Of a stretch of DNA of 64,000 nt, positions 1 to 64,000 are shown in pieces. Below the pieces are notes generated by a model. It searched no databases. It worked only from the letters and a program-made list of their open reading frames with translations, and had not been told where the DNA came from. This DNA is from Candidatus Aminicenantes bacterium (GTDB lineage Bacteria > Acidobacteriota > Aminicenantia > Aminicenantales > Saccharicenantaceae). The stretch is taken from contig JBFYOD010000001.1 of the NCBI GenBank assembly GCA_041303965.1, positions 30,552 through 94,551 of the forward strand. Direction: 5' to 3'. The translations under genes and the position numbers were made by a program. How positions within the stretch are numbered: the first letter of the stretch is position 1; each line of letters begins with the position of its first letter.

Positions 1-315
1 GTCGGCAATCTCGTCTGCCCCGCCTCTTATGACCTGGGAGAGGACCTTCGCTTTGTCCTCCTGTCTTCCCCCGAAGGCGATGATAAGCCGGCCAAATACC
101 CGCAGGCCTTCCTATCCGCGGACTGTCTCATCCTGACCAAGGCGGACCTCGTCCCCTATCTGCCGTTCGACCCGGCCAAGGCGGCGGCCGAGGCCTTGTC
201 CATCAAGCCCGGGCTCCGCGTCTTCACGGTCTCCGCCTTGCGCGGCGACGGCGTGGACGCCCTCGTCGGATATCTCGTCGAGGCCCTCGAGGGGCTGAGG
301 TCCGGCCGTGCATGA
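1..315 (+). CDS. hypB: Hydrogenase nickel-incorporation GTPase HypB, C-terminal part (5' end cut by window edge)
   Basis: Frame 1 reads VGNLVCPASYDLGEDLRFVLLSSPEGDDKPAKYP...ILTKADLVPY...VSALRGDGVD without stops, the conserved HypB C-terminus. TGA stop at 313-315. Confidence 0.85.
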   Translation, partial: VGNLVCPASYDLGEDLRFVLLSSPEGDDKPAKYPQAFLSADCLILTKADLVPYLPFDPAKAAAEALSIKPGLRVFTVSALRGDGVDALVGYLVEALEGLRSGRA

Positions 316-661
316 GCTGTCCCTCATCGCCTCCGTCTTCGACGTCCTCGAAGAGAAGGCCCGCGAACACGGCGCTTCACAGGTCACGGCGGTCCGTCTC
401 CAGGTGGGCCGGATGTCCGGGGTCGTCCCCGAACTCCTCGCATCGGCCTTCGACATCTATAAGAAAGGAACGCTGGCCGAAGGCGGCCGGCTCGAGATCG
501 TCATCGTTCCGGTCAAGCTCCGCTGCCCCGACTGTGGCGGCGCGAGCGTCCGCGAAGACACCGATTTCTCCTGCGCCATCTGCGGTTCGAGGCGGGTCGA
601 GATCGTGGAGGGGCAAGACATCGTCGTCGAGAAAATCGAGCTCGAGACCGGCCAAACGTGA
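308..661 (+). CDS. hypA: Hydrogenase nickel insertion protein HypA
   Basis: 117 aa with MHELSL N-terminus and a CPDCGG...CAICGS zinc-ribbon motif. GTG start overlaps the hypB stop by 8 nt. Confidence 0.9.
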   Translation: MHELSLIASVFDVLEEKAREHGASQVTAVRLQVGRMSGVVPELLASAFDIYKKGTLAEGGRLEIVIVPVKLRCPDCGGASVREDTDFSCAICGSRRVEIVEGQDIVVEKIELETGQT

Positions 662-687
662 CCCGTGGCCGTTCGGCCTCGCGCCTA

Positions 688-717
688 TTGACAAAGCCGA
701 AAACGTTCTGCTATAAA
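688..717 (+). promoter_or_regulatory. Candidate sigma70-type promoter of the redox operon (TTGACA, 18 nt, TATAAA)
   Basis: TTGACA at 688-693 and TATAAA at 712-717, in an AT-richer stretch after hypA. Confidence 0.35.
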
Positions 718-972
718 TGCCATCTTGTTGTTTGATTATTGAGTCTCCCGGCAAAGCCGTTAAGGAGTTTTTTATTTTTATAGACTATATTCGCCCGTCC
801 CTGAGGCCGGCAGCCGACCGAAGCACCGCCGATCTGGACGGCCTCGAATTGCAGGCCCTTGGGGATGCCGCCTCCTTCCTGCCCGTCTTCCAAAGGGCCG
901 CTCCACCATACCGGCCGAACCCGACTCACCGACTTCCGCCCGCACCGCAAACCCCCATATTGGAGGGATGAT

Positions 973-1512
973 TTGGACATCGATGAAACCAAAGTCCGAA
1001 ACCTGATCGATAAGCATCAGGGGCTCAAGAAGAACCTGATCGCCATCCTACTGGACATCCAGGAGCTTTTCAACTACCTCCCTCCGGATTCTCTCCGCCA
1101 GGTCGCCGGGGCGCTCTGCATCCCCCTGAGCGACGTCCTGGGCGTGGCCACGTTCTACCGGGCTTTCAGCCTGAAGCCCCGGGGCAAGCACATCTGTCTC
1201 GTCTGCCTCGGGACGGCCTGCCATGTCCGGGGCGGCCAGAGACTCCTGGAGGAGATCGAGCGGAAGCTCGACGTCCCGGCCGGGGAGAACACCAAGGACG
1301 GCCAGTTCACGTTGGAGACGGCCGCCTGTCTCGGGTGCTGCGCCATCGGGCCCGTCGTCGTCGTTGACGGCGAGTACCACGGCCACGCCACGATCAAGAG
1401 GGTCGGCCCGATCCTCGGCAAGTACAGCAGACCGAAGCCGTCGGGAAAACGGCGGAAGGCCGCCGCCAGGCCCGCCTCCGGAAAGAGGGCGCGGGCCGCC
1501 GGGAAGAAATGA
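973..1512 (+). CDS. NuoE/HydC/HoxE-like thioredoxin-fold [2Fe-2S] subunit
   Basis: LLDIQELFNYLP...ATFYRAFSLKPRGKHICLVCLGTACHVRG...CLGCCAIGPVVVVDG matches NADH dehydrogenase 24-kDa subunit motifs. The ORF is open from 859. I prefer TTG at 973, preceded by GGAGGG (start uncertain). Confidence 0.8.
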   Translation: MDIDETKVRNLIDKHQGLKKNLIAILLDIQELFNYLPPDSLRQVAGALCIPLSDVLGVATFYRAFSLKPRGKHICLVCLGTACHVRGGQRLLEEIERKLDVPAGENTKDGQFTLETAACLGCCAIGPVVVVDGEYHGHATIKRVGPILGKYSRPKPSGKRRKAAARPASGKRARAAGKK

Positions 1513-1531
1513 CAGAAAGAGAGGGAATCTG

Positions 1532-1924
1532 ATGGCCGCGAAAAAGAAGCTCAGCATCCAGGATTTGGCCAAGATCCGGGAAAAAACCAAATCCCTCATG
1601 ACCATCCGGGAAGGCGAGGGCCGGGCCCGGGTCACCGTCCACATGGGCACCTGCGGCATCGCCGCCGGCGCCCGCGACATCATGGACGCCCTCCTCGCCG
1701 AGATCGCCAAGGCCAAGGTCCAGGACGTCATCGTCACGACCTCCGGCTGCGCCGGGCTGTGCAACGCCGAACCCATGGCCACGATCGAGCTCAAGGGCCA
1801 GCCCCCCGTGAAGTACGGAGATCTCACGGCGGAGAAGATGAGGAAGATCGTCGCCCAGCACATCCTGGGCGGGAAGATGGTGACCGAATACGTCCTGGGC
1901 GTCGGAAGCGAAACGATGTACTGA
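1532..1924 (+). CDS. HndB-like thioredoxin-fold [2Fe-2S] ferredoxin subunit
   Basis: MAAKKKLSIQDLAKIRE...VTVHMGTCGIAAGA...TSGCAGLCNAEPM, as in HndB/HydB N-terminal-type small subunits. ATG at 1532 lies inside the longer 1223..1924 ORF. Confidence 0.8.
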   Translation: MAAKKKLSIQDLAKIREKTKSLMTIREGEGRARVTVHMGTCGIAAGARDIMDALLAEIAKAKVQDVIVTTSGCAGLCNAEPMATIELKGQPPVKYGDLTAEKMRKIVAQHILGGKMVTEYVLGVGSETMY

Positions 1925-1934
1925 GGGAGGCCCC

Positions 1935-4900
1935 TTGAAACAATATCGAGCTCACTTATTGGTCTGCGCCGGCACGGGCTGTGTGTCCAGCGGGTCCTTC
2001 AAGATCAAGGAGGCCCTGGAGAAGGAGATCCGGAAGCGGCGTCTCCAGGACGAGGTCCAGGTCGTCGCGACGGGCTGCAACGGATTCTGCGAGAGGGGCC
2101 CGATCGTCATGGTCCAGCCCGACGGCATCTTCTACCAGCTCCTCAAGGTCGAAGACGTCCCCCGCCTGGTCGAGGAGCACCTGCTCAAGGGCCGCCCGGT
2201 CAAGAAGCTGATGTACGTCCCCCCGGCCGAGGACAAGCCGGTCCCGAAGATGAAGGACATCGAGTTCTTCAAGCACCAGCGGCTGATCGTCCTGCGGAAC
2301 CGGGGCCGGATCGACCCGGAGAAGATCGACGAGTACATCGCCTTCGACGGCTACGAGGCGCTGGGCAAGGCCCTGTCCAAGATGACGCCCGACGACATCC
2401 TCGAAGAGGTCTCAGCCTCGGGGCTGCGGGGCCGGGGCGGCGCCGGCTTCCCCACGGGCAAGAAGTGGGCCGTATGCGCCAAAGGCAAGAGGACGCCGAA
2501 ATACATCATCTGCAACGGCGACGAAGGGGACCCGGGCGCCTTCATGGACCGCTCGGTCCTCGAGGCGGATCCCCACGCGGTCATCGAGGGGATGATCATC
2601 GGGGCCAAGGCCATCGGCGCCGCGAAGGGGTTCATCTACATCCGGCACGAATACCCGCTGGCCATCAAGCGCGTCGAGATCGCCATCCAGCAGGCCCGGG
2701 AATACGGGCTGCTCGGCAAGGACATCCTGGGCAAGGGATTCGATTTCGAGCTCGAGATCGTCCAGGGCGCGGGCGCGTTCGTCTCCGGAGAGGAGACCGC
2801 CCTGATCGCGTCCGTCGAGGGCAAGATCGCCATGCCCCGCCAGAGGCCGCCCTTCCCCGCCCACAAGGGCCTCTGGGGGTCGCCGACGGTCATCAACAAC
2901 GTCGAGACGTGGGCGACCGTCGCCAACATCATCCGGCGCGGCGCGAAGTGGTACTCGGGCCTGGGGACGGACACGAGCAAGGGGACGAAGATCTTCTCGC
3001 TCGTCGGCAAGATCAACAACACGGGCCTCGTCGAGGTCCCGATGGGCATCTCCCTCCGCGAGATCATTTTCGGCATCGGCGGCGGCGTCCCCGGCGGAAG
3101 GGCCTTCAAGGCCGTCCAGATCGGCGGGCCCTCGGGGGGATGCATCCCAGCCAAGCTCCTGGACCTGCCCGTCGACTACGAGAGCCTGACGGGCGCGGGC
3201 GCCATGATGGGCTCCGGCGGCATGATCGTCATGGACGACAAGACCTGCATGGTCGACATCGCCAAGTACTTCCTCAACTTCCTCCGCGACGAGTCCTGCG
3301 GAAAATGCATCTCCTGCCGCGAGGGGACCCAGAGGATGTGGGAGCTCGTCAGCAAGATCACGGACGGACAGGGGACGCTCGAGGACATCAGCCTCCTCGA
3401 GGAGCTGGCGATCGCCGTCAAGGACGCCTCCCTCTGCGGACTGGGACAGACGGCGGCCAATCCCGTCCTGTCCACCCTGCGCTATTTCCGCGCGGAATAC
3501 GAGAAGCACGTCGTCGACAAAAGATGCCCGGCCATGGTCTGCAAGGAGATCGTCTCCGCGCCCTGCCAGTACATCTGCCCCATCGACCAGGAGGCGTCCA
3601 GTTACATCGGGCTCATCGCCCAGAAGAAGTACGAGGAGGCCTTCAAGGTCATCCGCAAGGACAACCCCCTGCCGTCGGTCTGCGGCCGGGTCTGCAGCCG
3701 GGCCTGCGAATCGGTCTGCCGGGCCGGCGAAGCCGGCGAGCCCATCGCCATCCGGGCCCTGAAGCGATTCGTCCTCGATTGGGCCCGGGAGAAGGGCCTG
3801 CCTGCCCCGGCGAGGTTCCCCGTCACGAAGGCAGAGAAGATCGCCATCATCGGCGCCGGGCCGGCCGGTCTGGCGGCCGGCTACGAGCTGGTCAAGAAGG
3901 GCTATCCCGTCAGGGTCTTCGAGTCCCTGCCCGTCGCCGGCGGCATGCTCCGGGTGACCATCCCCGACCACCGCCTGCCCAAGGAGCGTCTCCAGGACGA
4001 CCTCGACTACCTCGTCGGCTGCGGGCTGAACATCAAGACCAACATGACCCTGGGCAAGGATTTCACCTTGGACGACCTCTTCCAACAGGGATACAAGGCC
4101 GTCTTCCTGGCCACGGGCGCCCACAAGCCCCTGGAGATGGGCGTCCCCGGGGAGGAGGCCGAAGGCGTTCTCCAGGCCCTGGAGTACCTCAAGGACCACC
4201 ACCTCGGCATCCCCGTCTCTCTCGGCGCCCGGGTCGTGGTCATCGGCGGCGGCAATTCGGCCGTCGACGCCGCCCGCGTCGCCTTCCGCGACAAGCGGGT
4301 CAAGCAGGCGACGATCCTCTACCGCCGGACGCGGAAAGAGATGCCGGCCTATCCCGAGGAGGTCGAGGCCGGCCTCGAAGAGGGCGTCAAGATCGAGTAT
4401 CTCGTCGCCCCGGTCCGCATCCGCATCAAGGACGGCAGGGTCGTCGGCGTCGAATGCATCCGCATGAAGCTCGGCGAAAAGGACGCCAGCGGCCGGGCCA
4501 GGCCCGTGCCGATCCCGGGTTCAGAATTCCAGGTCCCGGCCGACACCCTGATCCTGGCCATCAGCGAGCGGGCCTACACGCCGTACCTCAAGGACAGCGA
4601 CGGCCTGACGCTCTCCCCGGAATGGGGCACGATCATCGTCGACCCGGCCAGCATGGCCACGACCCGCCCGGGAGTCTTCGCCGGCGGCGACGTCGTCTCG
4701 GGCCCAAGCAGCGTCGTCGAGGCGATGGCGGCCGGCAAGACGGCCGCCAGGGCCATCGAGTGCTACCTCGAAGGCCGTAGCCTGGTCTGTCCGCACGAAG
4801 TGACCCGGCCCTCCGTCTACGTGGAGCCGGTCAAGCTGACGGAAGAGGAGGCCCGGAACACGAAGAGAGCCAAGATGCCTCATCTCCCTCTGGGGAAGAG

Positions 4901-5027
4901 GAAATCGGGGCACGAGGAGATCGAACTGGGCTTCACCAGGGAACTCGCCCTGAAGGAGGCCCGGCGTTGCCTGCGCTGCGAGCTCGAAACGCGCGACGCC
5001 AAAAAAGCGATAGGACGTGAAAAATGA
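1935..5027 (+). CDS. NuoF/HydB-like FMN-FeS subunit fused to a GltD/NfnB-like FAD/NAD(P)H oxidoreductase (1030 aa)
   Basis: N-terminal 2Fe-2S thioredoxin-like region (LLVCAGTGC...CNGFCERGP). NuoF motifs GLRGRGGAGFPTGKKW, CNGDEGDPGAFMDR, ESCGKCISCREG. Then GltD motifs [50 protein letters not shown] start after GGGAGG. Confidence 0.9.
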   Translation: MKQYRAHLLVCAGTGCVSSGSFKIKEALEKEIRKRRLQDEVQVVATGCNGFCERGPIVMVQPDGIFYQLLKVEDVPRLVEEHLLKGRPVKKLMYVPPAEDKPVPKMKDIEFFKHQRLIVLRNRGRIDPEKIDEYIAFDGYEALGKALSKMTPDDILEEVSASGLRGRGGAGFPTGKKWAVCAKGKRTPKYIICNGDEGDPGAFMDRSVLEADPHAVIEGMIIGAKAIGAAKGFIYIRHEYPLAIKRVEIAIQQAREYGLLGKDILGKGFDFELEIVQGAGAFVSGEETALIASVEGKIAMPRQRPPFPAHKGLWGSPTVINNVETWATVANIIRRGAKWYSGLGTDTSKGTKIFSLVGKINNTGLVEVPMGISLREIIFGIGGGVPGGRAFKAVQIGGPSGGCIPAKLLDLPVDYESLTGAGAMMGSGGMIVMDDKTCMVDIAKYFLNFLRDESCGKCISCREGTQRMWELVSKITDGQGTLEDISLLEELAIAVKDASLCGLGQTAANPVLSTLRYFRAEYEKHVVDKRCPAMVCKEIVSAPCQYICPIDQEASSYIGLIAQKKYEEAFKVIRKDNPLPSVCGRVCSRACESVCRAGEAGEPIAIRALKRFVLDWAREKGLPAPARFPVTKAEKIAIIGAGPAGLAAGYELVKKGYPVRVFESLPVAGGMLRVTIPDHRLPKERLQDDLDYLVGCGLNIKTNMTLGKDFTLDDLFQQGYKAVFLATGAHKPLEMGVPGEEAEGVLQALEYLKDHHLGIPVSLGARVVVIGGGNSAVDAARVAFRDKRVKQATILYRRTRKEMPAYPEEVEAGLEEGVKIEYLVAPVRIRIKDGRVVGVECIRMKLGEKDASGRARPVPIPGSEFQVPADTLILAISERAYTPYLKDSDGLTLSPEWGTIIVDPASMATTRPGVFAGGDVVSGPSSVVEAMAAGKTAARAIECYLEGRSLVCPHEVTRPSVYVEPVKLTEEEARNTKRAKMPHLPLGKRKSGHEEIELGFTRELALKEARRCLRCELETRDAKKAIGREK

Positions 5028-5704
5028 TAGAGTTCATCCTCAACGGTTTACCGGTCAAGGCCGAGGAGGGCTGGACGGTCCTCGAGACGGCCAAGTTCTA
5101 CGGCCTGGAGATCCCGACCCTCTGCCACCATGAGGGGCTGACGGAGTTCGGCGGCTGCCGCCTCTGTCTGGTCGAGATCGGAACCCCTCCCAAGTCGAAG
5201 CTGGTGACGTCCTGCACCTACCCCGCCGAAGAGGGTCTCGTCGTCCGGACCGACTCCACCAGGGTCTGGGCGGCGCGGCGGATGATGATCGAGCTCATGC
5301 TTTCCGTCGCGCCTGGCTCCAAGGTCCTCCAGGACCTGGCCTCGAAGTTCGGCGTCACCAAGGTCCGGTTCACGCCCCGCAACGAGGAGTGCATTCTCTG
5401 CGGCCTGTGCGTGAGGATGTGCGCGGAGCAGATGGATGCGCGGGCCATCGGCTTCCAGCAGCGGGGCCACAAGAGGAAGATCTCGACGCCGTTCGACATC
5501 CGGTCGGAAGAGTGCCGGCTGTGCGGCGCCTGCATGTACATCTGCCCCGCCTGCCAGCTCCGCTGCCAGGGCCCTAACGCGGAGACCACCCTCTGCAACG
5601 CCTGCCTGACCATGGACCCTTCCTGCTTGGAGCATTATGAGGACCTCCAGTGCTGGATGTACGACGCGGGCCGCTGCGGCACGTGCGTCCGGGAAAAGAC
5701 CTGA
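5024..5704 (+). CDS. HydA/NuoG N-terminal-type FeS protein (2Fe-2S plus two 4Fe-4S motifs), no catalytic domain
   Basis: IEFILNG...PTLCHHEGLTEFGGCRLCLVEIG...SC (2Fe-2S), then ECILCGLCVRMC and ECRLCGACMYICPAC ferredoxin motifs and a Cys-rich tail. ATGA overlap with the upstream gene. Confidence 0.85.
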   Translation: MIEFILNGLPVKAEEGWTVLETAKFYGLEIPTLCHHEGLTEFGGCRLCLVEIGTPPKSKLVTSCTYPAEEGLVVRTDSTRVWAARRMMIELMLSVAPGSKVLQDLASKFGVTKVRFTPRNEECILCGLCVRMCAEQMDARAIGFQQRGHKRKISTPFDIRSEECRLCGACMYICPACQLRCQGPNAETTLCNACLTMDPSCLEHYEDLQCWMYDAGRCGTCVREKT

Positions 5705-5763
5705 CCGGGTTTGAAACATGAACCCAAGGAATAAAACCTAAAGGATATCGAGGAGGTAATTTC

Positions 5764-7347
5764 ATGCCGACTTTGACAAAGCTCAACAGAAGCGCCGCCA
5801 CCCTGACCAAGAACCGGACGGAGGGTTCGATCAGCCCCTTCAGCGGGATGTGCGTGACCTGCGTCGACGGCTGCATCGGGATGTGCGAGATCGGGAAATC
5901 CGCCTACCGCGGGGCCGAGGTCCTCTACCCCCAGCCGTTCGGGATCATCACGGCGGGCTGCGAGAAGGACTATCCCGTCGACCTGTCCCACTTCAGCATC
6001 ATGGGGACGGCCAAAGGGGCCTGGGGCGTGCCCGCCGACAGCGACCAGGCGACCTTCGAGAAAGTCTCCGTCGAGACGAAGATCGGCGTCAAGAAGGACC
6101 TCAAGCTCAAGGTCCCGTTCATCATCTCCGGCATGGGATCGACCAACGTCGCCCTGCAGAACTGGGCGGGCCTCGGCGGCGGCGCGGCCATCGCCGGGAC
6201 CATCCTGACGATCGGCGAGAACGTCTGCGGCATGGACGACAAGACGGAGCTCAAGAACGGGCGCGTCGTCCGCTCCCCGGACATGGAGTTCCGCATCAAG
6301 TCCTTCCGCGACTGGCAGGACGGTTATGGCGACGTCGTCGTCCAGGCCAACGTCGAGGACACGCGGCTGGGCGTCCAGGAATACGCCATCGAAAAGCTGG
6401 GCATCGAGACAGTTGAACTCAAGTGGGGCCAGGGGGCCAAGGACATCGGCGGCGAGGTCAAGATCAAGAGCATTAAGAAGGCCCAAGCCCTTAAGAAAAA
6501 GGGCTACATCGTCCTGCCCGACCCCGAAGACCCCAACGTCATCGCCGCCTTCGAGAAGGGCAGCTTCAAGGAATTCGAACGTCATTCCCGCCTGGGGATG
6601 GTTGAGGAAGACAGCTTCATGAAGCGGGTCGAAGAGCTGCGCAAGCTCGGCGCCAAGCGCGTCTTCCTGAAGACGGGCGCCTACCGGCCGGCCGATCTGG
6701 CCCGGGCCGTCAAGTACGCCTCCAAGGCCAAGCTCGACCTGCTGACCGTCGACGGCGCGGGCGGCGGCACGGGCATGAGCCCCTGGCGGATGATGAACGA
6801 ATGGGGCATTCCGACCGTCGAAATCTGGTCCCTCACCTGGAAGTTCGCCGACCAGCTGGCCAAGCAGAAAGAGTTCGTGCCCGACCTGGCCTTCGGCGGC
6901 GGGATCACTTTCGAGGACCAGATCTTCAAGGTCCTCTCCCTCGGCGCGCCCTACGTCAAGGCCGTCGGCATGGCCCGTTCGCCCCTGGCCGCGGCCATGG
7001 TCGGCAAGACGATCGGCGGCCGCATCAACGACGGCCAGATCCCGGTCTACGTCGAGCGCTTCGGCAGCAGCAAGGACGAGATCTTCGTCACCGCCCCCGA
7101 GCTGCGGCGGCGCTTCGGCGCCCGGTTCGACGAGCTCCCGGCCGGGGCCATCGGCGTCTACACCTATTTCAAGCGGCTGAGCCAGGGCCTCCGCCAGATG
7201 ATGGCCGGCGAGCGCAAGTTCTCGCTCGAGTACGTCACCCGCGACGACATCGCCTCCCTCACCAAGGAAGCGGCCGACATCAGCGGCATCCCCTACATCA
7301 CGGACGTCGACAAGGAAGAAGTCCAGAAGATCCTCAAGGCGAAATAG
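5764..7347 (+). CDS. Glutamate synthase-related FMN-domain protein (stand-alone GltB domain-2-like)
   Basis: 527 aa with an N-terminal CVTCVDGCIGMC motif, then ...PFIISGMGSTN...TVELKWGQGAKDIGGEVKI...LLTVDGAGGGTGMSP..., typical of the Glu_synthase FMN barrel. GAGGAGG RBS. Confidence 0.85.
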   Translation: MPTLTKLNRSAATLTKNRTEGSISPFSGMCVTCVDGCIGMCEIGKSAYRGAEVLYPQPFGIITAGCEKDYPVDLSHFSIMGTAKGAWGVPADSDQATFEKVSVETKIGVKKDLKLKVPFIISGMGSTNVALQNWAGLGGGAAIAGTILTIGENVCGMDDKTELKNGRVVRSPDMEFRIKSFRDWQDGYGDVVVQANVEDTRLGVQEYAIEKLGIETVELKWGQGAKDIGGEVKIKSIKKAQALKKKGYIVLPDPEDPNVIAAFEKGSFKEFERHSRLGMVEEDSFMKRVEELRKLGAKRVFLKTGAYRPADLARAVKYASKAKLDLLTVDGAGGGTGMSPWRMMNEWGIPTVEIWSLTWKFADQLAKQKEFVPDLAFGGGITFEDQIFKVLSLGAPYVKAVGMARSPLAAAMVGKTIGGRINDGQIPVYVERFGSSKDEIFVTAPELRRRFGARFDELPAGAIGVYTYFKRLSQGLRQMMAGERKFSLEYVTRDDIASLTKEAADISGIPYITDVDKEEVQKILKAK

Positions 7348-7375
7348 GCGTTTCGACCAATTGAATTGCCTCCTG

Positions 7376-7412
7376 CAGGGGGACGAGCCTGGGCTCGTCC
7401 CCCTGTTTTTTT
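7376..7412 (+). terminator. Rho-independent terminator of the redox operon
   Basis: Perfect 13-bp GC-rich stem CAGGGGGACGAGC / GCTCGTCCCCCTG, 4-nt loop, then T7. Confidence 0.75.
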
Positions 7413-7496
7413 ATCCCCACTAAGATATTTCCTGGGATTGCGGCTTCGAGTCGCTCCGCCGCAATCCCATCGGTCGCTTCCAAGAGTCCGCTCTCT

Positions 7497-7520
7497 GCCG
7501 GTCCCCTCCGGCTTTTTTTT
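7497..7520 (+). terminator. Second, weaker terminator-like hairpin with T8 tract
   Basis: GCCGG tcccct CCGGC followed by TTTTTTTT. Confidence 0.4.
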
Positions 7521-7580
7521 ATCGTCCGTTCCGGATATAATGAAGACATCCTCGGAATTCCGGCGCGGCGGGAGGTCCCG

Positions 7581-7934
7581 ATGATCGTGCTCAAGGACGT
7601 TCTGGCCCTACTCAAAGGCGAGCTTTTGACCCCGGGCAGCCCTCTCGAGGTCGCCTTTCCGAAGATCTTCGCTTCCGATCTGATGAGCGACGTCCTGACC
7701 TCGGCCGAACCCGGCTCCCTCCTCTTGACGGGCCTGGCGAATCCCCACGTCGTCTGCACCTGCTCCGTCGCTGACCTGGCGGCGGTCGTATTCGTCCAGG
7801 GGAAACGGCCGGGACCCGATGTCATCGACCAAGCCCGGTTGAAAAGCTTGCCCCTCATCGCCACGAAAATGCCGATGTTCGAAGCCTGCTCCCTGCTTGC
7901 GCTCTTCTTTAAGGACGGTCCCCATGGCCACTGA
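7581..7934 (+). CDS. DRTGG-like domain protein (hfs-type sensory cluster, gene 1)
   Basis: 117 aa, ...FASDLMSDVLTSAEPGSLLLTGLANPHVV...LPLIATKMPMFEA. GGAGG RBS 5 nt upstream. Paralogous to 9635..9976. Confidence 0.7.
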   Translation: MIVLKDVLALLKGELLTPGSPLEVAFPKIFASDLMSDVLTSAEPGSLLLTGLANPHVVCTCSVADLAAVVFVQGKRPGPDVIDQARLKSLPLIATKMPMFEACSLLALFFKDGPHGH

Positions 7935-8367
7935 GGACGTCTACCGCCAGGAGTTCCCCGTCAAGGGCGGCGATTTCGCCAAGGCGGGGAGCGTCGCCTG
8001 CCGGATCAAGGAGCTCCTGAAGGATCTCGGCCTCGACGCCAAGATCATCCGCCGCGCGGCCATCGCCGCCTACGAGGCGGAGATGAACGTCATCATGTAT
8101 GCCTGGCAAGGCCGGATGGACCTGGCCGTTTCCACTCAGGAGGTCCGCATCACCGTCGACGACAAGGGCCCGGGCATCGTCGATATCGAGTTGGCCATGA
8201 CCGAAGGGTATTCGACGGCGACCCCGGAAATGCGGGAACTCGGCTTCGGCGCGGGCATGGGCCTGCCGAACATCAAGCGGAACTCCGACGTCTTCCATAT
8301 CGATTCCCAAACGGGCCAGGGGACACGCCTGGAGATCATTATCCTGACGAACGGACACAAGCCATGA
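7924..8367 (+). CDS. Stand-alone HATPase_c protein (anti-sigma-factor/Ser-kinase-like ATPase)
   Basis: ...AIAAYEAEMNVIMYA...ITVDDKGPGIVD...GFGAGMGLPNIKRNSD...GTRLEIII. N, G1 and G2 boxes are present and there is no His-phosphoacceptor domain. Overlaps the upstream gene by 11 nt. Confidence 0.75.
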   Translation: MATEDVYRQEFPVKGGDFAKAGSVACRIKELLKDLGLDAKIIRRAAIAAYEAEMNVIMYAWQGRMDLAVSTQEVRITVDDKGPGIVDIELAMTEGYSTATPEMRELGFGAGMGLPNIKRNSDVFHIDSQTGQGTRLEIIILTNGHKP

Positions 8368-9638
8368 AAGAGAAGAATTACCACGCCATCCACATCACCA
8401 AGGACAAATGCATCGGCTGCGTTCACTGCCTAAGCGCCTGCCCGACCAAGGCCATCCGGATCAAGGACGGCAAGGCGCAGATCATCGACGAGCTGTGCAT
8501 CGACTGCGGCGAGTGCCTGCGCGTCTGCCCCTACGATGCCGTCCATTCCCACACGACGTCATTCGCGACTCTCGATCACTTCGAATACAAAGTGGCCATA
8601 CCGTCGACCGTGCTTTACGGGCAGTTCGGCGCCGCCAATCTGCCTACCGAAATCCTGTCCGCCCTGCGCCGGGTCGGCTTCAACGAGGTTTACGACCTCA
8701 GCTCGATCTGCGAGCTCAACTGCGCCGCCGTCGAGGAATACCTCAACGAACATCCCCGGCCCCGGCCTTTCATCACCGCCACCTGTCCGGTCGTCGTCCG
8801 TCTCATCCAAGGGCGCTACCCCGCACTCTGCGGCCAGATCCTCCCGATCGAGCCGCCGCGGGAGATCGCGGCCAAGATCCTCCGAACGATCCTGCCCAAG
8901 GCGCTGAACATCCCCCCCGAGAAGATCGGCATCATCCACATCACGCCCTGCTCGGCCAAGATGGTGTCCATCAACAGTCCGGCGACTCTGAACAAATCCT
9001 ACCTCGATGGGGCGATTTCGATCCGGGACATCTACCCCCAGATCCTCAACGCCCTCCGGAAGAGCCAGGAGGACGCTCTCATGCGCCACCTCTTCCCGGA
9101 AACACAGTTTAGCGGAATCGGCATGGGCTGGTCCCTCTCCGGCGGGGAGACCCGGGGGCTCAAAAACCACCGGGCCGTGGCTGTCTCCGGCATCCAGGAC
9201 ACCATGCGCGTCCTCGACCAGGTCGAAGCCGGCCTCCTCCAGGATATCGACCTACTGGAGTGCACGGTTTGCCCGGATGGGTGCGTGGGCGGACCGCTCG
9301 AGGTGGAAAATCGTTTCCTGGCCAAGAGCCGGATCCTGCAGCTCGTCGCCGCCGCGGGGGAACGCGCGGTCGTCGATCCCAAGGACGTCAGCCGGCTTTA
9401 TCACAAGAATTTCCTGTCCTTCGATCACCCCGTGTCGCCCGTCGAATCCCGGCCCCTCGACCGCGATCCGGGCAAGGCTATCCGCAAGGCCAAGCGCCGG
9501 GAGAAGATCTTCGCCGACTTGCCGCGCAAGGACTGCGGGGTCTGCGGGGCACCGGACTGCCGGACGCTGGCCGACGACGTCGTCCGCGGATTGGCGCATG
9601 TCGACGACTGCCCGTTTGTCAAGAAGGAGAAGCCATGA
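8364..9638 (+). CDS. [FeFe]-hydrogenase-like (Fe_hyd_lg_C-type) protein with N-terminal 2x[4Fe-4S] and C-terminal CX2CX4CX16C FeS domain. Putative sensory, non-catalytic.
   Basis: CIGCVHCLSACP and CIDCGECLRVCP ferredoxin motifs. H-cluster motif equivalents TATCP, TPCSAK, ECTVCPDGCVGG. C-terminal CGVCGAPDCRTL...DDCP. ATGA overlap with the upstream gene. Confidence 0.85.
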   Translation: MKEKNYHAIHITKDKCIGCVHCLSACPTKAIRIKDGKAQIIDELCIDCGECLRVCPYDAVHSHTTSFATLDHFEYKVAIPSTVLYGQFGAANLPTEILSALRRVGFNEVYDLSSICELNCAAVEEYLNEHPRPRPFITATCPVVVRLIQGRYPALCGQILPIEPPREIAAKILRTILPKALNIPPEKIGIIHITPCSAKMVSINSPATLNKSYLDGAISIRDIYPQILNALRKSQEDALMRHLFPETQFSGIGMGWSLSGGETRGLKNHRAVAVSGIQDTMRVLDQVEAGLLQDIDLLECTVCPDGCVGGPLEVENRFLAKSRILQLVAAAGERAVVDPKDVSRLYHKNFLSFDHPVSPVESRPLDRDPGKAIRKAKRREKIFADLPRKDCGVCGAPDCRTLADDVVRGLAHVDDCPFVKKEKP

Positions 9639-9976
9639 CACTGTCCGACCTGGCGGCACGCCTCGATCTCAAGGTCTACACGGCGGGTACCCCGCTCGAG
9701 CGGCCCGTCCTCGGCGGGTACGCGAGCGACCTCCTCAGCGATGTCATCGGCCATGGCCGCAAGGACGACCTCTGGGTCACCATGCAGATCCACCCGAACA
9801 TCGTCGCCGTGGCCGTCCTCAAGGAACTGGCCGGGATCGTCCTCGTCAACGGCCGGGAACCGGCAACCGAAACCCTCCTGCAGGCCGAAAAGGAGGGCGT
9901 GCCCGTTCTCGGCACCCGGCTCGGCGCGTTCGAGCTCACGGGCAGGCTCTACGGGCTGGGGGTCAAGGGGAGTTGA
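9635..9976 (+). CDS. DRTGG-like domain protein (second copy)
   Basis: ...GGYASDLLSDVIGHGRKDDLWVTMQIHPNIVAVAVL...VPVLGTRLGAFELTG. ATGA overlap with the upstream gene. Confidence 0.7.
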   Translation: MTLSDLAARLDLKVYTAGTPLERPVLGGYASDLLSDVIGHGRKDDLWVTMQIHPNIVAVAVLKELAGIVLVNGREPATETLLQAEKEGVPVLGTRLGAFELTGRLYGLGVKGS

Positions 9977-10722
9977 TGGAGCTCCGGCGTATCCGGGCCG
10001 ACCTCCACATCCACACTTGCCTCTCGCCGTGCGGGGAGCTAGCCATGTCTCCGCGCGCGGTCGTCGAACGGGCCCGGTCGGCCGGGCTGGATCTCATCGC
10101 CGTAACCGACCACAACACGACGGAGAACGCCGCCGCCGTCATCGAGGCGGCCCGGGGCACGGAACTGGCCGTCCTGCCCGGGATCGAGTTGACAACCGCC
10201 GAGGAAGTTCACATCCTCGGGCTCTTCGATCCCGGGGCCGATCTCGGCCCCTTCCAGGCGGCTGTCTATCGGAACCTCCCGGACGTCCCGTCGAAGAAAA
10301 AATTCGTCAAGGACCAGGTCCTCGTCGACGCCGAGGATTACGTCACCGGGTTCAGCCCGCGGTGCCTCTTCGGGGCGACGCTTTATTCCGTCCACGACGC
10401 CGTCGGTCTCATCCACGGTCATGGCGGTCTGGCCATCGCCTGCCACATCGACCGGGAGTCTTTCAGCATCGTCTCCCAGCTCGGCTTCATCCCACCTGGC
10501 CTCGGTCTCGAGGCCGTCGAGGTCTCGCCCCGCCTGACCGTCGCCGAGGCCCGGAAGGCGCTTGGCCCGTTCGACCCGCTGCCCATGGTCCGTTTCTCGG
10601 ACGCCCATCAGCCGGAAGAGATCGGTTGCGCCACGACCGATTTTCTCGTCGCTTCGCCGACCCTCGGGGAGATCCGAAAGGCCCTGGCAGGAGAGGGCGG
10701 CAGGAGGGTCATCTCGTCATGA
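9976..10722 (+). CDS. PHP-domain metal-dependent phosphoesterase
   Basis: MELRRIRADLHIHTCLSPCGE...LIAVTDHNT...GIELTTAEEVHILGLF...ACHIDR...FSDAH, the PHP His/Asp motifs. 1-nt overlap with the upstream stop. Confidence 0.8.
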   Translation: MELRRIRADLHIHTCLSPCGELAMSPRAVVERARSAGLDLIAVTDHNTTENAAAVIEAARGTELAVLPGIELTTAEEVHILGLFDPGADLGPFQAAVYRNLPDVPSKKKFVKDQVLVDAEDYVTGFSPRCLFGATLYSVHDAVGLIHGHGGLAIACHIDRESFSIVSQLGFIPPGLGLEAVEVSPRLTVAEARKALGPFDPLPMVRFSDAHQPEEIGCATTDFLVASPTLGEIRKALAGEGGRRVISS

Positions 10723-11249
10723 TGGAGGACCTTTCTCTTCACATCCTCGACATCGCCGAGAACGCGATCGCCGCCGGCGCGACCCGGGTCCTCATCGCCG
10801 TCAACGAGAACGAGAAGCGCGACATCCTGGCGTTCCGGGTGACGGACAACGGCCGGGGCATGTCGCGGGAAGAGAAGGCCCGGGCCTTCGACCCGTTCTT
10901 CACCACCAAGAGGAAAAGGACGGGCCTCGGCCTCCCCCTTCTCGCCCAGACGGCTGAGGTCTGCGGCGGCCGCGTTATCATCGAATCCGTCCCGCGGAAA
11001 GGGACAAGGATCACGGCGCGCTTCCGCTTCGGCCACATCGACAGGCCGCCGCTCTCGAAAATGGCCGAGACGATGATGATGCTCTTCTTCGGCCACGCCG
11101 AGGTCGAATTCCGTTACCAGCACACCCGTAACAGATTGATATTCAGCTATTTCCGTAGAGCCCTTGACGGCCGGGCCGCCGCGTCCACCGAGATCTCCGC
11201 GCTCCGGGATTCGCTCCGGGCCGGCTTGAAGAGGATAGGCGTCAGCTGA
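10719..11249 (+). CDS. Stand-alone HATPase_c ATP-binding protein (second copy)
   Basis: HILDIAENAIAAGA...FRVTDNGRGMS...DPFFTTKRKRTGLGLPLLAQ...GTRITARF. ATGA overlap with the PHP gene. Confidence 0.75.
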   Translation: MMEDLSLHILDIAENAIAAGATRVLIAVNENEKRDILAFRVTDNGRGMSREEKARAFDPFFTTKRKRTGLGLPLLAQTAEVCGGRVIIESVPRKGTRITARFRFGHIDRPPLSKMAETMMMLFFGHAEVEFRYQHTRNRLIFSYFRRALDGRAAASTEISALRDSLRAGLKRIGVS

Positions 11250-12003
11250 TCTCGCCGGTGAGGTAGGCCCGGGTCCGCGGGTCTTGGGGATTGGCGAAGA
11301 CCTCGGCCGCTGGCCCGTGCTCGACGAGTTCCCCCAAATAAAGGAAGGCCAGGTAATCGGCCACGCGCCGGGCCTGGCGCAGGATGTGGGTGACGACGAC
11401 CACAGTGTATTCCTGCTTGAGCTCTATCAGCCGCCGCTCGACATTTTGGCTCGACTGGGGATCGAGGGCCGAGGTCGGCTCGTCGCCGAGGATGATCTCA
11501 GGCTCGACGGCGAGGCCCCGGGCCAGGCAGAGGCGCTGCTGTTGCCCGACCGAAAGGCTTGAGGCGGGTTCGCGGAGCCGGTCCTTCACTTCGTCCCAGA
11601 GCCCGGCGACCTTGAGGTAGTGTTCGACCCTCCGGTCCAGGCCCTTCTTCGACTTGAGCCCGTGGATCTTCGGTCCGTAGGCGACGTTCTCGTAGATCGA
11701 CATCGGCAGGACCTGGGGCTTTTGGGAGAGCAGGCCCATCTTTTTTCGGATCCGGGTGACCTCGGTCCGGGGGGCATAGATATTCTCGCCGTCGAGAACG
11801 ACCTCACCCTGGACGCGCACGCCCTCGGCCGTGTCCAGGAGCCGGTTGAGCGATTTGAGGAGCGTCGTCTTGCCGCAGCCCGACGGTCCGATGATGACCG
11901 TGATCTTCTTCGCCGGGATGTCCAGGTTGATGTTCTTGAGGACCTGGAGGTCGCCGTAGAAGACGCTCAGGTCCCGGATGCTGATGGGCGTCTGCCCGTT
12001 CAT
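11242..12003 (-). CDS. pstB: Phosphate ABC transporter ATP-binding protein PstB
   Basis: 253 aa with GPSGCGKTTLLK (Walker A), LSVGQQQRLCLAR signature and ILGDEPTSALD (Walker B), in PstB-typical context. Confidence 0.95.
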   Translation of the reverse strand: MNGQTPISIRDLSVFYGDLQVLKNINLDIPAKKITVIIGPSGCGKTTLLKSLNRLLDTAEGVRVQGEVVLDGENIYAPRTEVTRIRKKMGLLSQKPQVLPMSIYENVAYGPKIHGLKSKKGLDRRVEHYLKVAGLWDEVKDRLREPASSLSVGQQQRLCLARGLAVEPEIILGDEPTSALDPQSSQNVERRLIELKQEYTVVVVTHILRQARRVADYLAFLYLGELVEHGPAAEVFANPQDPRTRAYLTGEIS

Positions 12004-12018
12004 AGGTGTATCCGTCCT

Positions 12019-12894
12019 TTATCTGACGACATGTCGATTGACCTTTCGGCTCATCGCCCGGCCGGCCAGGCTGATGAGGAGGATGATCAGGGTCAGGACC
12101 GCGGCCGAGGCGTAGGCCCTCTGCTGGACCTCGGGAAAGGGCGTGCCCAGCTGGAAGAAAATGGCCAGCGGCAGGGTCGCCGCGGGATCGGCCAGGGAGG
12201 ACGGGATCCGGTCGGTGAACCCGGCCGTGAACAGGACCGAGGCGGCATCGCCGATGCCCCGGCCGAAAGCGAGAAGCACCCCGGTCAGGATGCCCGGGGC
12301 GCATTGGCGGACCATGACTTTGAAGGCCGTCTCGAAGCGGGTGGCCCCAAGCGAATCGGAGGCCTCCTTGAGCTCGAGGGGGACGAGGCGCATGACCTCG
12401 TCGATGGCCCGGCACATGATCGGGAACTCGAGGAGGGCGACGGTCAGCATCCCGGCCAGCAGAGAGGCCCGAAGCCCCAGGGCCAGCATGACGACGAATC
12501 CGAAGGCCCCGTAGACGATGGACGGCACTCCCCAGAGGACGTCCAGGAAAAATCTCGTCCAGACGGCCGTTTTCGAGGCCCGGCCCTTGTAGAGGTTGAG
12601 GTAGAGGGCGAGGGGAAGGCTCAACAGGAAAGCCAGGGCCGTCGCTCCGATTGCGAGGTAGAGGGAACCCAGGATGGCGTTCAGGATGCCGCCCTCCTTG
12701 CCCAGGTAGAAGCCGCCCTTCGGCGTGTGCGTCAGCATGGACAGGCTCAAGGCGGGGACGGACTTCCACAGGATCGTCCCGAGGATGAGGACGAGGGAGA
12801 GGAGGACGACGGCGGCCGAGACGGTGGCCAGGACGCGGAAAAAGACGTCGGCCCGCTTGCGCCTCCCGAGGTGGCCGTTCGCGACCCCGTTCAC
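12019..12894 (-). CDS. pstA: Phosphate ABC transporter permease PstA
   Basis: Multi-TM permease with EASDSLGATRFETAFKV (EAA-type loop). GTG start in a GTGA overlap with the pstC stop. The longer ORF extension to 13212 is rejected. Confidence 0.88.
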   Translation of the reverse strand: MNGVANGHLGRRKRADVFFRVLATVSAAVVLLSLVLILGTILWKSVPALSLSMLTHTPKGGFYLGKEGGILNAILGSLYLAIGATALAFLLSLPLALYLNLYKGRASKTAVWTRFFLDVLWGVPSIVYGAFGFVVMLALGLRASLLAGMLTVALLEFPIMCRAIDEVMRLVPLELKEASDSLGATRFETAFKVMVRQCAPGILTGVLLAFGRGIGDAASVLFTAGFTDRIPSSLADPAATLPLAIFFQLGTPFPEVQQRAYASAAVLTLIILLISLAGRAMSRKVNRHVVR

Positions 12895-13775
12895 CGGACC
12901 CTCTTTTCGACACGGACCAGGATGCGCCGGGCGAGGACGTTGAAAAAGAGGACGATGAGCATGAGCACGAGGGCGGCCGCCATCAGGGCCGCATCGTAAC
13001 GGGGGATGGACATCATCTCGCCGTAGTTGTTGGCAATGAGCGCCGGCAGCGGGTAACCGGGGTCGAAAAGCGACCGGGGGACGGCCGGCACGTTGCCGAC
13101 GACCATGAGCACGGCCATGGTCTCTCCGAAGGCCCGGGAGAAGCCGAGGACCGACGCCGCCAGGATCCCTTGCGCGCCCTTCCTCAGGACGACGTGGCGG
13201 GTCGTCTCCCACTTCGTCGCCCCGAGGGACAGGGACGCGTCGCGGAGAGACCGGGGGACCGAGGCGAAGACCTCCAGCGTTACGTGGATGATCGTCGGGA
13301 AGGTCATGATGGCCAGGACGATGCCGCCGGCGAGGATGCTGTAGCCCGAGGAATAGACGCCGGCGAGAGGGGCGAGGACGCCGCCGACGAAGGGGACGAC
13401 CAGGATGACGCCCCAGACGCCGTAGACGACGGAGGGCAGGCCGGCCAGGAGGTCGACGACGGGCTTGGCGCTCTCGCGGACCCAGCGCGGGGCGTACTCC
13501 GAGAGGTAGATGGCCGCGAGGATCGAGACCGGCACGGCCAGGACGAGGGCGGTCACGGTCACCCAGACCGTCCCCGTGATGAACGCAAGGAGGCCGAATT
13601 GCCCTTTGAGCGGATGCCAGGCGGAGGAGAACAGAAGCCGCGACAGCGGCTCGACCCCGAGGATGGCTTTCGACTTGAGGAAAAGCCCGATGACGATGAG
13701 GAGCACAAGGATCCCCGGCAGGGCGGCGACGAAGCTCATCCCCCGCCGGGCCAGGGCGTCCTTGCGAAGCCTCAT
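12891..13775 (-). CDS. pstC: Phosphate ABC transporter permease PstC
   Basis: MRLRKDALARRG... multi-TM protein with RDASLSLGATKWETTRHV loop. ATG at 13775 overlaps the pstS stop. Confidence 0.88.
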   Translation of the reverse strand: MRLRKDALARRGMSFVAALPGILVLLIVIGLFLKSKAILGVEPLSRLLFSSAWHPLKGQFGLLAFITGTVWVTVTALVLAVPVSILAAIYLSEYAPRWVRESAKPVVDLLAGLPSVVYGVWGVILVVPFVGGVLAPLAGVYSSGYSILAGGIVLAIMTFPTIIHVTLEVFASVPRSLRDASLSLGATKWETTRHVVLRKGAQGILAASVLGFSRAFGETMAVLMVVGNVPAVPRSLFDPGYPLPALIANNYGEMMSIPRYDAALMAAALVLMLIVLFFNVLARRILVRVEKRVR

Positions 13776-14740
13776 TTTTTCCCTACCCCACCGCGGACAA
13801 CGGCCAGGCCGGAGGCGATCCGGTCCGGGGCGAGGCCGATGTAGCCCATCTCGGCGACGAATTTCTGGCCGTCGGTGAGGACCCATTCGAGGAATTCCGC
13901 AAGGATGGGGCGGCCCGGCTTGCCCTTGATGACAAAATAGAGCTGCCGTGCCGGGGGCGAGGGATAGACGTTCTCGGCGATGGCCCGGGTCAGGTCGTCG
14001 CGGCTCGCGTAGATCTTTTCGGCCGGATCGATCGTTCCGTTCCCGTCGAGGTCGATGGGGCAGATCTCGATTCCGGCGATGGGCTTCAGGGACTTGGCGT
14101 CGTAGGCGAAATTGACGTTGTTGAAGCCGATCCCTAAGGGGTCGCGCCGGACGGCCTCGGCCAGCCCCGGATCGCCGTAGACGCCGATCCCGGCCAGGTC
14201 CTCCTGGTGTCCGCCCAGATAGGCGGCCCAGGTTTCCGCGGCGCCGCAGGCGTCCGAACGGGTGAAGAGGTGGACGGGGGTCCGGCCGCTCTTGCCGAGG
14301 GCGGCTTCCCATGTCCCGATGGATTTCTTGATCCACAGCCCGAGGAATTCTACCCTTTTTAGCCCTCGGCGCAGGATATCGGGGAGGAACGGGTTTTTCG
14401 CGTTGATCGTGGCGACAACGGCGTCCTTGGCCACGGCCAGGGCCACGGCCCCCTTTTCGATCTCGGTCGGTTGCACCTCACGCGAGACCATGCCGATGTC
14501 CACGACCCCGGCCAGGACGTCGGCGATCCCCTTGCCCGCCCCGCCGGCTTGGACGTCGATGTTCACTCCGGGATGCGTTTTCTGGAATTCCTCCTGCCAG
14601 CGGACGGCCAGGGGATAGAGGGCCCATGCGCCGGAGAGCGAGAGGCTCTCCCGAGCCGGGGCGGGCCGGGATAGAACCGACCCGGGACCGGCCGCTCCCC
14701 ACAGGAATACAGCCAGGAAGAAAACGTGCGCTTTTTTCAT
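13772..14740 (-). CDS. pstS: Phosphate-binding periplasmic protein PstS-like
   Basis: MKKAHVFFLAVFLWGAAG signal peptide, then ...SGAWALYPL...VQAGGAGKGIADV...GMVSRE, typical of the PBP superfamily phosphate binders. Confidence 0.85.
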   Translation of the reverse strand: MKKAHVFFLAVFLWGAAGPGSVLSRPAPARESLSLSGAWALYPLAVRWQEEFQKTHPGVNIDVQAGGAGKGIADVLAGVVDIGMVSREVQPTEIEKGAVALAVAKDAVVATINAKNPFLPDILRRGLKRVEFLGLWIKKSIGTWEAALGKSGRTPVHLFTRSDACGAAETWAAYLGGHQEDLAGIGVYGDPGLAEAVRRDPLGIGFNNVNFAYDAKSLKPIAGIEICPIDLDGNGTIDPAEKIYASRDDLTRAIAENVYPSPPARQLYFVIKGKPGRPILAEFLEWVLTDGQKFVAEMGYIGLAPDRIASGLAVVRGGVGKK

Positions 14741-14783
14741 ACCTTCCCTGCCTCTGCGAGACCGCCCGAGCCGAACCGGTCCG

Positions 14784-15227
14784 TCATTCCGTCTTCTCCC
14801 TCGCATGCTTGGCTCTCCCGCTCTTTTCGACGAGGTCGGCGAAGGTCGTACGTTCCAGTATCTCGGCCACAGCGTCTCGGACCTCTTTCCATAGCCAGCG
14901 CAATCCGCACGTCCCCTCCATAGGACAGGGCTCGTGGGCCATGACGCTGACACAGTCGATGGGGGCTAGCGGCCCATCCATGACCCGGATGACCTCGGCC
15001 ACGTTGATGGCTCCCGGCGGTTTGGCCAGGACGTAGCCGCCGTTCCGACCCTTGCGGCTCTTGAGATACCCGGCCCGTTTTAGGAGGAGGAGGATCTGCT
15101 CGAGGAATCCCTGGGGGATCTCCTGGGCTTTGGAAATCTCCCGGCTGTGGAGGGGGCCGGCCGCATACTGTAGGGAAAGCTCGAGCATGGCCCGGCTGGC
15201 ATACTCGCCCTTGGTCGATAGCCTCAT
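14784..15227 (-). CDS. Rrf2-family transcriptional regulator with C92-x8-C101-x5-C107 triad
   Basis: MRLSTKGEYASRAMLEL...ISKAQEIPQGFLEQILLLLKRAGYLKSRKGRNGGYVLAK, the Rrf2 wHTH signature. Three clustered Cys sit where IscR/NsrR bind Fe-S. Confidence 0.85.
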   Translation of the reverse strand: MRLSTKGEYASRAMLELSLQYAAGPLHSREISKAQEIPQGFLEQILLLLKRAGYLKSRKGRNGGYVLAKPPGAINVAEVIRVMDGPLAPIDCVSVMAHEPCPMEGTCGLRWLWKEVRDAVAEILERTTFADLVEKSGRAKHAREKTE

Positions 15228-15243
15228 CTTCGCTCCTGTTTAG

Positions 15244-15269
15244 TTGACTAAGTCAATAGACTAAGTCTA
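15244..15269 (-). promoter_or_regulatory. Tandem palindromic operator candidate (TTGACtaaGTCAA + TAGACtaaGTCTA)
   Basis: Two adjacent 13-bp inverted repeats 17 nt upstream of the Rrf2 ATG. On the minus strand a TTGACA box (plus-strand tgtcaa, 15291-15296) lies about 21 nt upstream of them. Confidence 0.5.
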
Positions 15270-15357
15270 TTAACATGAGCGGGGAGGCCTTGTCAAGGAT
15301 TTTTTGGGTTATTCATTAAGATTTTTCACCCTCCGGAGACGACCGCAGGATCTCAGG

Positions 15358-15493
15358 CCGAGGGGTATCGTCGACGGTAGCATAAAGCGGGGATTTAGTT
15401 TTCCCGGTGCGGATACGCGGACTCCTCCCATCGGATCCGGACCGGGAAAGCGTTAAGAATCACCGCGCGGACGGAGACGACACCCCGAGGCCC
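15358..15493. repeat. ~136-nt repeated long-hairpin element, copy A (1 nt after the eno stop codon)
   Basis: Near-identical to 63830..63965, with identical blocks such as cctcccatcggatccggaccgggaa and gcgttaagaatcaccgc. Nested inverted repeats: 15362-15372/15476-15486, 15387-15395/15458-15466, 15400-15408/15441-15449. Confidence 0.8.
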
Positions 15494-15494
15494 T

Positions 15495-16805
<1,311 letters not shown>

Positions 16806-16825
16806 TTATCAGATTCGCGCCGCGA

Positions 16826-16854
16826 TTGACAACCTCGCACGCCGATGCTAAAAG
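16826..16854 (+). promoter_or_regulatory. Candidate promoter upstream of mgtC-like gene (TTGACA, 17 nt, TAAAAG)
   Basis: TTGACA at 16826-16831 and TAAAAG at 16849-16854. Confidence 0.3.
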
Positions 16855-16869
16855 GGGGTGGGAGATTCC

Positions 16870-17517
16870 ATGGAAACGATCGAAGTCATCCTGAAGCTCG
16901 TCCTGGCCATAGCTCTCGGCGGGTTGATCGGACTCGAACGGGAGGCCAGCCAGAAACCGGCCGGCTTCCGGACGAACATCCTGGTCTGCGTGGCCTCGGC
17001 CATGATGATGACCCTGGCTTCGCTTCTCGTCGAGGCCAAGGGCGGAACGTCCGACACGCTCGTCCGCATGGCCGCCGGGGTCATCACCGGCGTCGGTTTC
17101 CTCGGCGCCGGGACCATCTTCCAAGCCCGGGGGACGATCGCCGGCCTGACGACGGCCTCGACGCTCTGGCTCGTCGCCGGCCTGGGACTGGTCATCGGCG
17201 CCGGCTTTTACCTGCCGGCGCTCATCTTCACCGCCCTGACGATCACCACCCTGCTTCTCTTCCGCAAGATCGAGGATTCCTACCTCCGCAAGTCCCAGTT
17301 CCATTATCACCTGAAGGCCAAGGCGCGACCCTACATCCTCTCCAGCCTCCGCAAGCTCGCCCTCCATCACGGCGTCCGGCTCGAGCGGCTGACCATGAAA
17401 CAGGAGGGGCCGTCTTATCTTCTGGCATTCTCGTTCTCGTCCTCGGAGGAGAAGGAACAGGAGTTCAACCAGGGACTCCTCGAGCTGGCTGACATCGAAG
17501 AGCTGAAGATTGACTGA
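16870..17517 (+). CDS. MgtC/SapB family membrane protein
   Basis: METIEVILKLVLAIALGGLIGLEREASQKPAGFRTNILV...GVITGVGFLGAGTI, the MgtC signature. I prefer ATG at 16870 inside the 16858 ORF. Confidence 0.85.
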   Translation: METIEVILKLVLAIALGGLIGLEREASQKPAGFRTNILVCVASAMMMTLASLLVEAKGGTSDTLVRMAAGVITGVGFLGAGTIFQARGTIAGLTTASTLWLVAGLGLVIGAGFYLPALIFTALTITTLLLFRKIEDSYLRKSQFHYHLKAKARPYILSSLRKLALHHGVRLERLTMKQEGPSYLLAFSFSSSEEKEQEFNQGLLELADIEELKID

Positions 17518-18157
17518 GCGCCGCCTCCTCTTGGCGACCCAGAACCCCGGCAAGGTCCGGGAGATCCGCCGTGCGCTGAAGGGCTTTCCACTAAAGATCA
17601 TCGGGCTGGAAGACGTCCTTCCCGGCCTTGCCCACAGGGAACGAGGCAAGACCTTTTCCGAGAACGCTCGGGCCAAGGGCCTCTATTACAGCCGGAAATG
17701 GGACGGTCTGATCCTGGCCGAGGACTCGGGCCTTGAGATCGAAGCCCTGGACGGAGCGCCGGGGGTCCGCTCGGCGCGTTTCTCGGGCCCGAGACCGTCC
17801 GACGAGAAGAACAACCGGAAAGTCCTTCATCTCCTTCGAGAAGCTCCGGCGGCAGAGCGGAAGGCCCGCTTCGTCTGCGTCATGGTCATTGCCAAGCAGG
17901 GCCGTATCGTCAGGGAATTCCGCGGCGAGGTCCGAGGCAGGATAGGACTCGCGCCGCAAGGAGCTTCGGGATTCGGATACGATCCGCTTTTCTATTACCC
18001 GCCGCTGCGACGGACCTTCGCCGAGCTTCCGCCCGAGGTCAAAAACGCGGTCAGCCACCGCGGCCGGGCCGTCCTCAAGCTTCGCGCCTTCCTCGAAGCC
18101 GAAAAAGCGGCCCCGCCCGGAGGCCTTCCGGGCAGGGCCGCGGCCGGGCGAAATTAG
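17510..18157 (+). CDS. rdgB: Non-canonical purine NTP pyrophosphatase (RdgB/HAM1 family)
   Basis: LLLATQNPGKVREI...EDSGLEIEALDGAPGVRSARF...GFGYDPLFY...SHRGRA. Confidence 0.85.
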   Translation: MTERRLLLATQNPGKVREIRRALKGFPLKIIGLEDVLPGLAHRERGKTFSENARAKGLYYSRKWDGLILAEDSGLEIEALDGAPGVRSARFSGPRPSDEKNNRKVLHLLREAPAAERKARFVCVMVIAKQGRIVREFRGEVRGRIGLAPQGASGFGYDPLFYYPPLRRTFAELPPEVKNAVSHRGRAVLKLRAFLEAEKAAPPGGLPGRAAAGRN

Positions 18158-18456
18158 CTTTCTCCACCCACCGTGATCAGGTCGCGGATATTTTCGAAGA
18201 CCTTCTCGCCGATCCCCTGGACCTTCATGATCTCCTCGACCTTCTTGAAATTCCCGTTCTTGGTCCGGAAATCGATGATCCTCTGGGCGACCTTGGGACC
18301 GATCCTTGGCAGGGTTTCGAGCTCCGAAACCGAGGCCGTGTTGATGTTGACCTTCGCTTTCGGCGCGGCCGACTGGGCGTAGGCCGAGGCCAGGGAGAAG
18401 ACGACGATCGCCGCGGCCAGCCCGAACGCCAGAACCTTGTTTCTTTGTGCGGTCAT
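18154..18456 (-). CDS. comEA: ComEA-like helix-hairpin-helix DNA-binding protein
   Basis: 100 aa with an N-terminal TM/signal segment, then VNINTASVSELETLPRIGPKVAQRIIDFR...KVQGIGEKVFENI. Confidence 0.8.
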   Translation of the reverse strand: MTAQRNKVLAFGLAAAIVVFSLASAYAQSAAPKAKVNINTASVSELETLPRIGPKVAQRIIDFRTKNGNFKKVEEIMKVQGIGEKVFENIRDLITVGGES

Positions 18457-18694
18457 TGGTGTGACCTCCTTTCGCCGGCCTATAATGCATCCGCGATGCC
18501 AACCGGAGCAGTTGCCTAATCTATTTGTTTTATGTCCGTTAGGTGGAGGCCCCGAGCAGGCGCGTCAAGACCCGTGGACAAACCGACCAACACCGGGAAA
18601 CGCAAGTTTGCGGGTCGGACGGTCACCGGGGTGCGGGAGATGCATGACCCCCATCGCTGACAATAACGGGCAGCGTCATCAGGGGTGGTTGAAT

Positions 18695-19579
18695 TCAGGA
18701 CCGCGGGTGGCTTTTTTTGTAGACGGCGAGAAGCTGTTTGAGGTCGACGTGGGTATACTTCTGCGTCGTGGCCAGGCTCGCGTGCCCGAGGAGCTCCTGG
18801 ATGACGCGCAGGTCCGCCCCCCGGCCGAGGAGGTGGGAGGCGAAGGAATGGCGGAGGGAGTGGGGGCTGATCTTCCGGGCGACGGCCGTTCTGTGTATGC
18901 GTTTGTGGACCATCCTCTGAACGGACCTCGTCGTCAGCCGCCCACCGCGGTAATTGAGGAAAAAAGCCGGCTCGGCGGCCTCCTTGTCGACGAGCCCCCG
19001 CCGCACCTTGGAATATTCTTCGAGGGTCTCACGCGCCTTCCGGCCGAAGGGGACGATCCGCTCCTTCTTGCCCTTGCCCCGGACCCGGACCAGGCGTTCC
19101 CCGAAATGGAGATCGCCCGTCTCGATGCCGACGAGCTCGCTGACCCGGATGCCCGTGGCGTAGAAGAGCTCGAGGATGGCCTTGTCCCGCAGGTCAAGGG
19201 GCTTCCCCGACCGCGGCAGATCGAGGAGGGCGGTCGTTTCGTCCTCGGATAGAAAAGAGGGGACTTTCTTCTCCTGCTTAGGCGTCGCCAGGACCTTGGC
19301 CGGGTTCTCCGTGGTCCATTTCTTCCGGACGCAGAAAGCATAGAAGGAGCGCAGGGCGGCGAGCTTGCGGCCGATGGTCGACTTCTTCCGTTTTTTTTCG
19401 TGAAGCTCGGCCAGGAAGCCCCGCAGCAGGACGTTGCCGGCCTTGTCCCAGCGGACCTCTCGTTCTTTCAGGTAGGCCGCGACCTGCCGGAGGTCGCGTT
19501 CGTAGGCGGCCAGGGTGTGCGGGGAAGCGTTCTTCTCGTGTCTGAGGAAAGAAAGGAATTCAAAGATTTCCTTGTTCAT
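18695..19579 (-). CDS. xerC: Tyrosine site-specific recombinase XerC/XerD
   Basis: MNKEIFEFLSFLRHEKNASPHTLAAYERDL...ATGIRVSEL...HSLRHSFASHLL...LLGHASLATTQKYTHV. Lies in dprA-topA-xerC housekeeping synteny. Confidence 0.9.
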   Translation of the reverse strand: MNKEIFEFLSFLRHEKNASPHTLAAYERDLRQVAAYLKEREVRWDKAGNVLLRGFLAELHEKKRKKSTIGRKLAALRSFYAFCVRKKWTTENPAKVLATPKQEKKVPSFLSEDETTALLDLPRSGKPLDLRDKAILELFYATGIRVSELVGIETGDLHFGERLVRVRGKGKKERIVPFGRKARETLEEYSKVRRGLVDKEAAEPAFFLNYRGGRLTTRSVQRMVHKRIHRTAVARKISPHSLRHSFASHLLGRGADLRVIQELLGHASLATTQKYTHVDLKQLLAVYKKSHPRS

Positions 19580-21845
19580 CGGGCCCACCGGGCTCCCCGG
19601 GCGTTCCGGATTCCTCGGGCGTCTCGGGTTTCTCCCAGATCTTTTCCCTGGGCGCCGCTTCCTTGAACGCGCACTTCTCGTTCCGGCAATAGATATAGGG
19701 GTCGCCGCGGACGAGGTTCTTTTTGAGCAGGATCTTCTCGCCGCACTGCGGGCAGGGCCGGTTGATCGGCTCGTCCCAGGTGGCGAAGGTACACTTCGGG
19801 TAGTTGCCGCAGCCGAAGAAGAGCTTCCCCCGGCGCGTCTTTCGGCGCAAGAGTTTGCCGCCGCAGGCGAGCGGGCAGTCGATCCCCGTCTCGGCGTTCT
19901 CCTTTTTAATGTACTTGCACTTGGGATAGTCGGGGCAGGCGACGAAAGCGCCGTATTTCCCGAACTTCTGGACGAGCTGGGCGCCGCACTGGGGACACTT
20001 CTCGTCCAGAGGCTTGGATTCCTGCTTGACCATGCTTTCGCGGAACTTGCATTCGGGATAGCCGGCGCAGGCCTTGAACTGGCCGAAGCGGCCGTACTTG
20101 ATGACCACTTGGCCGCCGCACTTGGGGCACTTCTCGTCGATGGGGATGCCCTTCAAGACCTCCGGGCTGTCCCCGGCCAGCTTGAGGTACTCCTCGAGGA
20201 GCGTGTAGTATTCCTTGAGGCTATCGAGGCCTTTACGCGTCCCCTCGGAGATCTGGTCGAGCTCCTCCTCCATGTGGGCGGTGAACTTGTACTCCATGAG
20301 GGTCACGAAGTATTTGACGAGGAAGTCAATAACATACATCCCCAGTTCTGTCGGGATGAACTTGCCCTTATCTTTGACGACGTAAGTGCGGCTCTGGATC
20401 GTGGCCAGGATCGGCGCGTAGGTGCTCGGCCGGCCGATGCCGCGGGCCTCGAGCTCCTTGACCAGCGTCCCTTCCGTGTAGCGGGGAGGCGGCTCGGTGA
20501 ACTTCTGTTTGGATTCAAGCTCCAGCAACTTGAGCGTTTCTCCCGCCGCGGCCTTGGGCAGGAGTTCCTTTTCACCGTCCCCGTTCGGCCACAGGGCCAG
20601 AAAGCCGTCGAACTTGACGACTTCGCCCTTGTTCTGGAAGAGGTAGCGGTCGGCCCGGATATCGAACGCGGTCTCCTCGATGACGGCAGGGGCCATCTGC
20701 GAGGCGAGGAACCTGTTCCAAACGAGCTTGTAAACGTCGTACTCCTCTTTCTTGAGGAAGGGCTTGACCTTGTCCGGGGGCAGGTCGAGGTGGGCGGGAC
20801 GGATCGCCTCGTGGGCGTCCTGGGCTTTTTTCTTGCTCTTGTAGTGATTCGGCTTGGCCGGGACGTACGCGGGCGAGTATTTCTGCTCGATGTAAGCCCG
20901 GGCCGCCGCCTGGGCCGACTCGGAGACGCGCAGGGAATCCGTGCGCATGTAGGTGATGAGCCCGGTCTGGCCGAGATCCCCGATGGCCATTCCTTCGTAG
21001 AGCTTCTGGGCGACGAACATCGTCTTCTTCACCGGAAATCGGAGAAGCCGGAAACCGTCCTGCTGGAGCGTACTGGTGATGTAGGGCGGGGCGGGGTGCT
21101 TGTGTTTTTCCTTGACCTCGACCTTGTCGAGGACGAACGGCGCCCGCTCGCACGCGGCGACGATCGCCCCGGCCTGTTCGGCGTTCTTGACCTTGGCCTT
21201 TTTTCCGTCGATCTTGGCCAGCGCGGCCTTGAACGCGGGCGGGACCTGGGCCTCGAGCCGGGCGGCGATCGTCCAGTACTCCTCAGTGACGAAGGCCTTG
21301 ATCTCCTTCTCCCTGTCGCAGATCAGCCGCAGGGCCACGGACTGGACCCGGCCGGCGGAGAGGCCCCGGGCGACCTTCTTCCAGAGGAGGGGGCTGATAC
21401 GGTAGCCGACGAGGCGATCGAGGATGCGCCGCGTCTGCTGGGCCTCGAGCTTAGCCAGGTCGATCTGGCCGAGGTTGCGGAATGCGGCCTGGACGCCCTC
21501 CTCGGTGATCTCGTGGAAGACGGCCCGCAAGATGCGCGGATTGTCTTCTTCGAGGATCTGGGCGAGGTGCCAGGCGATGGCCTCCCCTTCCCGGTCGGGG
21601 TCGGCCGCCAGAATGACCCGCTCGCTGTCGCGGGCCGCTTTTTTGAGCTCGGCGACGATCTTTTTTTTCTCGGGGATGATCTGGTAGGTCGGCTGGAAAT
21701 CGGCCTGAGTGTCGACGCCGAGCTGCTTTTTCGGCAGGTCGCGGACGTGTCCCATCGAGGCCTTGACGATGTAGTCGTCACCTAAATAATGATTGACCGT
21801 CTTCGCCTTGGCCGGCGATTCGACGATGACAAGTGATTTCGCCAA
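19560..21845 (-). CDS. topA: DNA topoisomerase I
   Basis: 761 aa, MAKSLVIVESPAKAKT...DPDREGEAIAWH..., with four C-terminal CxxC...CxxC zinc ribbons. Confidence 0.97.
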   Translation of the reverse strand: MAKSLVIVESPAKAKTVNHYLGDDYIVKASMGHVRDLPKKQLGVDTQADFQPTYQIIPEKKKIVAELKKAARDSERVILAADPDREGEAIAWHLAQILEEDNPRILRAVFHEITEEGVQAAFRNLGQIDLAKLEAQQTRRILDRLVGYRISPLLWKKVARGLSAGRVQSVALRLICDREKEIKAFVTEEYWTIAARLEAQVPPAFKAALAKIDGKKAKVKNAEQAGAIVAACERAPFVLDKVEVKEKHKHPAPPYITSTLQQDGFRLLRFPVKKTMFVAQKLYEGMAIGDLGQTGLITYMRTDSLRVSESAQAAARAYIEQKYSPAYVPAKPNHYKSKKKAQDAHEAIRPAHLDLPPDKVKPFLKKEEYDVYKLVWNRFLASQMAPAVIEETAFDIRADRYLFQNKGEVVKFDGFLALWPNGDGEKELLPKAAAGETLKLLELESKQKFTEPPPRYTEGTLVKELEARGIGRPSTYAPILATIQSRTYVVKDKGKFIPTELGMYVIDFLVKYFVTLMEYKFTAHMEEELDQISEGTRKGLDSLKEYYTLLEEYLKLAGDSPEVLKGIPIDEKCPKCGGQVVIKYGRFGQFKACAGYPECKFRESMVKQESKPLDEKCPQCGAQLVQKFGKYGAFVACPDYPKCKYIKKENAETGIDCPLACGGKLLRRKTRRGKLFFGCGNYPKCTFATWDEPINRPCPQCGEKILLKKNLVRGDPYIYCRNEKCAFKEAAPREKIWEKPETPEESGTPGEPGGPDEQGNL

Positions 21846-22949
21846 TTACATTCTCCTCTGAAACTGCTTCCCGGGATGCTGGACGACGACCCCCTTCAGC
21901 TCGAGGCCGAGCAGGAGCGCCAGCAGGCCGGATATGGACAGGCCCGACTTTTCGGCCAGATCGTCGATCGGAAGCGCCGCGTCGACGGGCAGTTCGTTCA
22001 CGAGCCGGCGCTCTTCCCGGCTCAGAGAATCCGGACTATTCTCCTCTTTCTCGCTTTTCAGCGCAAGGAGATTTTCCCGCCACGGCGACGGCAGGGCCTC
22101 GGCCACGTCCTCCCAGGACTCGACGAGCTTGGCCCCGTCCCGTATGAGGGCGTTCGAGCCCCAACTCTCGGCGGAGGTCACGTTGCCGGGCACGGCCATG
22201 ACCTCCCGGTCCTGCGACAAGGCCAGCCGGGCCGAAATGAGCGACCCGCTGCGCCGGGCGGCTTCGACGACGATGAGCCCGAGCGAGAGGCCGCTGATGA
22301 TCCGGTTGCGGATGGGGAAGTGCTCGGCGAGCGGCGGTGTGCCCAGGGCGAACTCCGAGACGACGGCACCCCGCCCGGCGATCTCCCGGGCGAGGCCGCA
22401 GTTCTCCCGCGGATACGGGACATCCAAACCGGAACCTAACACGGCCACCGTCCTTCCCTGTTTGAGGGCTCCCCGGTGAGCGCAGGCATCGATGCCGAGC
22501 GCCAAGCCGCTCGTGACGACCAAGCCGCGGCTGGCCAGTTCGTCAGCCAGCTTCTCGGCCACGGCCCGTCCGTAAGGGGTGGGCCTTCTCGTCCCGACGA
22601 CGGCCACCGCGGCTTCCCGAAGCGTCTCCGCGTCGCCCTCGCAATAGAGGACGAACGGAGGGTCGTAGATCTCTCTCAGGTAATCCGGGTACCCGGGGTC
22701 CTCAAAGGTCAAAAGAGTATACGCCTTCCGCCCGATTTTTTCTACTTCCTCGCCGGCCAGGCCGATGGCCCGGCCGGATACGATCGTTTCGATCGTCCCG
22801 TTTTCCAAGCGCAGCCCCTCGAAGTCGGCTGGCTTGGCCAGGAAGACGTCAAGGACCGAAGGGAAGCGCCCGAGGACCCGTCGGGCCGCCGCGCTCGGTC
22901 CGTGAAAAACGAGGTGGAGGGCCAGCCAACAGAGGTTTCGGTCGTCCAC
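21846..22949 (-). CDS. dprA: DNA processing protein DprA (Smf)
   Basis: ...DPGYPDYLREIYDPPFVLYCEGD...VVGTRRPTPYG...SGLALGIDACAHRGAL...FPIRNRIISGLS... Confidence 0.9.
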   Translation of the reverse strand: MDDRNLCWLALHLVFHGPSAAARRVLGRFPSVLDVFLAKPADFEGLRLENGTIETIVSGRAIGLAGEEVEKIGRKAYTLLTFEDPGYPDYLREIYDPPFVLYCEGDAETLREAAVAVVGTRRPTPYGRAVAEKLADELASRGLVVTSGLALGIDACAHRGALKQGRTVAVLGSGLDVPYPRENCGLAREIAGRGAVVSEFALGTPPLAEHFPIRNRIISGLSLGLIVVEAARRSGSLISARLALSQDREVMAVPGNVTSAESWGSNALIRDGAKLVESWEDVAEALPSPWRENLLALKSEKEENSPDSLSREERRLVNELPVDAALPIDDLAEKSGLSISGLLALLLGLELKGVVVQHPGKQFQRRM

Positions 22950-23016
22950 GGCGCTGTCTCCACGAGAGAAAGACGCTCGGCGGCGGCCGATCGTCCCAGT
23001 CGATGGGGAAATTCCG

Positions 23017-24327
23017 TCAGCGCCCGAAGAGGAGGGAGGACCCGGTGTAAAAAGTCCCGGCCACGGCGCCGGTCATGAGGCAGGCCAGGGTCGCCGCCAG
23101 GAGGGCCCGGAACCCGAGCCGGGACAGGTCGTGGAGCCGGGACGGGGCCAGGGCGCCGGTGCCGCCGACGAAGATCGCCAACGAGGCGACGTGGGCGAAG
23201 CCGCAGAGGGCGTAGGAGGCGATGATGGCCGAACGGGGGTCGCGCAGGGCGCCGCTCGAGATCAGGGCGGCGAGGTGGTTGTAGGACACGACCTCGGTCG
23301 TCACCGTCCTCTCGCCGATGACCTTGGCGATGGCCAGGGCGTCGGACGGCGGGACCCCCAGCACGAGGGTCAGGGGATAGAAGAGATAGCCGAGAAAGGC
23401 CTCCAGGGACCAACGGACGTTCCAGCCGAAAAGTCCGTTGAGGAGGCCACCCGCCCAGCCGAGCCCCAGGTTGAGCAGGGCCAGGATCCCCAGGAAGGCG
23501 ATGAGCAGGGCGACGATCCCGCCGAGCAGCTTGAGGCCGTCGGAAGCCCCCTTGATGATGGCCATGATCAGGTTCTCGTCCCTCTCGTAGTGCGGCTTGA
23601 CGTCGACGCCGAGCGTCAGCGGGCTCTCCGTTTCGGGCATGATCAGCTTGGCCATGACGATGCAGGCGGGCGCCGAAATGAAGGAGGCGGACACGAGATG
23701 CCCGGCGATCATCGGGATGTCGCGCTGGAGCAGGAGGGTGTACAGGCCGAGGGTGGTCGAGGCGATGGTACCCATGCCCGCGGTGATGATCGTTCCCAGT
23801 TCCGAACGGGTCATGCCGGCGAGATGCGGCTTGACGACGAGAGCCGACTCGACCCCGACGAAGATGTTGGACGAAACCGAAAGGGCCTCCGCTCCGCTGA
23901 TCCTCATGGACTTGGAGAAGATCCGGGCGAAGAGGCGGACGAAAAAGGGCATGACGCGCAGGTGGTAGAGGGCGCCGAGAAGGGCGGCGAAGAAGATGAT
24001 CGTCGGGAGGGCCTGGAAGGCCAGGGAGTAGCCGAGCGACGTCTCGCCGGCCTCGTTCGTCACCCCGGGAGGCAGGGCTACCCGGCCGAAGACGAACTTC
24101 GTGCCGGCCGTGGCGCTTTCGAGGACGGCCACGACGGCCTTGTTGACCCAGAGGAAGACCGCCGTCCCGGCCGGAAGAACGAAGACGAACAGCCCGACGA
24201 GAAGCTGGAGCCCGATGCCCCAGAAGAGGACCCGCGTGTTGACGATCTTCCGGTTCGAGGAGAAAAGCCAGGCGACGCCGGCCAGGACGAAAATCCCCAG
24301 GAAACTGACGAGGTTCGATACGGTCAT
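23017..24327 (-). CDS. nupC: NupC/NupG-family concentrative nucleoside transporter
   Basis: 436 aa, multi-TM, ...VLFWGIGLQLLVGLFV...GTKFVFG...FQALPTIIFFAAL... Confidence 0.88.
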   Translation of the reverse strand: MTVSNLVSFLGIFVLAGVAWLFSSNRKIVNTRVLFWGIGLQLLVGLFVFVLPAGTAVFLWVNKAVVAVLESATAGTKFVFGRVALPPGVTNEAGETSLGYSLAFQALPTIIFFAALLGALYHLRVMPFFVRLFARIFSKSMRISGAEALSVSSNIFVGVESALVVKPHLAGMTRSELGTIITAGMGTIASTTLGLYTLLLQRDIPMIAGHLVSASFISAPACIVMAKLIMPETESPLTLGVDVKPHYERDENLIMAIIKGASDGLKLLGGIVALLIAFLGILALLNLGLGWAGGLLNGLFGWNVRWSLEAFLGYLFYPLTLVLGVPPSDALAIAKVIGERTVTTEVVSYNHLAALISSGALRDPRSAIIASYALCGFAHVASLAIFVGGTGALAPSRLHDLSRLGFRALLAATLACLMTGAVAGTFYTGSSLLFGR

Positions 24328-24338
24328 GCCCCTCCCCC

Positions 24339-24566
24339 CTAGGGCTCGAGCCTGAACTTTTTATGGGACGAGGCCGCGCCCCGGATGAGGGTCAAGCGCG
24401 ACGGCGGGACGTCGAGGTATTCGGCCAGCCGCTCGGCGACCTCCCGATTGGCCCGCCCTTTCTCCGGGGCGGCCGCGACCCGAACCCGGAAAACTCCCTC
24501 GCCGAGCTTCTCGACGCCCGGCGCCTTGGCGCGCGGCTGGACCTTGACCGTGAGGAGCGTCGCCAT
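24339..24566 (-). CDS. DUF167 (YggU-like) protein
   Basis: 75 aa, ...VKVQPRAKAPGVE...RVRVAAAPEKGRANREV...LAEYLDVPPSRLTLIRGAASSHK. Confidence 0.75.
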   Translation of the reverse strand: MATLLTVKVQPRAKAPGVEKLGEGVFRVRVAAAPEKGRANREVAERLAEYLDVPPSRLTLIRGAASSHKKFRLEP

Positions 24567-24610
24567 GCCTCTCCGCGCCGGACGTTCCAGCGTCCAGTGC
24601 TTGTCCCTCC

Positions 24611-25399
24611 CTAGCTCCGGTCCTTGAGGACCGAGCGGTACTTGTCGAAGAGCTCCTGGAGCTCCTTCCGGGTGATGACGTAGCGACTGACGTAGACGGA
24701 CAGCGTCGAGCGGACCGGGTCGTTCGATCGGATGAGGACGTAGTCGCGCTGGGCGCCCGCCCGGGACTGCGGCGGGAAGCGGACCTCGACCTCGCGGGAC
24801 TCGCCCGAGGGCAGGAAGAAGGGTGAGGCGAGCGGCCGGCCGCCGGAGAAGAACTTGACGTTCTCATGGGCCAGCTCGACCTTGAGCTCGCGCTCGCCCA
24901 TGCTCTTGATGACGATCGTCGCCGACGGCGTCTCGCCCTCGAGCGAGAGGCCCATGTCGACGTTGTACTTGTCGACGTCGATCCTGGCCGAGGGCGGGAC
25001 CTCGATGTCGACAGTCAAACTGAGTTCGGTCCGGTCTCTCTCAGCATTGCTGGAGATGAGATAGACATAGCGGGTCATCTTCCCCGAATACCCCCGGGTG
25101 TCGAAGGTCGTCTTGATCCTGCCCTCTTTGCCCGGAAGGATCTTCTGGTCGGAAACGAGCGCCGCCGTGCAGCCGCAGGTCGTCTCGACCCGGTCGATGA
25201 CGAGGGGGACGTTCCCTTCGTTCTTGAAGACGAATTCGTGGTTGACGACGTCTCCCTGTTTGACCTTGCCGAAATTATAGGCCGTTTCCTTGAAGACGGC
25301 CCGGGGTTTCTTGGCCTGGGCCAGGGCGCCGGAAGCTAAGAGAAGGGCCACGGCCGGAACGATGACGGCGCCCAGGCGCCGCGCCGTACGGTTGCTCAT
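24611..25399 (-). CDS. DUF1573 domain-containing secreted protein
   Basis: Signal peptide, then FNFGKVKQGDVVNHEFVFKNEGNVPLVIDRVETTCGCTAA, the DUF1573 hallmark. Confidence 0.75.
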   Translation of the reverse strand: MSNRTARRLGAVIVPAVALLLASGALAQAKKPRAVFKETAYNFGKVKQGDVVNHEFVFKNEGNVPLVIDRVETTCGCTAALVSDQKILPGKEGRIKTTFDTRGYSGKMTRYVYLISSNAERDRTELSLTVDIEVPPSARIDVDKYNVDMGLSLEGETPSATIVIKSMGERELKVELAHENVKFFSGGRPLASPFFLPSGESREVEVRFPPQSRAGAQRDYVLIRSNDPVRSTLSVYVSRYVITRKELQELFDKYRSVLKDRS

Positions 25400-25459
25400 C
25401 GGTTTCTCCTCATTGAAGGATACATTATGTATACAGGATATTCCCGCATCTCCGCAAGG

Positions 25460-27289
<1,830 letters not shown>

Positions 27290-27301
27290 GTTCTTCCTCC
27301 T

Positions 27302-28702
27302 TCAGTCGTCGTCGTCGAGGGCTGCCACCACTTCGTCGTCTTCGTCCGACGGCAGCGGCATCGGACAGCCGATGAGCGGCAAGTACTTGCCCCCCTCGGC
27401 ATGCGGGTTCAGAGATTCCAGGATACGTACGTCCCCCAGGTTGGCGAGGTCGATGACCTCGCCGGCGTTATCCGGGGCCAGCACCTGGACGGACGGCCGG
27501 AAGATGTCCTGCTCGTTCACGGCCCGGACGACGCCGACCCGCCCGTCGCTCATGGAGACGAGCGTCCCCACCGGCCAGGCACCCATGAACTGGAAGAACT
27601 TGTCCAGGAGCTGGGGGTCGAAGATCTTGCCCTTCTCGAGCATCATCAGCTCATGGATCTTCTCGGGCGGATAGTCCTTCTTGTAGGACCGTTTGAGGGC
27701 CAGCGCGTCGTAGACGTCACAGATCGAGACCATCAGCGAAGCGGCGTGGGGCTTACGGGCGTAGGGCGACTTCGGATAGCCGGCCATGTCGTAGCGGAGA
27801 TGGTGCTCGTAGGACACGACGATGGGCAGGACGCCCAGGGCGTCCTTGTAGCTGTCGAGGATCTTGGCGCCGAGGAGCGGATGGTTGCGGACCTGGACGA
27901 ACTCCCCTTCGGACAGCTTGTCCTTCTTCTGGATGACCTGGAGCGAGATGTAGAGCTTGCCGACGTCGTGGTAGAGCGCGGCGATGCCCAGGTCGAGGAC
28001 GTCGTCCTTGGAGAACTGGAGCTTCGAGGCGAAGAACATCGAGAGCAGGGTGACGTTGAGGAGGTGGACGAAGGTCACCATGTCGCGCTTCTTGACCGAG
28101 ACCAGGTTGAGGAGCTCCTGGTGGCGTCCGACGAAGTCCTCCATGATGCCCAGGATGTTGAAGCGGAGGTCGAGGTAGTCGACTTCCTCCTTCGCGAGGA
28201 CGACATTGAGGGCGTTGGACACGGTTTGAACGGAGCCCTCGTACTGTATGCGTGTCTCGTCGGCCGGCGTCGCCGCCTCCTCCCCCTTGACCATGGCTCG
28301 CAGCTTGCCGGCCCGGATGTTCTGGATCCCGTGCAAGCTGAAATACTCCTGCTCGCTGATCTTTTCCTGCCGTTTGACGCGGGTCAGGAAGATGATGAAC
28401 TCGCGGAGCTCCTCGAAGCGCAGGCCCTGCTGGAAGATGATCCTCTCGATACTGTTCTTCTCCAGAAAATCGATGAGCAGGCCGAGCTTGCCGCGCAGGT
28501 TGAAAAAGATCTCGTCCTCCCAGGCCGCCTCGCCGCCGACGATGCCGAGGACGAGTTCCTTGCGGTCTTCAAGGATCTCCTGGACGGCTCCGTGGAGCCG
28601 GTCGAGGTACTCCCTGAACTTGGGGTGGTCGCCGGTGTAGATCTTTCCGGCCTGGATGGCGTTCATCAGGTAGATGAAGCAGATCTTGATCTTATCCCTC
28701 AC
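27302..28702 (-). CDS. HD-GYP domain c-di-GMP phosphodiesterase-type protein
   Basis: ALYHDVGKL (HD) and YEHHLRYDMAGYP (GYP) motifs. GTG at 28702 overlaps the upstream stop, with ATG 28666 as an alternative. The ORF extension to 28897 is rejected. Confidence 0.85.
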   Translation of the reverse strand: MRDKIKICFIYLMNAIQAGKIYTGDHPKFREYLDRLHGAVQEILEDRKELVLGIVGGEAAWEDEIFFNLRGKLGLLIDFLEKNSIERIIFQQGLRFEELREFIIFLTRVKRQEKISEQEYFSLHGIQNIRAGKLRAMVKGEEAATPADETRIQYEGSVQTVSNALNVVLAKEEVDYLDLRFNILGIMEDFVGRHQELLNLVSVKKRDMVTFVHLLNVTLLSMFFASKLQFSKDDVLDLGIAALYHDVGKLYISLQVIQKKDKLSEGEFVQVRNHPLLGAKILDSYKDALGVLPIVVSYEHHLRYDMAGYPKSPYARKPHAASLMVSICDVYDALALKRSYKKDYPPEKIHELMMLEKGKIFDPQLLDKFFQFMGAWPVGTLVSMSDGRVGVVRAVNEQDIFRPSVQVLAPDNAGEVIDLANLGDVRILESLNPHAEGGKYLPLIGCPMPLPSDEDDEVVAALDDDD

Positions 28703-30695
28703 GCCATTTCTCCAAAACGCGCCCGGCTTCCTGCCTGACCTTGCGGTTCCAGACGTCCTTCCGTTCGGACAGGGGCTCGACGTAAGGCAAAGCGGCGCGA
28801 AGGCCGCAGCGCTCGACGATCCGGAGGCTACGGAGGAGCGACTTGTTCCGGAGGCCGTAGGGGGACGGCAGCCCGAAGAGCTTGGTGAAGGCGACATGCT
28901 TGGTCCGCTCGTTCCTCATGAGGAGGATCAGCGCTTCGGCCTGGATGAGCTCGTTCTTTTTTCCAAGGATGGGGAAGAGGAAGGCCTCGTCGAATTCATG
29001 GAGGTCCCCCATCGCCTGGAGGGCCCGGACCTTCACGGCCGGATCGCCGGCCTCGTAGAGCTTCTTCAGCGTGTCGAATGACTCGGGCGTATCGATGGAC
29101 TTCAGGCCGTCGGCGATCTTGCCCAGAAGCTCGCTGTCGGAGGCCTTTTTCTTGATCCCCGCGTGGATCGCCTCGAGCTGGGAGGGGAAGAACCGGAAAC
29201 AGGCGCGTAAAAGCGAGGCGGTCACGATCCTGTCCTTGAAGATCGTGGCGAAGTAGGCTTCTCCCTCGTGGACGCTCTGCCCGAGCTTTTCGATGAAGAG
29301 GTCGAGCTCCGGCCTCGTCTCGCCGCGCAGGAGACAGCCTTCGACGTGTTCCGCGAGAGCCCGCTTCGCTTCTTCGTAGCCCGGCTCGCCCAGAAGGTCG
29401 ACGGCCCGGATCTCGAGGACCTCGTTAAGATCGAGCAGGAATTCGAAGTCCCCCTCGTCGACGATCCGCTCCCATTCCTCGGCAACCCGTTTGAGCTCGG
29501 CGAGGGCCGTCTCTTTATTGATCTCCTGGGAGAGCAGTACGAGGAGGAGGAAACGGTAGTTCCTCTGGAGGAGTTGGCGATCGAGGGTGAGTTTCTTGTC
29601 GAAGGAGATCTCGTTGAGGAGGTTGGACAGCGTCTGGCGGTAGATCTCGGAGTGGAGCTGGGACGAGGCCCCCGAAAGGAGGATACGGATCTTCGACTCG
29701 ACCTCGGGCCTCCGGTTCTGGGGGTTGTCGGAGTGGAAGAGGCCGTGGAGGGACGTCGAGATCTTCTTGTGCCGCTCCTTGTCGATGATCCGGGAGAAGA
29801 TGCTGAAGCTCAGCGAGTCGAACTTGTCGTTGCCGATGATCTCTTCCCAGAGCGTCGAGGCCAGGTCCTCCTCGCTCAGGTCGGAGATGAGGAGCTTGAG
29901 GTTCTCGAATTTCGACTCTGTCGGCGTCTTCCGGGCGGTCACGACCGTCCGCAGGAGCTGTTTCGCGCACGTGCGGTGCTTCTCCTCGGAGGTCGTCTTG
30001 AGGTAGTGGAAGAACTTGGCAAAGTTCTTGTGCAACTCCTCGTTCTGGATGAGGTCCTCGGTGTTGAACTTGCCGACGACCTTTTCGAAACTCCCGGCCA
30101 GCTGGCCGAGCTTCGTGTCATCGTCCTCCTCAACGGCCTCCATGAGGAGGTAGGGCCAGATGTCCTTGATCTCCTCGCCTTCGCCAAGCAGGACCTGGGA
30201 ATAGTCCAGCACATCGAGGGAGATGTGGATGATGTTCTCCCTCTTGATGATGGCCTGGGCGCCGCCCTCCTTGATGAAGGACTTGACGGGCAGCATGATC
30301 TTGGAGGCGAAGCGCATGAACTCGGCGTGGGGGATGCCCGGCCGGATCTCGAGCCGCTTGATCTTGCGGAAGTGGAAGAGCTGGGCCAGGTCGATATAGG
30401 TCCGCTCGCCCTCCCAGAACCGGTTGTCGATGAGAAGGGCATGGGGCGAAAAGCCGATGGACAGGGGGCTGATGTGAACAAAGACGGCCTCGAGCTTGGC
30501 CATGAGCTCGTTGACGCTGCTCTTGAAGGCCGGATGGTCGGGGTTGTACATCGAGGCCATCTTGAAAGCGACGCGCAGGGCCCTGGCCATGGACCGGATG
30601 AGCTCGTCCTTGTCGGAAGGCCCGGAATAGGCCGGCGCCGCCGGGACGGACCCGTCCGTCTTCAGGAGTGTCGATTCGCCGCCGTCGCCGGGCAT
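28692..30695 (-). CDS. Hypothetical 667-aa helical-repeat protein. N-terminus paralogous to the HD-GYP N-terminus, HEAT-like C-terminus.
   Basis: Long ORF with protein-like composition. C-terminal GDPAVKVRALQAMGDL...LIQAEALILL HEAT-like repeats. No catalytic motif recognised. Confidence 0.7.
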   Translation of the reverse strand: MPGDGGESTLLKTDGSVPAAPAYSGPSDKDELIRSMARALRVAFKMASMYNPDHPAFKSSVNELMAKLEAVFVHISPLSIGFSPHALLIDNRFWEGERTYIDLAQLFHFRKIKRLEIRPGIPHAEFMRFASKIMLPVKSFIKEGGAQAIIKRENIIHISLDVLDYSQVLLGEGEEIKDIWPYLLMEAVEEDDDTKLGQLAGSFEKVVGKFNTEDLIQNEELHKNFAKFFHYLKTTSEEKHRTCAKQLLRTVVTARKTPTESKFENLKLLISDLSEEDLASTLWEEIIGNDKFDSLSFSIFSRIIDKERHKKISTSLHGLFHSDNPQNRRPEVESKIRILLSGASSQLHSEIYRQTLSNLLNEISFDKKLTLDRQLLQRNYRFLLLVLLSQEINKETALAELKRVAEEWERIVDEGDFEFLLDLNEVLEIRAVDLLGEPGYEEAKRALAEHVEGCLLRGETRPELDLFIEKLGQSVHEGEAYFATIFKDRIVTASLLRACFRFFPSQLEAIHAGIKKKASDSELLGKIADGLKSIDTPESFDTLKKLYEAGDPAVKVRALQAMGDLHEFDEAFLFPILGKKNELIQAEALILLMRNERTKHVAFTKLFGLPSPYGLRNKSLLRSLRIVERCGLRAALPYVEPLSERKDVWNRKVRQEAGRVLEKWREG

Positions 30696-30794
30696 GGGTT
30701 CACCTCATCCATGAGAACAGAAGGCCATTCTCCTCTTACCTGATGAAAATACCATGCTCCCGATGGATGATTCAAGGGGTGATATCGCCTCCCC

Positions 30795-31943
30795 TTGTCC
30801 TTTTCGTTGAGCCGCCCGGAGGCTTGTGCTATACTGCCCGAAAATGGAACGGAGGCTGACCTCATTCGCAGAGCAGTACTGGCCCTCTCGGACGGGACCG
30901 TCCTCGAGGGCGTAGGTTTCGGCGCGAGCGCCAAGATCGGGGGGGAAGTCGTTTTCAATACCGGGATCGTCGGCTACCCGGAATCCATCACCGACCCCTC
31001 CTATCACGGCCAGATCCTGTGCCAGACCTACCCGCTCATCGGCAACTATGGCGTCGATCCCTCCCGCTTCGAGTCGGAAAAGCCGCAGATCGCCGGCTAC
31101 GCCGTCTCGGAGCTTTGCGCCCGTCCGTCCCACCAGACGTCGGTGAAGACCCTCGACGACTGGCTCCGGGAGAACGGCATCCCGGGGATCTCCGGCATCG
31201 ACACGCGGGCCCTGACGAAGAAGCTCCGAGTCCGCGGCGTCATGCCCGGCCTCCTGGCCGTTGCCGACGGCCCGCTGAACCTCGCCCGGCTGCGCCGCGA
31301 GGCCCGCGTCGCGCCCGACCCCAACGCTCGCGACCTCGTGGCCGAGGTCACGACCCCGGAGATCCGCATCACCAATCCCCGGGCCCCGAAGACCATTGTC
31401 CTCATCGACTGCGGTGTCAAGCAGGGGATCATCCGCGCCCTCGTCCGGCGAGGCGTCGCGGTCGTCCGCGTCCCGGCCGACACGGACGCCGGCCGCATCC
31501 TGGCCTTTGCGCCCCGGGGCGTCGTCATCTCCAACGGGCCTGGCGACCCGAAACGGGCCGCGGCGACGATCGCCGCCGTCCGCAAGCTGCTGCGCGAGGC
31601 CGTTCCCCTTTTCGGCATCTGCCTGGGCAACCAGCTCCTGGCCCTGGCCGCGGGCGGCGACACGTTCAAGCTCAAGTTCGGCCACCGGAGCCAGAACCAA
31701 CCCTGCCTCGAAGAGGGCACCAAGCGTTGTTACATCACCAGCCAGAATCACGGCTTCGCCGTCGATACTGCGACCCTGCCCCGCGGCTGGGCGCCCTGGT
31801 TCCGGAACGCCAACGACGGGACGAACGAGGGCATCCGCCACTGTCGCCTGCCCGTCTTCGGCGTCCAGTTCCACCCCGAGGCCTGTCCCGGGCCGACGGA
31901 CACCGAATTCCTTTTCGATACGTTCCTCGAGGCCGCCGGATGA
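30795..31943 (+). CDS. carA: Carbamoyl-phosphate synthase small (glutaminase) subunit
   Basis: ...RAVLALSDGTVLEGVGFGA...TDPSYHGQIL...LFGICLGNQLLALA...QFHPE. Start uncertain: TTG 30795/30807, or ATT 30864 (see findings). Confidence 0.92.
   Translation: MSFSLSRPEACAILPENGTEADLIRRAVLALSDGTVLEGVGFGASAKIGGEVVFNTGIVGYPESITDPSYHGQILCQTYPLIGNYGVDPSRFESEKPQIAGYAVSELCARPSHQTSVKTLDDWLRENGIPGISGIDTRALTKKLRVRGVMPGLLAVADGPLNLARLRREARVAPDPNARDLVAEVTTPEIRITNPRAPKTIVLIDCGVKQGIIRALVRRGVAVVRVPADTDAGRILAFAPRGVVISNGPGDPKRAAATIAAVRKLLREAVPLFGICLGNQLLALAAGGDTFKLKFGHRSQNQPCLEEGTKRCYITSQNHGFAVDTATLPRGWAPWFRNANDGTNEGIRHCRLPVFGVQFHPEACPGPTDTEFLFDTFLEAAG
30807..30835 (+). promoter_or_regulatory. Candidate sigma70 promoter inside the longest carA ORF (TTGAGC, 17 nt, TATACT)
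   Basis: TTGAGC at 30807-30812 and TATACT at 30830-30835, followed by GGAGG at 30851-30855. Confidence 0.35.
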
Positions 31944-34900
31944 AAAAGCCAAAGAAGGTCCTCATCCTGGGCAGCGGCGCCCTCAAGATCGGCGAGGCCG
32001 GCGAGTTCGACTATTCCGGAAGCCAGGCCATCAAGGCCCTCAAAGAAGAGGGCTGCGAGGTCGTCCTCATCAACCCGAACATCGCCACGATCCAGACTTC
32101 CGAAGGGATGGCCGATCGGGTTTACTTCCTGCCCGTCACGCCCTATTTCGTCGAGAAGGTCATCGCCCGGGAGAAGCCCCAGGGCGTCCTTCTCGCCTTC
32201 GGCGGCCAGACGGCCCTCAACTGCGGCGTCTCCCTCTGGAAAAGCGGAGTCCTCGAAAGAGCAGGACTGCCCGTTCTCGGGACGCCCATGGAGGCCGTCG
32301 AAAAGACGGAGGATCGTAAGCTTTTCAACCAGGCCCTGGCCGCGGTCGGCCTCAAGACGCCGCGCGGCATCGCCGTCAGGACGGTCGAGGCGGGGCTCCG
32401 GGCGGCCGAGGTTGTCGGTTATCCGGTCATGGCCCGCGTCGCATATGCCCTCGGCGGCAAAGGCAGCGGTATCGCCTATGCGCCGCGCGAGCTCCGCGAG
32501 TCGCTGGGAAAGGCCTTCACGGCCGCCTCCCAAGTCCTCGTCGAGGAATACCTCGACGGCTGGAAGGAGATCGAGTACGAGGTCGTCCGCGACCGCGCCG
32601 ACAACTGCGTCACCGTCTGCAACATGGAAAACTTCGACCCGATGGGCATCCACACCGGGGAGAGCATCGTCATCGCCCCGTCCCAGACGCTGACGAACGA
32701 GGAATACCACCGACTGCGGGCCATCGCCATCAAGGCCATCCGCCACCTGGGCATCGTCGGCGAATGCAATATCCAATATGCCCTCAACCCCCGCGACGGC
32801 GACTATCGCATCATCGAGGTCAACGCCCGCCTGTCGCGAAGCTCCGCCCTGGCCAGCAAGGCCACGGGCTACCCGCTGGCCTTCGTCGCCGCGAAACTCG
32901 CCCTCGGCCATCTCCTGCCCGACCTGCCGAACTCGATCACCAAGGTCACATCGGCCTGCTTCGAGCCGGCCCTGGATTACCTTGTCGTCAAGATCCCGCG
33001 CTGGGACCTCAAAAAATTCGGCCGGGTCTCGAAGAAGATCGGCTCGGAGATGAAATCCGTCGGCGAGGTCATGGCCGTAGGGCGGTCCTTCGAGGAGGCC
33101 ATCCAGAAGGCGGCCCGGATGCTCCAGGTTGGCGTGTACGGCCTCGTCGCCAACGAGAATTACTCGTTCCGGAGCCTGGAAAAGGAGCTCCGCCAGCCGA
33201 CCGATGAGCGCCTCTTCGGCATCGCCGAGGCCCTCAAGAAGGGCTTCACCGTCGACCGCATCCACGAGCTAACCCGGATCGACTGCTGGTTCCTCCACAA
33301 GATCAAGTCCGTGGTCGACTGCGAGGCCCGGCTCCGGGGCCGCCGGCTCGGCGCCGTGCCGCAGGACCTTCTCCTCGAGGCCAAGCGAAAGGGCTTTTCG
33401 GACAAGCAGATCGCCCTCCTCACCGGGTCGACGGAACTCCGCGTGAGAAAGAGGCGGAAGGCGACGGGCCTCGTCCCGGCCGTGAAGCAGATCGACACCC
33501 TCGCCGCCGAATACCCGGCCCAGACGAACTACCTCTACGTGACCTACAACGGCCGCGAGGACGATGTCTCTTTCCGCAACGGCGGCGGCCGACCGGGCAA
33601 GGTCATGGTCCTCGGCTCGGGGTCCTACAGCATCGGCTCCTCGGTCGAGTTCGATTGGTGCTGCGTCAACGCCGCCCTGGCCCTCAAAAAACTCGGCTTC
33701 GCGACGATCATGGTCAACTACAACCCGGAAACGGTGTCGACCGACTACGACATCTGCGACCGGCTCTACTTCGACGAGCTCAGCTTCGAGCGCGTCCTCG
33801 ACATCTATGAGAAGGAGCGGCCCCTCGGCGTCCTCTTATCGATGGGCGGGCAGATCCCCAACAACATCGCCCTGCGGTGCCACCAGGCCGGAGTGCGCGT
33901 CCTGGGGACGCCGCCGGCCAGCATCGACCGGGCCGAGAACCGCTTCAAATTCTCGAAACTCCTCGACGAGCTCGGCGTCGACCAGCCTGCGTGGCGCGAG
34001 CTGCGGAGCGTCCGGGAGGCCAAGGCCTTCGCCCGGACGATCGGCTACCCCGTCCTCATCCGGCCGTCCTACGTCCTGAGCGGGGCCGCCATGAGCATCG
34101 TCTTCAACGAGGATTATCTCGACCGCTACCTCCAGAAGGCCTCCCGGGTATCGCCCGAATACCCCGTCGTCATCTCCAAGTTCATCATGAACGCCAAGGA
34201 GATCGAGCTCGACGCCGTGGCCGACCGCGGCGAGGTCGTCGCTTCGGCCATCGTCGAGCACGTCGAGAACGCCGGCGTGCATTCGGGCGACGCGACCATG
34301 GTCCTGCCGCCCCAGAAGCTCTACATCGAGACGATCCGCCGCATCCGCGACATCGGTTGCGAGATCGCCCGGGCCCTGGAGATCACCGGCCCCTTCAACA
34401 TCCAGTTCATTGCCAAGGACAACGCCATCAAGGTCATCGAGTGCAACCTCCGGGCCTCGCGCTCCTTCCCTTTCGTCTCCAAGGTGGCCAGGACGAATTT
34501 CGTCGAGTTGGCCGTGGCCGCCATCATGGGCCAGCCCGTCCGCAACCGCAAGACGACGCTCGACCTGAACTACGTCGGCGTCAAGGCCCCCCAGTTCTCG
34601 TTCTCCCGGCTCAAGGGCGCCGACCCCGTCCTGGGCGTCGAGATGGCCTCGACCGGAGAGGTCGCCTGCCTGGGGGAGGACGTCCGCGAGGCCTATCTCA
34701 AGGCCATCCTCTCGACCGGGTTCGTTCTGCCGAAAAAAAACATCCTCCTGACGATCGGCGGCGAGGAATCCAAGCACCGCTTCCTCGGCCCCGCCCAAAC
34801 CCTGGCCGGCCTGGGCTACAGGATCTTCGCGACCGAGCGCACTTCGGCCTACTTCAAGGAGAACGGCGTCCCCAACACACGCCTGTTCAAGGTCCACGAA

Positions 34901-35137
34901 CGGAGAGGGCCCAATATCCGCGACTACATCGCCGGCCGCAAGATCGATCTCGTCATCTCCGTCCCCAACCCGGGGAAAAGGGTCGAGTTCAACTCGGCCT
35001 ACAAGCTGAGGCGCCTGGCCGTCGATTATTCGATCCCCATCCTGACCAACCTCCAGGCCGCCGACCTCTTCGTCCAAGCCTTGGCTGCCAAGAAACCCGC
35101 CGACCTCAAGGTCAAGCACTGGGCTGAGTACGAATGA
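31940..35137 (+). CDS. carB: Carbamoyl-phosphate synthase large subunit
   Basis: MKKPKKVLILGSGALKIGEAGEFDYSGSQA... with duplicated ATP-grasp halves. ATGA overlap with carA. The longer 31019 ORF start is rejected. Confidence 0.97.
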   Translation: MKKPKKVLILGSGALKIGEAGEFDYSGSQAIKALKEEGCEVVLINPNIATIQTSEGMADRVYFLPVTPYFVEKVIAREKPQGVLLAFGGQTALNCGVSLWKSGVLERAGLPVLGTPMEAVEKTEDRKLFNQALAAVGLKTPRGIAVRTVEAGLRAAEVVGYPVMARVAYALGGKGSGIAYAPRELRESLGKAFTAASQVLVEEYLDGWKEIEYEVVRDRADNCVTVCNMENFDPMGIHTGESIVIAPSQTLTNEEYHRLRAIAIKAIRHLGIVGECNIQYALNPRDGDYRIIEVNARLSRSSALASKATGYPLAFVAAKLALGHLLPDLPNSITKVTSACFEPALDYLVVKIPRWDLKKFGRVSKKIGSEMKSVGEVMAVGRSFEEAIQKAARMLQVGVYGLVANENYSFRSLEKELRQPTDERLFGIAEALKKGFTVDRIHELTRIDCWFLHKIKSVVDCEARLRGRRLGAVPQDLLLEAKRKGFSDKQIALLTGSTELRVRKRRKATGLVPAVKQIDTLAAEYPAQTNYLYVTYNGREDDVSFRNGGGRPGKVMVLGSGSYSIGSSVEFDWCCVNAALALKKLGFATIMVNYNPETVSTDYDICDRLYFDELSFERVLDIYEKERPLGVLLSMGGQIPNNIALRCHQAGVRVLGTPPASIDRAENRFKFSKLLDELGVDQPAWRELRSVREAKAFARTIGYPVLIRPSYVLSGAAMSIVFNEDYLDRYLQKASRVSPEYPVVISKFIMNAKEIELDAVADRGEVVASAIVEHVENAGVHSGDATMVLPPQKLYIETIRRIRDIGCEIARALEITGPFNIQFIAKDNAIKVIECNLRASRSFPFVSKVARTNFVELAVAAIMGQPVRNRKTTLDLNYVGVKAPQFSFSRLKGADPVLGVEMASTGEVACLGEDVREAYLKAILSTGFVLPKKNILLTIGGEESKHRFLGPAQTLAGLGYRIFATERTSAYFKENGVPNTRLFKVHERRGPNIRDYIAGRKIDLVISVPNPGKRVEFNSAYKLRRLAVDYSIPILTNLQAADLFVQALAAKKPADLKVKHWAEYE

Positions 35138-35246
35138 CCGATTCTTAACCATTTTTTTACAAAATGTTGACAAATCTCTCCCTGGCCGACTAAATTAAGG
35201 AGTGTCCGGTCGATCCGGGCTAGAAATCCACTTTAGGAGAAGAATT

Positions 35247-35744
35247 ATGAAAAAGGTCATGTTGGTTGTTTTGGCGGTGGGTTTGTTCGCCGGAGCGGCC
35301 GCCGAGCAGGCCCTGGCTCAGGAGAAAAAGACGGATCTCAGCCTCAACTTGGGAGTCCAGACCAACGTCTTCCCTGGGATCTCGTTCGATTGGGTCGATA
35401 TCACCCTGGACTTTCGCGTCGGCTTCGCTCTTGGCAAATCCTTCGAGATCAGCCCCGAGCTCATGGCCCTTGTGGACAGCGATTTCGCTTTTAACTATGT
35501 CGAACTCAGCCCCGGTGTCATTCTCAACTATAAGTCCGGGAACTTCTTCGTCGGCGCCGGTGTCGTCCTGCCGATCTATCTCGCGTCGGGGGACTCGGAA
35601 ACGGGCAATCTGATGCCCAAGATCAACGTCGGCTACAATTTCGGCAAACTCAAACTGACGGGCTATTTACTGACCATAACCGAGTCGGGCGCGGGTTTTC
35701 TGAAGTACAACTACCTCGGACTCACGCTCGGCTACAGATTCTGA
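35247..35744 (+). CDS. Small outer-membrane beta-barrel-like protein
   Basis: Signal peptide MKKVMLVVLAVGLFAGAAAEQALA, alternating beta-strand pattern, C-terminal ...LTLGYRF (terminal Phe). Confidence 0.6.
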   Translation: MKKVMLVVLAVGLFAGAAAEQALAQEKKTDLSLNLGVQTNVFPGISFDWVDITLDFRVGFALGKSFEISPELMALVDSDFAFNYVELSPGVILNYKSGNFFVGAGVVLPIYLASGDSETGNLMPKINVGYNFGKLKLTGYLLTITESGAGFLKYNYLGLTLGYRF

Positions 35745-35772
35745 TCTCTGAAAACTTCGGACCGTGAAGTCG

Positions 35773-35811
35773 GGCGCACGGGAGCGCCGTTGTCGCGTGC
35801 TTCCGTGCGCC
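35773..35811 (+). terminator. Terminator-like hairpin after the small OMP gene
   Basis: GGCGCACGG ... CCGTGCGCC 9-bp inverted repeat with only a weak T tract. Confidence 0.3.
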
Positions 35812-35897
35812 GTTCTTAAGCATCCCGGGAATGCCCGCCACCCGCTCGGGCGCCGAATCTCGGCCGGCGGGTTCGAACCCTCCCTTCCGTCCCTCGC

Positions 35898-35926
35898 TTG
35901 TCCGCGCGCGTCGAGTCGACTATAAT
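35898..35926 (+). promoter_or_regulatory. Candidate promoter (TTGTCC, 17 nt, TATAAT)
   Basis: Perfect TATAAT at 35921-35926, 20 nt upstream of the ATG at 35947. Confidence 0.4.
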
Positions 35927-35946
35927 CGTCCCAAGGTGAACCCGCC

Positions 35947-37113
35947 ATGCGCACGAAACGAACCATCCTCCCGAACATTGTGATCCTTGTCCTCGGCGCG
36001 GCCTTTTGCGCCGCGGCCCAGGACGCGCCGGCCCGGCCGATGAAGGTCAAGGTCACGGCCGAACAGGCCAACCTCAGGGAAAAACCGGACATCGGCAGCT
36101 CCATCGTCCAGCAGATCCCCGAGGGCACGGTCCTCGAAGCCGATAGGAAAGAAGGCGAGTGGTTCTTCGTCCGCTACACCCTGGAGGACGGCGGAGTCAT
36201 CGGCGGCTACATCCATGAAAGCCTGGTCGTCGTCGAGCAGGCGGCGGCGCCCGAGCCCGAGAGGAGAACGCCGGAGAGAGAGACCTCCCCGAGGCAGCGC
36301 GCCGAAGCGGCGGGGACGAAGAGGCCGGCCGGGCGGAGCGGCCCGGCCTCGTTCTTGGAGTTTTCCCTGTCCGGGGGAGCCGGTTGGATCGCCCCCCGGG
36401 ACCTCAACGACGGCGCCCAGGGATTCGCCGATACAAACGCCGCTCTCCTCGGACTTCCGGCCTCGGGGCCCGTCGATGCCCTGCACTTGGCGACGATCGT
36501 CGGCCTCGAGCTTTCCTACAGGGTTTCGTCCTGGCTCTCCCTGGGGCTGGGCGTCGACTATTTCTGGGGCGCGAACCGGGGCTGGGTCGGATTCACGAAC
36601 GGGATCTTTTCGGAGACTCTCGACACCAGACCCTCGGTCAGCGCCAGCCCGGTCAAGGTCGGCGTCCGGTTCTATCCGGGAAGGGGCTTTTACATCCGGG
36701 GAAGCCTCGGCGTCTATTTCGTCAAGGCCGGCTACCTCTACCGGCTGGAACGGGGCGACAGCTGGCAGGAATGGAAGGGCACCGCCACGGCGCATCGCTT
36801 CGGCGCGGAAGCGGCCTTCGGCGGGGACTGGAAGGTCGGCGCGAACACGTCCTTCTTCGTCGAAGCGGGGTTCCGCATGGCCAGCTTCAGCGGACTCTCG
36901 GGCCAGGAAGTCTACCGAAACTCGGACGGCGATACGCTGACCGAGGAGGGAATACTCTACTTTTTCAGGAAAGAGGGCGCCGACTCCCGCCTCTATCCCC
37001 AACTTTTCATCGGGGACAGCAAGCTGGCCGAAGAGGGCGTCGTCGACACCCGCCAGGCCGGCATCAACTTATCGGGTATGGCTGCCCGGGCAGGGTTCCG
37101 CTACCGGTTCTAA
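35947..37113 (+). CDS. Secreted SH3b-like domain protein fused to a predicted beta-barrel
   Basis: Signal peptide, VTAEQANLREKPDIGSSIVQQIPEGTVLEA...WFFVRY (bacterial SH3-like), a low-complexity linker, beta-rich C-terminal half ending AGFRYRF. Confidence 0.6.
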   Translation: MRTKRTILPNIVILVLGAAFCAAAQDAPARPMKVKVTAEQANLREKPDIGSSIVQQIPEGTVLEADRKEGEWFFVRYTLEDGGVIGGYIHESLVVVEQAAAPEPERRTPERETSPRQRAEAAGTKRPAGRSGPASFLEFSLSGGAGWIAPRDLNDGAQGFADTNAALLGLPASGPVDALHLATIVGLELSYRVSSWLSLGLGVDYFWGANRGWVGFTNGIFSETLDTRPSVSASPVKVGVRFYPGRGFYIRGSLGVYFVKAGYLYRLERGDSWQEWKGTATAHRFGAEAAFGGDWKVGANTSFFVEAGFRMASFSGLSGQEVYRNSDGDTLTEEGILYFFRKEGADSRLYPQLFIGDSKLAEEGVVDTRQAGINLSGMAARAGFRYRF

Positions 37114-37114
37114 T

Positions 37115-37552
37115 TTAGATCCTGGCCACCCGCAAGTAGCGGTCCACATACTCTTCCGGGAGACAAGAGTCCTTGGCGCCGTCGAGGACGACCTTCTCGT
37201 AGTCGGGGTGGGGCTTCCCCACGGCCCGTCCGGCCCGGGCGTAGGTCACGGCCCGGTAGACGTTCCCCTCCGTGTCCTTGACATCGACCTCTTTCCGGTC
37301 GTAGGTCCTCGGGTACCCTTCGAACGCGTCCAGGGACAGCCGGTCTTTCTCGGTGATCTCGAAGAGGGCACCCCAGACGCGTTCCCTATCGGATCCGACC
37401 AGGTTCCCGACCGCGCCGCCCCAGGTCAGGGAATATCCGTCGTAGACGAAGCGTTGCCTTTCGAGGAAGACCGTCTTCAGGAAGCGGCTGCCCGGGCACC
37501 ATCTCTTCATCTGGATGAAGTTCATATTCGAAGCATAGGCGAAATAAAGCAC
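37115..37552 (-). CDS. Gamma-glutamylcyclotransferase (AIG2/GGCT-like) family protein
   Basis: VLYFAYASNMNFIQMKRWCPG... GTG start 6 nt after GAGGAGG. The longer ORF to 37636 is rejected. Confidence 0.75.
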   Translation of the reverse strand: MLYFAYASNMNFIQMKRWCPGSRFLKTVFLERQRFVYDGYSLTWGGAVGNLVGSDRERVWGALFEITEKDRLSLDAFEGYPRTYDRKEVDVKDTEGNVYRAVTYARAGRAVGKPHPDYEKVVLDGAKDSCLPEEYVDRYLRVARI

Positions 37553-37715
37553 GGCCCACCTCCTCGATGAGCGGGTCTTCCCCTGGCCCTGATTATAATG
37601 CCGTCCTGCGGCCGGCGCAACTGCGAATATGGCCATTGCATCCGGAAGACGGGGGGCGGAAGGCTTGGCGCCGCGTGTCTCCTCCGACTCGCACGCGGCC
37701 GAGCCGGGGCAGAAC

Positions 37716-38444
37716 TCAGCGCTTGAGAACGGCCATGGCCAGGACCGGATTGACTTCGTGCCAGCCGCGGCCCGGCTGGGCGTCGTACCGGGCCGCGCCG
37801 TAGACGCGCACGCGGCTGCCCGGCGAGGGGATGGTCAGGCCGCCGAGATCCCTGACCTCGCAGATCACGAACGGCTCCGGCCTAAGCGGGGCTTCGACCA
37901 GCTTGATATGCAGACTCTTTTCGTGCTCGTCGAAATACACGTCCTCGACGAACCCCTCCGTAACGACCCGGAATTCGGAGTTCGAAGAGAACTCGGCGAT
38001 GCGCACGGGCGAATAGCCCCGGAGCAACGGGGCGTCTTCGGTCCGGACGGCGCCGGCGACCGCCCGCGGAGGGATCTTCCGCAAAAACACGACGAGGAGA
38101 ACGGCTTGCGTCAGCACCAGCACGATGAGGGCCCGGACCGCGAGCGGCGTCGATAACGTCTGAAGGAGTTTTCCGCCGGCCCGCGCCGGACGGCCGTGCC
38201 GGTCGAGATCCGCGTCGGTCGCCGCCCAGACCTCCTCGAACTCCGGCGGCCGATGACCGGGATCCGACGCGAGCCGGCCGAACTGCCGCCCGGCCTCGTG
38301 GCCCGAGCGAAGCCGGGCCAACAACTCCTCGCATTCCCGGCAGGCCCCCAAGTGCCGTTCTATGAGCTTCGCTTTGCCGGGCGCGACTCCGCCTTCGAGG
38401 TAGGCCACGAATCTCCTTCGGAGGAAAAAGCACCGATATCTCAT
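37716..38444 (-). CDS. Anti-sigma factor (zf-HC2 type) with one TM and an extracytoplasmic domain
   Basis: N-terminal HLGACRECEELL motif, TM segment LAVRALIVLVLTQAVLLVVFL, directly downstream of the ECF sigma gene. Confidence 0.7.
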   Translation of the reverse strand: MRYRCFFLRRRFVAYLEGGVAPGKAKLIERHLGACRECEELLARLRSGHEAGRQFGRLASDPGHRPPEFEEVWAATDADLDRHGRPARAGGKLLQTLSTPLAVRALIVLVLTQAVLLVVFLRKIPPRAVAGAVRTEDAPLLRGYSPVRIAEFSSNSEFRVVTEGFVEDVYFDEHEKSLHIKLVEAPLRPEPFVICEVRDLGGLTIPSPGSRVRVYGAARYDAQPGRGWHEVNPVLAMAVLKR

Positions 38445-38472
38445 CCTCGAAGCTCCCGGCCATCGAGCCTTT

Positions 38473-39069
38473 TCATAGGAGTTCCTTAAATGGCCGCAGA
38501 CGCATTTCGAGCTCCACCAGGGCCCGGTTCAGTCTCGAAGCCACCGTTCCGGGCGGACACCCGAGGATCCGGCTCATCTCCATGTAGGACAGGTCTTCCA
38601 CGTATTTGAGGACGACGACTTCGCGCATCTTGAAGGGCAGCTGCATCACCGCGTCTCGAAGGGCGGCCTTGCGCGCTTCCTCCAGGTCGGATATGCGCGC
38701 CCTATCGATCTCGTCGCCGCTGCCGACGATGGCCTCGAGCGGGACGTACGGGACTTGGCGGTTGCGTAGATGGTTAAGGCATTCGTTGTGAGCGATCCGG
38801 TAGATCCAGGTGAACAGGCCGGACTGGAACCGGAAGCCGCCGAGGCCCCGGAACGCTTTAAAAAAAACGTTCTGGAGGACGTCTTGAGCTTGAAGCGGGT
38901 CCCCGACCAAAGAAACGACCAAGGCCCAAACCGGATCGCGATAGGCCTGGTAGAGTTCCCGAAACGCCTGCGCGTCGCCGCGTCGCGCGGCCTGCACGAT
39001 GCTCCGCTCCCGATCGGCCGGGAGACATCCCAACGCCGCCGTTTGAAGGGAAGAGTATCCTGGAGCCAC
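38473..39069 (-). CDS. ECF-type RNA polymerase sigma-70 factor
   Basis: ...FRELYQAYRDPVWALVVSLVGD...TWIYRIAHNECLNHLR...REVVVLKYVEDLSYMEMSRILGCPPGTVASRLNRA. Confidence 0.9.
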   Translation of the reverse strand: MAPGYSSLQTAALGCLPADRERSIVQAARRGDAQAFRELYQAYRDPVWALVVSLVGDPLQAQDVLQNVFFKAFRGLGGFRFQSGLFTWIYRIAHNECLNHLRNRQVPYVPLEAIVGSGDEIDRARISDLEEARKAALRDAVMQLPFKMREVVVLKYVEDLSYMEMSRILGCPPGTVASRLNRALVELEMRLRPFKELL

Positions 39070-39207
39070 GGCGCCAATTTAGCCCTGCCCGGAAACGGTG
39101 TCAAGGCATTTCCTCGACGGGCCGAACCGGTCACGCCGTTCCGCCGATCCCGCGTCCCGCACTTGACGAAGCGCGCGGCCCCGGGTATGCTGATGCAGGA
39201 TATCAGC

Positions 39208-39396
39208 ATGCCTATCAGCGCCTCCCTTCTGGCCGTTCTGGCCTGTCCCCTATGTAAGGCCGACGTCAAGGTCACGGCAGACGAAAAAGGCCTGAAGTGC
39301 GTTTCGTGCCATCGCGTCTACCCGATCAAGGACGACATCCCGGTCATGATCATCGACGAGGCCGCGGTCGAACCGGGCCGGGCTGACAAGGCCTGA
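39208..39396 (+). CDS. Trm112-family small zinc-ribbon-like protein
   Basis: MPISASLLAVLACPLCKADVKV...LKCVSCHRVYPIKDDIPVMIIDEA. In-frame ATGs at 39187 and 39193 are also possible. Confidence 0.75.
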   Translation: MPISASLLAVLACPLCKADVKVTADEKGLKCVSCHRVYPIKDDIPVMIIDEAAVEPGRADKA

Positions 39397-39398
39397 CC

Positions 39399-40868
39399 AT
39401 GTGCGGTGTCATCGGCATCTGGGGCAACGGCCCCGTGATACGGGACCTCTACCAAGGCCTTCTGGCCATCCAGCATCGGGGCCAGGATTCGGCCGGTGTC
39501 ATCACCTTCGACGGGCGCTTCCACACAAAAAAGGGCAACGGGCTCGTCCACGACATCTTCACTCCCGAGGCCATCCTGCCCCTGCGCGGCTCGATCGGCG
39601 TCGGCCACACCCGCTATCCCACGATCGGCGGCGGCGGCGGCGAGGACGCCCAGCCCTTCCAGATCAACTCGCCTTTCGGCATCATCATGGCCCACAACGG
39701 GAACGTGGCCAACTACCGGGAGCTCCGCGACGAGCTCTTCGAGGAGCACCATCGGCTGCTCAACTCCGACTGCGACCTGGAGATCCTCCTCAACATCTTC
39801 GCCGAATCCCTGGCCCGAGAACGAACGAAGGACCTGGCGCCCGAGCACATCTTCCGGGCCGTCGAGGCCGTCTTCGACAAGGTCAGAGGCAGCTATTCGG
39901 TGGTCGCCTACATCGCCGGGCAGGGCCTGGTGGCTTTCCGTGACCCCTACGGGATCAAACCGCTCGTTTACGGCGTCCGCCGCGACGGCCTCCTTCCTTC
40001 CTTCGCGATCGCCTCGGAAACGGTCAGCCTGAACATCATGAACTTCGGCGAGATCAAGGACATCGAGGCGGGAGAGGTCCTTTTCATCGACAAGGGCCGG
40101 GCCCCTCACAAGAAGAGGATCCGCCGGGCCTGCCCGTCGCCCTGCCTCTTCGAGTGGGTCTATTTCGCCCGGCCCGACTCGTTCATCGACAAGGTCAACG
40201 TCTACAAGTGCCGGGTCAACCTCGGCCGGTCCCTGGCCCGGGAGATCCGCCGGCGCAAGCTGGCCATCGACGTCGTCGTGCCCGTCCCCGATTCCGCCCG
40301 CGACGCCGCCATCGAGATCGCCCGCAAGCTCAACCTGAAGTACAGCGAGGCCCTGGTCAAGAACCGCTACATCGGCCGGACCTTCATCATGCCCGCGGCG
40401 GAAAAGCGGAGAGACTCCGTCCGCCAGAAGCTCAATCCCATCGCCTCGGAGATCCGGGGAAAAAGGGTCCTCCTCGTCGACGACAGCATCGTCCGGGGCA
40501 ACACCTCCAAGGCCATCATCGAGATGATCCGCGAGTGCGGGGCGAAGAAGGTCTATTTCGCCTCCTACTCGCCGCCCCTCCGCTACCCCTGTGTCTACGG
40601 CATCGACATGCAGACGAAGACGGAGTTCGTCGCCCAGGACGCCGACGAGGCCGCCGTGGCCCGGAAGATCGGCGCCGACAAGGTCATCTACCAGTCGCTA
40701 GCCGATCTGAAAAAGGCGGTCCGGACCGAGAACCCGAAGATCACGAATTTTTGCGCCGCCTGCTTCGACGGCATCTACCCGACGGGGGACATCACGCCGG
40801 ACCTGCTCGAGGACATCGAGGCCGACCGCAAGCTCCACCAGGACAACCAGCTCGAGCTGCCCATCTGA
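39399..40868 (+). CDS. purF: Amidophosphoribosyltransferase
   Basis: MCGVIGIWGN...LQHRGQDSAGV...VLLVDDSIVRGNTS... Confidence 0.97.
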   Translation: MCGVIGIWGNGPVIRDLYQGLLAIQHRGQDSAGVITFDGRFHTKKGNGLVHDIFTPEAILPLRGSIGVGHTRYPTIGGGGGEDAQPFQINSPFGIIMAHNGNVANYRELRDELFEEHHRLLNSDCDLEILLNIFAESLARERTKDLAPEHIFRAVEAVFDKVRGSYSVVAYIAGQGLVAFRDPYGIKPLVYGVRRDGLLPSFAIASETVSLNIMNFGEIKDIEAGEVLFIDKGRAPHKKRIRRACPSPCLFEWVYFARPDSFIDKVNVYKCRVNLGRSLAREIRRRKLAIDVVVPVPDSARDAAIEIARKLNLKYSEALVKNRYIGRTFIMPAAEKRRDSVRQKLNPIASEIRGKRVLLVDDSIVRGNTSKAIIEMIRECGAKKVYFASYSPPLRYPCVYGIDMQTKTEFVAQDADEAAVARKIGADKVIYQSLADLKKAVRTENPKITNFCAACFDGIYPTGDITPDLLEDIEADRKLHQDNQLELPI

Positions 40869-40878
40869 GGCGGCCCGC

Positions 40879-41874
40879 TCAGAGCGATCGCGTCCGGACC
40901 TTCCGCCACCAGCTCCTGTTCGAAGCGTACCAGCGAACCGTCTTCTTGAGCCCCTCCGCGAACGGCGTCTCCGGTTCCCAGCCCAGGGCCCGGATGAGTC
41001 CCGAGTCCATGGCGTATCGGCGGTCGTGGCCGGGCCGGTCGGGGACGAACTGGATGAGCTCATGGGGCGCGTCGAGCGCGACCAAGATGCGCCGGGCAAG
41101 ATCGATGTTCGTCAGTTCGACGCCGCCCCCGACGTTGTAGACGCTCCCGAGCCGACCCTTCAGAACGGCCGCTTCGACGGCCCGGCAATGGTCCTCGACG
41201 TAGAGCCAGTCCCTGACGTTCAGCCCGTCGCCGAACAAGGGGATCGTCTTGCCTTCGAGGGCGTTGGTCAGGAAAAGCGGGATGAGCTTCTCGGGGAATT
41301 GGCCCGGGCCGAAGGTGTTGCTCGGGCGGAGGACGATCGTCGGCAGGCCGTAGGTCACGTGGTAAGCCCGGGCGAGATGGTCCCCGGCGGCCTTGGTCGC
41401 CGCGTAGGGGGAGGACGGCTGGAGGGGATCAGTTTCCCGGGCGGCACGTCCCGTCCGGCTGCCGTAGACCTCGTCGGTCGAAACATGGATGAAGAACTCG
41501 ACGGCCGGGAAGGCCCGGAGGGCATCGAGGAGCGTGTAGGTGCCGTGGACGTTGGACAGGACGAACTCGCCGGCGTCGTAGATCGACCGGTCGACGTGGG
41601 TCTCGGCGGCGAAATGGACGACGCCCTGGACGCAGGCGAAGGCGCGCCGGACGAGGGCCTTGTCGCGGATGTCGCCGAGGATGAATTCGTAGCGCGGGTC
41701 TTCCTGGACGTCGCTCAGGTTGTCGAGGTTCCCGGCATAGGTCAGCTTGTCCAGGTTGATGACCCGCGTCGACGGATGGCGGTGGAGGACCATCCGGATA
41801 AAATGACTGCCGATGAAGCCCGCCCCGCCCGTCACGAGGATCGTCTTGGCGTCAAGGGTCCGCTCCGAACTCAT
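40879..41874 (-). CDS. rfbB: dTDP-glucose 4,6-dehydratase
   Basis: ILVTGGAGFIGSHF...LDKLTYAGN...SPYAATKAAGDHL... Confidence 0.92.
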   Translation of the reverse strand: MSSERTLDAKTILVTGGAGFIGSHFIRMVLHRHPSTRVINLDKLTYAGNLDNLSDVQEDPRYEFILGDIRDKALVRRAFACVQGVVHFAAETHVDRSIYDAGEFVLSNVHGTYTLLDALRAFPAVEFFIHVSTDEVYGSRTGRAARETDPLQPSSPYAATKAAGDHLARAYHVTYGLPTIVLRPSNTFGPGQFPEKLIPLFLTNALEGKTIPLFGDGLNVRDWLYVEDHCRAVEAAVLKGRLGSVYNVGGGVELTNIDLARRILVALDAPHELIQFVPDRPGHDRRYAMDSGLIRALGWEPETPFAEGLKKTVRWYASNRSWWRKVRTRSL

Positions 41875-41890
41875 GGTCGTCCTCCCGTCC

Positions 41891-44098
41891 CTAGAATCCG
41901 AACCCCCCCAGGAAATCGAGCGTTTTGCCGATCGTGCCGAGGCCCAGCGACACCCTGATCTGGGTGTCCGGCCGGTCGCGGAAATAGAAGACCCGAACGT
42001 CGACCAGGACGTCGATACACTGGTAATGGTAGGTCGCCTGGGCGCCGGTATAGAGGAGCCGCCGTTCTTTGATGTTGTAGTCCGCCTCGAGCTGAAGGTC
42101 GAGCGAAAGGCGGGGCAGCCGCAGCCCGCCGAAAACGCCGACCTGGTCGCGGTTGTAGAGCGATAGGAGCGCGGGGTCGATCCCCGTGACCCAGGAATTC
42201 CGGCTGGAGAACCAGCTCAGGGTCAGGAAATCGCCGTCCCCTTTCGAGCCGGCCGTGGCGCTAAGCCTCAGGCTGGACAAGCTTTTGTAATACGGGTTGT
42301 AGGCGGCCGAGGCGTCGAAGCTGAACTTGGCCTGCGGATAGAACCGGAGCGTCCCGGCGATCTCCGAGAACCTGGGCGCCTTGCCGTCGACGGGAAAACG
42401 GGACAGGGGGCCGTCTTCAGGGGAGAAATAGAAGGTCTGGCCCAGCCCGAGGGAAAAGACCTCGACCGCCCTGTCTCCGGTCTTGAACAGGAACCGGCTG
42501 GTGACGCCGTAGCTCATCTGGTGGTAGCGGAAAAAGCCGTAGGACGTCACGACCCGGTCGGACTGGTTTGTCGGGCTGTCATAGGAATAATGGACGTAAG
42601 GCTCGACGATGTTCTTGAGCCGGGCTTGGCCGTCCCGGCCATAGAAGATCCGGTAGAAGACGGGCCCGACGACCTCGATCCCGGCGACAAGGTTCCGAGT
42701 GAACAGTGGCTTGTCGACGATCCCGCCGGTCTCCGGATCGAGGCTCTGGCCGTAATACGATAGGTTCGCCGTGACCGAGGTCGTCGCGGTGAGCCAGGGG
42801 ATCGAGGAAAACGGCAGGCTCAGCGTCGGGCTGACGGCGAAGCGGGCCGAGCGGCGCTCGGTCCCGGCTGCGTACTGCGACTTCCAGCCGTATTGCCATC
42901 GGTTGAAGGACGTGCTCAGCGAGAAAAAGAGCGCCGAGAAGAGCTTCGTCTTGAAGACGTTGAAGTTTATCTGGGGAAGGGACGTCGTGACGTTGGCGTC
43001 GTCGAGCTGCGAGAAATAGGTCTCGAAGCGCGACACGCGGGCGCTCAGGTTGAACCGGCGCCACGACCGGGTGAGATAGGCCTGGCTGGTGCGGTTGTAG
43101 ACCAGGGCCCGTTGGAAATTGTTGTCGAATTCCCGGAGGAAGCTGTAGGAGGACTGGTAGTCGACGTTGGCGACGAGGCTAAAACCGAGGGGCAGGGCCT
43201 GGGTGTGGTTGAGGCGGACGATGGACGAATTGCCGGGCTTCTCCCCCAGGGCGTCCCTCTTGGTGAAGAAATAATAGAGGTTGAGGTCGCCCTTCGTCCC
43301 GCCCGGGAAAAGGTACCTGTACTCGAGGCCCGCGCCGGTGCCGCGCGAGAGATAGAGGTCGACGCCGATCGTGGCGTCCATGTTGGCGGCGATGGCCCAA
43401 AAGAAGCTCTGGGACACGGCCAATCCCTTCGGACCGCCGAAGCCGAACCGGGGCAGAAGGAAGCCCGTGGCCCGCTCCCGAAGCGGGTACCGCAGGTACG
43501 GCAGATAGAGGACGGGGACACTTTTCACCCGGACGACGGCGTCCCACATCTCCAGGTAGTCGTCTTTTTTCAGATTGGCCTTGGACAGGCCGAAGCTCCA
43601 GCGCGGATTCGGCTGGGTGCAAGCCGTGATCCGGGCGTTCGTCAGGCTGAAGAAGTCCTCGCGCTTCCGCTCGAGGCTCTCGGCCTCGAAAAAGAGGGAA
43701 GGCTGGATGATGCCCGAGGCTTCCTCGACCGTCCCCCGCCCGGTTTCGAGGTTGAAGAGGACGCGTTCGGCCCGGATGACTTCGCCTCCCGACTGGGCGA
43801 CGACGTTACCTTCGGCCAGGACGTCCTTCGTCTCGATGTTGTACTCGACCCGGTCGGCGAAGAGGAGGAGCTCGCGGTAACGGACTTCGACGTCGCCCGA
43901 AGCGAAGACCCGGTCTTTCGTTGTCTCCTGGTTCCGAGCCAGGATCTTGACCTCGGCCGAACCGCCGGGGCCGGCTTGAGCGGCCGCGGTTTGCGGGACG
44001 GAGGTTTGTGAGACGAGCGTCACCGGCAGCGCCAGTCCGGCCAGGCAGAGCCAGGCGAGGAGGCGCGGCCGAGGACGCGGGGAAGGACAATACTCCAT
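41891..44098 (-). CDS. lptD: LPS-assembly outer-membrane protein LptD (OstA family)
   Basis: N-terminal OstA-like region (...FASGDVEVRYRELLLFADRVEYNIETKDVLAEGNVV...) and a large beta-barrel. ATG at 44098, or TTG at 44134. Confidence 0.85.
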   Translation of the reverse strand: MEYCPSPRPRPRLLAWLCLAGLALPVTLVSQTSVPQTAAAQAGPGGSAEVKILARNQETTKDRVFASGDVEVRYRELLLFADRVEYNIETKDVLAEGNVVAQSGGEVIRAERVLFNLETGRGTVEEASGIIQPSLFFEAESLERKREDFFSLTNARITACTQPNPRWSFGLSKANLKKDDYLEMWDAVVRVKSVPVLYLPYLRYPLRERATGFLLPRFGFGGPKGLAVSQSFFWAIAANMDATIGVDLYLSRGTGAGLEYRYLFPGGTKGDLNLYYFFTKRDALGEKPGNSSIVRLNHTQALPLGFSLVANVDYQSSYSFLREFDNNFQRALVYNRTSQAYLTRSWRRFNLSARVSRFETYFSQLDDANVTTSLPQINFNVFKTKLFSALFFSLSTSFNRWQYGWKSQYAAGTERRSARFAVSPTLSLPFSSIPWLTATTSVTANLSYYGQSLDPETGGIVDKPLFTRNLVAGIEVVGPVFYRIFYGRDGQARLKNIVEPYVHYSYDSPTNQSDRVVTSYGFFRYHQMSYGVTSRFLFKTGDRAVEVFSLGLGQTFYFSPEDGPLSRFPVDGKAPRFSEIAGTLRFYPQAKFSFDASAAYNPYYKSLSSLRLSATAGSKGDGDFLTLSWFSSRNSWVTGIDPALLSLYNRDQVGVFGGLRLPRLSLDLQLEADYNIKERRLLYTGAQATYHYQCIDVLVDVRVFYFRDRPDTQIRVSLGLGTIGKTLDFLGGFGF

Positions 44099-44143
44099 CG
44101 TTTGATATTTAGCACACCGACCGTGGAGAAGCAAACGCCGGGC

Positions 44144-44380
44144 TCAAGCGTCCGGCGGCTCGTCCTTCATCTGTTTTTTAAGCGCCCGGAAAAGGCTGAG
44201 CAGCCCGGAGACGATGCCGAGCACGGTGAAAGAGAGAAGGAGCCAGGGAGCCGTGCCGAGCCAGCGGTCGAGGAAGTAGCCGAAAAAGAGCCCGACGCCG
44301 ATCGAGGACGGCAGGATGAGGCCGAGCGAGCTCAGCTCGGCCAGCCGCCTCAGATCCGGTCGCCGGGGCTTGCCGTTCAT
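44144..44380 (-). CDS. AtpZ/AtpI-like small membrane protein (ATPase_gene1-type)
   Basis: 78 aa, ...LGLILPSSIGVGLFFGYFLDRWLGTAPWLLLSFTVLGIVSGLL, typical of AtpZ-like proteins. TGATG overlap with the upstream ORF. Confidence 0.65.
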   Translation of the reverse strand: MNGKPRRPDLRRLAELSSLGLILPSSIGVGLFFGYFLDRWLGTAPWLLLSFTVLGIVSGLLSLFRALKKQMKDEPPDA

Positions 44381-44733
44381 CAGGCCGGGGTCGGTCCCTC
44401 GCCGCCCGCCTCCGTCTCGAACCTCCCCGGCCTGCCCGCCCAGGCATCGCCCTCGTTGACCAGGGCGTTGCAGCCGAAGCCGAAGCCGAAAGCCAGGCAG
44501 AAGAGCTTGAACAGCTCCTCGAATCCCTGCCCGGCGGCGCCGGCTTCGAACCGGGGGAAGATGATAAGGGTCAGGAAGAGGCCGATGGCCGCGGAGGCCA
44601 ATGCCGAATAGAAATAGCGGCGGCCGAAGCCCCTGACCTTGCCTTCCTTGACCTTGCGCAGCCAGGGCAGAAGGGTGCGGGCCAGGATGCCCAGAAGAAG
44701 GCCGAAAAACTTGACCAGGAATGCCGTGGACAT
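44380..44733 (-). CDS. Hypothetical small membrane protein
   Basis: MSTAFLVKFFGLLLGILARTLL... with 3 hydrophobic segments, coupled to the AtpZ-like gene. Start uncertain. Confidence 0.45.
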   Translation of the reverse strand: MSTAFLVKFFGLLLGILARTLLPWLRKVKEGKVRGFGRRYFYSALASAAIGLFLTLIIFPRFEAGAAGQGFEELFKLFCLAFGFGFGCNALVNEGDAWAGRPGRFETEAGGEGPTPA

Positions 44734-44857
44734 GGCGTTTTGCCTCCCGGGTGTCTCGCTCGTTCCGGGCCCTATTCTCAGAGAAGCGCGGAGGGAAGTC
44801 AAGGAAGGGCCGGATCTCTTTCGGCGACAGGGGCGAAGGTGCTATACTAGCCCCGTT

Positions 44858-45259
44858 ATGGAGCCCGAAAAGACGGACGCCCTCGAAGAGCGCATCCTCC
44901 GCCGGATCCCCGTCGAGATCCTGGCCGCCTCGGCCGTCCTGGCCCTGCCGGCGATGCTCCTCTTCGACCTTCTGACCGGGCTCGTCTTCTTCGCCGGCGG
45001 GGCGTTCTCGGCCCTGGGCTTCGCCGGGCTCAAGCAATCGCTGACCCGTTTTCTCGCCCGCGAGAAGAAGGGCGCCCTGCGCTCCGCGATCATCCTCTAC
45101 GCGCTGCGCCTGGTGTTGATTTGCGCCGTCTTTTTACTTATAATCCTCGTCTATCCGAAGAAGATCCTCGCCTTCGGCGCCGGCTTTTCCGTGCTCGTCC
45201 TGGTATCTCTCGTCGAAGGTATCCGGGCCCTTCTTCTCCTGAGAACATGGAAGGACTAG
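44858..45259 (+). CDS. atpI: ATP synthase protein I-like membrane protein
   Basis: 133 aa, hydrophobic, directly upstream of and overlapping atpB by 13 nt. Confidence 0.55.
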   Translation: MEPEKTDALEERILRRIPVEILAASAVLALPAMLLFDLLTGLVFFAGGAFSALGFAGLKQSLTRFLAREKKGALRSAIILYALRLVLICAVFLLIILVYPKKILAFGAGFSVLVLVSLVEGIRALLLLRTWKD

Positions 45260-45990
45260 AACACAGCCTCTGGGTCGTCGAGGCCTTCAACCGCGTCTTC
45301 GGCCCGCCCCTCGCCGCGGTCCTCGGCCTCGTCGGGATCAAGGTCCCCGACCCGCTCCACGTCGTCCCCGACTACCTGGTCATGGTCCTGATCGTGACCG
45401 TCACCCTGATCGTCGTGCTCGGCTTGGCCTCGCGGCGGTTATCCATGGTCCCCCGGGGACGCCAGAACATCATCGAGATGATCGTCCAGCTCTTCGAAGG
45501 GCTGGTCGTCGACACCGTCGGCCCGGAGGGGCGGAAATACCTGCCGGTCATCGGCACCGTGGGCCTCTTCGTCTTCGGCTGCAACATGATCGGCCTCTTC
45601 CCCGGCTTCATGTCGCCGACGAGCAAGCTCAACGCCACCCTCGGCTGCGCCCTGGTCGTTTTTTTCTACTACCACGCCCAGGGCGTCAAGGCCCAGGGGC
45701 TCAAGTACTTTAAGCATTTCATGGGCCCCATCCCGGCCCTGGCCCCGCTGATGATCCCGATCGAGATCATCAGCCACTTTTCGCGGCCGGTATCCCTGTC
45801 CATGCGGCTTTTCGGCAACATTTTCGCCGAGGAGCTGCTCATTGTCATCATGGCCTCGATCATCCCCTTCCTCCTGCCCCTGCCGTTCATGGCCGTGGCC
45901 ATTTTCACCTCGATCATCCAGTCGTTCGTCTTCGTCCTCTTGTCCTGCATCTACATCGCGGGCGCCGTCGCCCATGAAGAAGAGCATTAA
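45247..45990 (+). CDS. atpB: F-type ATP synthase F0 subunit a
   Basis: ...FGCNMIGLFPGFMSPTS...SLSMRLFGNIFAEELL... with the conserved Arg in LSMRLFGN. Confidence 0.93.
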   Translation: MEGLEHSLWVVEAFNRVFGPPLAAVLGLVGIKVPDPLHVVPDYLVMVLIVTVTLIVVLGLASRRLSMVPRGRQNIIEMIVQLFEGLVVDTVGPEGRKYLPVIGTVGLFVFGCNMIGLFPGFMSPTSKLNATLGCALVVFFYYHAQGVKAQGLKYFKHFMGPIPALAPLMIPIEIISHFSRPVSLSMRLFGNIFAEELLIVIMASIIPFLLPLPFMAVAIFTSIIQSFVFVLLSCIYIAGAVAHEEEH

Positions 45991-46008
45991 ACGAAAAGGA
46001 GTTCCGTC

Positions 46009-46362
46009 ATGTCCAAGAAACTCAAAGCCATGAGCCTGATGTTTTTCGGGGTCGCCCTGATGGCGCTGCCCTTGCTTGCCCAGGACGCCGCGGCCGCCGA
46101 AGCCCACGCCGGACTGTTCAAGCTGTCGCTCATCGTCGGCGCGGCTATCATCACCCTGTCCGTCGCCGCCGGGGCCTTCTGCCAGGCCAAGGCCATCAGC
46201 AGCGCCTGCGAGGGGATCTCCCGGAACCCGGCCGGAGCCCCGCACATCCGTTTCCTCCTCGTCTTCGGGCTCGTCCTCATCGAGACCCTGGTCATTTACG
46301 CCCTGCTCATCACCATCATCATCCTGATGGTCCAGTGGGGGAACTACGTGATAAAGGCCTAG
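46009..46362 (+). CDS. atpE: F-type ATP synthase F0 subunit c with N-terminal signal-peptide-like extension
   Basis: ...CQAKAISSACEGISRNPAG...FGLVLIETLVIYALL, a c-subunit hairpin with RNP loop and carboxylate E, preceded by MSKKLKAMSLMFFGVALMALPLLAQDAAAAEA. Confidence 0.9.
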   Translation: MSKKLKAMSLMFFGVALMALPLLAQDAAAAEAHAGLFKLSLIVGAAIITLSVAAGAFCQAKAISSACEGISRNPAGAPHIRFLLVFGLVLIETLVIYALLITIIILMVQWGNYVIKA

Positions 46363-46390
46363 CGACCGAGGCCCCTCAGACCCGGAGCGG

Positions 46391-47290
46391 ATGACACGCT
46401 CGACGCTTCAGCTACTGACCGCGTCCTTCAAGCGGTTCAACGGGGACAAGTGTTGGACCTCGGCTATCGTCGTATCCTATTTCTCGCTCCTCTGCAGCGT
46501 CCCCCTGATCGCCCTGTTCTTCGCCGCGGCGGCGAGGTTCCTGGGCGACACGGAGATCGCCCTGCGCAGCCTCAACATTTTCACCGACGATTTTTTCGCC
46601 AAGCTCGACCCGGGCTTTTTCAAGAGCCTCGGGGACCTGTCCGGCGCCGTCGGCCAGCTCGGCTTGTTCGGCGTCGTCGGTTCGCTCATCTCGGCCAGCT
46701 TTCTCTTCTCGAGCCTCATCGCGGCGATCAACCAGATCTTCCGGACGAAGTACCACAAGTCCTTCTTTTACAACCGGCTCATGGAATTCCTGCTCATGTT
46801 CGTCGTCGGCATCTTCATGGTCTTCTCGCTGGCCATGACCGCCGTCTGGACCGCCATCGGCCGGACCCTTCAGGAGAGCGAACTCGTCCGGACCGGCCTC
46901 AACCCTGAGGCCTTCGCCGTCATCAACAACGTCTTCCTGAAATACGTCATCCCCTACGTCCTGACCTTCCTGATGTTCTTCATCCTTTACAAGTTCATTC
47001 CCGAGGTCAAGGTCCATACGCGGGCGGCGCTCATCCCGGCCGCGGTCGCGGCCCTGCTCTTCGAGTTCTTCAAGCGGATGTTCGCCTTCTACGTCGTCCA
47101 CTTCTCGGCGGTCGGCATCGTCCTGAACAAGCTCCTCCAGGGCACGCTGACCTCGATCATCTTCTTCCTGCTCTGGATCTCCGCCTCGATGCTCATCCTG
47201 TTTTGGGGGGCGGAATTGGCGGCGGTGCTCAACGAGGAGTACGACGCGGCAGCGGCCCTCAAGATACAGCCGGCGCCTGCCGCTAAGTGA
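46391..47290 (+). CDS. YihY/BrkB-family inner membrane protein
   Basis: 299 aa, ...[30 protein letters not shown]..., multi-TM. Confidence 0.85.
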
Positions 47291-48206
47291 GGCGGGACAA
47301 ATATTCCTGGACGGAGAGGGCGGCGTGGACGCCCGTGCCCACGGCCGTGGCTATTTGTTTGGGGCAGGCGTCGGAAACGTCGCCGGCGGCAAAGAGGCCC
47401 GGGACCGACGAGGCCATGTCAAGATCGACCTTGACCTGCTCCCACTCGTTGAGCTTGAGAAATCCCTTGACGAATCCTGTCTGGGGCTGGGTCCCGATCG
47501 AGACGAACAAGCCGGATACGGCCAGGGAGGAAACGGAGCCGTCCCTGAGATCGCGGACAGAGAGCGATTCCACTTTAGCGGCCCCTTCGACGCTGTCGAC
47601 GACGGTGTTCAGCAGGACGCGGATCTTGCCGTTCGCCGCGACCCGCTCCTGGTAGATCTTTTCGCCGCGGAACTTATCCCGGCGATGAATGAGGGTCAGC
47701 GTCCGGGCGAACCGGGTCAGGAAGAGGGCCTCTTTCAGAGCGTTGTCCCCGCCGCCGACCACGGCGATATCGCGCCCTAGGAAAAAGGCGCCGTCGCAGA
47801 TCGCACAGTACGACACGCCGCTGCCCGTCAGCCTCTCCTCGCCAGGGATGCCCAGCCGCCGATAAGCCGAGCCCGAGGCCAGGATGACGGCCCGGGCTTC
47901 GTAATTGCCCTTATGCCCTTTGAGAACGAACGACTCGTCGGACTTGGCGACCTCAAGGACCTCGTCGGATTCGATCCTGGCGCCGAATGTTTCCGCCTGT
48001 TTGCGAAAGCTCTGCATCAGTTCGAAGGGTGTCACGCCGGCCGGGAAGCCGGGGTAGTTCTCGACCCAGTCGGTAAGGAGGATCTGCCCGCCGGGAACCC
48101 CTTTTTCCAGGACGACCGTCGACAGGCGCGCCCGCCCAGTATAGATGGCTGCGGCCAGGCCGGCCGGGCCGGCGCCGACGATGACGACGTCCCAGGGGGC
48201 GCCCAT
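47283..48206 (-). CDS. trxB: Thioredoxin-disulfide reductase
   Basis: [17 protein letters not shown]...CAICDGAFF...[12 protein letters not shown]... Confidence 0.95.
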
Positions 48207-48213
48207 GGCCGGA

Positions 48214-48546
48214 TCAGAGATACTTGGCGATGAGATCGATGAGTTTGTTCTTGGCCAGGGCCCCGACGACCTTTTCTTTGGCCTGGCCGCCCTTGAACAG
48301 GATCAGGGTCGGGATGGCCATGACGCCGTAGGTCTGGGGGGTCTGGCCGTTCTCGTCGACGTTCATCTTGACCACTTTGAGCTTGCCCTTGTGGGACTCG
48401 GCGATCTCCTCGACGACGGGCGCGATCATCAGGCAGGGGCCGCACCAGGGGGCCCAGAAATCCACGAGCACCGGGAGGTCGGACTTGAGGACCTCGGCGT
48501 CAAAGGCGGCGTCGGTACCGGTGATAATAGCGTCTGACATGTTCAT
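48214..48546 (-). CDS. trxA: Thioredoxin
   Basis: 110 aa with the [10 protein letters not shown] active site. Confidence 0.95.
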
Positions 48547-48644
48547 CTCCTATGAGTGTTGTTCGATACGGGAAAAGCGCACTCCATGATAGCGGCGGGC
48601 AGGGAACTTGTCAAACCAAGAGGGACAGCCGCTCTATCCAGCCG

Positions 48645-49493
48645 CTATCCGGCCCAGCCCAGCTTCTCCTTGACCAAGTCGTAGTAATTCCGGCGCGGCG
48701 AGGTAATGAGCTGGAGCTCGAACGGAGCCTTGCGGATGTCGACGACGTCGTCGCGGACGAGGACGCCGCCCCGCTGGCCGTCGAGCGTCAGGTAGACCTC
48801 CTCCCCGCCGGTCAGGAGCCGGACGCCGACCGTCGATGTCGACGGCACCGCCAGGGGCCGGAAAGAGAGGGTGTGCGGGCAGATGGGCGTCAGGACGAAG
48901 GCCGGGACGAGGGGGTGGATGATCGGCCCCCCGGCCGAGAGCGAATAGGCCGTCGAGCCGGTCGGCGTCGAGACGATGAGGCCGTCGGCCTTGAGCGTCG
49001 CCACTTCCTTGCCGTCGATGCCGATGGCCAATTCGATCATGCGCGCCATGGCGCCCTTGGTGACGACGACGTCGTTGAGGCAAGTGGACGCGGTTTTCGC
49101 CGTCCGGGCCTCGAGCAGCCAGCGCGGGCTGAGGACGCTCGTGTCCCCGGCCAGGAAGCTGTCGAGGGTCAAGGTGGCTTCGCTGATGGGGATCTCCGTC
49201 AGGAAGCCCAGCCGGCCGAGGTTGACGCCCATGACCGGGACACCGGCCTGGGCGGCGTGGTGGGCGATGCTGAGCAGGGTCCCATCCCCGCCGAGGACGA
49301 CGACGAGGTCCGAGGCGGCCGGGACTTCCGGCCGCGGCAGGCCGTCCGGCCGGCCGAGCTTGCGGGCCGCGACGTCCTCCAGGACGCAAGCGATGCCGCG
49401 GCCCTCGAAGTATTCGACGACGATCTTCAGGATGCCCTCGACGGATGGCGCGTGGGGCTTGATGACGATACCGGCTTTACGAACGTTATTCAT
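48645..49493 (-). CDS. nadK: NAD+ kinase
   Basis: ...VVVLGGDGTLL...NLGRLGFLTE...TPTGSTAYSLSAGGPI... Confidence 0.93.
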   Translation of the reverse strand: MNNVRKAGIVIKPHAPSVEGILKIVVEYFEGRGIACVLEDVAARKLGRPDGLPRPEVPAASDLVVVLGGDGTLLSIAHHAAQAGVPVMGVNLGRLGFLTEIPISEATLTLDSFLAGDTSVLSPRWLLEARTAKTASTCLNDVVVTKGAMARMIELAIGIDGKEVATLKADGLIVSTPTGSTAYSLSAGGPIIHPLVPAFVLTPICPHTLSFRPLAVPSTSTVGVRLLTGGEEVYLTLDGQRGGVLVRDDVVDIRKAPFELQLITSPRRNYYDLVKEKLGWAG

Positions 49494-50268
49494 GGCTGAC
49501 CGCCTCCTTGATCATGGCTGGAATGGAGTCCGCGTTGAGATCCGGCTCTCCCTTGACCCACCGAACGAAGAACTCGACGTTGCCCTTCTGCCCCCGCGTC
49601 GAGCAGCGGATGAGGCCGGCCAGCCCGAACCCGAGCTGCCGGGCCCCGCCGACGACCCGAACCAAGACCCCGGCGTGGACGTTCTCGTCCCGGATGACGC
49701 CCTTTTTGCCGACGTCCCTCGGATCGGCCTCGAACTGCGGCTTGATCAAGGCCACGAGGGTCCATGCGCCGGGGATCTCGGCGAGGGCGGGCAGGACCTT
49801 GAGGACGGAGATGAACGAAACGTCCATGGTGACGATGTCCGGTGGCCCGGCGAGGTCCTCCGCGGCGAGATAGCGGGCGTTCTTTTCGACGGCCACAACG
49901 CGGGGATCCCGGCTGAGCCCCCAGTCGAGCTGTTTGGTGTCCACGTCAACGGCGTAAACCCTCGTCGCGCCTCGTTTCAGCAGGCAATCCACGAATCCCC
50001 CGGTCGACGCGCCGATGTCGAGCGCGACCAGCCCGCCGACATCGATGCCGAAGCGCTCGAGGGCCTCCTCGAGCTTGAGGCCCCCGCGGCTGACAAAGGG
50101 CAGCGGGCATGCGACCTTGAGTTCCGCTCGCTCGTCGACGAGCTCGCCGGGCTTGAGGACGGGTCGGCCCGCGCTCGTGACCAGCCCGGCCATGATCAGG
50201 GCCTGCGCCTCTTTGCAGCTCGGCGCGAGGGCCCGCCCGACCAGGAGTTTATCCGCGCGTTCTCTCAT
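49486..50268 (-). CDS. tlyA: TlyA-family rRNA 2'-O-methyltransferase
   Basis: S4-like N-terminus (RADKLLVGRALAPSCKEAQALI), then SRGGLKLEEAL...ALDIGASTGGFVDCLL. Confidence 0.9.
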   Translation of the reverse strand: MRERADKLLVGRALAPSCKEAQALIMAGLVTSAGRPVLKPGELVDERAELKVACPLPFVSRGGLKLEEALERFGIDVGGLVALDIGASTGGFVDCLLKRGATRVYAVDVDTKQLDWGLSRDPRVVAVEKNARYLAAEDLAGPPDIVTMDVSFISVLKVLPALAEIPGAWTLVALIKPQFEADPRDVGKKGVIRDENVHAGVLVRVVGGARQLGFGLAGLIRCSTRGQKGNVEFFVRWVKGEPDLNADSIPAMIKEAVSHE

Positions 50269-52162
50269 CGCCGCCGGAGCAGAGGGGGACCAGGTAGAGG
50301 TCCTTGATCTGCCTGGTGAGGCCGGGGACGTCCAAGCCGACCACGGCCCGGATCTCGTCGGCCTTGCCTAAAGGATAGGCTTCAAGGGGAAGACCGATCG
50401 CCTTGAACCGGATGTCGAAGCGGCCCGCTCGGTCGAGGAGCTCGCGCACCGCGCTCCCGGCGCCGCCGGAAAGGATCCCCTCCTCGACCGTGACGACCGT
50501 TGCGCCCGGGCGGGCGAAACGCTTGATCATCTCTTCGTCGAGGGGTTTGACGAAACGGGCGTTGACGACGGCCAGGGAGATCCCGTCCTTTTCCAGGGCA
50601 TTGGCGGCCTCGAGCGCCGGCCGGACCATATTGCCGAAAGCAAAGAGGAGGTCCCGGCCGTCCTTGACCAGTTCGCTCCGTCCCGGCGGGATGACATGGA
50701 GATGCTCATCCATGGGAACGCCCAGCCCCTTGGCCTTGGGGAATCGCACGGAAGCCGGATGGCCGTAGGCGAGCGCCGACCAAAGCATGTGCTGGAGCTC
50801 GTTCTCGTCCTTGGGGGCCATGACGATCATGTTAGGCATATGGCGGAGATAGGCGATGTCGTTGATGCCCTGGTGGGTGGGGCCGTCGTCGGGGACGATG
50901 CCCGCCCGGTCGAGGACGAAGACGACGGGCAGGTCCATCAGGCAGACGTCGTGGTAGACCTGGTCGTAGGCCCGCTGGAGGAAGGTCGAGTAGATGGCCA
51001 CGACGGGCTTGAACCCCGAGACCGCCAGACCGGAGGCGAAGGTCACGGCATGCTGCTCGGCGATGCCGACATCGAAGAAGCGTTCCGGGAGCTTCTCGGA
51101 GAACTCCTTGAGGCCGGTCCCCTCGCCCATGGCCGCTGTGATGGCCAGCACCTTCTCGTCCTTCCCGGCTATCTTGATCAGGGCATCTCCGAAAACACTG
51201 GAAAAAGAGGGCCCCCATTCGCGGTTGCGCGGCTCGCCCGTCGAGATCTGGAACGGCCCGGCGCCGTGGAATTTTTCGGGGTGCGCCCGGGCCGGCTGGT
51301 AGCCCTTGCCTTTCTGCGTCACGCACTGGATGAGGATCGGCCCGTCGTACGTCTTGGCCAGCTCGAAGGCCTCGACGAGGGACTGGACGTTGTGGCCCTC
51401 GACGGGGCCGACGTAGCGGATGCCGAGCTCGGTGAAGACGAGGCCCGGGAAGATCGTCTTCTTGATCAGCTCCTCGAAGGCCCGCCCGGCCTTGATGAGA
51501 GGCCAGCCGATCTTGGGAATCGACCTGAGGAAGGACTTGGCCTGGTCCTTGATCCGGATATAATGCTGACCAGAAACGAGATACGAGAGGTATTTCGACC
51601 AGGCCCCGACGTTGGCCGAGATGGACATCTCGTTGTAGTTGAGGACGATGATCAGGCGTTCGCGGAGGTGGCCGATCTGGTTGAGCGCTTCCAAGGCGAC
51701 GCCGCCGGTCAAACTGCCGTCGCCGACGACGGCGATGACGTGGTGCTTCTCTCCCGCCTTGTCCCTGGCGACGGCCATGCCCAATGCGGCCGACAGGGCC
51801 GTCGAGGCGTGGCCCGTGTTATAGACGTCGTGCTCGCTCTCCTCCCGGCAGGGAAAACCGAGGATGCCGCCACAGCGCCGGAGCCCGGCGAAGCCGTCCT
51901 TCCGGCCGGTCAGGATCTTGTGAGTGTAACACTGGTGGCCGACGTCCCAGACGATCTTGTCGCGGGGCGAGTCGAAGACGGTATGGAGGGCCAGGGTCAG
52001 CTCGACGACGCCCAAGTTCGAGCCGAGGTGGCCGCCGTTCTTGGCGACCGTCTCCAGGATGAGGGCGCGGATCTCGAGGGCCAGGGTGGAGAGCTCCTCC
52101 GGCGACAGTTTCCTGATATCGGAGGGCCGCTCTATCGAATCGAGGATCTTGGCCATGGCCAT
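50249..52162 (-). CDS. dxs: 1-deoxy-D-xylulose-5-phosphate synthase
   Basis: 637 aa, ...GGHLGSNLGVVELTLALH...VGDGSLTGGVALEALN... Confidence 0.97.
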   Translation of the reverse strand: MAMAKILDSIERPSDIRKLSPEELSTLALEIRALILETVAKNGGHLGSNLGVVELTLALHTVFDSPRDKIVWDVGHQCYTHKILTGRKDGFAGLRRCGGILGFPCREESEHDVYNTGHASTALSAALGMAVARDKAGEKHHVIAVVGDGSLTGGVALEALNQIGHLRERLIIVLNYNEMSISANVGAWSKYLSYLVSGQHYIRIKDQAKSFLRSIPKIGWPLIKAGRAFEELIKKTIFPGLVFTELGIRYVGPVEGHNVQSLVEAFELAKTYDGPILIQCVTQKGKGYQPARAHPEKFHGAGPFQISTGEPRNREWGPSFSSVFGDALIKIAGKDEKVLAITAAMGEGTGLKEFSEKLPERFFDVGIAEQHAVTFASGLAVSGFKPVVAIYSTFLQRAYDQVYHDVCLMDLPVVFVLDRAGIVPDDGPTHQGINDIAYLRHMPNMIVMAPKDENELQHMLWSALAYGHPASVRFPKAKGLGVPMDEHLHVIPPGRSELVKDGRDLLFAFGNMVRPALEAANALEKDGISLAVVNARFVKPLDEEMIKRFARPGATVVTVEEGILSGGAGSAVRELLDRAGRFDIRFKAIGLPLEAYPLGKADEIRAVVGLDVPGLTRQIKDLYLVPLCSGGDERTRG

Positions 52163-52167
52163 TCGGC

Positions 52168-52428
52168 TCAGCCGGTTCCGCCGTCCTCCCCGGGCCCGCC
52201 CGCGTCGGCGGCGTCGAAATCTTCCGCCTTCAGGTTCCCTTTGTCGTCCTTGAGCAGGATCTCGACTTTGCGCTCGGCCTTGTCCAGCTCGCCGCGCAGG
52301 AACCGGGCCATCTTGACGCCTTTCTCGAAAAGGGCCAGCGATTCGTTGAGAGAGATGCCGCCTTTCTCGAGCTTGGCCACGATCTGCTCGAGGTCGGCCA
52401 GGGCTTTCTCGAAAGTCAGGTTGGTCAT
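52168..52428 (-). CDS. xseB: Exodeoxyribonuclease VII small subunit
   Basis: MTNLTFEKALADLEQIVAKLEKGGISLNESLALFEKGVKMARF... ATGA overlap with xseA. Confidence 0.9.
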   Translation of the reverse strand: MTNLTFEKALADLEQIVAKLEKGGISLNESLALFEKGVKMARFLRGELDKAERKVEILLKDDKGNLKAEDFDAADAGGPGEDGGTG

Positions 52429-53738
52429 GAGCCCTCCTTGAGGAAACGTGATTCGATGAGCTTCTTCCTGTCGACGCTTTGGACCCGGGCGTTGAATTCC
52501 CCCTTGAAAAACGAGACGAGGACGGTCTCGTCTTCGATGATGTCCTCGATCCGGCGGGCCAGGCACAGGCCGCCGCTCTTCCAGACGGCCGCGTAGCCCT
52601 TCTTGAGCACGGCGAGCGGGCTCAGGGCGTCGAGCGTCGCCGCGAGGCGCTCCCAAGCGGCCCGGTGGTCGCGGACCGTCTTGCGCACGATGTTGCCCAA
52701 GCGCTCGGACGCGAGCAGGGCGGCGCCCGTGTGCTCGGCGATCGCCTGCCGCTCGGACCGGAGGACGTTCTTGCCCCGCGTTTCGAGCTCGTCCACCCGC
52801 CGGCCGAGGTTGGCCAGCTTGACCTGGAAATTCTGGAAAATGCGGTGCTGGGCGAGGTCGGCCACGTCGGCCCTCATGTCCTGGAGGGAATAGCGCAGGA
52901 GCTCGCCCAGCCGGCGGGCCTGGGACGAGATGCGCTCGGCGAAGGCCTCCTCGGTCTCGATGACCATTTCCGCGGCCGCCGAAGGCGTCGAGGCCCGGAC
53001 GTCGGCGACGAAATCGGCGATAGTCACGTCGATCTCGTGGCCGACTGCGGAGATGACCGGGACAGGCGAGCGGGCGATGGCCCTGGCCACGACCTCCTCG
53101 TTGAACGCCCAGAGGTCTTCGATCGAGCCGCCGCCGCGGCCGACGATGAGGACGTCGATCCCCGGCCACGCCCCGAGGGCGTCGATGCCCTCGACGATCT
53201 CGCCGGCCGCACCCTCGCCCTGGACCTTGGCCGGGTAGATGACGACGCGCAGCTTGGCGTAGCGGCGCTCGAGGACGCGGAGGATATCGCGGATGGCCGC
53301 CCCCGTGGGCGAAGTGACGACCCCGATCGTCCGCGGCCGGAGCGGGAGCTTCCTTTTGCGCTTTTCGTCGAACAGGCCTTCGGCCTTGAGCTTTTCCTTG
53401 AGCTGTTCGAAGCGAAGCTGCAGGGCGCCCTTGCCCTTGGGTTCGACCTGGTCGACGTAAAGCTGGTAGTCGCCGCGGGGCTCGTAGACGCTGATCTTCC
53501 CCCGGCAGATGACCTGGAGGCCGTCCTTTAATTCGAAGGCGACCTTGCGGGCCAGGCTCTGCCACATGACGGCCTTGATGACGCTCTTCTCGTCCTTGAG
53601 ACTGAAGAAGACGTGCCCCGAGGCGGCCTTTTTATAGCCCGAGACCTCGCCCTCGACCCAGACCTGGGGAAAAGCGACCTCGAGGGCCGTCTTGACGATC
53701 TCGGTGACCTGCGAGACCGTATAGACCAGGTCGCGCAT
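52425..53738 (-). CDS. xseA: Exodeoxyribonuclease VII large subunit
   Basis: MRDLVYTVSQVTEIVKTALE...VWVEGEVSGYKKAASGHVFFSLKDE...RGGGSIEDLWAFNEE... ATG at 53738 inside the longer ORF. Confidence 0.92.
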   Translation of the reverse strand: MRDLVYTVSQVTEIVKTALEVAFPQVWVEGEVSGYKKAASGHVFFSLKDEKSVIKAVMWQSLARKVAFELKDGLQVICRGKISVYEPRGDYQLYVDQVEPKGKGALQLRFEQLKEKLKAEGLFDEKRKRKLPLRPRTIGVVTSPTGAAIRDILRVLERRYAKLRVVIYPAKVQGEGAAGEIVEGIDALGAWPGIDVLIVGRGGGSIEDLWAFNEEVVARAIARSPVPVISAVGHEIDVTIADFVADVRASTPSAAAEMVIETEEAFAERISSQARRLGELLRYSLQDMRADVADLAQHRIFQNFQVKLANLGRRVDELETRGKNVLRSERQAIAEHTGAALLASERLGNIVRKTVRDHRAAWERLAATLDALSPLAVLKKGYAAVWKSGGLCLARRIEDIIEDETVLVSFFKGEFNARVQSVDRKKLIESRFLKEGS

Positions 53739-53748
53739 CACCAGACCT

Positions 53749-54552
53749 TCATTCTTCGTGGCTATCCTCCGCCAGGACTTCTCTCTTGATCGACAGGGCC
53801 TTCCCCGTCTTGACATCGACCTCGATGAAGACACCGGACAGGAACAGGCCGTCCCGCGACGGCTCGAACCGCTGCGGCCGCGAGGTCAGGAACCTTTGGA
53901 GGGCCTGCTCGCGGGCGATGCCGATAACGGCGTTCCGCCCGCCGGCCATGCCGGCGTCGGTGATATAAGCCGTGCCTTTGGGCAGGACCCTCTCGTCGGC
54001 GGTCGGGACGTGGGTATGCGTCCCGATGACGGCCGAGACCCGGCCGTCGAGATACCAGCCCAGGGCCTGCTTCTCGGAGGTCGCTTCGGCGTGAATATCG
54101 ACGAGGATGATGGGCGTTTCGGCGGCCAGCACGGCGACCTCTTCGTCGGCCCGCTTGAACGGACAATCCAGGGGCTCCATGAACACCCGGCCCTGGAGGT
54201 TGAGCACGGCCGCCTTGACCCCGTCGGCCGCCTGAAAAATGTAGGAGAAGCGGCCCGGGTTGACGGGCGGATAGTTGGCCGGGCGCAGGAGACGGGGTTC
54301 CCGCTCGAGGTAAGGCAGGGAGTCTTTCTTGTCCCAGATATGATTTCCCGATGTCAGGACGTCGACATGGAGGAAAAGGTCCTTGCCGATCTCCTCGGTG
54401 ATGCCGCTCCCGCCGGCCGCGTTCTCGCCGTTGGCGACGACCATCACCGGCGCGTATTTCTTGACAAGGCCCGGCAGGAACTTGTCCATGGCCCGCCGGC
54501 CCGGCCGGCCGACGATGTCGCCGAGGAAGAGAATGCCGAACTTATCGGGCAT
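53749..54552 (-). CDS. ymdB: YmdB-like metallophosphoesterase (2',3'-cyclic-nucleotide phosphodiesterase family)
   Basis: ILFLGDIVGRPGR...VVANGENAAGGSGIT...LTSGNHIWDKK... Follows rny as in Bacillus. Confidence 0.9.
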   Translation of the reverse strand: MPDKFGILFLGDIVGRPGRRAMDKFLPGLVKKYAPVMVVANGENAAGGSGITEEIGKDLFLHVDVLTSGNHIWDKKDSLPYLEREPRLLRPANYPPVNPGRFSYIFQAADGVKAAVLNLQGRVFMEPLDCPFKRADEEVAVLAAETPIILVDIHAEATSEKQALGWYLDGRVSAVIGTHTHVPTADERVLPKGTAYITDAGMAGGRNAVIGIAREQALQRFLTSRPQRFEPSRDGLFLSGVFIEVDVKTGKALSIKREVLAEDSHEE

Positions 54553-56107
54553 ATTCGACCGCTCTCATCTCCCGAATGACCGTGACCTTGATCTGGCCCG
54601 GGTAGTCGAGCTCGGCCTTGATCTTCGCGGCGATCTCCTTGGCCAGGAGGGCGGCCTTGTCGTCCGATATCTTCTGGCTCTCGACGATGATCCTTATCTC
54701 GCGCCCGGCCTGCAGGGCGAAGGCCTTGGAAACGCCCTCGAACGCCGCGGCGATCTCCTCCAGCTTCTCCAGCCGCTGGATGTAGGTCTCGAGGAGCTCC
54801 CGCCGGGCGCCCGGCCTCGCGGCTGAGAGCGTGTCGGCGGCCTGGACGAGCACGGCCTCGATCGACGGGAAATCGACGTCCCGGTGGTGCGAGGCGATGG
54901 CCTGGCAGACTTTCTCCGACTCCCCGTATTTCTTGGCCAGCTCGACGCCGAGCTCGGTGTGGGTCCCTTCCGTATCCCTATCGACGGCCTTGCCGATATC
55001 GTGGAGGAGGCCCGCCCGCAGGGCGACGTTCGTGTCGAGGCCGATCTCCCGGGCCATCATGGCCGCGAGCATGGCCACTTCCTTCGTGTGCTGGAGGACG
55101 TTCTGGCCGTAGCTCGTCCGGTACCTGAGCTTGCCCAGGAGCTTGATAAGCTCGGGATGGATGTCCCGGACCTTGAGCTCGAGGACGGCCGACTCGCCCT
55201 CCTGCTTGATCTTCATCTCGAGGTCGGCCTTGACCGACTCGACGATGTCCTCGATCCGGGCCGGGTGGATCCGGCCGTCGGTGACGAGCTTCTGGATGGA
55301 CAGCCGCGCGAGCTCCCGGCGGATGGGGTCGAAGCTCGACAGGATGACCGCCTCAGGCGTATCGTCGACGATGATGTCGACCCCCGTGGCCATCTCCAGG
55401 GCCCGGATGTTCCGGCCTTCGCGGCCGATGATCCGGCCCTTCATGTCGTCCGAGGGGAGGTCGACGACCGAGACCGTGGTCTCGACAACATGCTCGGCGG
55501 CCGAGCGCTGGATGGCGTTGGACATGATCTCCCGGGCCGATTGGGTGGCTTTCTCCCGGGCTTCCTCCTCGATCCGCCGGACGGTGGCGATGGCCTCGAG
55601 CTTGGCTTCGTCCTCGATCCTCTTGATCAGCATGGCCTTGGCTTCGTCCTGGGTCATCCCGGACACCCGCTCGAGCTCCTCGATGGCTTTCTGGATGGCC
55701 GCGGCGATCTTGGCCTCCTCGATCTCGAGGTCCTTTTCCTTCTGGGTAAGTCGGCGCTCCTTCTGGGAAAAATCTTTCTCCTTCCGCTCCATCGATTGGA
55801 ACCGCCGTTCCAGGTTCTCCTCCTTGCTGAGGAGCCGGCGCTCGGTCTCGTTGATCTTGCGCTGCTTTTCCCGGTTTTGGGCCTCTAATTCGTTCTGCCG
55901 GGCCAGGTCCTTCTCGCGGGCCTCGAGGGCCGCTTCCCGCTTGATCTTCTCCCCTTCATCCCGGGCCTTGTCGATGACCGCCCGGGCTTCCTCCTGGGCC
56001 TCGACGGCCAGGCGTGAACTCTCCTTGCGCTTGAGCAGGAGAATGACGACGACGCTCGAAAGAATGACGATAGCGGCAATGCCGATGTACTTGACCAATT
56101 CCGACAT
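54542..56107 (-). CDS. rny: Ribonuclease Y
   Basis: N-terminal TM, coiled coil, KH (GRIIGREGRNIRALE) and HD (LLHDIGKA) domains. Confidence 0.95.
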   Translation of the reverse strand: MSELVKYIGIAAIVILSSVVVILLLKRKESSRLAVEAQEEARAVIDKARDEGEKIKREAALEAREKDLARQNELEAQNREKQRKINETERRLLSKEENLERRFQSMERKEKDFSQKERRLTQKEKDLEIEEAKIAAAIQKAIEELERVSGMTQDEAKAMLIKRIEDEAKLEAIATVRRIEEEAREKATQSAREIMSNAIQRSAAEHVVETTVSVVDLPSDDMKGRIIGREGRNIRALEMATGVDIIVDDTPEAVILSSFDPIRRELARLSIQKLVTDGRIHPARIEDIVESVKADLEMKIKQEGESAVLELKVRDIHPELIKLLGKLRYRTSYGQNVLQHTKEVAMLAAMMAREIGLDTNVALRAGLLHDIGKAVDRDTEGTHTELGVELAKKYGESEKVCQAIASHHRDVDFPSIEAVLVQAADTLSAARPGARRELLETYIQRLEKLEEIAAAFEGVSKAFALQAGREIRIIVESQKISDDKAALLAKEIAAKIKAELDYPGQIKVTVIREMRAVEYAR

Positions 56108-56226
56108 GAGAGAACCTCCTCATCTATTTAAATGAGGAGACGCGAGGAAAGTAAAGGAGGCGTCAGGTGCCGGGGCCGGACCCGGGGTCCGCCCGTCCAG
56201 CGAGCCGGCCGCGCGCGGCCTGCCCG

Positions 56227-56556
56227 TCACGAAGGTGATTTATCGGCGTCCGTGTATGTCTTTTCATCCTCAAAGAGATGAACCTCCAAGCTTTCAATCT
56301 CCGTCTCCATGTGGCCAAGGGCCTCGTTCAGTTGATCGAGTTTCTTCTGGCTCAGGAACAGCTCGTCCGCGATGTTCAAGGCCGCCAGGACGGCGATCTT
56401 GGTCGTATCCGCGGACTTGGATTTCACAGCCACCTCGTGCATCTTCTGATCAACGAGCGAGGTCAGATGGCCAATATATTTCTCATCCTCTTCTCCTTTG
56501 ACGCGGATCTTGTATCGTTGTCCGAAGATTTCGATCTCGAGGATTCTTTCGGTCAT
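56227..56556 (-). CDS. zapA: Cell division protein ZapA
   Basis: 109 aa, ...IEIFGQRYKIRVKGEEDEKYI...IAVLAALNIADELF... Confidence 0.85.
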   Translation of the reverse strand: MTERILEIEIFGQRYKIRVKGEEDEKYIGHLTSLVDQKMHEVAVKSKSADTTKIAVLAALNIADELFLSQKKLDQLNEALGHMETEIESLEVHLFEDEKTYTDADKSPS

Positions 56557-56813
56557 AAGCCGAGCTGATCGATCTGCCCGATGATGGCTTCGATCTTCCC
56601 CTTGATGATGTCGCGTTCGCCCTCGAACTTCTTCATGTCCTCGTCCATGCGGGTGAGCTTGCGGGCGTTTTCCTCGAATTCCTTCTTTTCGGTCCGGAAC
56701 TCCTTGAGCTGCTGCTTCAGCTTCTCGTTCTCGGTCGATAGCTTGTGGACGTGATCGACGACCTGTCCGATCTTCCCTTCCAGTATCTTAATTCGCTCAA
56801 GTTCGGTTGTCAA
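56553..56813 (-). CDS. Small coiled-coil protein (ZapB-like)
   Basis: 86 aa with heptad-rich sequence ...ENEKLKQQLKEFRTEKKEFEENARKL... ATGA overlap with zapA. Confidence 0.6.
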   Translation of the reverse strand: MTTELERIKILEGKIGQVVDHVHKLSTENEKLKQQLKEFRTEKKEFEENARKLTRMDEDMKKFEGERDIIKGKIEAIIGQIDQLGL

Positions 56814-58860
56814 TTTTCCCCTCCCTCAATTGGATGTTCAAGGCGGATCTCAGGTGGCCGACGATGTCCTGTTCGACGCGGTCCACTTCCTCGGCCACGA
56901 GCGTCCTCTGGGGATGACGGAAGCGGAAGCGGACGGTCAGGCTGACCTTGTCGGCGGGGACGGACGGGCCGGCGAACCGGTCGCGGAGCTCGAACCCCTC
57001 GAGAAGAGCGGGATTGAGCTTGGCCAGAGCCTGGCCGACCTCCTGATAGGCGACGTCCCTGTCCAGAAGGAACGACAAGTCGCGGCTGACCCCCGGAAAT
57101 TTCGGGACCGGCGCGTACTGGAAGGCCCGAGGTGTCTTCTCGAACAGGGAAGAGAGATCGACCTCGGCGGCGAAAACGGTCCGGTCGACCGCCGACGCGT
57201 CCGCGAACGCCTTCCGGATGGCGCCGAGACAGCCGACCGCCTGGCCTTTGTACAGGAGCGCCAGGGCCCGGCCGGGTTCGAAATGGGGGTGGTCCCGTTC
57301 CTCGAACGTGACGGGCTCGAAGCGGAGCGCCTCCACCATCGCCTCGAGGGCGCCTTTGAGGACGAAGAAATCGGTCTCCGCCGGGGCCGAAGTCCAGCCC
57401 GCCCCGGGCAGGAGCCCGGTCGTGAGCAGGCCGAGGCGGAGCTCCTCGCGGTGCTTGTCCCCGTCCCAATAAAAGACGTTCCCCTGCTCGAAGACGTGGA
57501 CCCCCTCGAGTCCCCGGTTGAGGTTCCAGGCCGCGTTCTCGAGAAGTCCGGGAAGAAGCGTCGTGCGCAGCACGGACGCCCGGTTCGAGATGGGGTTCTG
57601 GACGTCCACCGGCTTGAGCCCGCTCCCCGCTGCCGCTTCTTTTTCCGGATCGGCGAAGCTCCAGTTGATGACCTCGTCGAAGCCCTGGCCGAGCAGGATC
57701 TGCCGGAGCTTCCCGAGACGCTCCCTCTTCCTGTTGACGCTCAGGTCGAACGAACGGACCGGCGAGAATTCCGAGGGGATCCGGTCGTAGCCGAAGAAAC
57801 GGGCGACCTCTTCGATGAGGTCCGCTTCCCGGCCGATATCCACCCGGAATGTGGGGGCCTCCACCCGCCAGACGCCTTTGTGGGTGCCCTCGACGCGGAA
57901 GCCCAGGCGCCCCAGGACCTCGACGACGAAGCTCTCGGGGACGTCGACGCCCAGCAGCTCGGCGATCCGCCGCAGGCGGAGCCGCACGGACTTGGGCTTG
58001 TGCGGCTTCGGATAGACGTCGATGAGGCCCTGTGAGGCCCGGCCGCCCATCTGCGTCAGGAGAGACGCCGCCATGAGCGCGGCCTGCGGCGCGAAGCCGA
58101 CATCAGCCCCCCGCTCGAAACGGTAGGAGGCGTCGGTCGAGAGGCCCAGCTTCTTGGCCGTTTTGCGGATCCCGACGGGGTCGAAATTGGCGCTTTCGAT
58201 GAAGACGTCCCGGGTCGCATCGGCGATGCCCGAGGCCTCGCCGCCGATGACGCCGGCCAGGGCCACCGGCCGGGACTCGTCGGCGATGACGAGCATGTCG
58301 GTCGTAAGGTCGAGCGTCCGGCCGTCGAGGTCCTTCAGCGTCTCGCCCCGTTTCGCCTTGCGGACGACGATCCGGCCGCCGCCGATCTTTCCGAAATCGA
58401 AGGTGTGGATGGGCTGGGCCGTGGCGAAGAGCACGTAATTCGAGACGTCGACGACATTGTTGATCGGCCGGAGGCCCATGGCCTCGATCCGGCGCTTCAG
58501 CCAATCGGGAGACGGGCCGACCGGGACGTCCCGGACGACGAGGCCGCAGTAACGGGGGCAAAGGCCTTCGTTCAAGATCTGGACGTCGGCGATCTCCGTC
58601 GTGGCCTGGGGCAGCTCGGCAAGCAGCCAGTTCCTTTCAATGAGGGGAAGCCCGAGCATGGCCCCGATCTCCCGGGCGATGCCGAGGTGGCCGAGCGTGT
58701 CCGGCCGGTTGGCGTAAGTTTCGAGGTCGAGGATGGCGTCCCCGTCCCGCTCTTCGACGCTGTCGGCGACGAGCCCGATCATGGTCAGCCTGTCGAGGAG
58801 TTCCTGGCGGGGGATGTCCACCGTGACGAACTCGCGGATCCAGTCCAGGCTGATCTTCAT
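56797..58860 (-). CDS. pheT: Phenylalanine--tRNA ligase beta subunit
   Basis: MKISLDWIREFV...ETYANRPDTLGHLGIAREI... ATG at 58860 overlaps the pheS stop. The longer ORF to 59106 is rejected. Confidence 0.95.
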   Translation of the reverse strand: MKISLDWIREFVTVDIPRQELLDRLTMIGLVADSVEERDGDAILDLETYANRPDTLGHLGIAREIGAMLGLPLIERNWLLAELPQATTEIADVQILNEGLCPRYCGLVVRDVPVGPSPDWLKRRIEAMGLRPINNVVDVSNYVLFATAQPIHTFDFGKIGGGRIVVRKAKRGETLKDLDGRTLDLTTDMLVIADESRPVALAGVIGGEASGIADATRDVFIESANFDPVGIRKTAKKLGLSTDASYRFERGADVGFAPQAALMAASLLTQMGGRASQGLIDVYPKPHKPKSVRLRLRRIAELLGVDVPESFVVEVLGRLGFRVEGTHKGVWRVEAPTFRVDIGREADLIEEVARFFGYDRIPSEFSPVRSFDLSVNRKRERLGKLRQILLGQGFDEVINWSFADPEKEAAAGSGLKPVDVQNPISNRASVLRTTLLPGLLENAAWNLNRGLEGVHVFEQGNVFYWDGDKHREELRLGLLTTGLLPGAGWTSAPAETDFFVLKGALEAMVEALRFEPVTFEERDHPHFEPGRALALLYKGQAVGCLGAIRKAFADASAVDRTVFAAEVDLSSLFEKTPRAFQYAPVPKFPGVSRDLSFLLDRDVAYQEVGQALAKLNPALLEGFELRDRFAGPSVPADKVSLTVRFRFRHPQRTLVAEEVDRVEQDIVGHLRSALNIQLREGKIDNRT

Positions 58861-59891
58861 TTCGCCCCGAATTGCCTGAGGAACCTCAGGTCGTTCTCGT
58901 AGAAGTGGCGCATCTCGGTGATGCCGTAGGCGAACATGGCCGTCCGGTCGACGCCCAGCCCGAAAGCCCAGCCGGAATACTTTTCCGGGTCGATGTTGAC
59001 GTTCTTGAGGACCTGGGGGTTGACCATGCCCGAGCCGAGGATCTCTTTCCAGCCCGTCCCGCCGCAGACCCGGCAGGACTTGTCCTGGCCGCCGCAGACG
59101 ATGCACTCGATGTCGACCTCGGCCGAAGGCTCGGTGAAGGGGAAGAAGCTCGGCCGGAAGCGGACCTTGATCCTCTCCCCGAACAGGGCCCGGATGAAAT
59201 ATTCGAGCGTCCCCTTGAGGTGGGCGAAGGTGGCGCCTTCATCGACGACCAAGCCCTCGACCTGCATGAACATCGGCAGGTGCGTCGGGTCGGGCGTCTC
59301 ACGGCGGAAGACGCGGCCGGGGATGATGATCCGGATGGGCGGCTTTTTCTTCTCCATGACCCGGATCTGAACGGGCGAGGTATGGGTTCGCAGAAGGAGG
59401 TCGTCCTTGATGTAGAGCGTGTCCCAGCTGTCGCGGGCCGGGTGGTGGGGCGGGAAATTGAGGGCTTCGAAATTGTAGTAATCGGTCTCGATCTCCGGCC
59501 CCTCCTCGATGGCGAAGCCCATCCCGAGGAAGATGTTCTCGATCTCCTGTTGGAAGAGGACGAGCGGGTGGGGAGCCCCCACGTATTTTTTCCGGCCGGG
59601 GAGCGTCAAGTCCAAGGCCCGGGCCGGGCGGCCGGCCGAACGGACCCTGCCCTCCAGGGCCTGAAGTCCGTCCTGGACGAAGGTCTTGAACGCGTTGACC
59701 TGCCGGCCCGCTTCGCGCTTGTCTTCCGCGGGCACGGTCTTGAGGTCTTCGAACAGAAGGGTGACGTGTCCCTTCTTACGGCCCAGGAAGGCGGTCCGGA
59801 GCTCTTCGAGGGTTTTCGCGTCGCCGGCCTTGAGGGCCTCCGCCTCGAACGCTTTGCGGAGACCTTCGATCCGGTCCTTGAGGTCCGCCAT
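58857..59891 (-). CDS. pheS: Phenylalanine--tRNA ligase alpha subunit
   Basis: ...HPARDSWDTLYI...LRTHTSPVQIR...FRPSFFPFTEPSAEVD... Confidence 0.97.
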   Translation of the reverse strand: MADLKDRIEGLRKAFEAEALKAGDAKTLEELRTAFLGRKKGHVTLLFEDLKTVPAEDKREAGRQVNAFKTFVQDGLQALEGRVRSAGRPARALDLTLPGRKKYVGAPHPLVLFQQEIENIFLGMGFAIEEGPEIETDYYNFEALNFPPHHPARDSWDTLYIKDDLLLRTHTSPVQIRVMEKKKPPIRIIIPGRVFRRETPDPTHLPMFMQVEGLVVDEGATFAHLKGTLEYFIRALFGERIKVRFRPSFFPFTEPSAEVDIECIVCGGQDKSCRVCGGTGWKEILGSGMVNPQVLKNVNIDPEKYSGWAFGLGVDRTAMFAYGITEMRHFYENDLRFLRQFGAK

Positions 59892-59900
59892 CTCCGGCAG

Positions 59901-60257
59901 CTAAGCCGCTGGTTCTTTCGCTTTGCGGGCCAGGTGGGCGAACGTTTCGGGGGCGTTGACGGCCAGTTCGGCCAGGATCTTGCGGTCCAGGGCGATGCCG
60001 AGGACCTTCAGGCCCCGGATGAACCGGCTGTAGGAGGTCCCGTTGATGATGGCCGCCGCCTTGATCCGGACGATCCAGAGGCTGCGGAAATCCCGCTTTT
60101 TGGCCCGCCGGTCGCGGTAGGCGTAAAGAAGGGACTTCTCGACCGCCTCCTTGGCCGTCCTGTAGTTGCGGCTCTTGGCGCCGAAGTATCCCTTGGCCAG
60201 GCCGAGGACTTTCCTCCGCCGGTCTCGTCTCTTGGTGCTGCGTTTTACGCGTGGCAT
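59901..60257 (-). CDS. rplT: 50S ribosomal protein L20
   Basis: [29 protein letters not shown]... Confidence 0.97.
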
Positions 60258-60284
60258 GGTCGTCTCCTTGGGCGCGGGGCGCCG

Positions 60285-60485
60285 TTACATCTCGTACGGG
60301 AGCATGGTCTTGAGGGCTTTGCGGTCGGCCGGGCTGGCGACGGCTTTCTTGCCCAGGTGCCGCTTGCGCTTGGAGGCCTTCTTGGTCAGGATGTGGCTTT
60401 TATTCGCCTTGGCGTGGAGAAATTTTTTCTTCGCCGTGACCTTGAACCTCTTTTGCGCTCCCTTGTGGGTTTTTAACTTTGGCAT
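60285..60485 (-). CDS. rpmI: 50S ribosomal protein L35
   Basis: [36 protein letters not shown]... GGAGG RBS. Confidence 0.95.
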
Positions 60486-61041
60486 CTTTTCCTCCTGATT
60501 TCGTGGGGACCAGCAGAGCGGAGACGGCCCAATCCTGCTTCCGGGCCGAACCATCCTGAGCCGCCATATCCTTCACGTCGGCGAGGACCCTGTCGAGAAC
60601 CTGATATCCGAGCTCCGGCTTCTGCTTTTCGCGGCCGCGCAACATGACAGTGATCTTGACTTTGTTCCCTTCCCCGAGGAAGCGCTTGACGTGATTCATC
60701 TTGAAGTCGTAGTCGTGGACGCTGATCTTGGGGCGGAACTTGATCTCCTTGATCTGGATCTGCTTCTGGTGCTTCTTGGCCTCGTGGTCCTTCTTGTGCT
60801 GTTCGTACAGGAACTTGCCGTAGTCCGTGATCTTGCAGACGGGCGGCTGGGCCGTGGGCGCGATCTCGACGAGATCGAGGCCCCGCTCGCGGGCCATCTG
60901 AATGGCCTGGCTCGTGGGCAGGACACCGAGGGCGTTCTTCTCCTCGTCGATGACCCGGACTTCCTTCGCCGGGATCATTTCGTTCGTCCGGTGGGGCTTC
61001 GCCTTGGCGACCGCAGGATAATACGAGTGTCTCTTGAAAAT
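60400..61041 (-). CDS. infC: Translation initiation factor IF-3 (ATT start)
   Basis: ...[17 protein letters not shown]...LDLVEIAP...[11 protein letters not shown]... In-frame ATT at 61039-61041 lies 6 nt after AGGAGG and directly after the thrS TAG. The ORF runs 86 nt into rpmI. Confidence 0.9.
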
Positions 61042-61053
61042 GTCGGTCCTCCT

Positions 61054-62814
61054 CTAGAAATTCATCGTCAAATTTTTATTCTGATGGAATTCCTTGGCTT
61101 TTTCAAGGAAAAGGGCGATATCCACTTCGCCCTTGTCCCCCTGGCCGTGGACGCGGAGGGAGGCGCTTCGGCGCTCGACCTCCTTGTCGCCGACTACCAG
61201 GATGAGCGGGATCTTCTGGACCTCCGCCTCGCGGATCTTCTTGCCGACCTTCTCCCGGCTGAGGTCGACGGCCGACCGCAGGCCGTTCGCCTGAAGCATC
61301 CGATCGATGGACCGGGCGTAGTCTTCGTGGCGTTCGGCGATCGGCAGGACGACGGCCTGGACGGGTGCGAGCCAGAGGGGAAAGCTCCCGTTGTAGTGCT
61401 CGATGAGGACGCCGAAGAACCGCTCCAGGGAGCCGAGCAGGGCCCGGTGGACCATGTAAGGCCGGTGCTCCTTGCCGTCCTCGCCGACGAAGGTCATGTC
61501 GAAGCGCTCCGACATGTTGAAGTCGAACTGGATGGTCGTGCACTGCCAGAGGCGGCCGAGGGCGTCCTTGATCTTGATGTCGATCTTGGGGCCGTAGAAG
61601 ACGGCCTCGCCCTCCATCCGCTCGTAGGCGAGGCCCCGGGTCTCGAGGGCCTTGACGAGCGACGCCTCGGCCCGGCACCAGAGGTCGTCCGTGCCGCAGT
61701 ACTTGGCCGGGTTCTTCGGGTCGCGCACCGACAGCTCGATCTTGTTGTCGGTGAAGCCGAAATCGGCCAGGATGGAGATCGAGAAATCGAGGACCCGGAG
61801 GATCTCCTCTTCAATCTGACCGGGGGTGCAGATGATATGGGCGTCGTCCTGGGTGAAACCGCGGACTCGGAGCAGGCCGTGGAGGGTGCCGCTGCGCTCG
61901 TAGCGGTAGACGGTCCCGAGCTCCGCCCAGCGGAGGGGCAGGTCCCGGTACGAACGCATCCGGGACTTGTAGATCTCGATGTGGAAGGGGCAGTTCATCG
62001 GTTTCAGGTAGTAGGCCTGGTCATCGATGTCCATCGGCGAATACATGCTGTCCTTGTAGAAGCCGAGGTGGCCCGAGGTCTGCCAAAGGGCCGCCCGCCC
62101 GATGTGGGGGGTGAACAGGATGTCGTAGCCGCCGGCCCAATGGCGTTCCCGCCAGTGCTGCTCGATGACGGCCCGGACGCGCGCGCCCTTGGGATGCCAG
62201 AGGATGAGGCCGCCGCCCAGTTCCTCGTTGGTACTGAACAGGTCGAGCTCCGCGCCGAGCCGGCGATGATCGCGTTTCCTGGCCTCTTCGAGCAGGCGCA
62301 GGTGGTCTTCGAGCTCTTTCCTGGAGAAAGCGACCGTTCCGTAGATCCGCTGCATCTGCGGTCCCCGCTCGTCGCCCTTCCAATAGGCCCCCGAGACCGA
62401 GAGCAGCTTGACGTGCTGGAGGACGCCGGTGGAAGGCACATGAGGGCCGAGGCAGAAGTCGGCGAACGGCCCCTGCCGGTAGACGGTCACGGTCGCGTCG
62501 CCTTTTTCCCGGATGAGCTGGACCTTGAGCTCCTGCTTCTCTTCCTCGAACATCCGGATGGCTTCGTCCTTGGCCAGGACGAGCCGCTCGACGGGGACGT
62601 TCTCTCGGGCGATCTCCTTCATCCGCTTCTCGATGGCTTCCAGGTCCTCGGGCGTGAAGGCCTTCTCCCGGAGGAAGTCATAATAGTAGCCGGTCTCGAC
62701 GGCCGGCCCGATGCCGGTCTTGGTCTCGGGGTAGAGGTCCAGGACGGCGTGGGCCAGGAGGTGCGCGGCACTGTGCCTCAGAACGTCGATCGTCATAACG
62801 GTTTCGTCACTCAT
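61054..62814 (-). CDS. thrS: Threonine--tRNA ligase (no N-terminal TGS domain)
   Basis: 586 aa starting at the editing/SAD region (LRHSAAHLLAHAV), followed by the class II catalytic core and anticodon-binding domain. Confidence 0.95.
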   Translation of the reverse strand: MSDETVMTIDVLRHSAAHLLAHAVLDLYPETKTGIGPAVETGYYYDFLREKAFTPEDLEAIEKRMKEIARENVPVERLVLAKDEAIRMFEEEKQELKVQLIREKGDATVTVYRQGPFADFCLGPHVPSTGVLQHVKLLSVSGAYWKGDERGPQMQRIYGTVAFSRKELEDHLRLLEEARKRDHRRLGAELDLFSTNEELGGGLILWHPKGARVRAVIEQHWRERHWAGGYDILFTPHIGRAALWQTSGHLGFYKDSMYSPMDIDDQAYYLKPMNCPFHIEIYKSRMRSYRDLPLRWAELGTVYRYERSGTLHGLLRVRGFTQDDAHIICTPGQIEEEILRVLDFSISILADFGFTDNKIELSVRDPKNPAKYCGTDDLWCRAEASLVKALETRGLAYERMEGEAVFYGPKIDIKIKDALGRLWQCTTIQFDFNMSERFDMTFVGEDGKEHRPYMVHRALLGSLERFFGVLIEHYNGSFPLWLAPVQAVVLPIAERHEDYARSIDRMLQANGLRSAVDLSREKVGKKIREAEVQKIPLILVVGDKEVERRSASLRVHGQGDKGEVDIALFLEKAKEFHQNKNLTMNF

Positions 62815-62901
62815 TCTCTATGTCCGCTGTGGTTCACAAGGGCAGGCGATTCAATTCCGGCCGGTCCGACGGCCCCTTGAATTCTGACCGCTTGGTTCTC
62901 G

Positions 62902-62976
62902 TGGTAGGCGCGGAGGGGATTGAACCCACGGCCTCTTCCGTGTCAGGGAAGCGCTCTCCCACTGAGCTACGCGCCT
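62902..62976 (-). tRNA. tRNA-Val (anticodon GAC), CCA encoded
   Basis: Minus strand AGGCGCGTAGCTCAGTGGGAGAGCGCTTCCCTGACACGGAAGAGGCCGTGGGTTCAATCCCCTCCGCGCCTACCA. 7-bp acceptor stem, D and anticodon arms, loop CTGACAC, T loop TTCAATC. One U-U mismatch in the T stem. Confidence 0.85.
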
Positions 62977-63108
62977 AACTTTCGCTTTTTAAGGCTGTTA
63001 TATATTATGGAAATCGGGGGGAACTGTCAATACGCCGGGCATTCCTCCCGGGGCTTCACCACGACCCGCTCTGTCGGTTATAATAGGAGGGCGGAAAAGC
63101 GGACGATC

Positions 63109-63591
63109 ATGATCGGCATCCTCTCCGATTCCCACGACAACCTGACCCGGGTCCGCGAGGCCATCCGCCTATTCAACGACGCCGGCTGCGACCTGGTCAT
63201 CCACGCCGGCGATTTCGTCGCCCCCTTCACCGTCGATGAGCTCCGCAACCTCCACGCCCCGGTCAAAGCCGTCTTCGGCAACTGCGACGGCGAGAGGGCC
63301 GGCCTGGCCAAGGCCTTCGAGGGGCTGGGCGAGCTCAGGGAGGCGCCCTTGAAATTCTCCCACGCCGGCCTCCGTTTCCTCGTCTGCCATCTTGACGCCC
63401 CCGTCGACCGGCATCTCGCCTCTAAGGCCTACGACGTCGTCGTTTTCGGGCACACCCACAACCCCCTGGCCGAGCGCCGGAATGGGGTTCTTCTCGTCAA
63501 TCCCGGAGAAGCGGGCGGCTGGCTCAGGGGCAAAAGCACGGTTGCCCTCCTCGACCCGGCCGCCCTGACCGCCGAGATCGTTATCCTCTAG
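63109..63591 (+). CDS. YfcE/MJ0936-family metallophosphoesterase
   Basis: MIGILSDSHDN...VIHAGDFV...FGNCDGE...VVFGHTHNP...LVNPGEA. ATG at 63109 inside the longer ORF. Confidence 0.85.
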   Translation: MIGILSDSHDNLTRVREAIRLFNDAGCDLVIHAGDFVAPFTVDELRNLHAPVKAVFGNCDGERAGLAKAFEGLGELREAPLKFSHAGLRFLVCHLDAPVDRHLASKAYDVVVFGHTHNPLAERRNGVLLVNPGEAGGWLRGKSTVALLDPAALTAEIVIL

Positions 63592-63829
63592 AGGTTAGCC
63601 ATGGCCCACCCCGTCAACCGCCGCCAAAAACCCGCCTGGCAGAAGGTCCGCCGGCCCCCGGCCCCACCGCGCCAGGGCGGAATGCTCAAAAAAGCCCCCG
63701 GCCGCAAGATATCCCCTCCCCCGAAGCCCAGATAAGGGATTTTCTCAACAAAATCGAGGCTCAGAGACCGGCCGGCAAGGATCTCCATCGCGCCCGGGAG
63801 TTCCCCAAGGAGGCCGTCGAACACAGGGG

Positions 63830-63965
63830 CTGAGGGTGTCGTCAGAGGGAGCATAAAGCGGTGATTCAGGCTTCCCGGGACGGATACGCGGCGACCTCCC
63901 ATCGGATCCGGACCGGGAAGGCGTTAAGAATCACCGCAGCGAACGGAGACGATGCCCGAGGCCCC
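63830..63965. repeat. ~136-nt repeated long-hairpin element, copy B
   Basis: Matches 15358..15493 along its whole length with the same nested inverted repeats: 63834-63843/63948-63957, 63858-63866/63929-63937, 63871-63879/63912-63920. Confidence 0.8.
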
Positions 63966-64000
63966 TGGACGGCCGACGGCGGGAGCGGCCCGGGCGATAT

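Follow-up and report, generated by a model that had tools for sequence, protein, structure and literature searches.

Several described systems resemble the operon reported here in part. Bfu enzymes of type 2 consist of a BfuABC core with extra catalytic subunits, and the third substrates of known Bfu enzymes are of mid or low potential. In Stn/NfnABC, the large NuoG/Fdh-like A subunit contains an inserted GltD-like domain, and the B subunit of NfnABC retains the ferredoxin site in a C-terminal 2x[4Fe-4S] domain. The F420-dependent glutamate synthase FGltS is predicted and unproven in the literature; the published proposal assumes a glutamine-dependent reaction. A hybrid [FeFe]/[NiFe] hydrogenase of Thermoplasmatota contains a HydB::GltA-domain fusion, whose GltA-domain was tentatively taken for a ferredoxin site (Greening et al. 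2024). The present operon type combines the NADH/FeS core known from electron-bifurcating enzymes with a reduced relative of glutamate synthase, and the complex probably ties glutamate/nitrogen metabolism to cellular redox carriers. No description of it was found in the Bfu survey or in the other papers of our literature search.

The analyzed window was a stretch of 64,000 nt from Candidatus Aminicenantes (GCA_041303965.1, contig JBFYOD010000001.1, 30,552-94,551, forward strand). Five plus-strand ORFs, g1-g5, with gaps of 19, 10, -4, and 59 nt, were read from the sequence (Table 1); they matched exactly the five co-directional genes of the first-pass annotation, whose domain calls (NuoE, HndB-like, NuoF::GltD, HydA N-terminal, and GltB FMN) were upheld by Pfam profiles. 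The start codon of g1 was TTG, in frame inside the ORF 859-1512, with a GGAGGG ribosome-binding site at 962-967. The sigma70-like promoter and the strong terminator (given as 7376-7412) of that annotation were also present. Both promoter hexamers were kept in three related loci (L024, L002, and L027), and the promoter was missed by our scanner only because the latter demands T at the last base of the second hexamer. The leader element folded weakly (z-score 0.22) and had no match in Rfam.

Table 1. Features of the g1-g5 operon and its surroundings (positions within the window).
Feature	Position	Strand	Evidence
hypA-like gene	308-661		
Sigma70-type promoter: TTGACA 688-693, 18-nt spacer, TATAAA 712-717	688-717	+	sequence reading
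Conserved leader element: weak hairpin CUCCCGGC...GCCG..GGAG, then U-run	743-800	+	near-invariant in 4 related loci
g1, NuoE/HydC/BfuC-like [2Fe-2S] subunit, basic C-terminal tail	973-1512	+	PF01257, 151 bits
g2, HndB-like small [2Fe-2S] protein, optional subunit	1532-1924	+	PF01257, 25.8 bits
g3 N-terminal part, HydB/BfuB-type NuoF	1935-3557	+	Pfam domains; PDB match 7t2r_B
g3 NuoF part: N-terminal 2Fe-2S	1947-2177	+	
g3 NuoF part: FMN/NADH domain	2409-2924	+	
g3 NuoF part: [4Fe-4S] domain	3255-3509	+	
g3 C-terminal part, GltD/NfnL-like module	3531-5027	+	Pfam domains; PDB matches; E. coli GltD identity
g3 GltD part: Fer4_20, 2x[4Fe-4S]	3531-3797	+	
g3 GltD part: Pyr_redox_2, FAD/NADPH	3837-4736	+	
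g4, small type-2 BfuA (HydA/NuoG N-terminal)	5024-5704	+	Fer2_4 + 4Fe-4S dicluster; PDB match 9mqx_A
g5, glutaminase-less GltS-type FMN TIM-barrel subunit	5764-7347	+	PF01645, 62.8 bits
g5 N-terminal Cys4 site	5851-5886	+	
g5 QGAK motif	6430-6441	+	
g5 DGAGGGTG	6751-6774	+	
Intrinsic terminator closing the operon	7375-7412	+	14-bp stem 7375-7406, 10 GC pairs, T7 tail
[FeFe]-hydrogenase-like H-cluster-domain gene, 424 aa	8364-9638		PF02906, 93.6 bits

Genes for BfuA and NuoF were located directly upstream of a g5-like gene in 97 of the 99 related loci with at least 5 kb of upstream DNA, spread over more than 15 bacterial phyla as well as ANME-1, Methanoperedens, and Thermoplasmatota; hundreds of uncultured anaerobes, bacterial and archaeal, carry the cluster. 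In the best 80 loci, bacterial and archaeal, g5 identity was 66-93%; paralogues at 59% or less were stand-alone or extra copies. A genome survey for recurrence had been set beforehand as a refutation test of the five-gene unit: the set proved to be conserved as a unit, with four rather than five constant members. As judged from these loci, the core consists of the NuoE, NuoF, small type-2 BfuA, and GltB-like genes; neither g2 nor the GltD module is obligatory. Of the 56 loci from the first scan whose upstream DNA reached 5 kb or more, 9 had the HndB-like g2 at an identity of at least 55%. The synteny strongly supports what the first-pass annotation had inferred from one transcription unit, namely that g1-g5 would encode an uncharacterized pyridine-nucleotide-coupled, Bfu-related, GltB-type oxidoreductase.

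The nearest NCBIfam models of g1 were HoxE/NuoE, and its Cys78/83/119/123 were kept in all 49 sequences. The g4 product (226 aa), with Fer2_4 and 4Fe-4S dicluster domains in Pfam, carries [2Fe-2S] and 2x[4Fe-4S] sites without a His-ligated cluster, followed by a family-specific C-terminal tail with eight cysteines (5552-5686); 20 cysteines of g4 were kept in 54-58 of 58 sequences. Its best PDB match was 9mqx_A (E 8.7e-37), a NuoG-like chain of 247 aa, presumably from the Wor-Bfu structure, as assigned via a PNAS 2025 paper.

The g3 ORF (1935-5027) encodes a fusion of 1030 aa with N-terminal 2Fe-2S thioredoxin-like, Complex1_51K, SLBB, NADH_4Fe-4S, Fer4_20, and Pyr_redox_2 domains (Pfam), the hinge motif H..KRCPAMVCK in its NuoF part, and CLRC at the C-terminus. 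A frameshift artefact was ruled out, as a single ORF of at least 950 aa was found in 34 related loci. The N-terminal half matched every solved bifurcating B subunit in the PDB search, best of all NiFe-Bfu HydB (7t2r_B, E 2.5e-235, residues 3-564, about 560 aligned), and Cys455/458/461/501/531/536 were kept in 35 of 35 sequences. Right after the conserved KRCPAxVC hinge, g3 turns into the GltD module, which was 36% identical to E. coli GltD and had its best PDB matches in the NfnL-like domains of 9bov_A, 9n5u_A, and 8oh5_C. A NuoF-only variant (L003) has a Fer4 dicluster at residues 545-595 instead. The GltD module stands in for the ferredoxin-binding 2x[4Fe-4S] domain of HydB-type NuoF. The swap was present in about two-thirds of the loci, including the window (64 of the 97 with Bfu genes; 33 lacked the fusion), and both variants alternate among close relatives: L024, the closest (g5 identity 93%), is devoid of the GltD module. 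Since GltD replaces the NuoF domain where NfnABC binds ferredoxin, g3 of the window has probably lost the canonical ferredoxin site, and the complex probably uses NADPH at that position instead.

Our preferred reading, held tentatively, is that g1-g5 constitute a new type of Bfu-type, energy-coupled 2-oxoglutarate/glutamate oxidoreductase using NADH and NADPH. Co-transcription is no proof of a complex, and the complex is putative; we infer a single soluble flavin/FeS assembly of the Bfu (HydABC-type) family with g5 as the third-substrate subunit. The entry point of NADH would be the FMN in the NuoF part of g3, and the clusters of g3 together with the [2Fe-2S] of g1 would form the Bfu core; electrons would then pass via the [2Fe-2S] and two [4Fe-4S] clusters of g4, possibly also metal sites of its 8-Cys tail, and the N-terminal Cys4 cluster of g5 to the g5 FMN. 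The latter would reduce a 2-oxo/imino acid; the likeliest reaction is the formation of glutamate from 2-oxoglutarate + NH3 (as 2-iminoglutarate), which might also run in reverse. The use of free NH3 is an assumption. The second nucleotide site would be the GltD/NfnL-type FAD module, and because it occupies the position of the ferredoxin domain, NADP(H) would replace ferredoxin as the low-potential partner. The predicted reaction for the window is 2 NADH + NADP+ + 2-oxoglutarate + NH4+ <-> 2 NAD+ + NADPH + glutamate, with ferredoxin in place of NADP+ in the sister (NuoF-only) variant; the uphill branch would be driven by the exergonic reduction at g5. Given E0' values of about -140 mV for 2-oxoglutarate + NH4+/glutamate, -320 mV for NADH, and -420 to -500 mV for ferredoxin, the bifurcating stoichiometry would be near equilibrium. 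NADH as the bifurcating donor to a high-potential acceptor would be without precedent in the Bfu family, which counts against this reading.

The g5 product corresponds to the FMN domain of glutamate synthase, distantly related yet colinear: residues 92-481 match 812-1152 of E. coli GltB, hhalign gave E 3.8e-5, and PF01645 was the sole Pfam family matched (cut-off 20.4 bits). The claim that both halves of glutamate synthase were present goes too far, because the GltB half is reduced to this remotely related domain. C30/33/37/41, Q223, K226, G229, G230, and E231 were kept in 73 of 73 sequences, and the QGAK...GG, R/K246, DGxGGTG, and GG motifs were 100% conserved; an invariant Glu is found where GltB has Gln after the GG of the QGAK loop, a difference that speaks against the glutamate reading. 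The roles that we assign to positions of the QGAK active-site motif are assumed from GltS structures; the GltS residue that we take to be E903 did not map onto g5. No GltB-type amidotransferase, GXGXG domain, or FdhF-like gene was found in the window, as the first-pass annotation had said of glutaminase and formate dehydrogenase. The glutamine-dependent GOGAT reaction was excluded, since no related locus contained an amidotransferase or ammonia-channel domain; amidotransferase genes were absent beside g5 and P0219 alike, in contrast to the FGltS proposal. In P0219, an FrhB-like domain is fused to one resembling g5 (39% identity, with the Cys4 region included); its gene is adjoined by two ELFV-type (GDH-like) dehydrogenase genes and a LarA-like gene (hydroxy-acid racemase family).

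It is somewhat unlikely, though conceivable, that the same complex acts on another g5 substrate, a 2-oxo/2-hydroxy acid or an imine (2-oxoglutarate/2-hydroxyglutarate, pyruvate/lactate, or glyoxylate/glycolate), as a Bfu-type counterpart to the confurcating lactate dehydrogenase-Etf system. In Foldseek, the AF2 model of g5 (pLDDT 84) had its best E-values with flavocytochrome b2, glycolate oxidase, and lactate oxidase/monooxygenase (2.5e-10 to 1e-8; glutamate synthase, 1.4e-8), and this lead of the alpha-hydroxy-acid oxidases tells against the glutamate reading; the highest query-normalized TM-score, 0.49, belonged to glutamate synthase. The PF01070 (FMN_dh) match and the LarA-like neighbour of P0219, the lack of an ammonia-delivering domain, and a neighbouring GDH able to provide 2-oxoglutarate also fit another substrate. 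Against it, only PF01645 exceeded the Pfam threshold for g5, the GltS-specific loop and DGxGGTG motif are invariant, and no 2-hydroxyglutarate-pathway genes occurred among the conserved neighbours. GDH was the commonest neighbour family, on either side of the cluster, and both GDH and GS genes flank it in Thermoplasmatota; GDH or type I GS was nearby in only 23 of 83 well-flanked loci (28%), a share which also weighs against the glutamate reading. A sigma54 NtrC-type regulator was nearby in 16 of these 83, and the glutamine synthetase and regulator neighbours indicate nitrogen assimilation.

A dual-donor glutamate synthase without bifurcation, in which NADH (NuoF) and NADPH (GltD) feed g5 linearly and uncoupled, is unlikely. 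GltD to FeS to FMN is the usual linear route of NADPH-GltS, the ferredoxin-binding domain is absent from g3 of the window, and reduction of 2-oxoglutarate + NH3 is exergonic with NADH or NADPH alone. However, the whole Bfu core is kept (NuoE-like subunit, N-terminal 2Fe-2S domain, and hinge), close to proven bifurcating B subunits; alternation of GltD and ferredoxin domains at one position suggests a coupled third partner, not a redundant input; and the NADPH module is wholly missing from one-third of the loci.

It is improbable that the operon encodes two separate enzymes, with g1-g4 as a Stn/Nfn-like transhydrogenase and g5 as a GltB-like enzyme that works independently with ferredoxin, even though g1-g4 hold every NfnABC cofactor module, g5 paralogues of about 50% identity are found on their own, and g5 is preceded by a strong ribosome-binding site of its own in the 59-nt gap. 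The GltD-less third of loci would then be BfuABC without a third-substrate site, yet g5 is always adjacent; the ferredoxin domain required by Nfn is missing whenever GltD is present; the conserved 8-Cys tail of g4 has no other evident partner; and gene order is the same in bacteria and archaea.

The window's own lineage has hydrogen-related neighbours rather than GDH or GS, which likewise tells against the glutamate reading. The first-pass statement that the window lacks a hydrogenase H-domain was wrong (PF02906 gene, Table 1). That gene retains the H-cluster Cys ligands and is probably sensory/regulatory rather than catalytic for g1-g5. It is very improbable that g1-g4 serve the FeFe-like protein or an upstream NiFe hydrogenase with g5 as an accessory, as this gene, the hypA-like gene, and the NiFe large subunit (PF00374) upstream in L024 (homologous ORFs in L001 and L002) might suggest, because the FeFe-like gene lies past two terminators inside a DRTGG/HATPase regulatory cassette, lacks the proton-relay Cys (motif TATCP), and is present beside the cluster in only 6 of the first 80 loci, and NiFe genes occur in the closest relatives only.

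The proposed energy-coupled oxidoreductase resembles Bfu type 2 in its NuoE-like C subunit, its HydB-type B subunit with N-terminal 2Fe-2S, FMN, and [4Fe-4S], its small A subunit, and the placement of the third-substrate site on a separate subunit. It departs from Bfu type 2 in that the role of this separate subunit falls to a GltS-type FMN protein, a kind that does not appear among the Bfu partners listed, in that the ferredoxin-like B3/B4 domain of the window's B subunit has given way to the GltD/NfnL module, and in that g4 carries the additional 8-Cys tail. With NfnABC/Stn it shares NuoE, NuoF, and a FAD-NADPH domain of the NfnL/GltD kind that carries two [4Fe-4S]; the C-terminal half of g3 has its nearest match in the NfnL-like domain of NfnA/StnC. 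The earlier likening to Stn (NuoE, NuoF, and NfnB) held for the modules and failed for the placement of GltD, which is on the C-terminus of B (NuoF) here versus the NuoG-like subunit there, and the small A and the fifth, catalytic FMN subunit differ as well. As in bacterial NADPH-GltBD, a GltD-type NADPH/FAD/2x[4Fe-4S] input is present, as is an FMN TIM-barrel that is colinear with the FMN domain of GltB and contains QGAK, DGGTGA, and GG motifs; however, g5 is devoid of the Ntn-amidotransferase, central, and GXGXG domains and has an N-terminal Cys4 site instead of the [3Fe-4S] cysteines of GltB, E. coli GltB gave no BLAST-level (tblastn) match to it, and the inputs are separated from the FMN subunit by a NuoEF/BfuA module. 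The putative FGltS of methanogens and ANME likewise couples a GltS-type catalytic unit to a dedicated non-GltD electron-input module, which is an F420H2 dehydrogenase there and the Bfu core here. The Thermoplasmatota HydB::GltA fusion similarly combines a NuoF-type diaphorase with a glutamate-synthase small-subunit-like domain in a Bfu-type complex; its partner is a hydrogenase, whereas that of g3 is a GltS-like FMN subunit.

The operon consisted of five ORFs on the + strand (g1–g5) within positions 973–7347, with spacings of 19, 10, −4, and 59 nt. The domain assignments made in the first-pass annotation (NuoE-like g1, HndB-like g2, NuoF::GltD fusion g3, small HydA/NuoG-type g4, and GltB-like g5) were each borne out by Pfam and NCBIfam.

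Coordinates of the operon genes, their signals, and the flanking genes in the window
Feature	Position	Strand	Details
HypA-like nickel-insertion protein	308–661	+	by eye: GTG start, (M)HELSL N-terminus, two CxxC pairs
Promoter	688–717		TTGACA / 18 nt / TATAAA; kept in three related loci
g1	973–1512	+	TTG start, in frame within ORF 859–1512; preceded by GGAGGG
g2	1532–1924	+
g3	1935–5027	+	1030 aa
g4	5024–5704	+
g5	5764–7347	+	preceded by GAGGAGG
Terminator 3' of g5	7375–7412		14-bp GC-rich hairpin with T7 tail
DRTGG protein	7581–7934
Anti-sigma-type HATPase_c_2 protein	7897–8367
[FeFe]-hydrogenase-like protein	8364–9638		424 aa; PF02906, 93.6 bits; N-terminal 4Fe-4S dicluster; C-terminal PF04060
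HATPase_c protein	ends 11249

A leader segment 3' of the promoter (743–800; GTCTCCCGGCAAAGCCGTTAAGGAG followed by TTTTTTATTTTTATAGAC) was almost invariant in four related loci, among which the remainder of the approximately 250-nt leader diverged. This segment contained a weak hairpin with a U-run, the stability of the hairpin being not significant, and may represent an attenuator or operator. No Rfam match was found anywhere in positions 1–12000 of the window, this segment included, and no sigma54 −24/−12 site was found near g1. A second terminator-like hairpin (7497–7512, followed by T8) was located approximately 90 nt past the first terminator, in region 7413–7545; an inverted repeat (approximately 7433–7471) lay between the two hairpins, and a TATAAT sequence (7535–7540) was present upstream of the DRTGG gene. 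This region may encode a small transcript, or the two hairpins may form nothing more than a tandem terminator.

Subunits typical of the HydABC-type electron-bifurcating (Bfu) family were encoded by g1, g3, and g4. The product of g1 was a BfuC, a NuoE/HoxE-like protein with one [2Fe-2S] cluster (PF01257, 151 bits), whose four cysteines were kept in 49/49; g2 encoded a small thioredoxin-like 2Fe-2S protein. The C-terminal tail of g1 was rich in Lys, Arg, Ala, and Gly (KPSGKRRKAAARPASGKRARAAGKK; window 1420–1509, residues approximately 150–179). The NuoE gene was much longer in some phyla (282 aa in locus L065), and in some it was followed by a small Zn-ribbon-like ORF (locus L044, 5584–5991), for which no Pfam match was found. 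BfuA was represented by g4, a HydA/NuoG N-terminal FeS protein of 226 aa (Fer2_4 and dicluster domains); its best PDB match was 9mqx_A, a 247-aa NuoG-like chain of 9MQX, which we take to be a tungsten aldehyde oxidoreductase Bfu complex. The [2Fe-2S] motif and two [4Fe-4S] motifs were present in g4, with 12 ligand cysteines kept in 58/58, and eight extra cysteines in its last 50 residues were kept in 54–58 of 58 sequences. Since the His-ligated cluster motif HxxxCxxCxxxxxC was absent, g4 is a type 2 BfuA, in agreement with the published definition of this type.

From its N-terminus, the fusion protein g3 comprised a 2Fe-2S domain, the FMN and [4Fe-4S] domains of NuoF, and a GltD-type module (Fer4_20 and pyridine-nucleotide-disulfide-oxidoreductase). 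Its residues 3–564 aligned along their whole length with the B subunit of the NiFe-HydABCSL bifurcating hydrogenase (7t2r_B, E 2.5e-235), and its N-terminal half also matched all other solved bifurcating B subunits (HydB, NfnB, StnB, and 9mqx_B). The NuoF-like FMN/NADH site, the adjacent [4Fe-4S] cluster (B1), and the N-terminal [2Fe-2S] domain (B5) of BfuB were thus present. All four N-terminal cysteines were found in the window protein and two of the four varied among relatives; such variation has likewise been reported for Stn, the Sporomusa-type transhydrogenase.

The similarity of g3 to B subunits spanned the H..KRCPAxVC hinge and ended at the start of their 2x[4Fe-4S] ferredoxin-like domain. 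This C-terminal domain of BfuB (B3/B4, the ferredoxin site) was not found in the window; a GltD/NfnL module started after the hinge, at approximately residue 541. A sister variant with NuoF only (locus L003) kept a B3/B4-type domain (Fer4 at residues 545–595); since the GltD-type module replaces the domain seen in this variant, an NADPH/FAD module occupies the ferredoxin docking place in the window. The ferredoxin domain and the NADPH/FAD module are interchangeable at this position of the B subunit, and this natural alternation is a ready-made experiment on the low-potential branch of Bfu enzymes. The structures nearest to the C-terminal half of g3 were the NfnL-like NADPH/FAD domains within NfnA/StnC (9bov_A, 9n5u_A, and 8oh5_C), with the best matches at residues 102–567 of 9bov_A and 105–526 of 9n5u_A, followed by NfnB/NfnL of NfnSL; identity to E. 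coli GltD was 36%. An NfnL-like FAD and NADPH domain with two [4Fe-4S] clusters was present: GxGxxG and GxGxxA were read from the sequence, and Cys544/548/587/591/595/1012/1015 were kept in 35/35.

PF01645 (glutamate synthase conserved region, 62.8 bits) was the sole Pfam family matched by g5, and no NCBIfam model matched it. The g5 family was compact, with 1100 proteins at E ≤ 1e-3 and 183 at E ≤ 1e-30 among 1.84 billion representatives searched. A PDB sequence search with g5 (phmmer, family profile) gave no true match, its hits to de novo TIM-barrels being spurious, and g5 was not detected by tblastn with E. coli GltB as a query. Comparison with the FMN domain of glutamate synthase (GltS) by hhalign gave an E-value of 3.8e-5, and the local alignment was colinear (g5 92–481 with E. 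coli GltB 812–1152). The paired motifs of g5 and GltB were LKWGQGAKDIGGE and IKVAQGAKPGEGGQ, LK.RGY and AKLRY (with a common basic residue), FLKTG and SVKLV, DGAGGGTGMSP and YDGGTGASP, and GGGI..D.IFK...LGA and DGGL..D.IKA..LGA. Judging by these alignments, g5 is homologous to the GltS FMN domain over its full length.

The QGAKPGEGG substrate loop and the DGGTGA and DGG FMN motifs of the GltS TIM-barrel had counterparts in g5 (QGAK-DIGGE, DGAGGGTG, and GGG), which were invariant among 73 g5 sequences. Q223, G224, A225, K226, G229, G230, and E231 were invariant in the 73 family members, and position 246 was Arg or Lys in all of them. Residues Q969, K972, Q978, and R992 presumably line the 2-oxoglutarate/FMN site in the Synechocystis and Azospirillum structures of GltS, and their spacing fits the E. 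coli motif exactly, with an offset of 35. Another GltS residue, E903, did not fit this motif and was dropped. The Gln following GG in GltB was an invariant Glu in g5. The [3Fe-4S] site of GltB (Cx5Cx4C; E. coli C1102/C1108/C1113) aligned with non-Cys residues of g5; an N-terminal site, C30xxC33xxxC37xxxC41, was found in 73/73. Ntn amidotransferase, central, and GXGXG domains were identified by tblastn with E. coli GltB neither in the window nor in 80 loci, and they were also absent from conserved neighbours. A glutamine-dependent reaction, with conversion of glutamine and 2-oxoglutarate to two glutamates, is disfavoured because the glutaminase is missing.

The first AF2 model of g5 was based on a shallow alignment (sequences ≥81% identical) and had a pLDDT of 61.6; its Foldseek result was discarded. 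The second model, built with paralogues (pLDDT 84, pTM 0.86), was an FMN-type TIM barrel. In the Foldseek search with this model, alpha-hydroxy-acid oxidases were at the top by E-value (2.5e-10), and glutamate synthases 1ofd_A and 7mfm_G had the longest alignment and the highest query-normalised TM-scores (0.49 and 0.47). The modelled fold does not separate the two groups; the sequence motifs of g5 favour the GltS subfamily. Another 2-oxo or 2-hydroxy acid as the substrate of g5, a reading consistent with the rank of the oxidases and at odds with the GltS-type motifs, seems rather unlikely; the pair 2-oxoglutarate/glutamate has a slightly better than even chance of being correct.

The five proteins would form one complex, in which NADH would enter at the NuoF FMN of g3 and electrons would pass through the clusters of g4 to the Cys4 cluster and then to the FMN of g5, where glutamate would be formed from 2-oxoglutarate and NH3 or oxidised in the opposite direction. 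Ferredoxin would be replaced as the low-potential third partner by NADP(H), acting at the GltD FAD. The approximate redox potential of 2-oxoglutarate + NH4+/glutamate is −140 mV, that of NADH −320 mV, and that of ferredoxin −420 to −500 mV. From these textbook values, the reaction 2 NADH + Fd(ox) + 2-oxoglutarate + NH4+ <-> 2 NAD+ + Fd(red) + glutamate is near equilibrium. Near-equilibrium stoichiometry is a hallmark of bifurcating systems such as Bcd-Etf and Ldh-Etf, and the NADP+ version of the reaction is likewise feasible at physiological nucleotide ratios. Energy coupling of the reaction is an evenly balanced prospect. A dual-donor glutamate synthase operating without coupling would accommodate both the NuoF and the GltD modules, the retained Bfu core and the alternation of the GltD module with a ferredoxin domain being in favour of coupling; we regard it as unlikely.

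When one-genome-per-species contigs were scanned twice with g5-type queries, hundreds of relatives were revealed; in the first scan, at least 595 were confirmed among the 599 pattern matches listed. In the best 80 loci, g5 was 66–93% identical to the window protein. Their bacterial hosts were Aminicenantes, Zixibacteria, Latescibacterota, KSB1, Planctomycetota (including Scalindua), Ignavibacteria/Bacteroidota, Acidobacteriota, Actinomycetota, Bacillota, Acetothermia, Verrucomicrobiota, and Desulfobacterota, and the archaeal ones were Methanoperedens, Methanophagales (ANME-1), and Thermoplasmatota. No cultured host was present among the best 160 loci, all of which were MAGs. Examples of complete genomes with the cluster are OY970122.1, CP070813.1, CP070674.1, and CP070677.1.

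Gene order was counted in the 99 of 138 non-redundant loci with at least 5 kb upstream. The order NuoE, NuoF::GltD, small BfuA, g5 was found in 64 loci, and the same order without the GltD module in 32; NuoF and BfuA without a detected NuoE occurred in one locus, and the upstream set was missing in two. HndB-like g2 was found in a minority of loci only; thus, the conserved unit consists of four genes, and the window contains its five-gene, GltD-fused version. GltD-fused and GltD-less versions interleaved among close relatives: locus L024 (g5 93% identical) had no GltD module, and L002 (87%) had one. The components conserved in this unit are a Bfu core, a type 2 BfuA extended by a Cys-rich tail, and a GltS-type FMN subunit that has its own Cys4 site. 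Two independent enzymes sharing one operon are very unlikely in view of this conservation, although distant g5 paralogues (31–59% identity) were stand-alone or extra copies; g5 is quite probably the catalytic partner of the Bfu module. The contexts of paralogues P0122, P0124, P0127, and P0132 were stand-alone genes, giving no information on the unit. In locus L063 (2435–9884), a single g5 was preceded by two tandem NuoE-NuoF sets, one with GltD and one without, and two BfuA genes. A second g5 paralogue (50–59% identity) was located beside the cluster in L034 (5021–6598, Methanoperedens) and L046 (4144–5706, Dethiobacter).

When the two ORFs closest to the cluster on either side were scanned, glutamate dehydrogenase (GDH) was the commonest family downstream (9 ORFs) and the second upstream (8 ORFs), after response-regulator receiver domains (10). 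The next commonest neighbours were sigma54 NtrC-type response regulators (8) and glutamine synthetase (GS; 7 in total); the identities of GDH and type I GS were confirmed by NCBIfam. Within 83 well-flanked loci, GDH was found in 15, GS in 11, either of them in 23 (28%), and a sigma54 regulator in 16. Arrangements varied by phylum; in Thermoplasmatota, the cluster was flanked by GDH and GS genes. The cluster is statistically associated with glutamate and nitrogen genes.

Further upstream in L024, a second NuoF-like gene and a gene for the large subunit of a NiFe hydrogenase (PF00374) were found, with homologous ORFs in L001 and L002. Together with the HypA-like gene, they indicate that a Hox-type hydrogenase region precedes the operon in the lineage of the window. 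Past the two terminators, a downstream cassette (7581–11249) encoded DRTGG, anti-sigma-type kinase, [FeFe]-hydrogenase-like, and further HATPase proteins. The presence of the [FeFe]-hydrogenase-like gene contradicts the first-pass statement that the window contains no hydrogenase H-domain. Its product retained the H-cluster Cys ligands, with TATCP in place of TSCCP. Six of the first 80 loci (L002, L012, L024, L026, L028, and L032) had this cassette next to the cluster or, in two cases, inside it; the cassette looks like an H2/redox-sensing regulator. A hydrogenase accessory module, suggested by these flanking genes, was rejected as an explanation of the cluster, the cassette occurring in so few loci. 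The rest of the window was occupied by housekeeping genes. One of them, the carbamoyl-phosphate synthase large-chain ORF (31019–35137, 1372 aa), had its first Pfam ATP-grasp domain from residue 432 and hence either an N-terminal extension of approximately 300 aa or a miscalled start.

Taken together, the explanation combining the complex, the substrate pair, and coupling is tentative, its probability lying somewhat below even. It is doubtful that the cluster represents an unrecognised class of flavin-based bifurcating enzymes, in which NADH would be the donor at the Bfu core and exergonic, ATP-independent reductive amination of 2-oxoglutarate by g5 would drive endergonic reduction of ferredoxin or NADP+. 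In the GltD-fused form of the window, the endergonic branch would be NADP+ reduction; the reverse direction would be glutamate oxidation assisted by ferredoxin or NADPH. If this is true, many uncultured anaerobic bacteria and archaea would have a direct energy coupling of ammonia assimilation or glutamate catabolism. The cluster is carried by at least several hundred species-level genomes, and its hosts include dominant lineages of anoxic sediments and digesters (Aminicenantes, Zixibacteria, Planctomycetota, Ignavibacteria, Thermoplasmatota, and ANME). If the formation or oxidation of glutamate is coupled to NADH, NADPH, or ferredoxin, nitrogen assimilation and amino-acid fermentation in these organisms would have to be costed anew. 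Such coupling would also change the annotation of genes now easily read as 'bifurcating hydrogenase', 'NADH dehydrogenase', or 'glutamate synthase', and would widen the Bfu mechanism, since a high-potential third substrate would be new.

Bfu-type enzymes are central in the anaerobic energy economy, and H2, formate, NADPH, F420, aldehydes, and a small number of other compounds are known as their third substrates; to our knowledge, the family has no described member linked to amino acids or nitrogen. Neither a GltS-type partner nor a cluster of Bfu with GltB-like genes was described in a full-text literature search or in the 2022 survey of the Bfu family; the genome papers that matched mentioned the two together in unrelated contexts. 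A fusion of the NuoF::GltA type has one reported precedent, in a hybrid hydrogenase. The cluster does not belong to the canonical glutamate synthases, lacking the amidotransferase, the GXGXG domain, and the [3Fe-4S] site. All modules of Stn/NfnABC are also present in the cluster; however, that heterotrimer carries its GltD/NfnL-like domain in a large NuoG/Fdh-like A subunit, whereas in the window GltD is fused to NuoF, the 226-aa A subunit has no Fdh-like domain, and there are five genes. The cluster is set apart from Stn by where GltD is placed and by the lack of the ferredoxin domain.

FrhB-linked 'F420-dependent glutamate synthases' are a predicted, unproven group of enzymes. A relative of g5, P0219 (L164, 6001–8403), combined an FrhB-type F420H2 dehydrogenase and a g5-like GltS domain (39% identity) in one 800-aa fusion protein. 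Directly upstream lay a small ferredoxin gene and two genes for ELFV-type (GDH-like) dehydrogenases, and downstream a LarA-like gene; no amidotransferase genes were found beside the fusion. This system has the catalytic domain alone in common with the cluster, no FrhB domain being found in g1–g5, and the fusion indicates that the same catalytic module is wired to differing electron-input modules. With respect to the Bfu family, the core of the window (C, B, and A subunits) is complete except for the ferredoxin domain of the B subunit; the cluster would work like a Bfu type-2 enzyme, with a predicted coupled three-substrate activity. We conclude that it encodes a putative, widespread enzyme of the Bfu family in which the catalytic module is new, as is the replacement of the low-potential partner.
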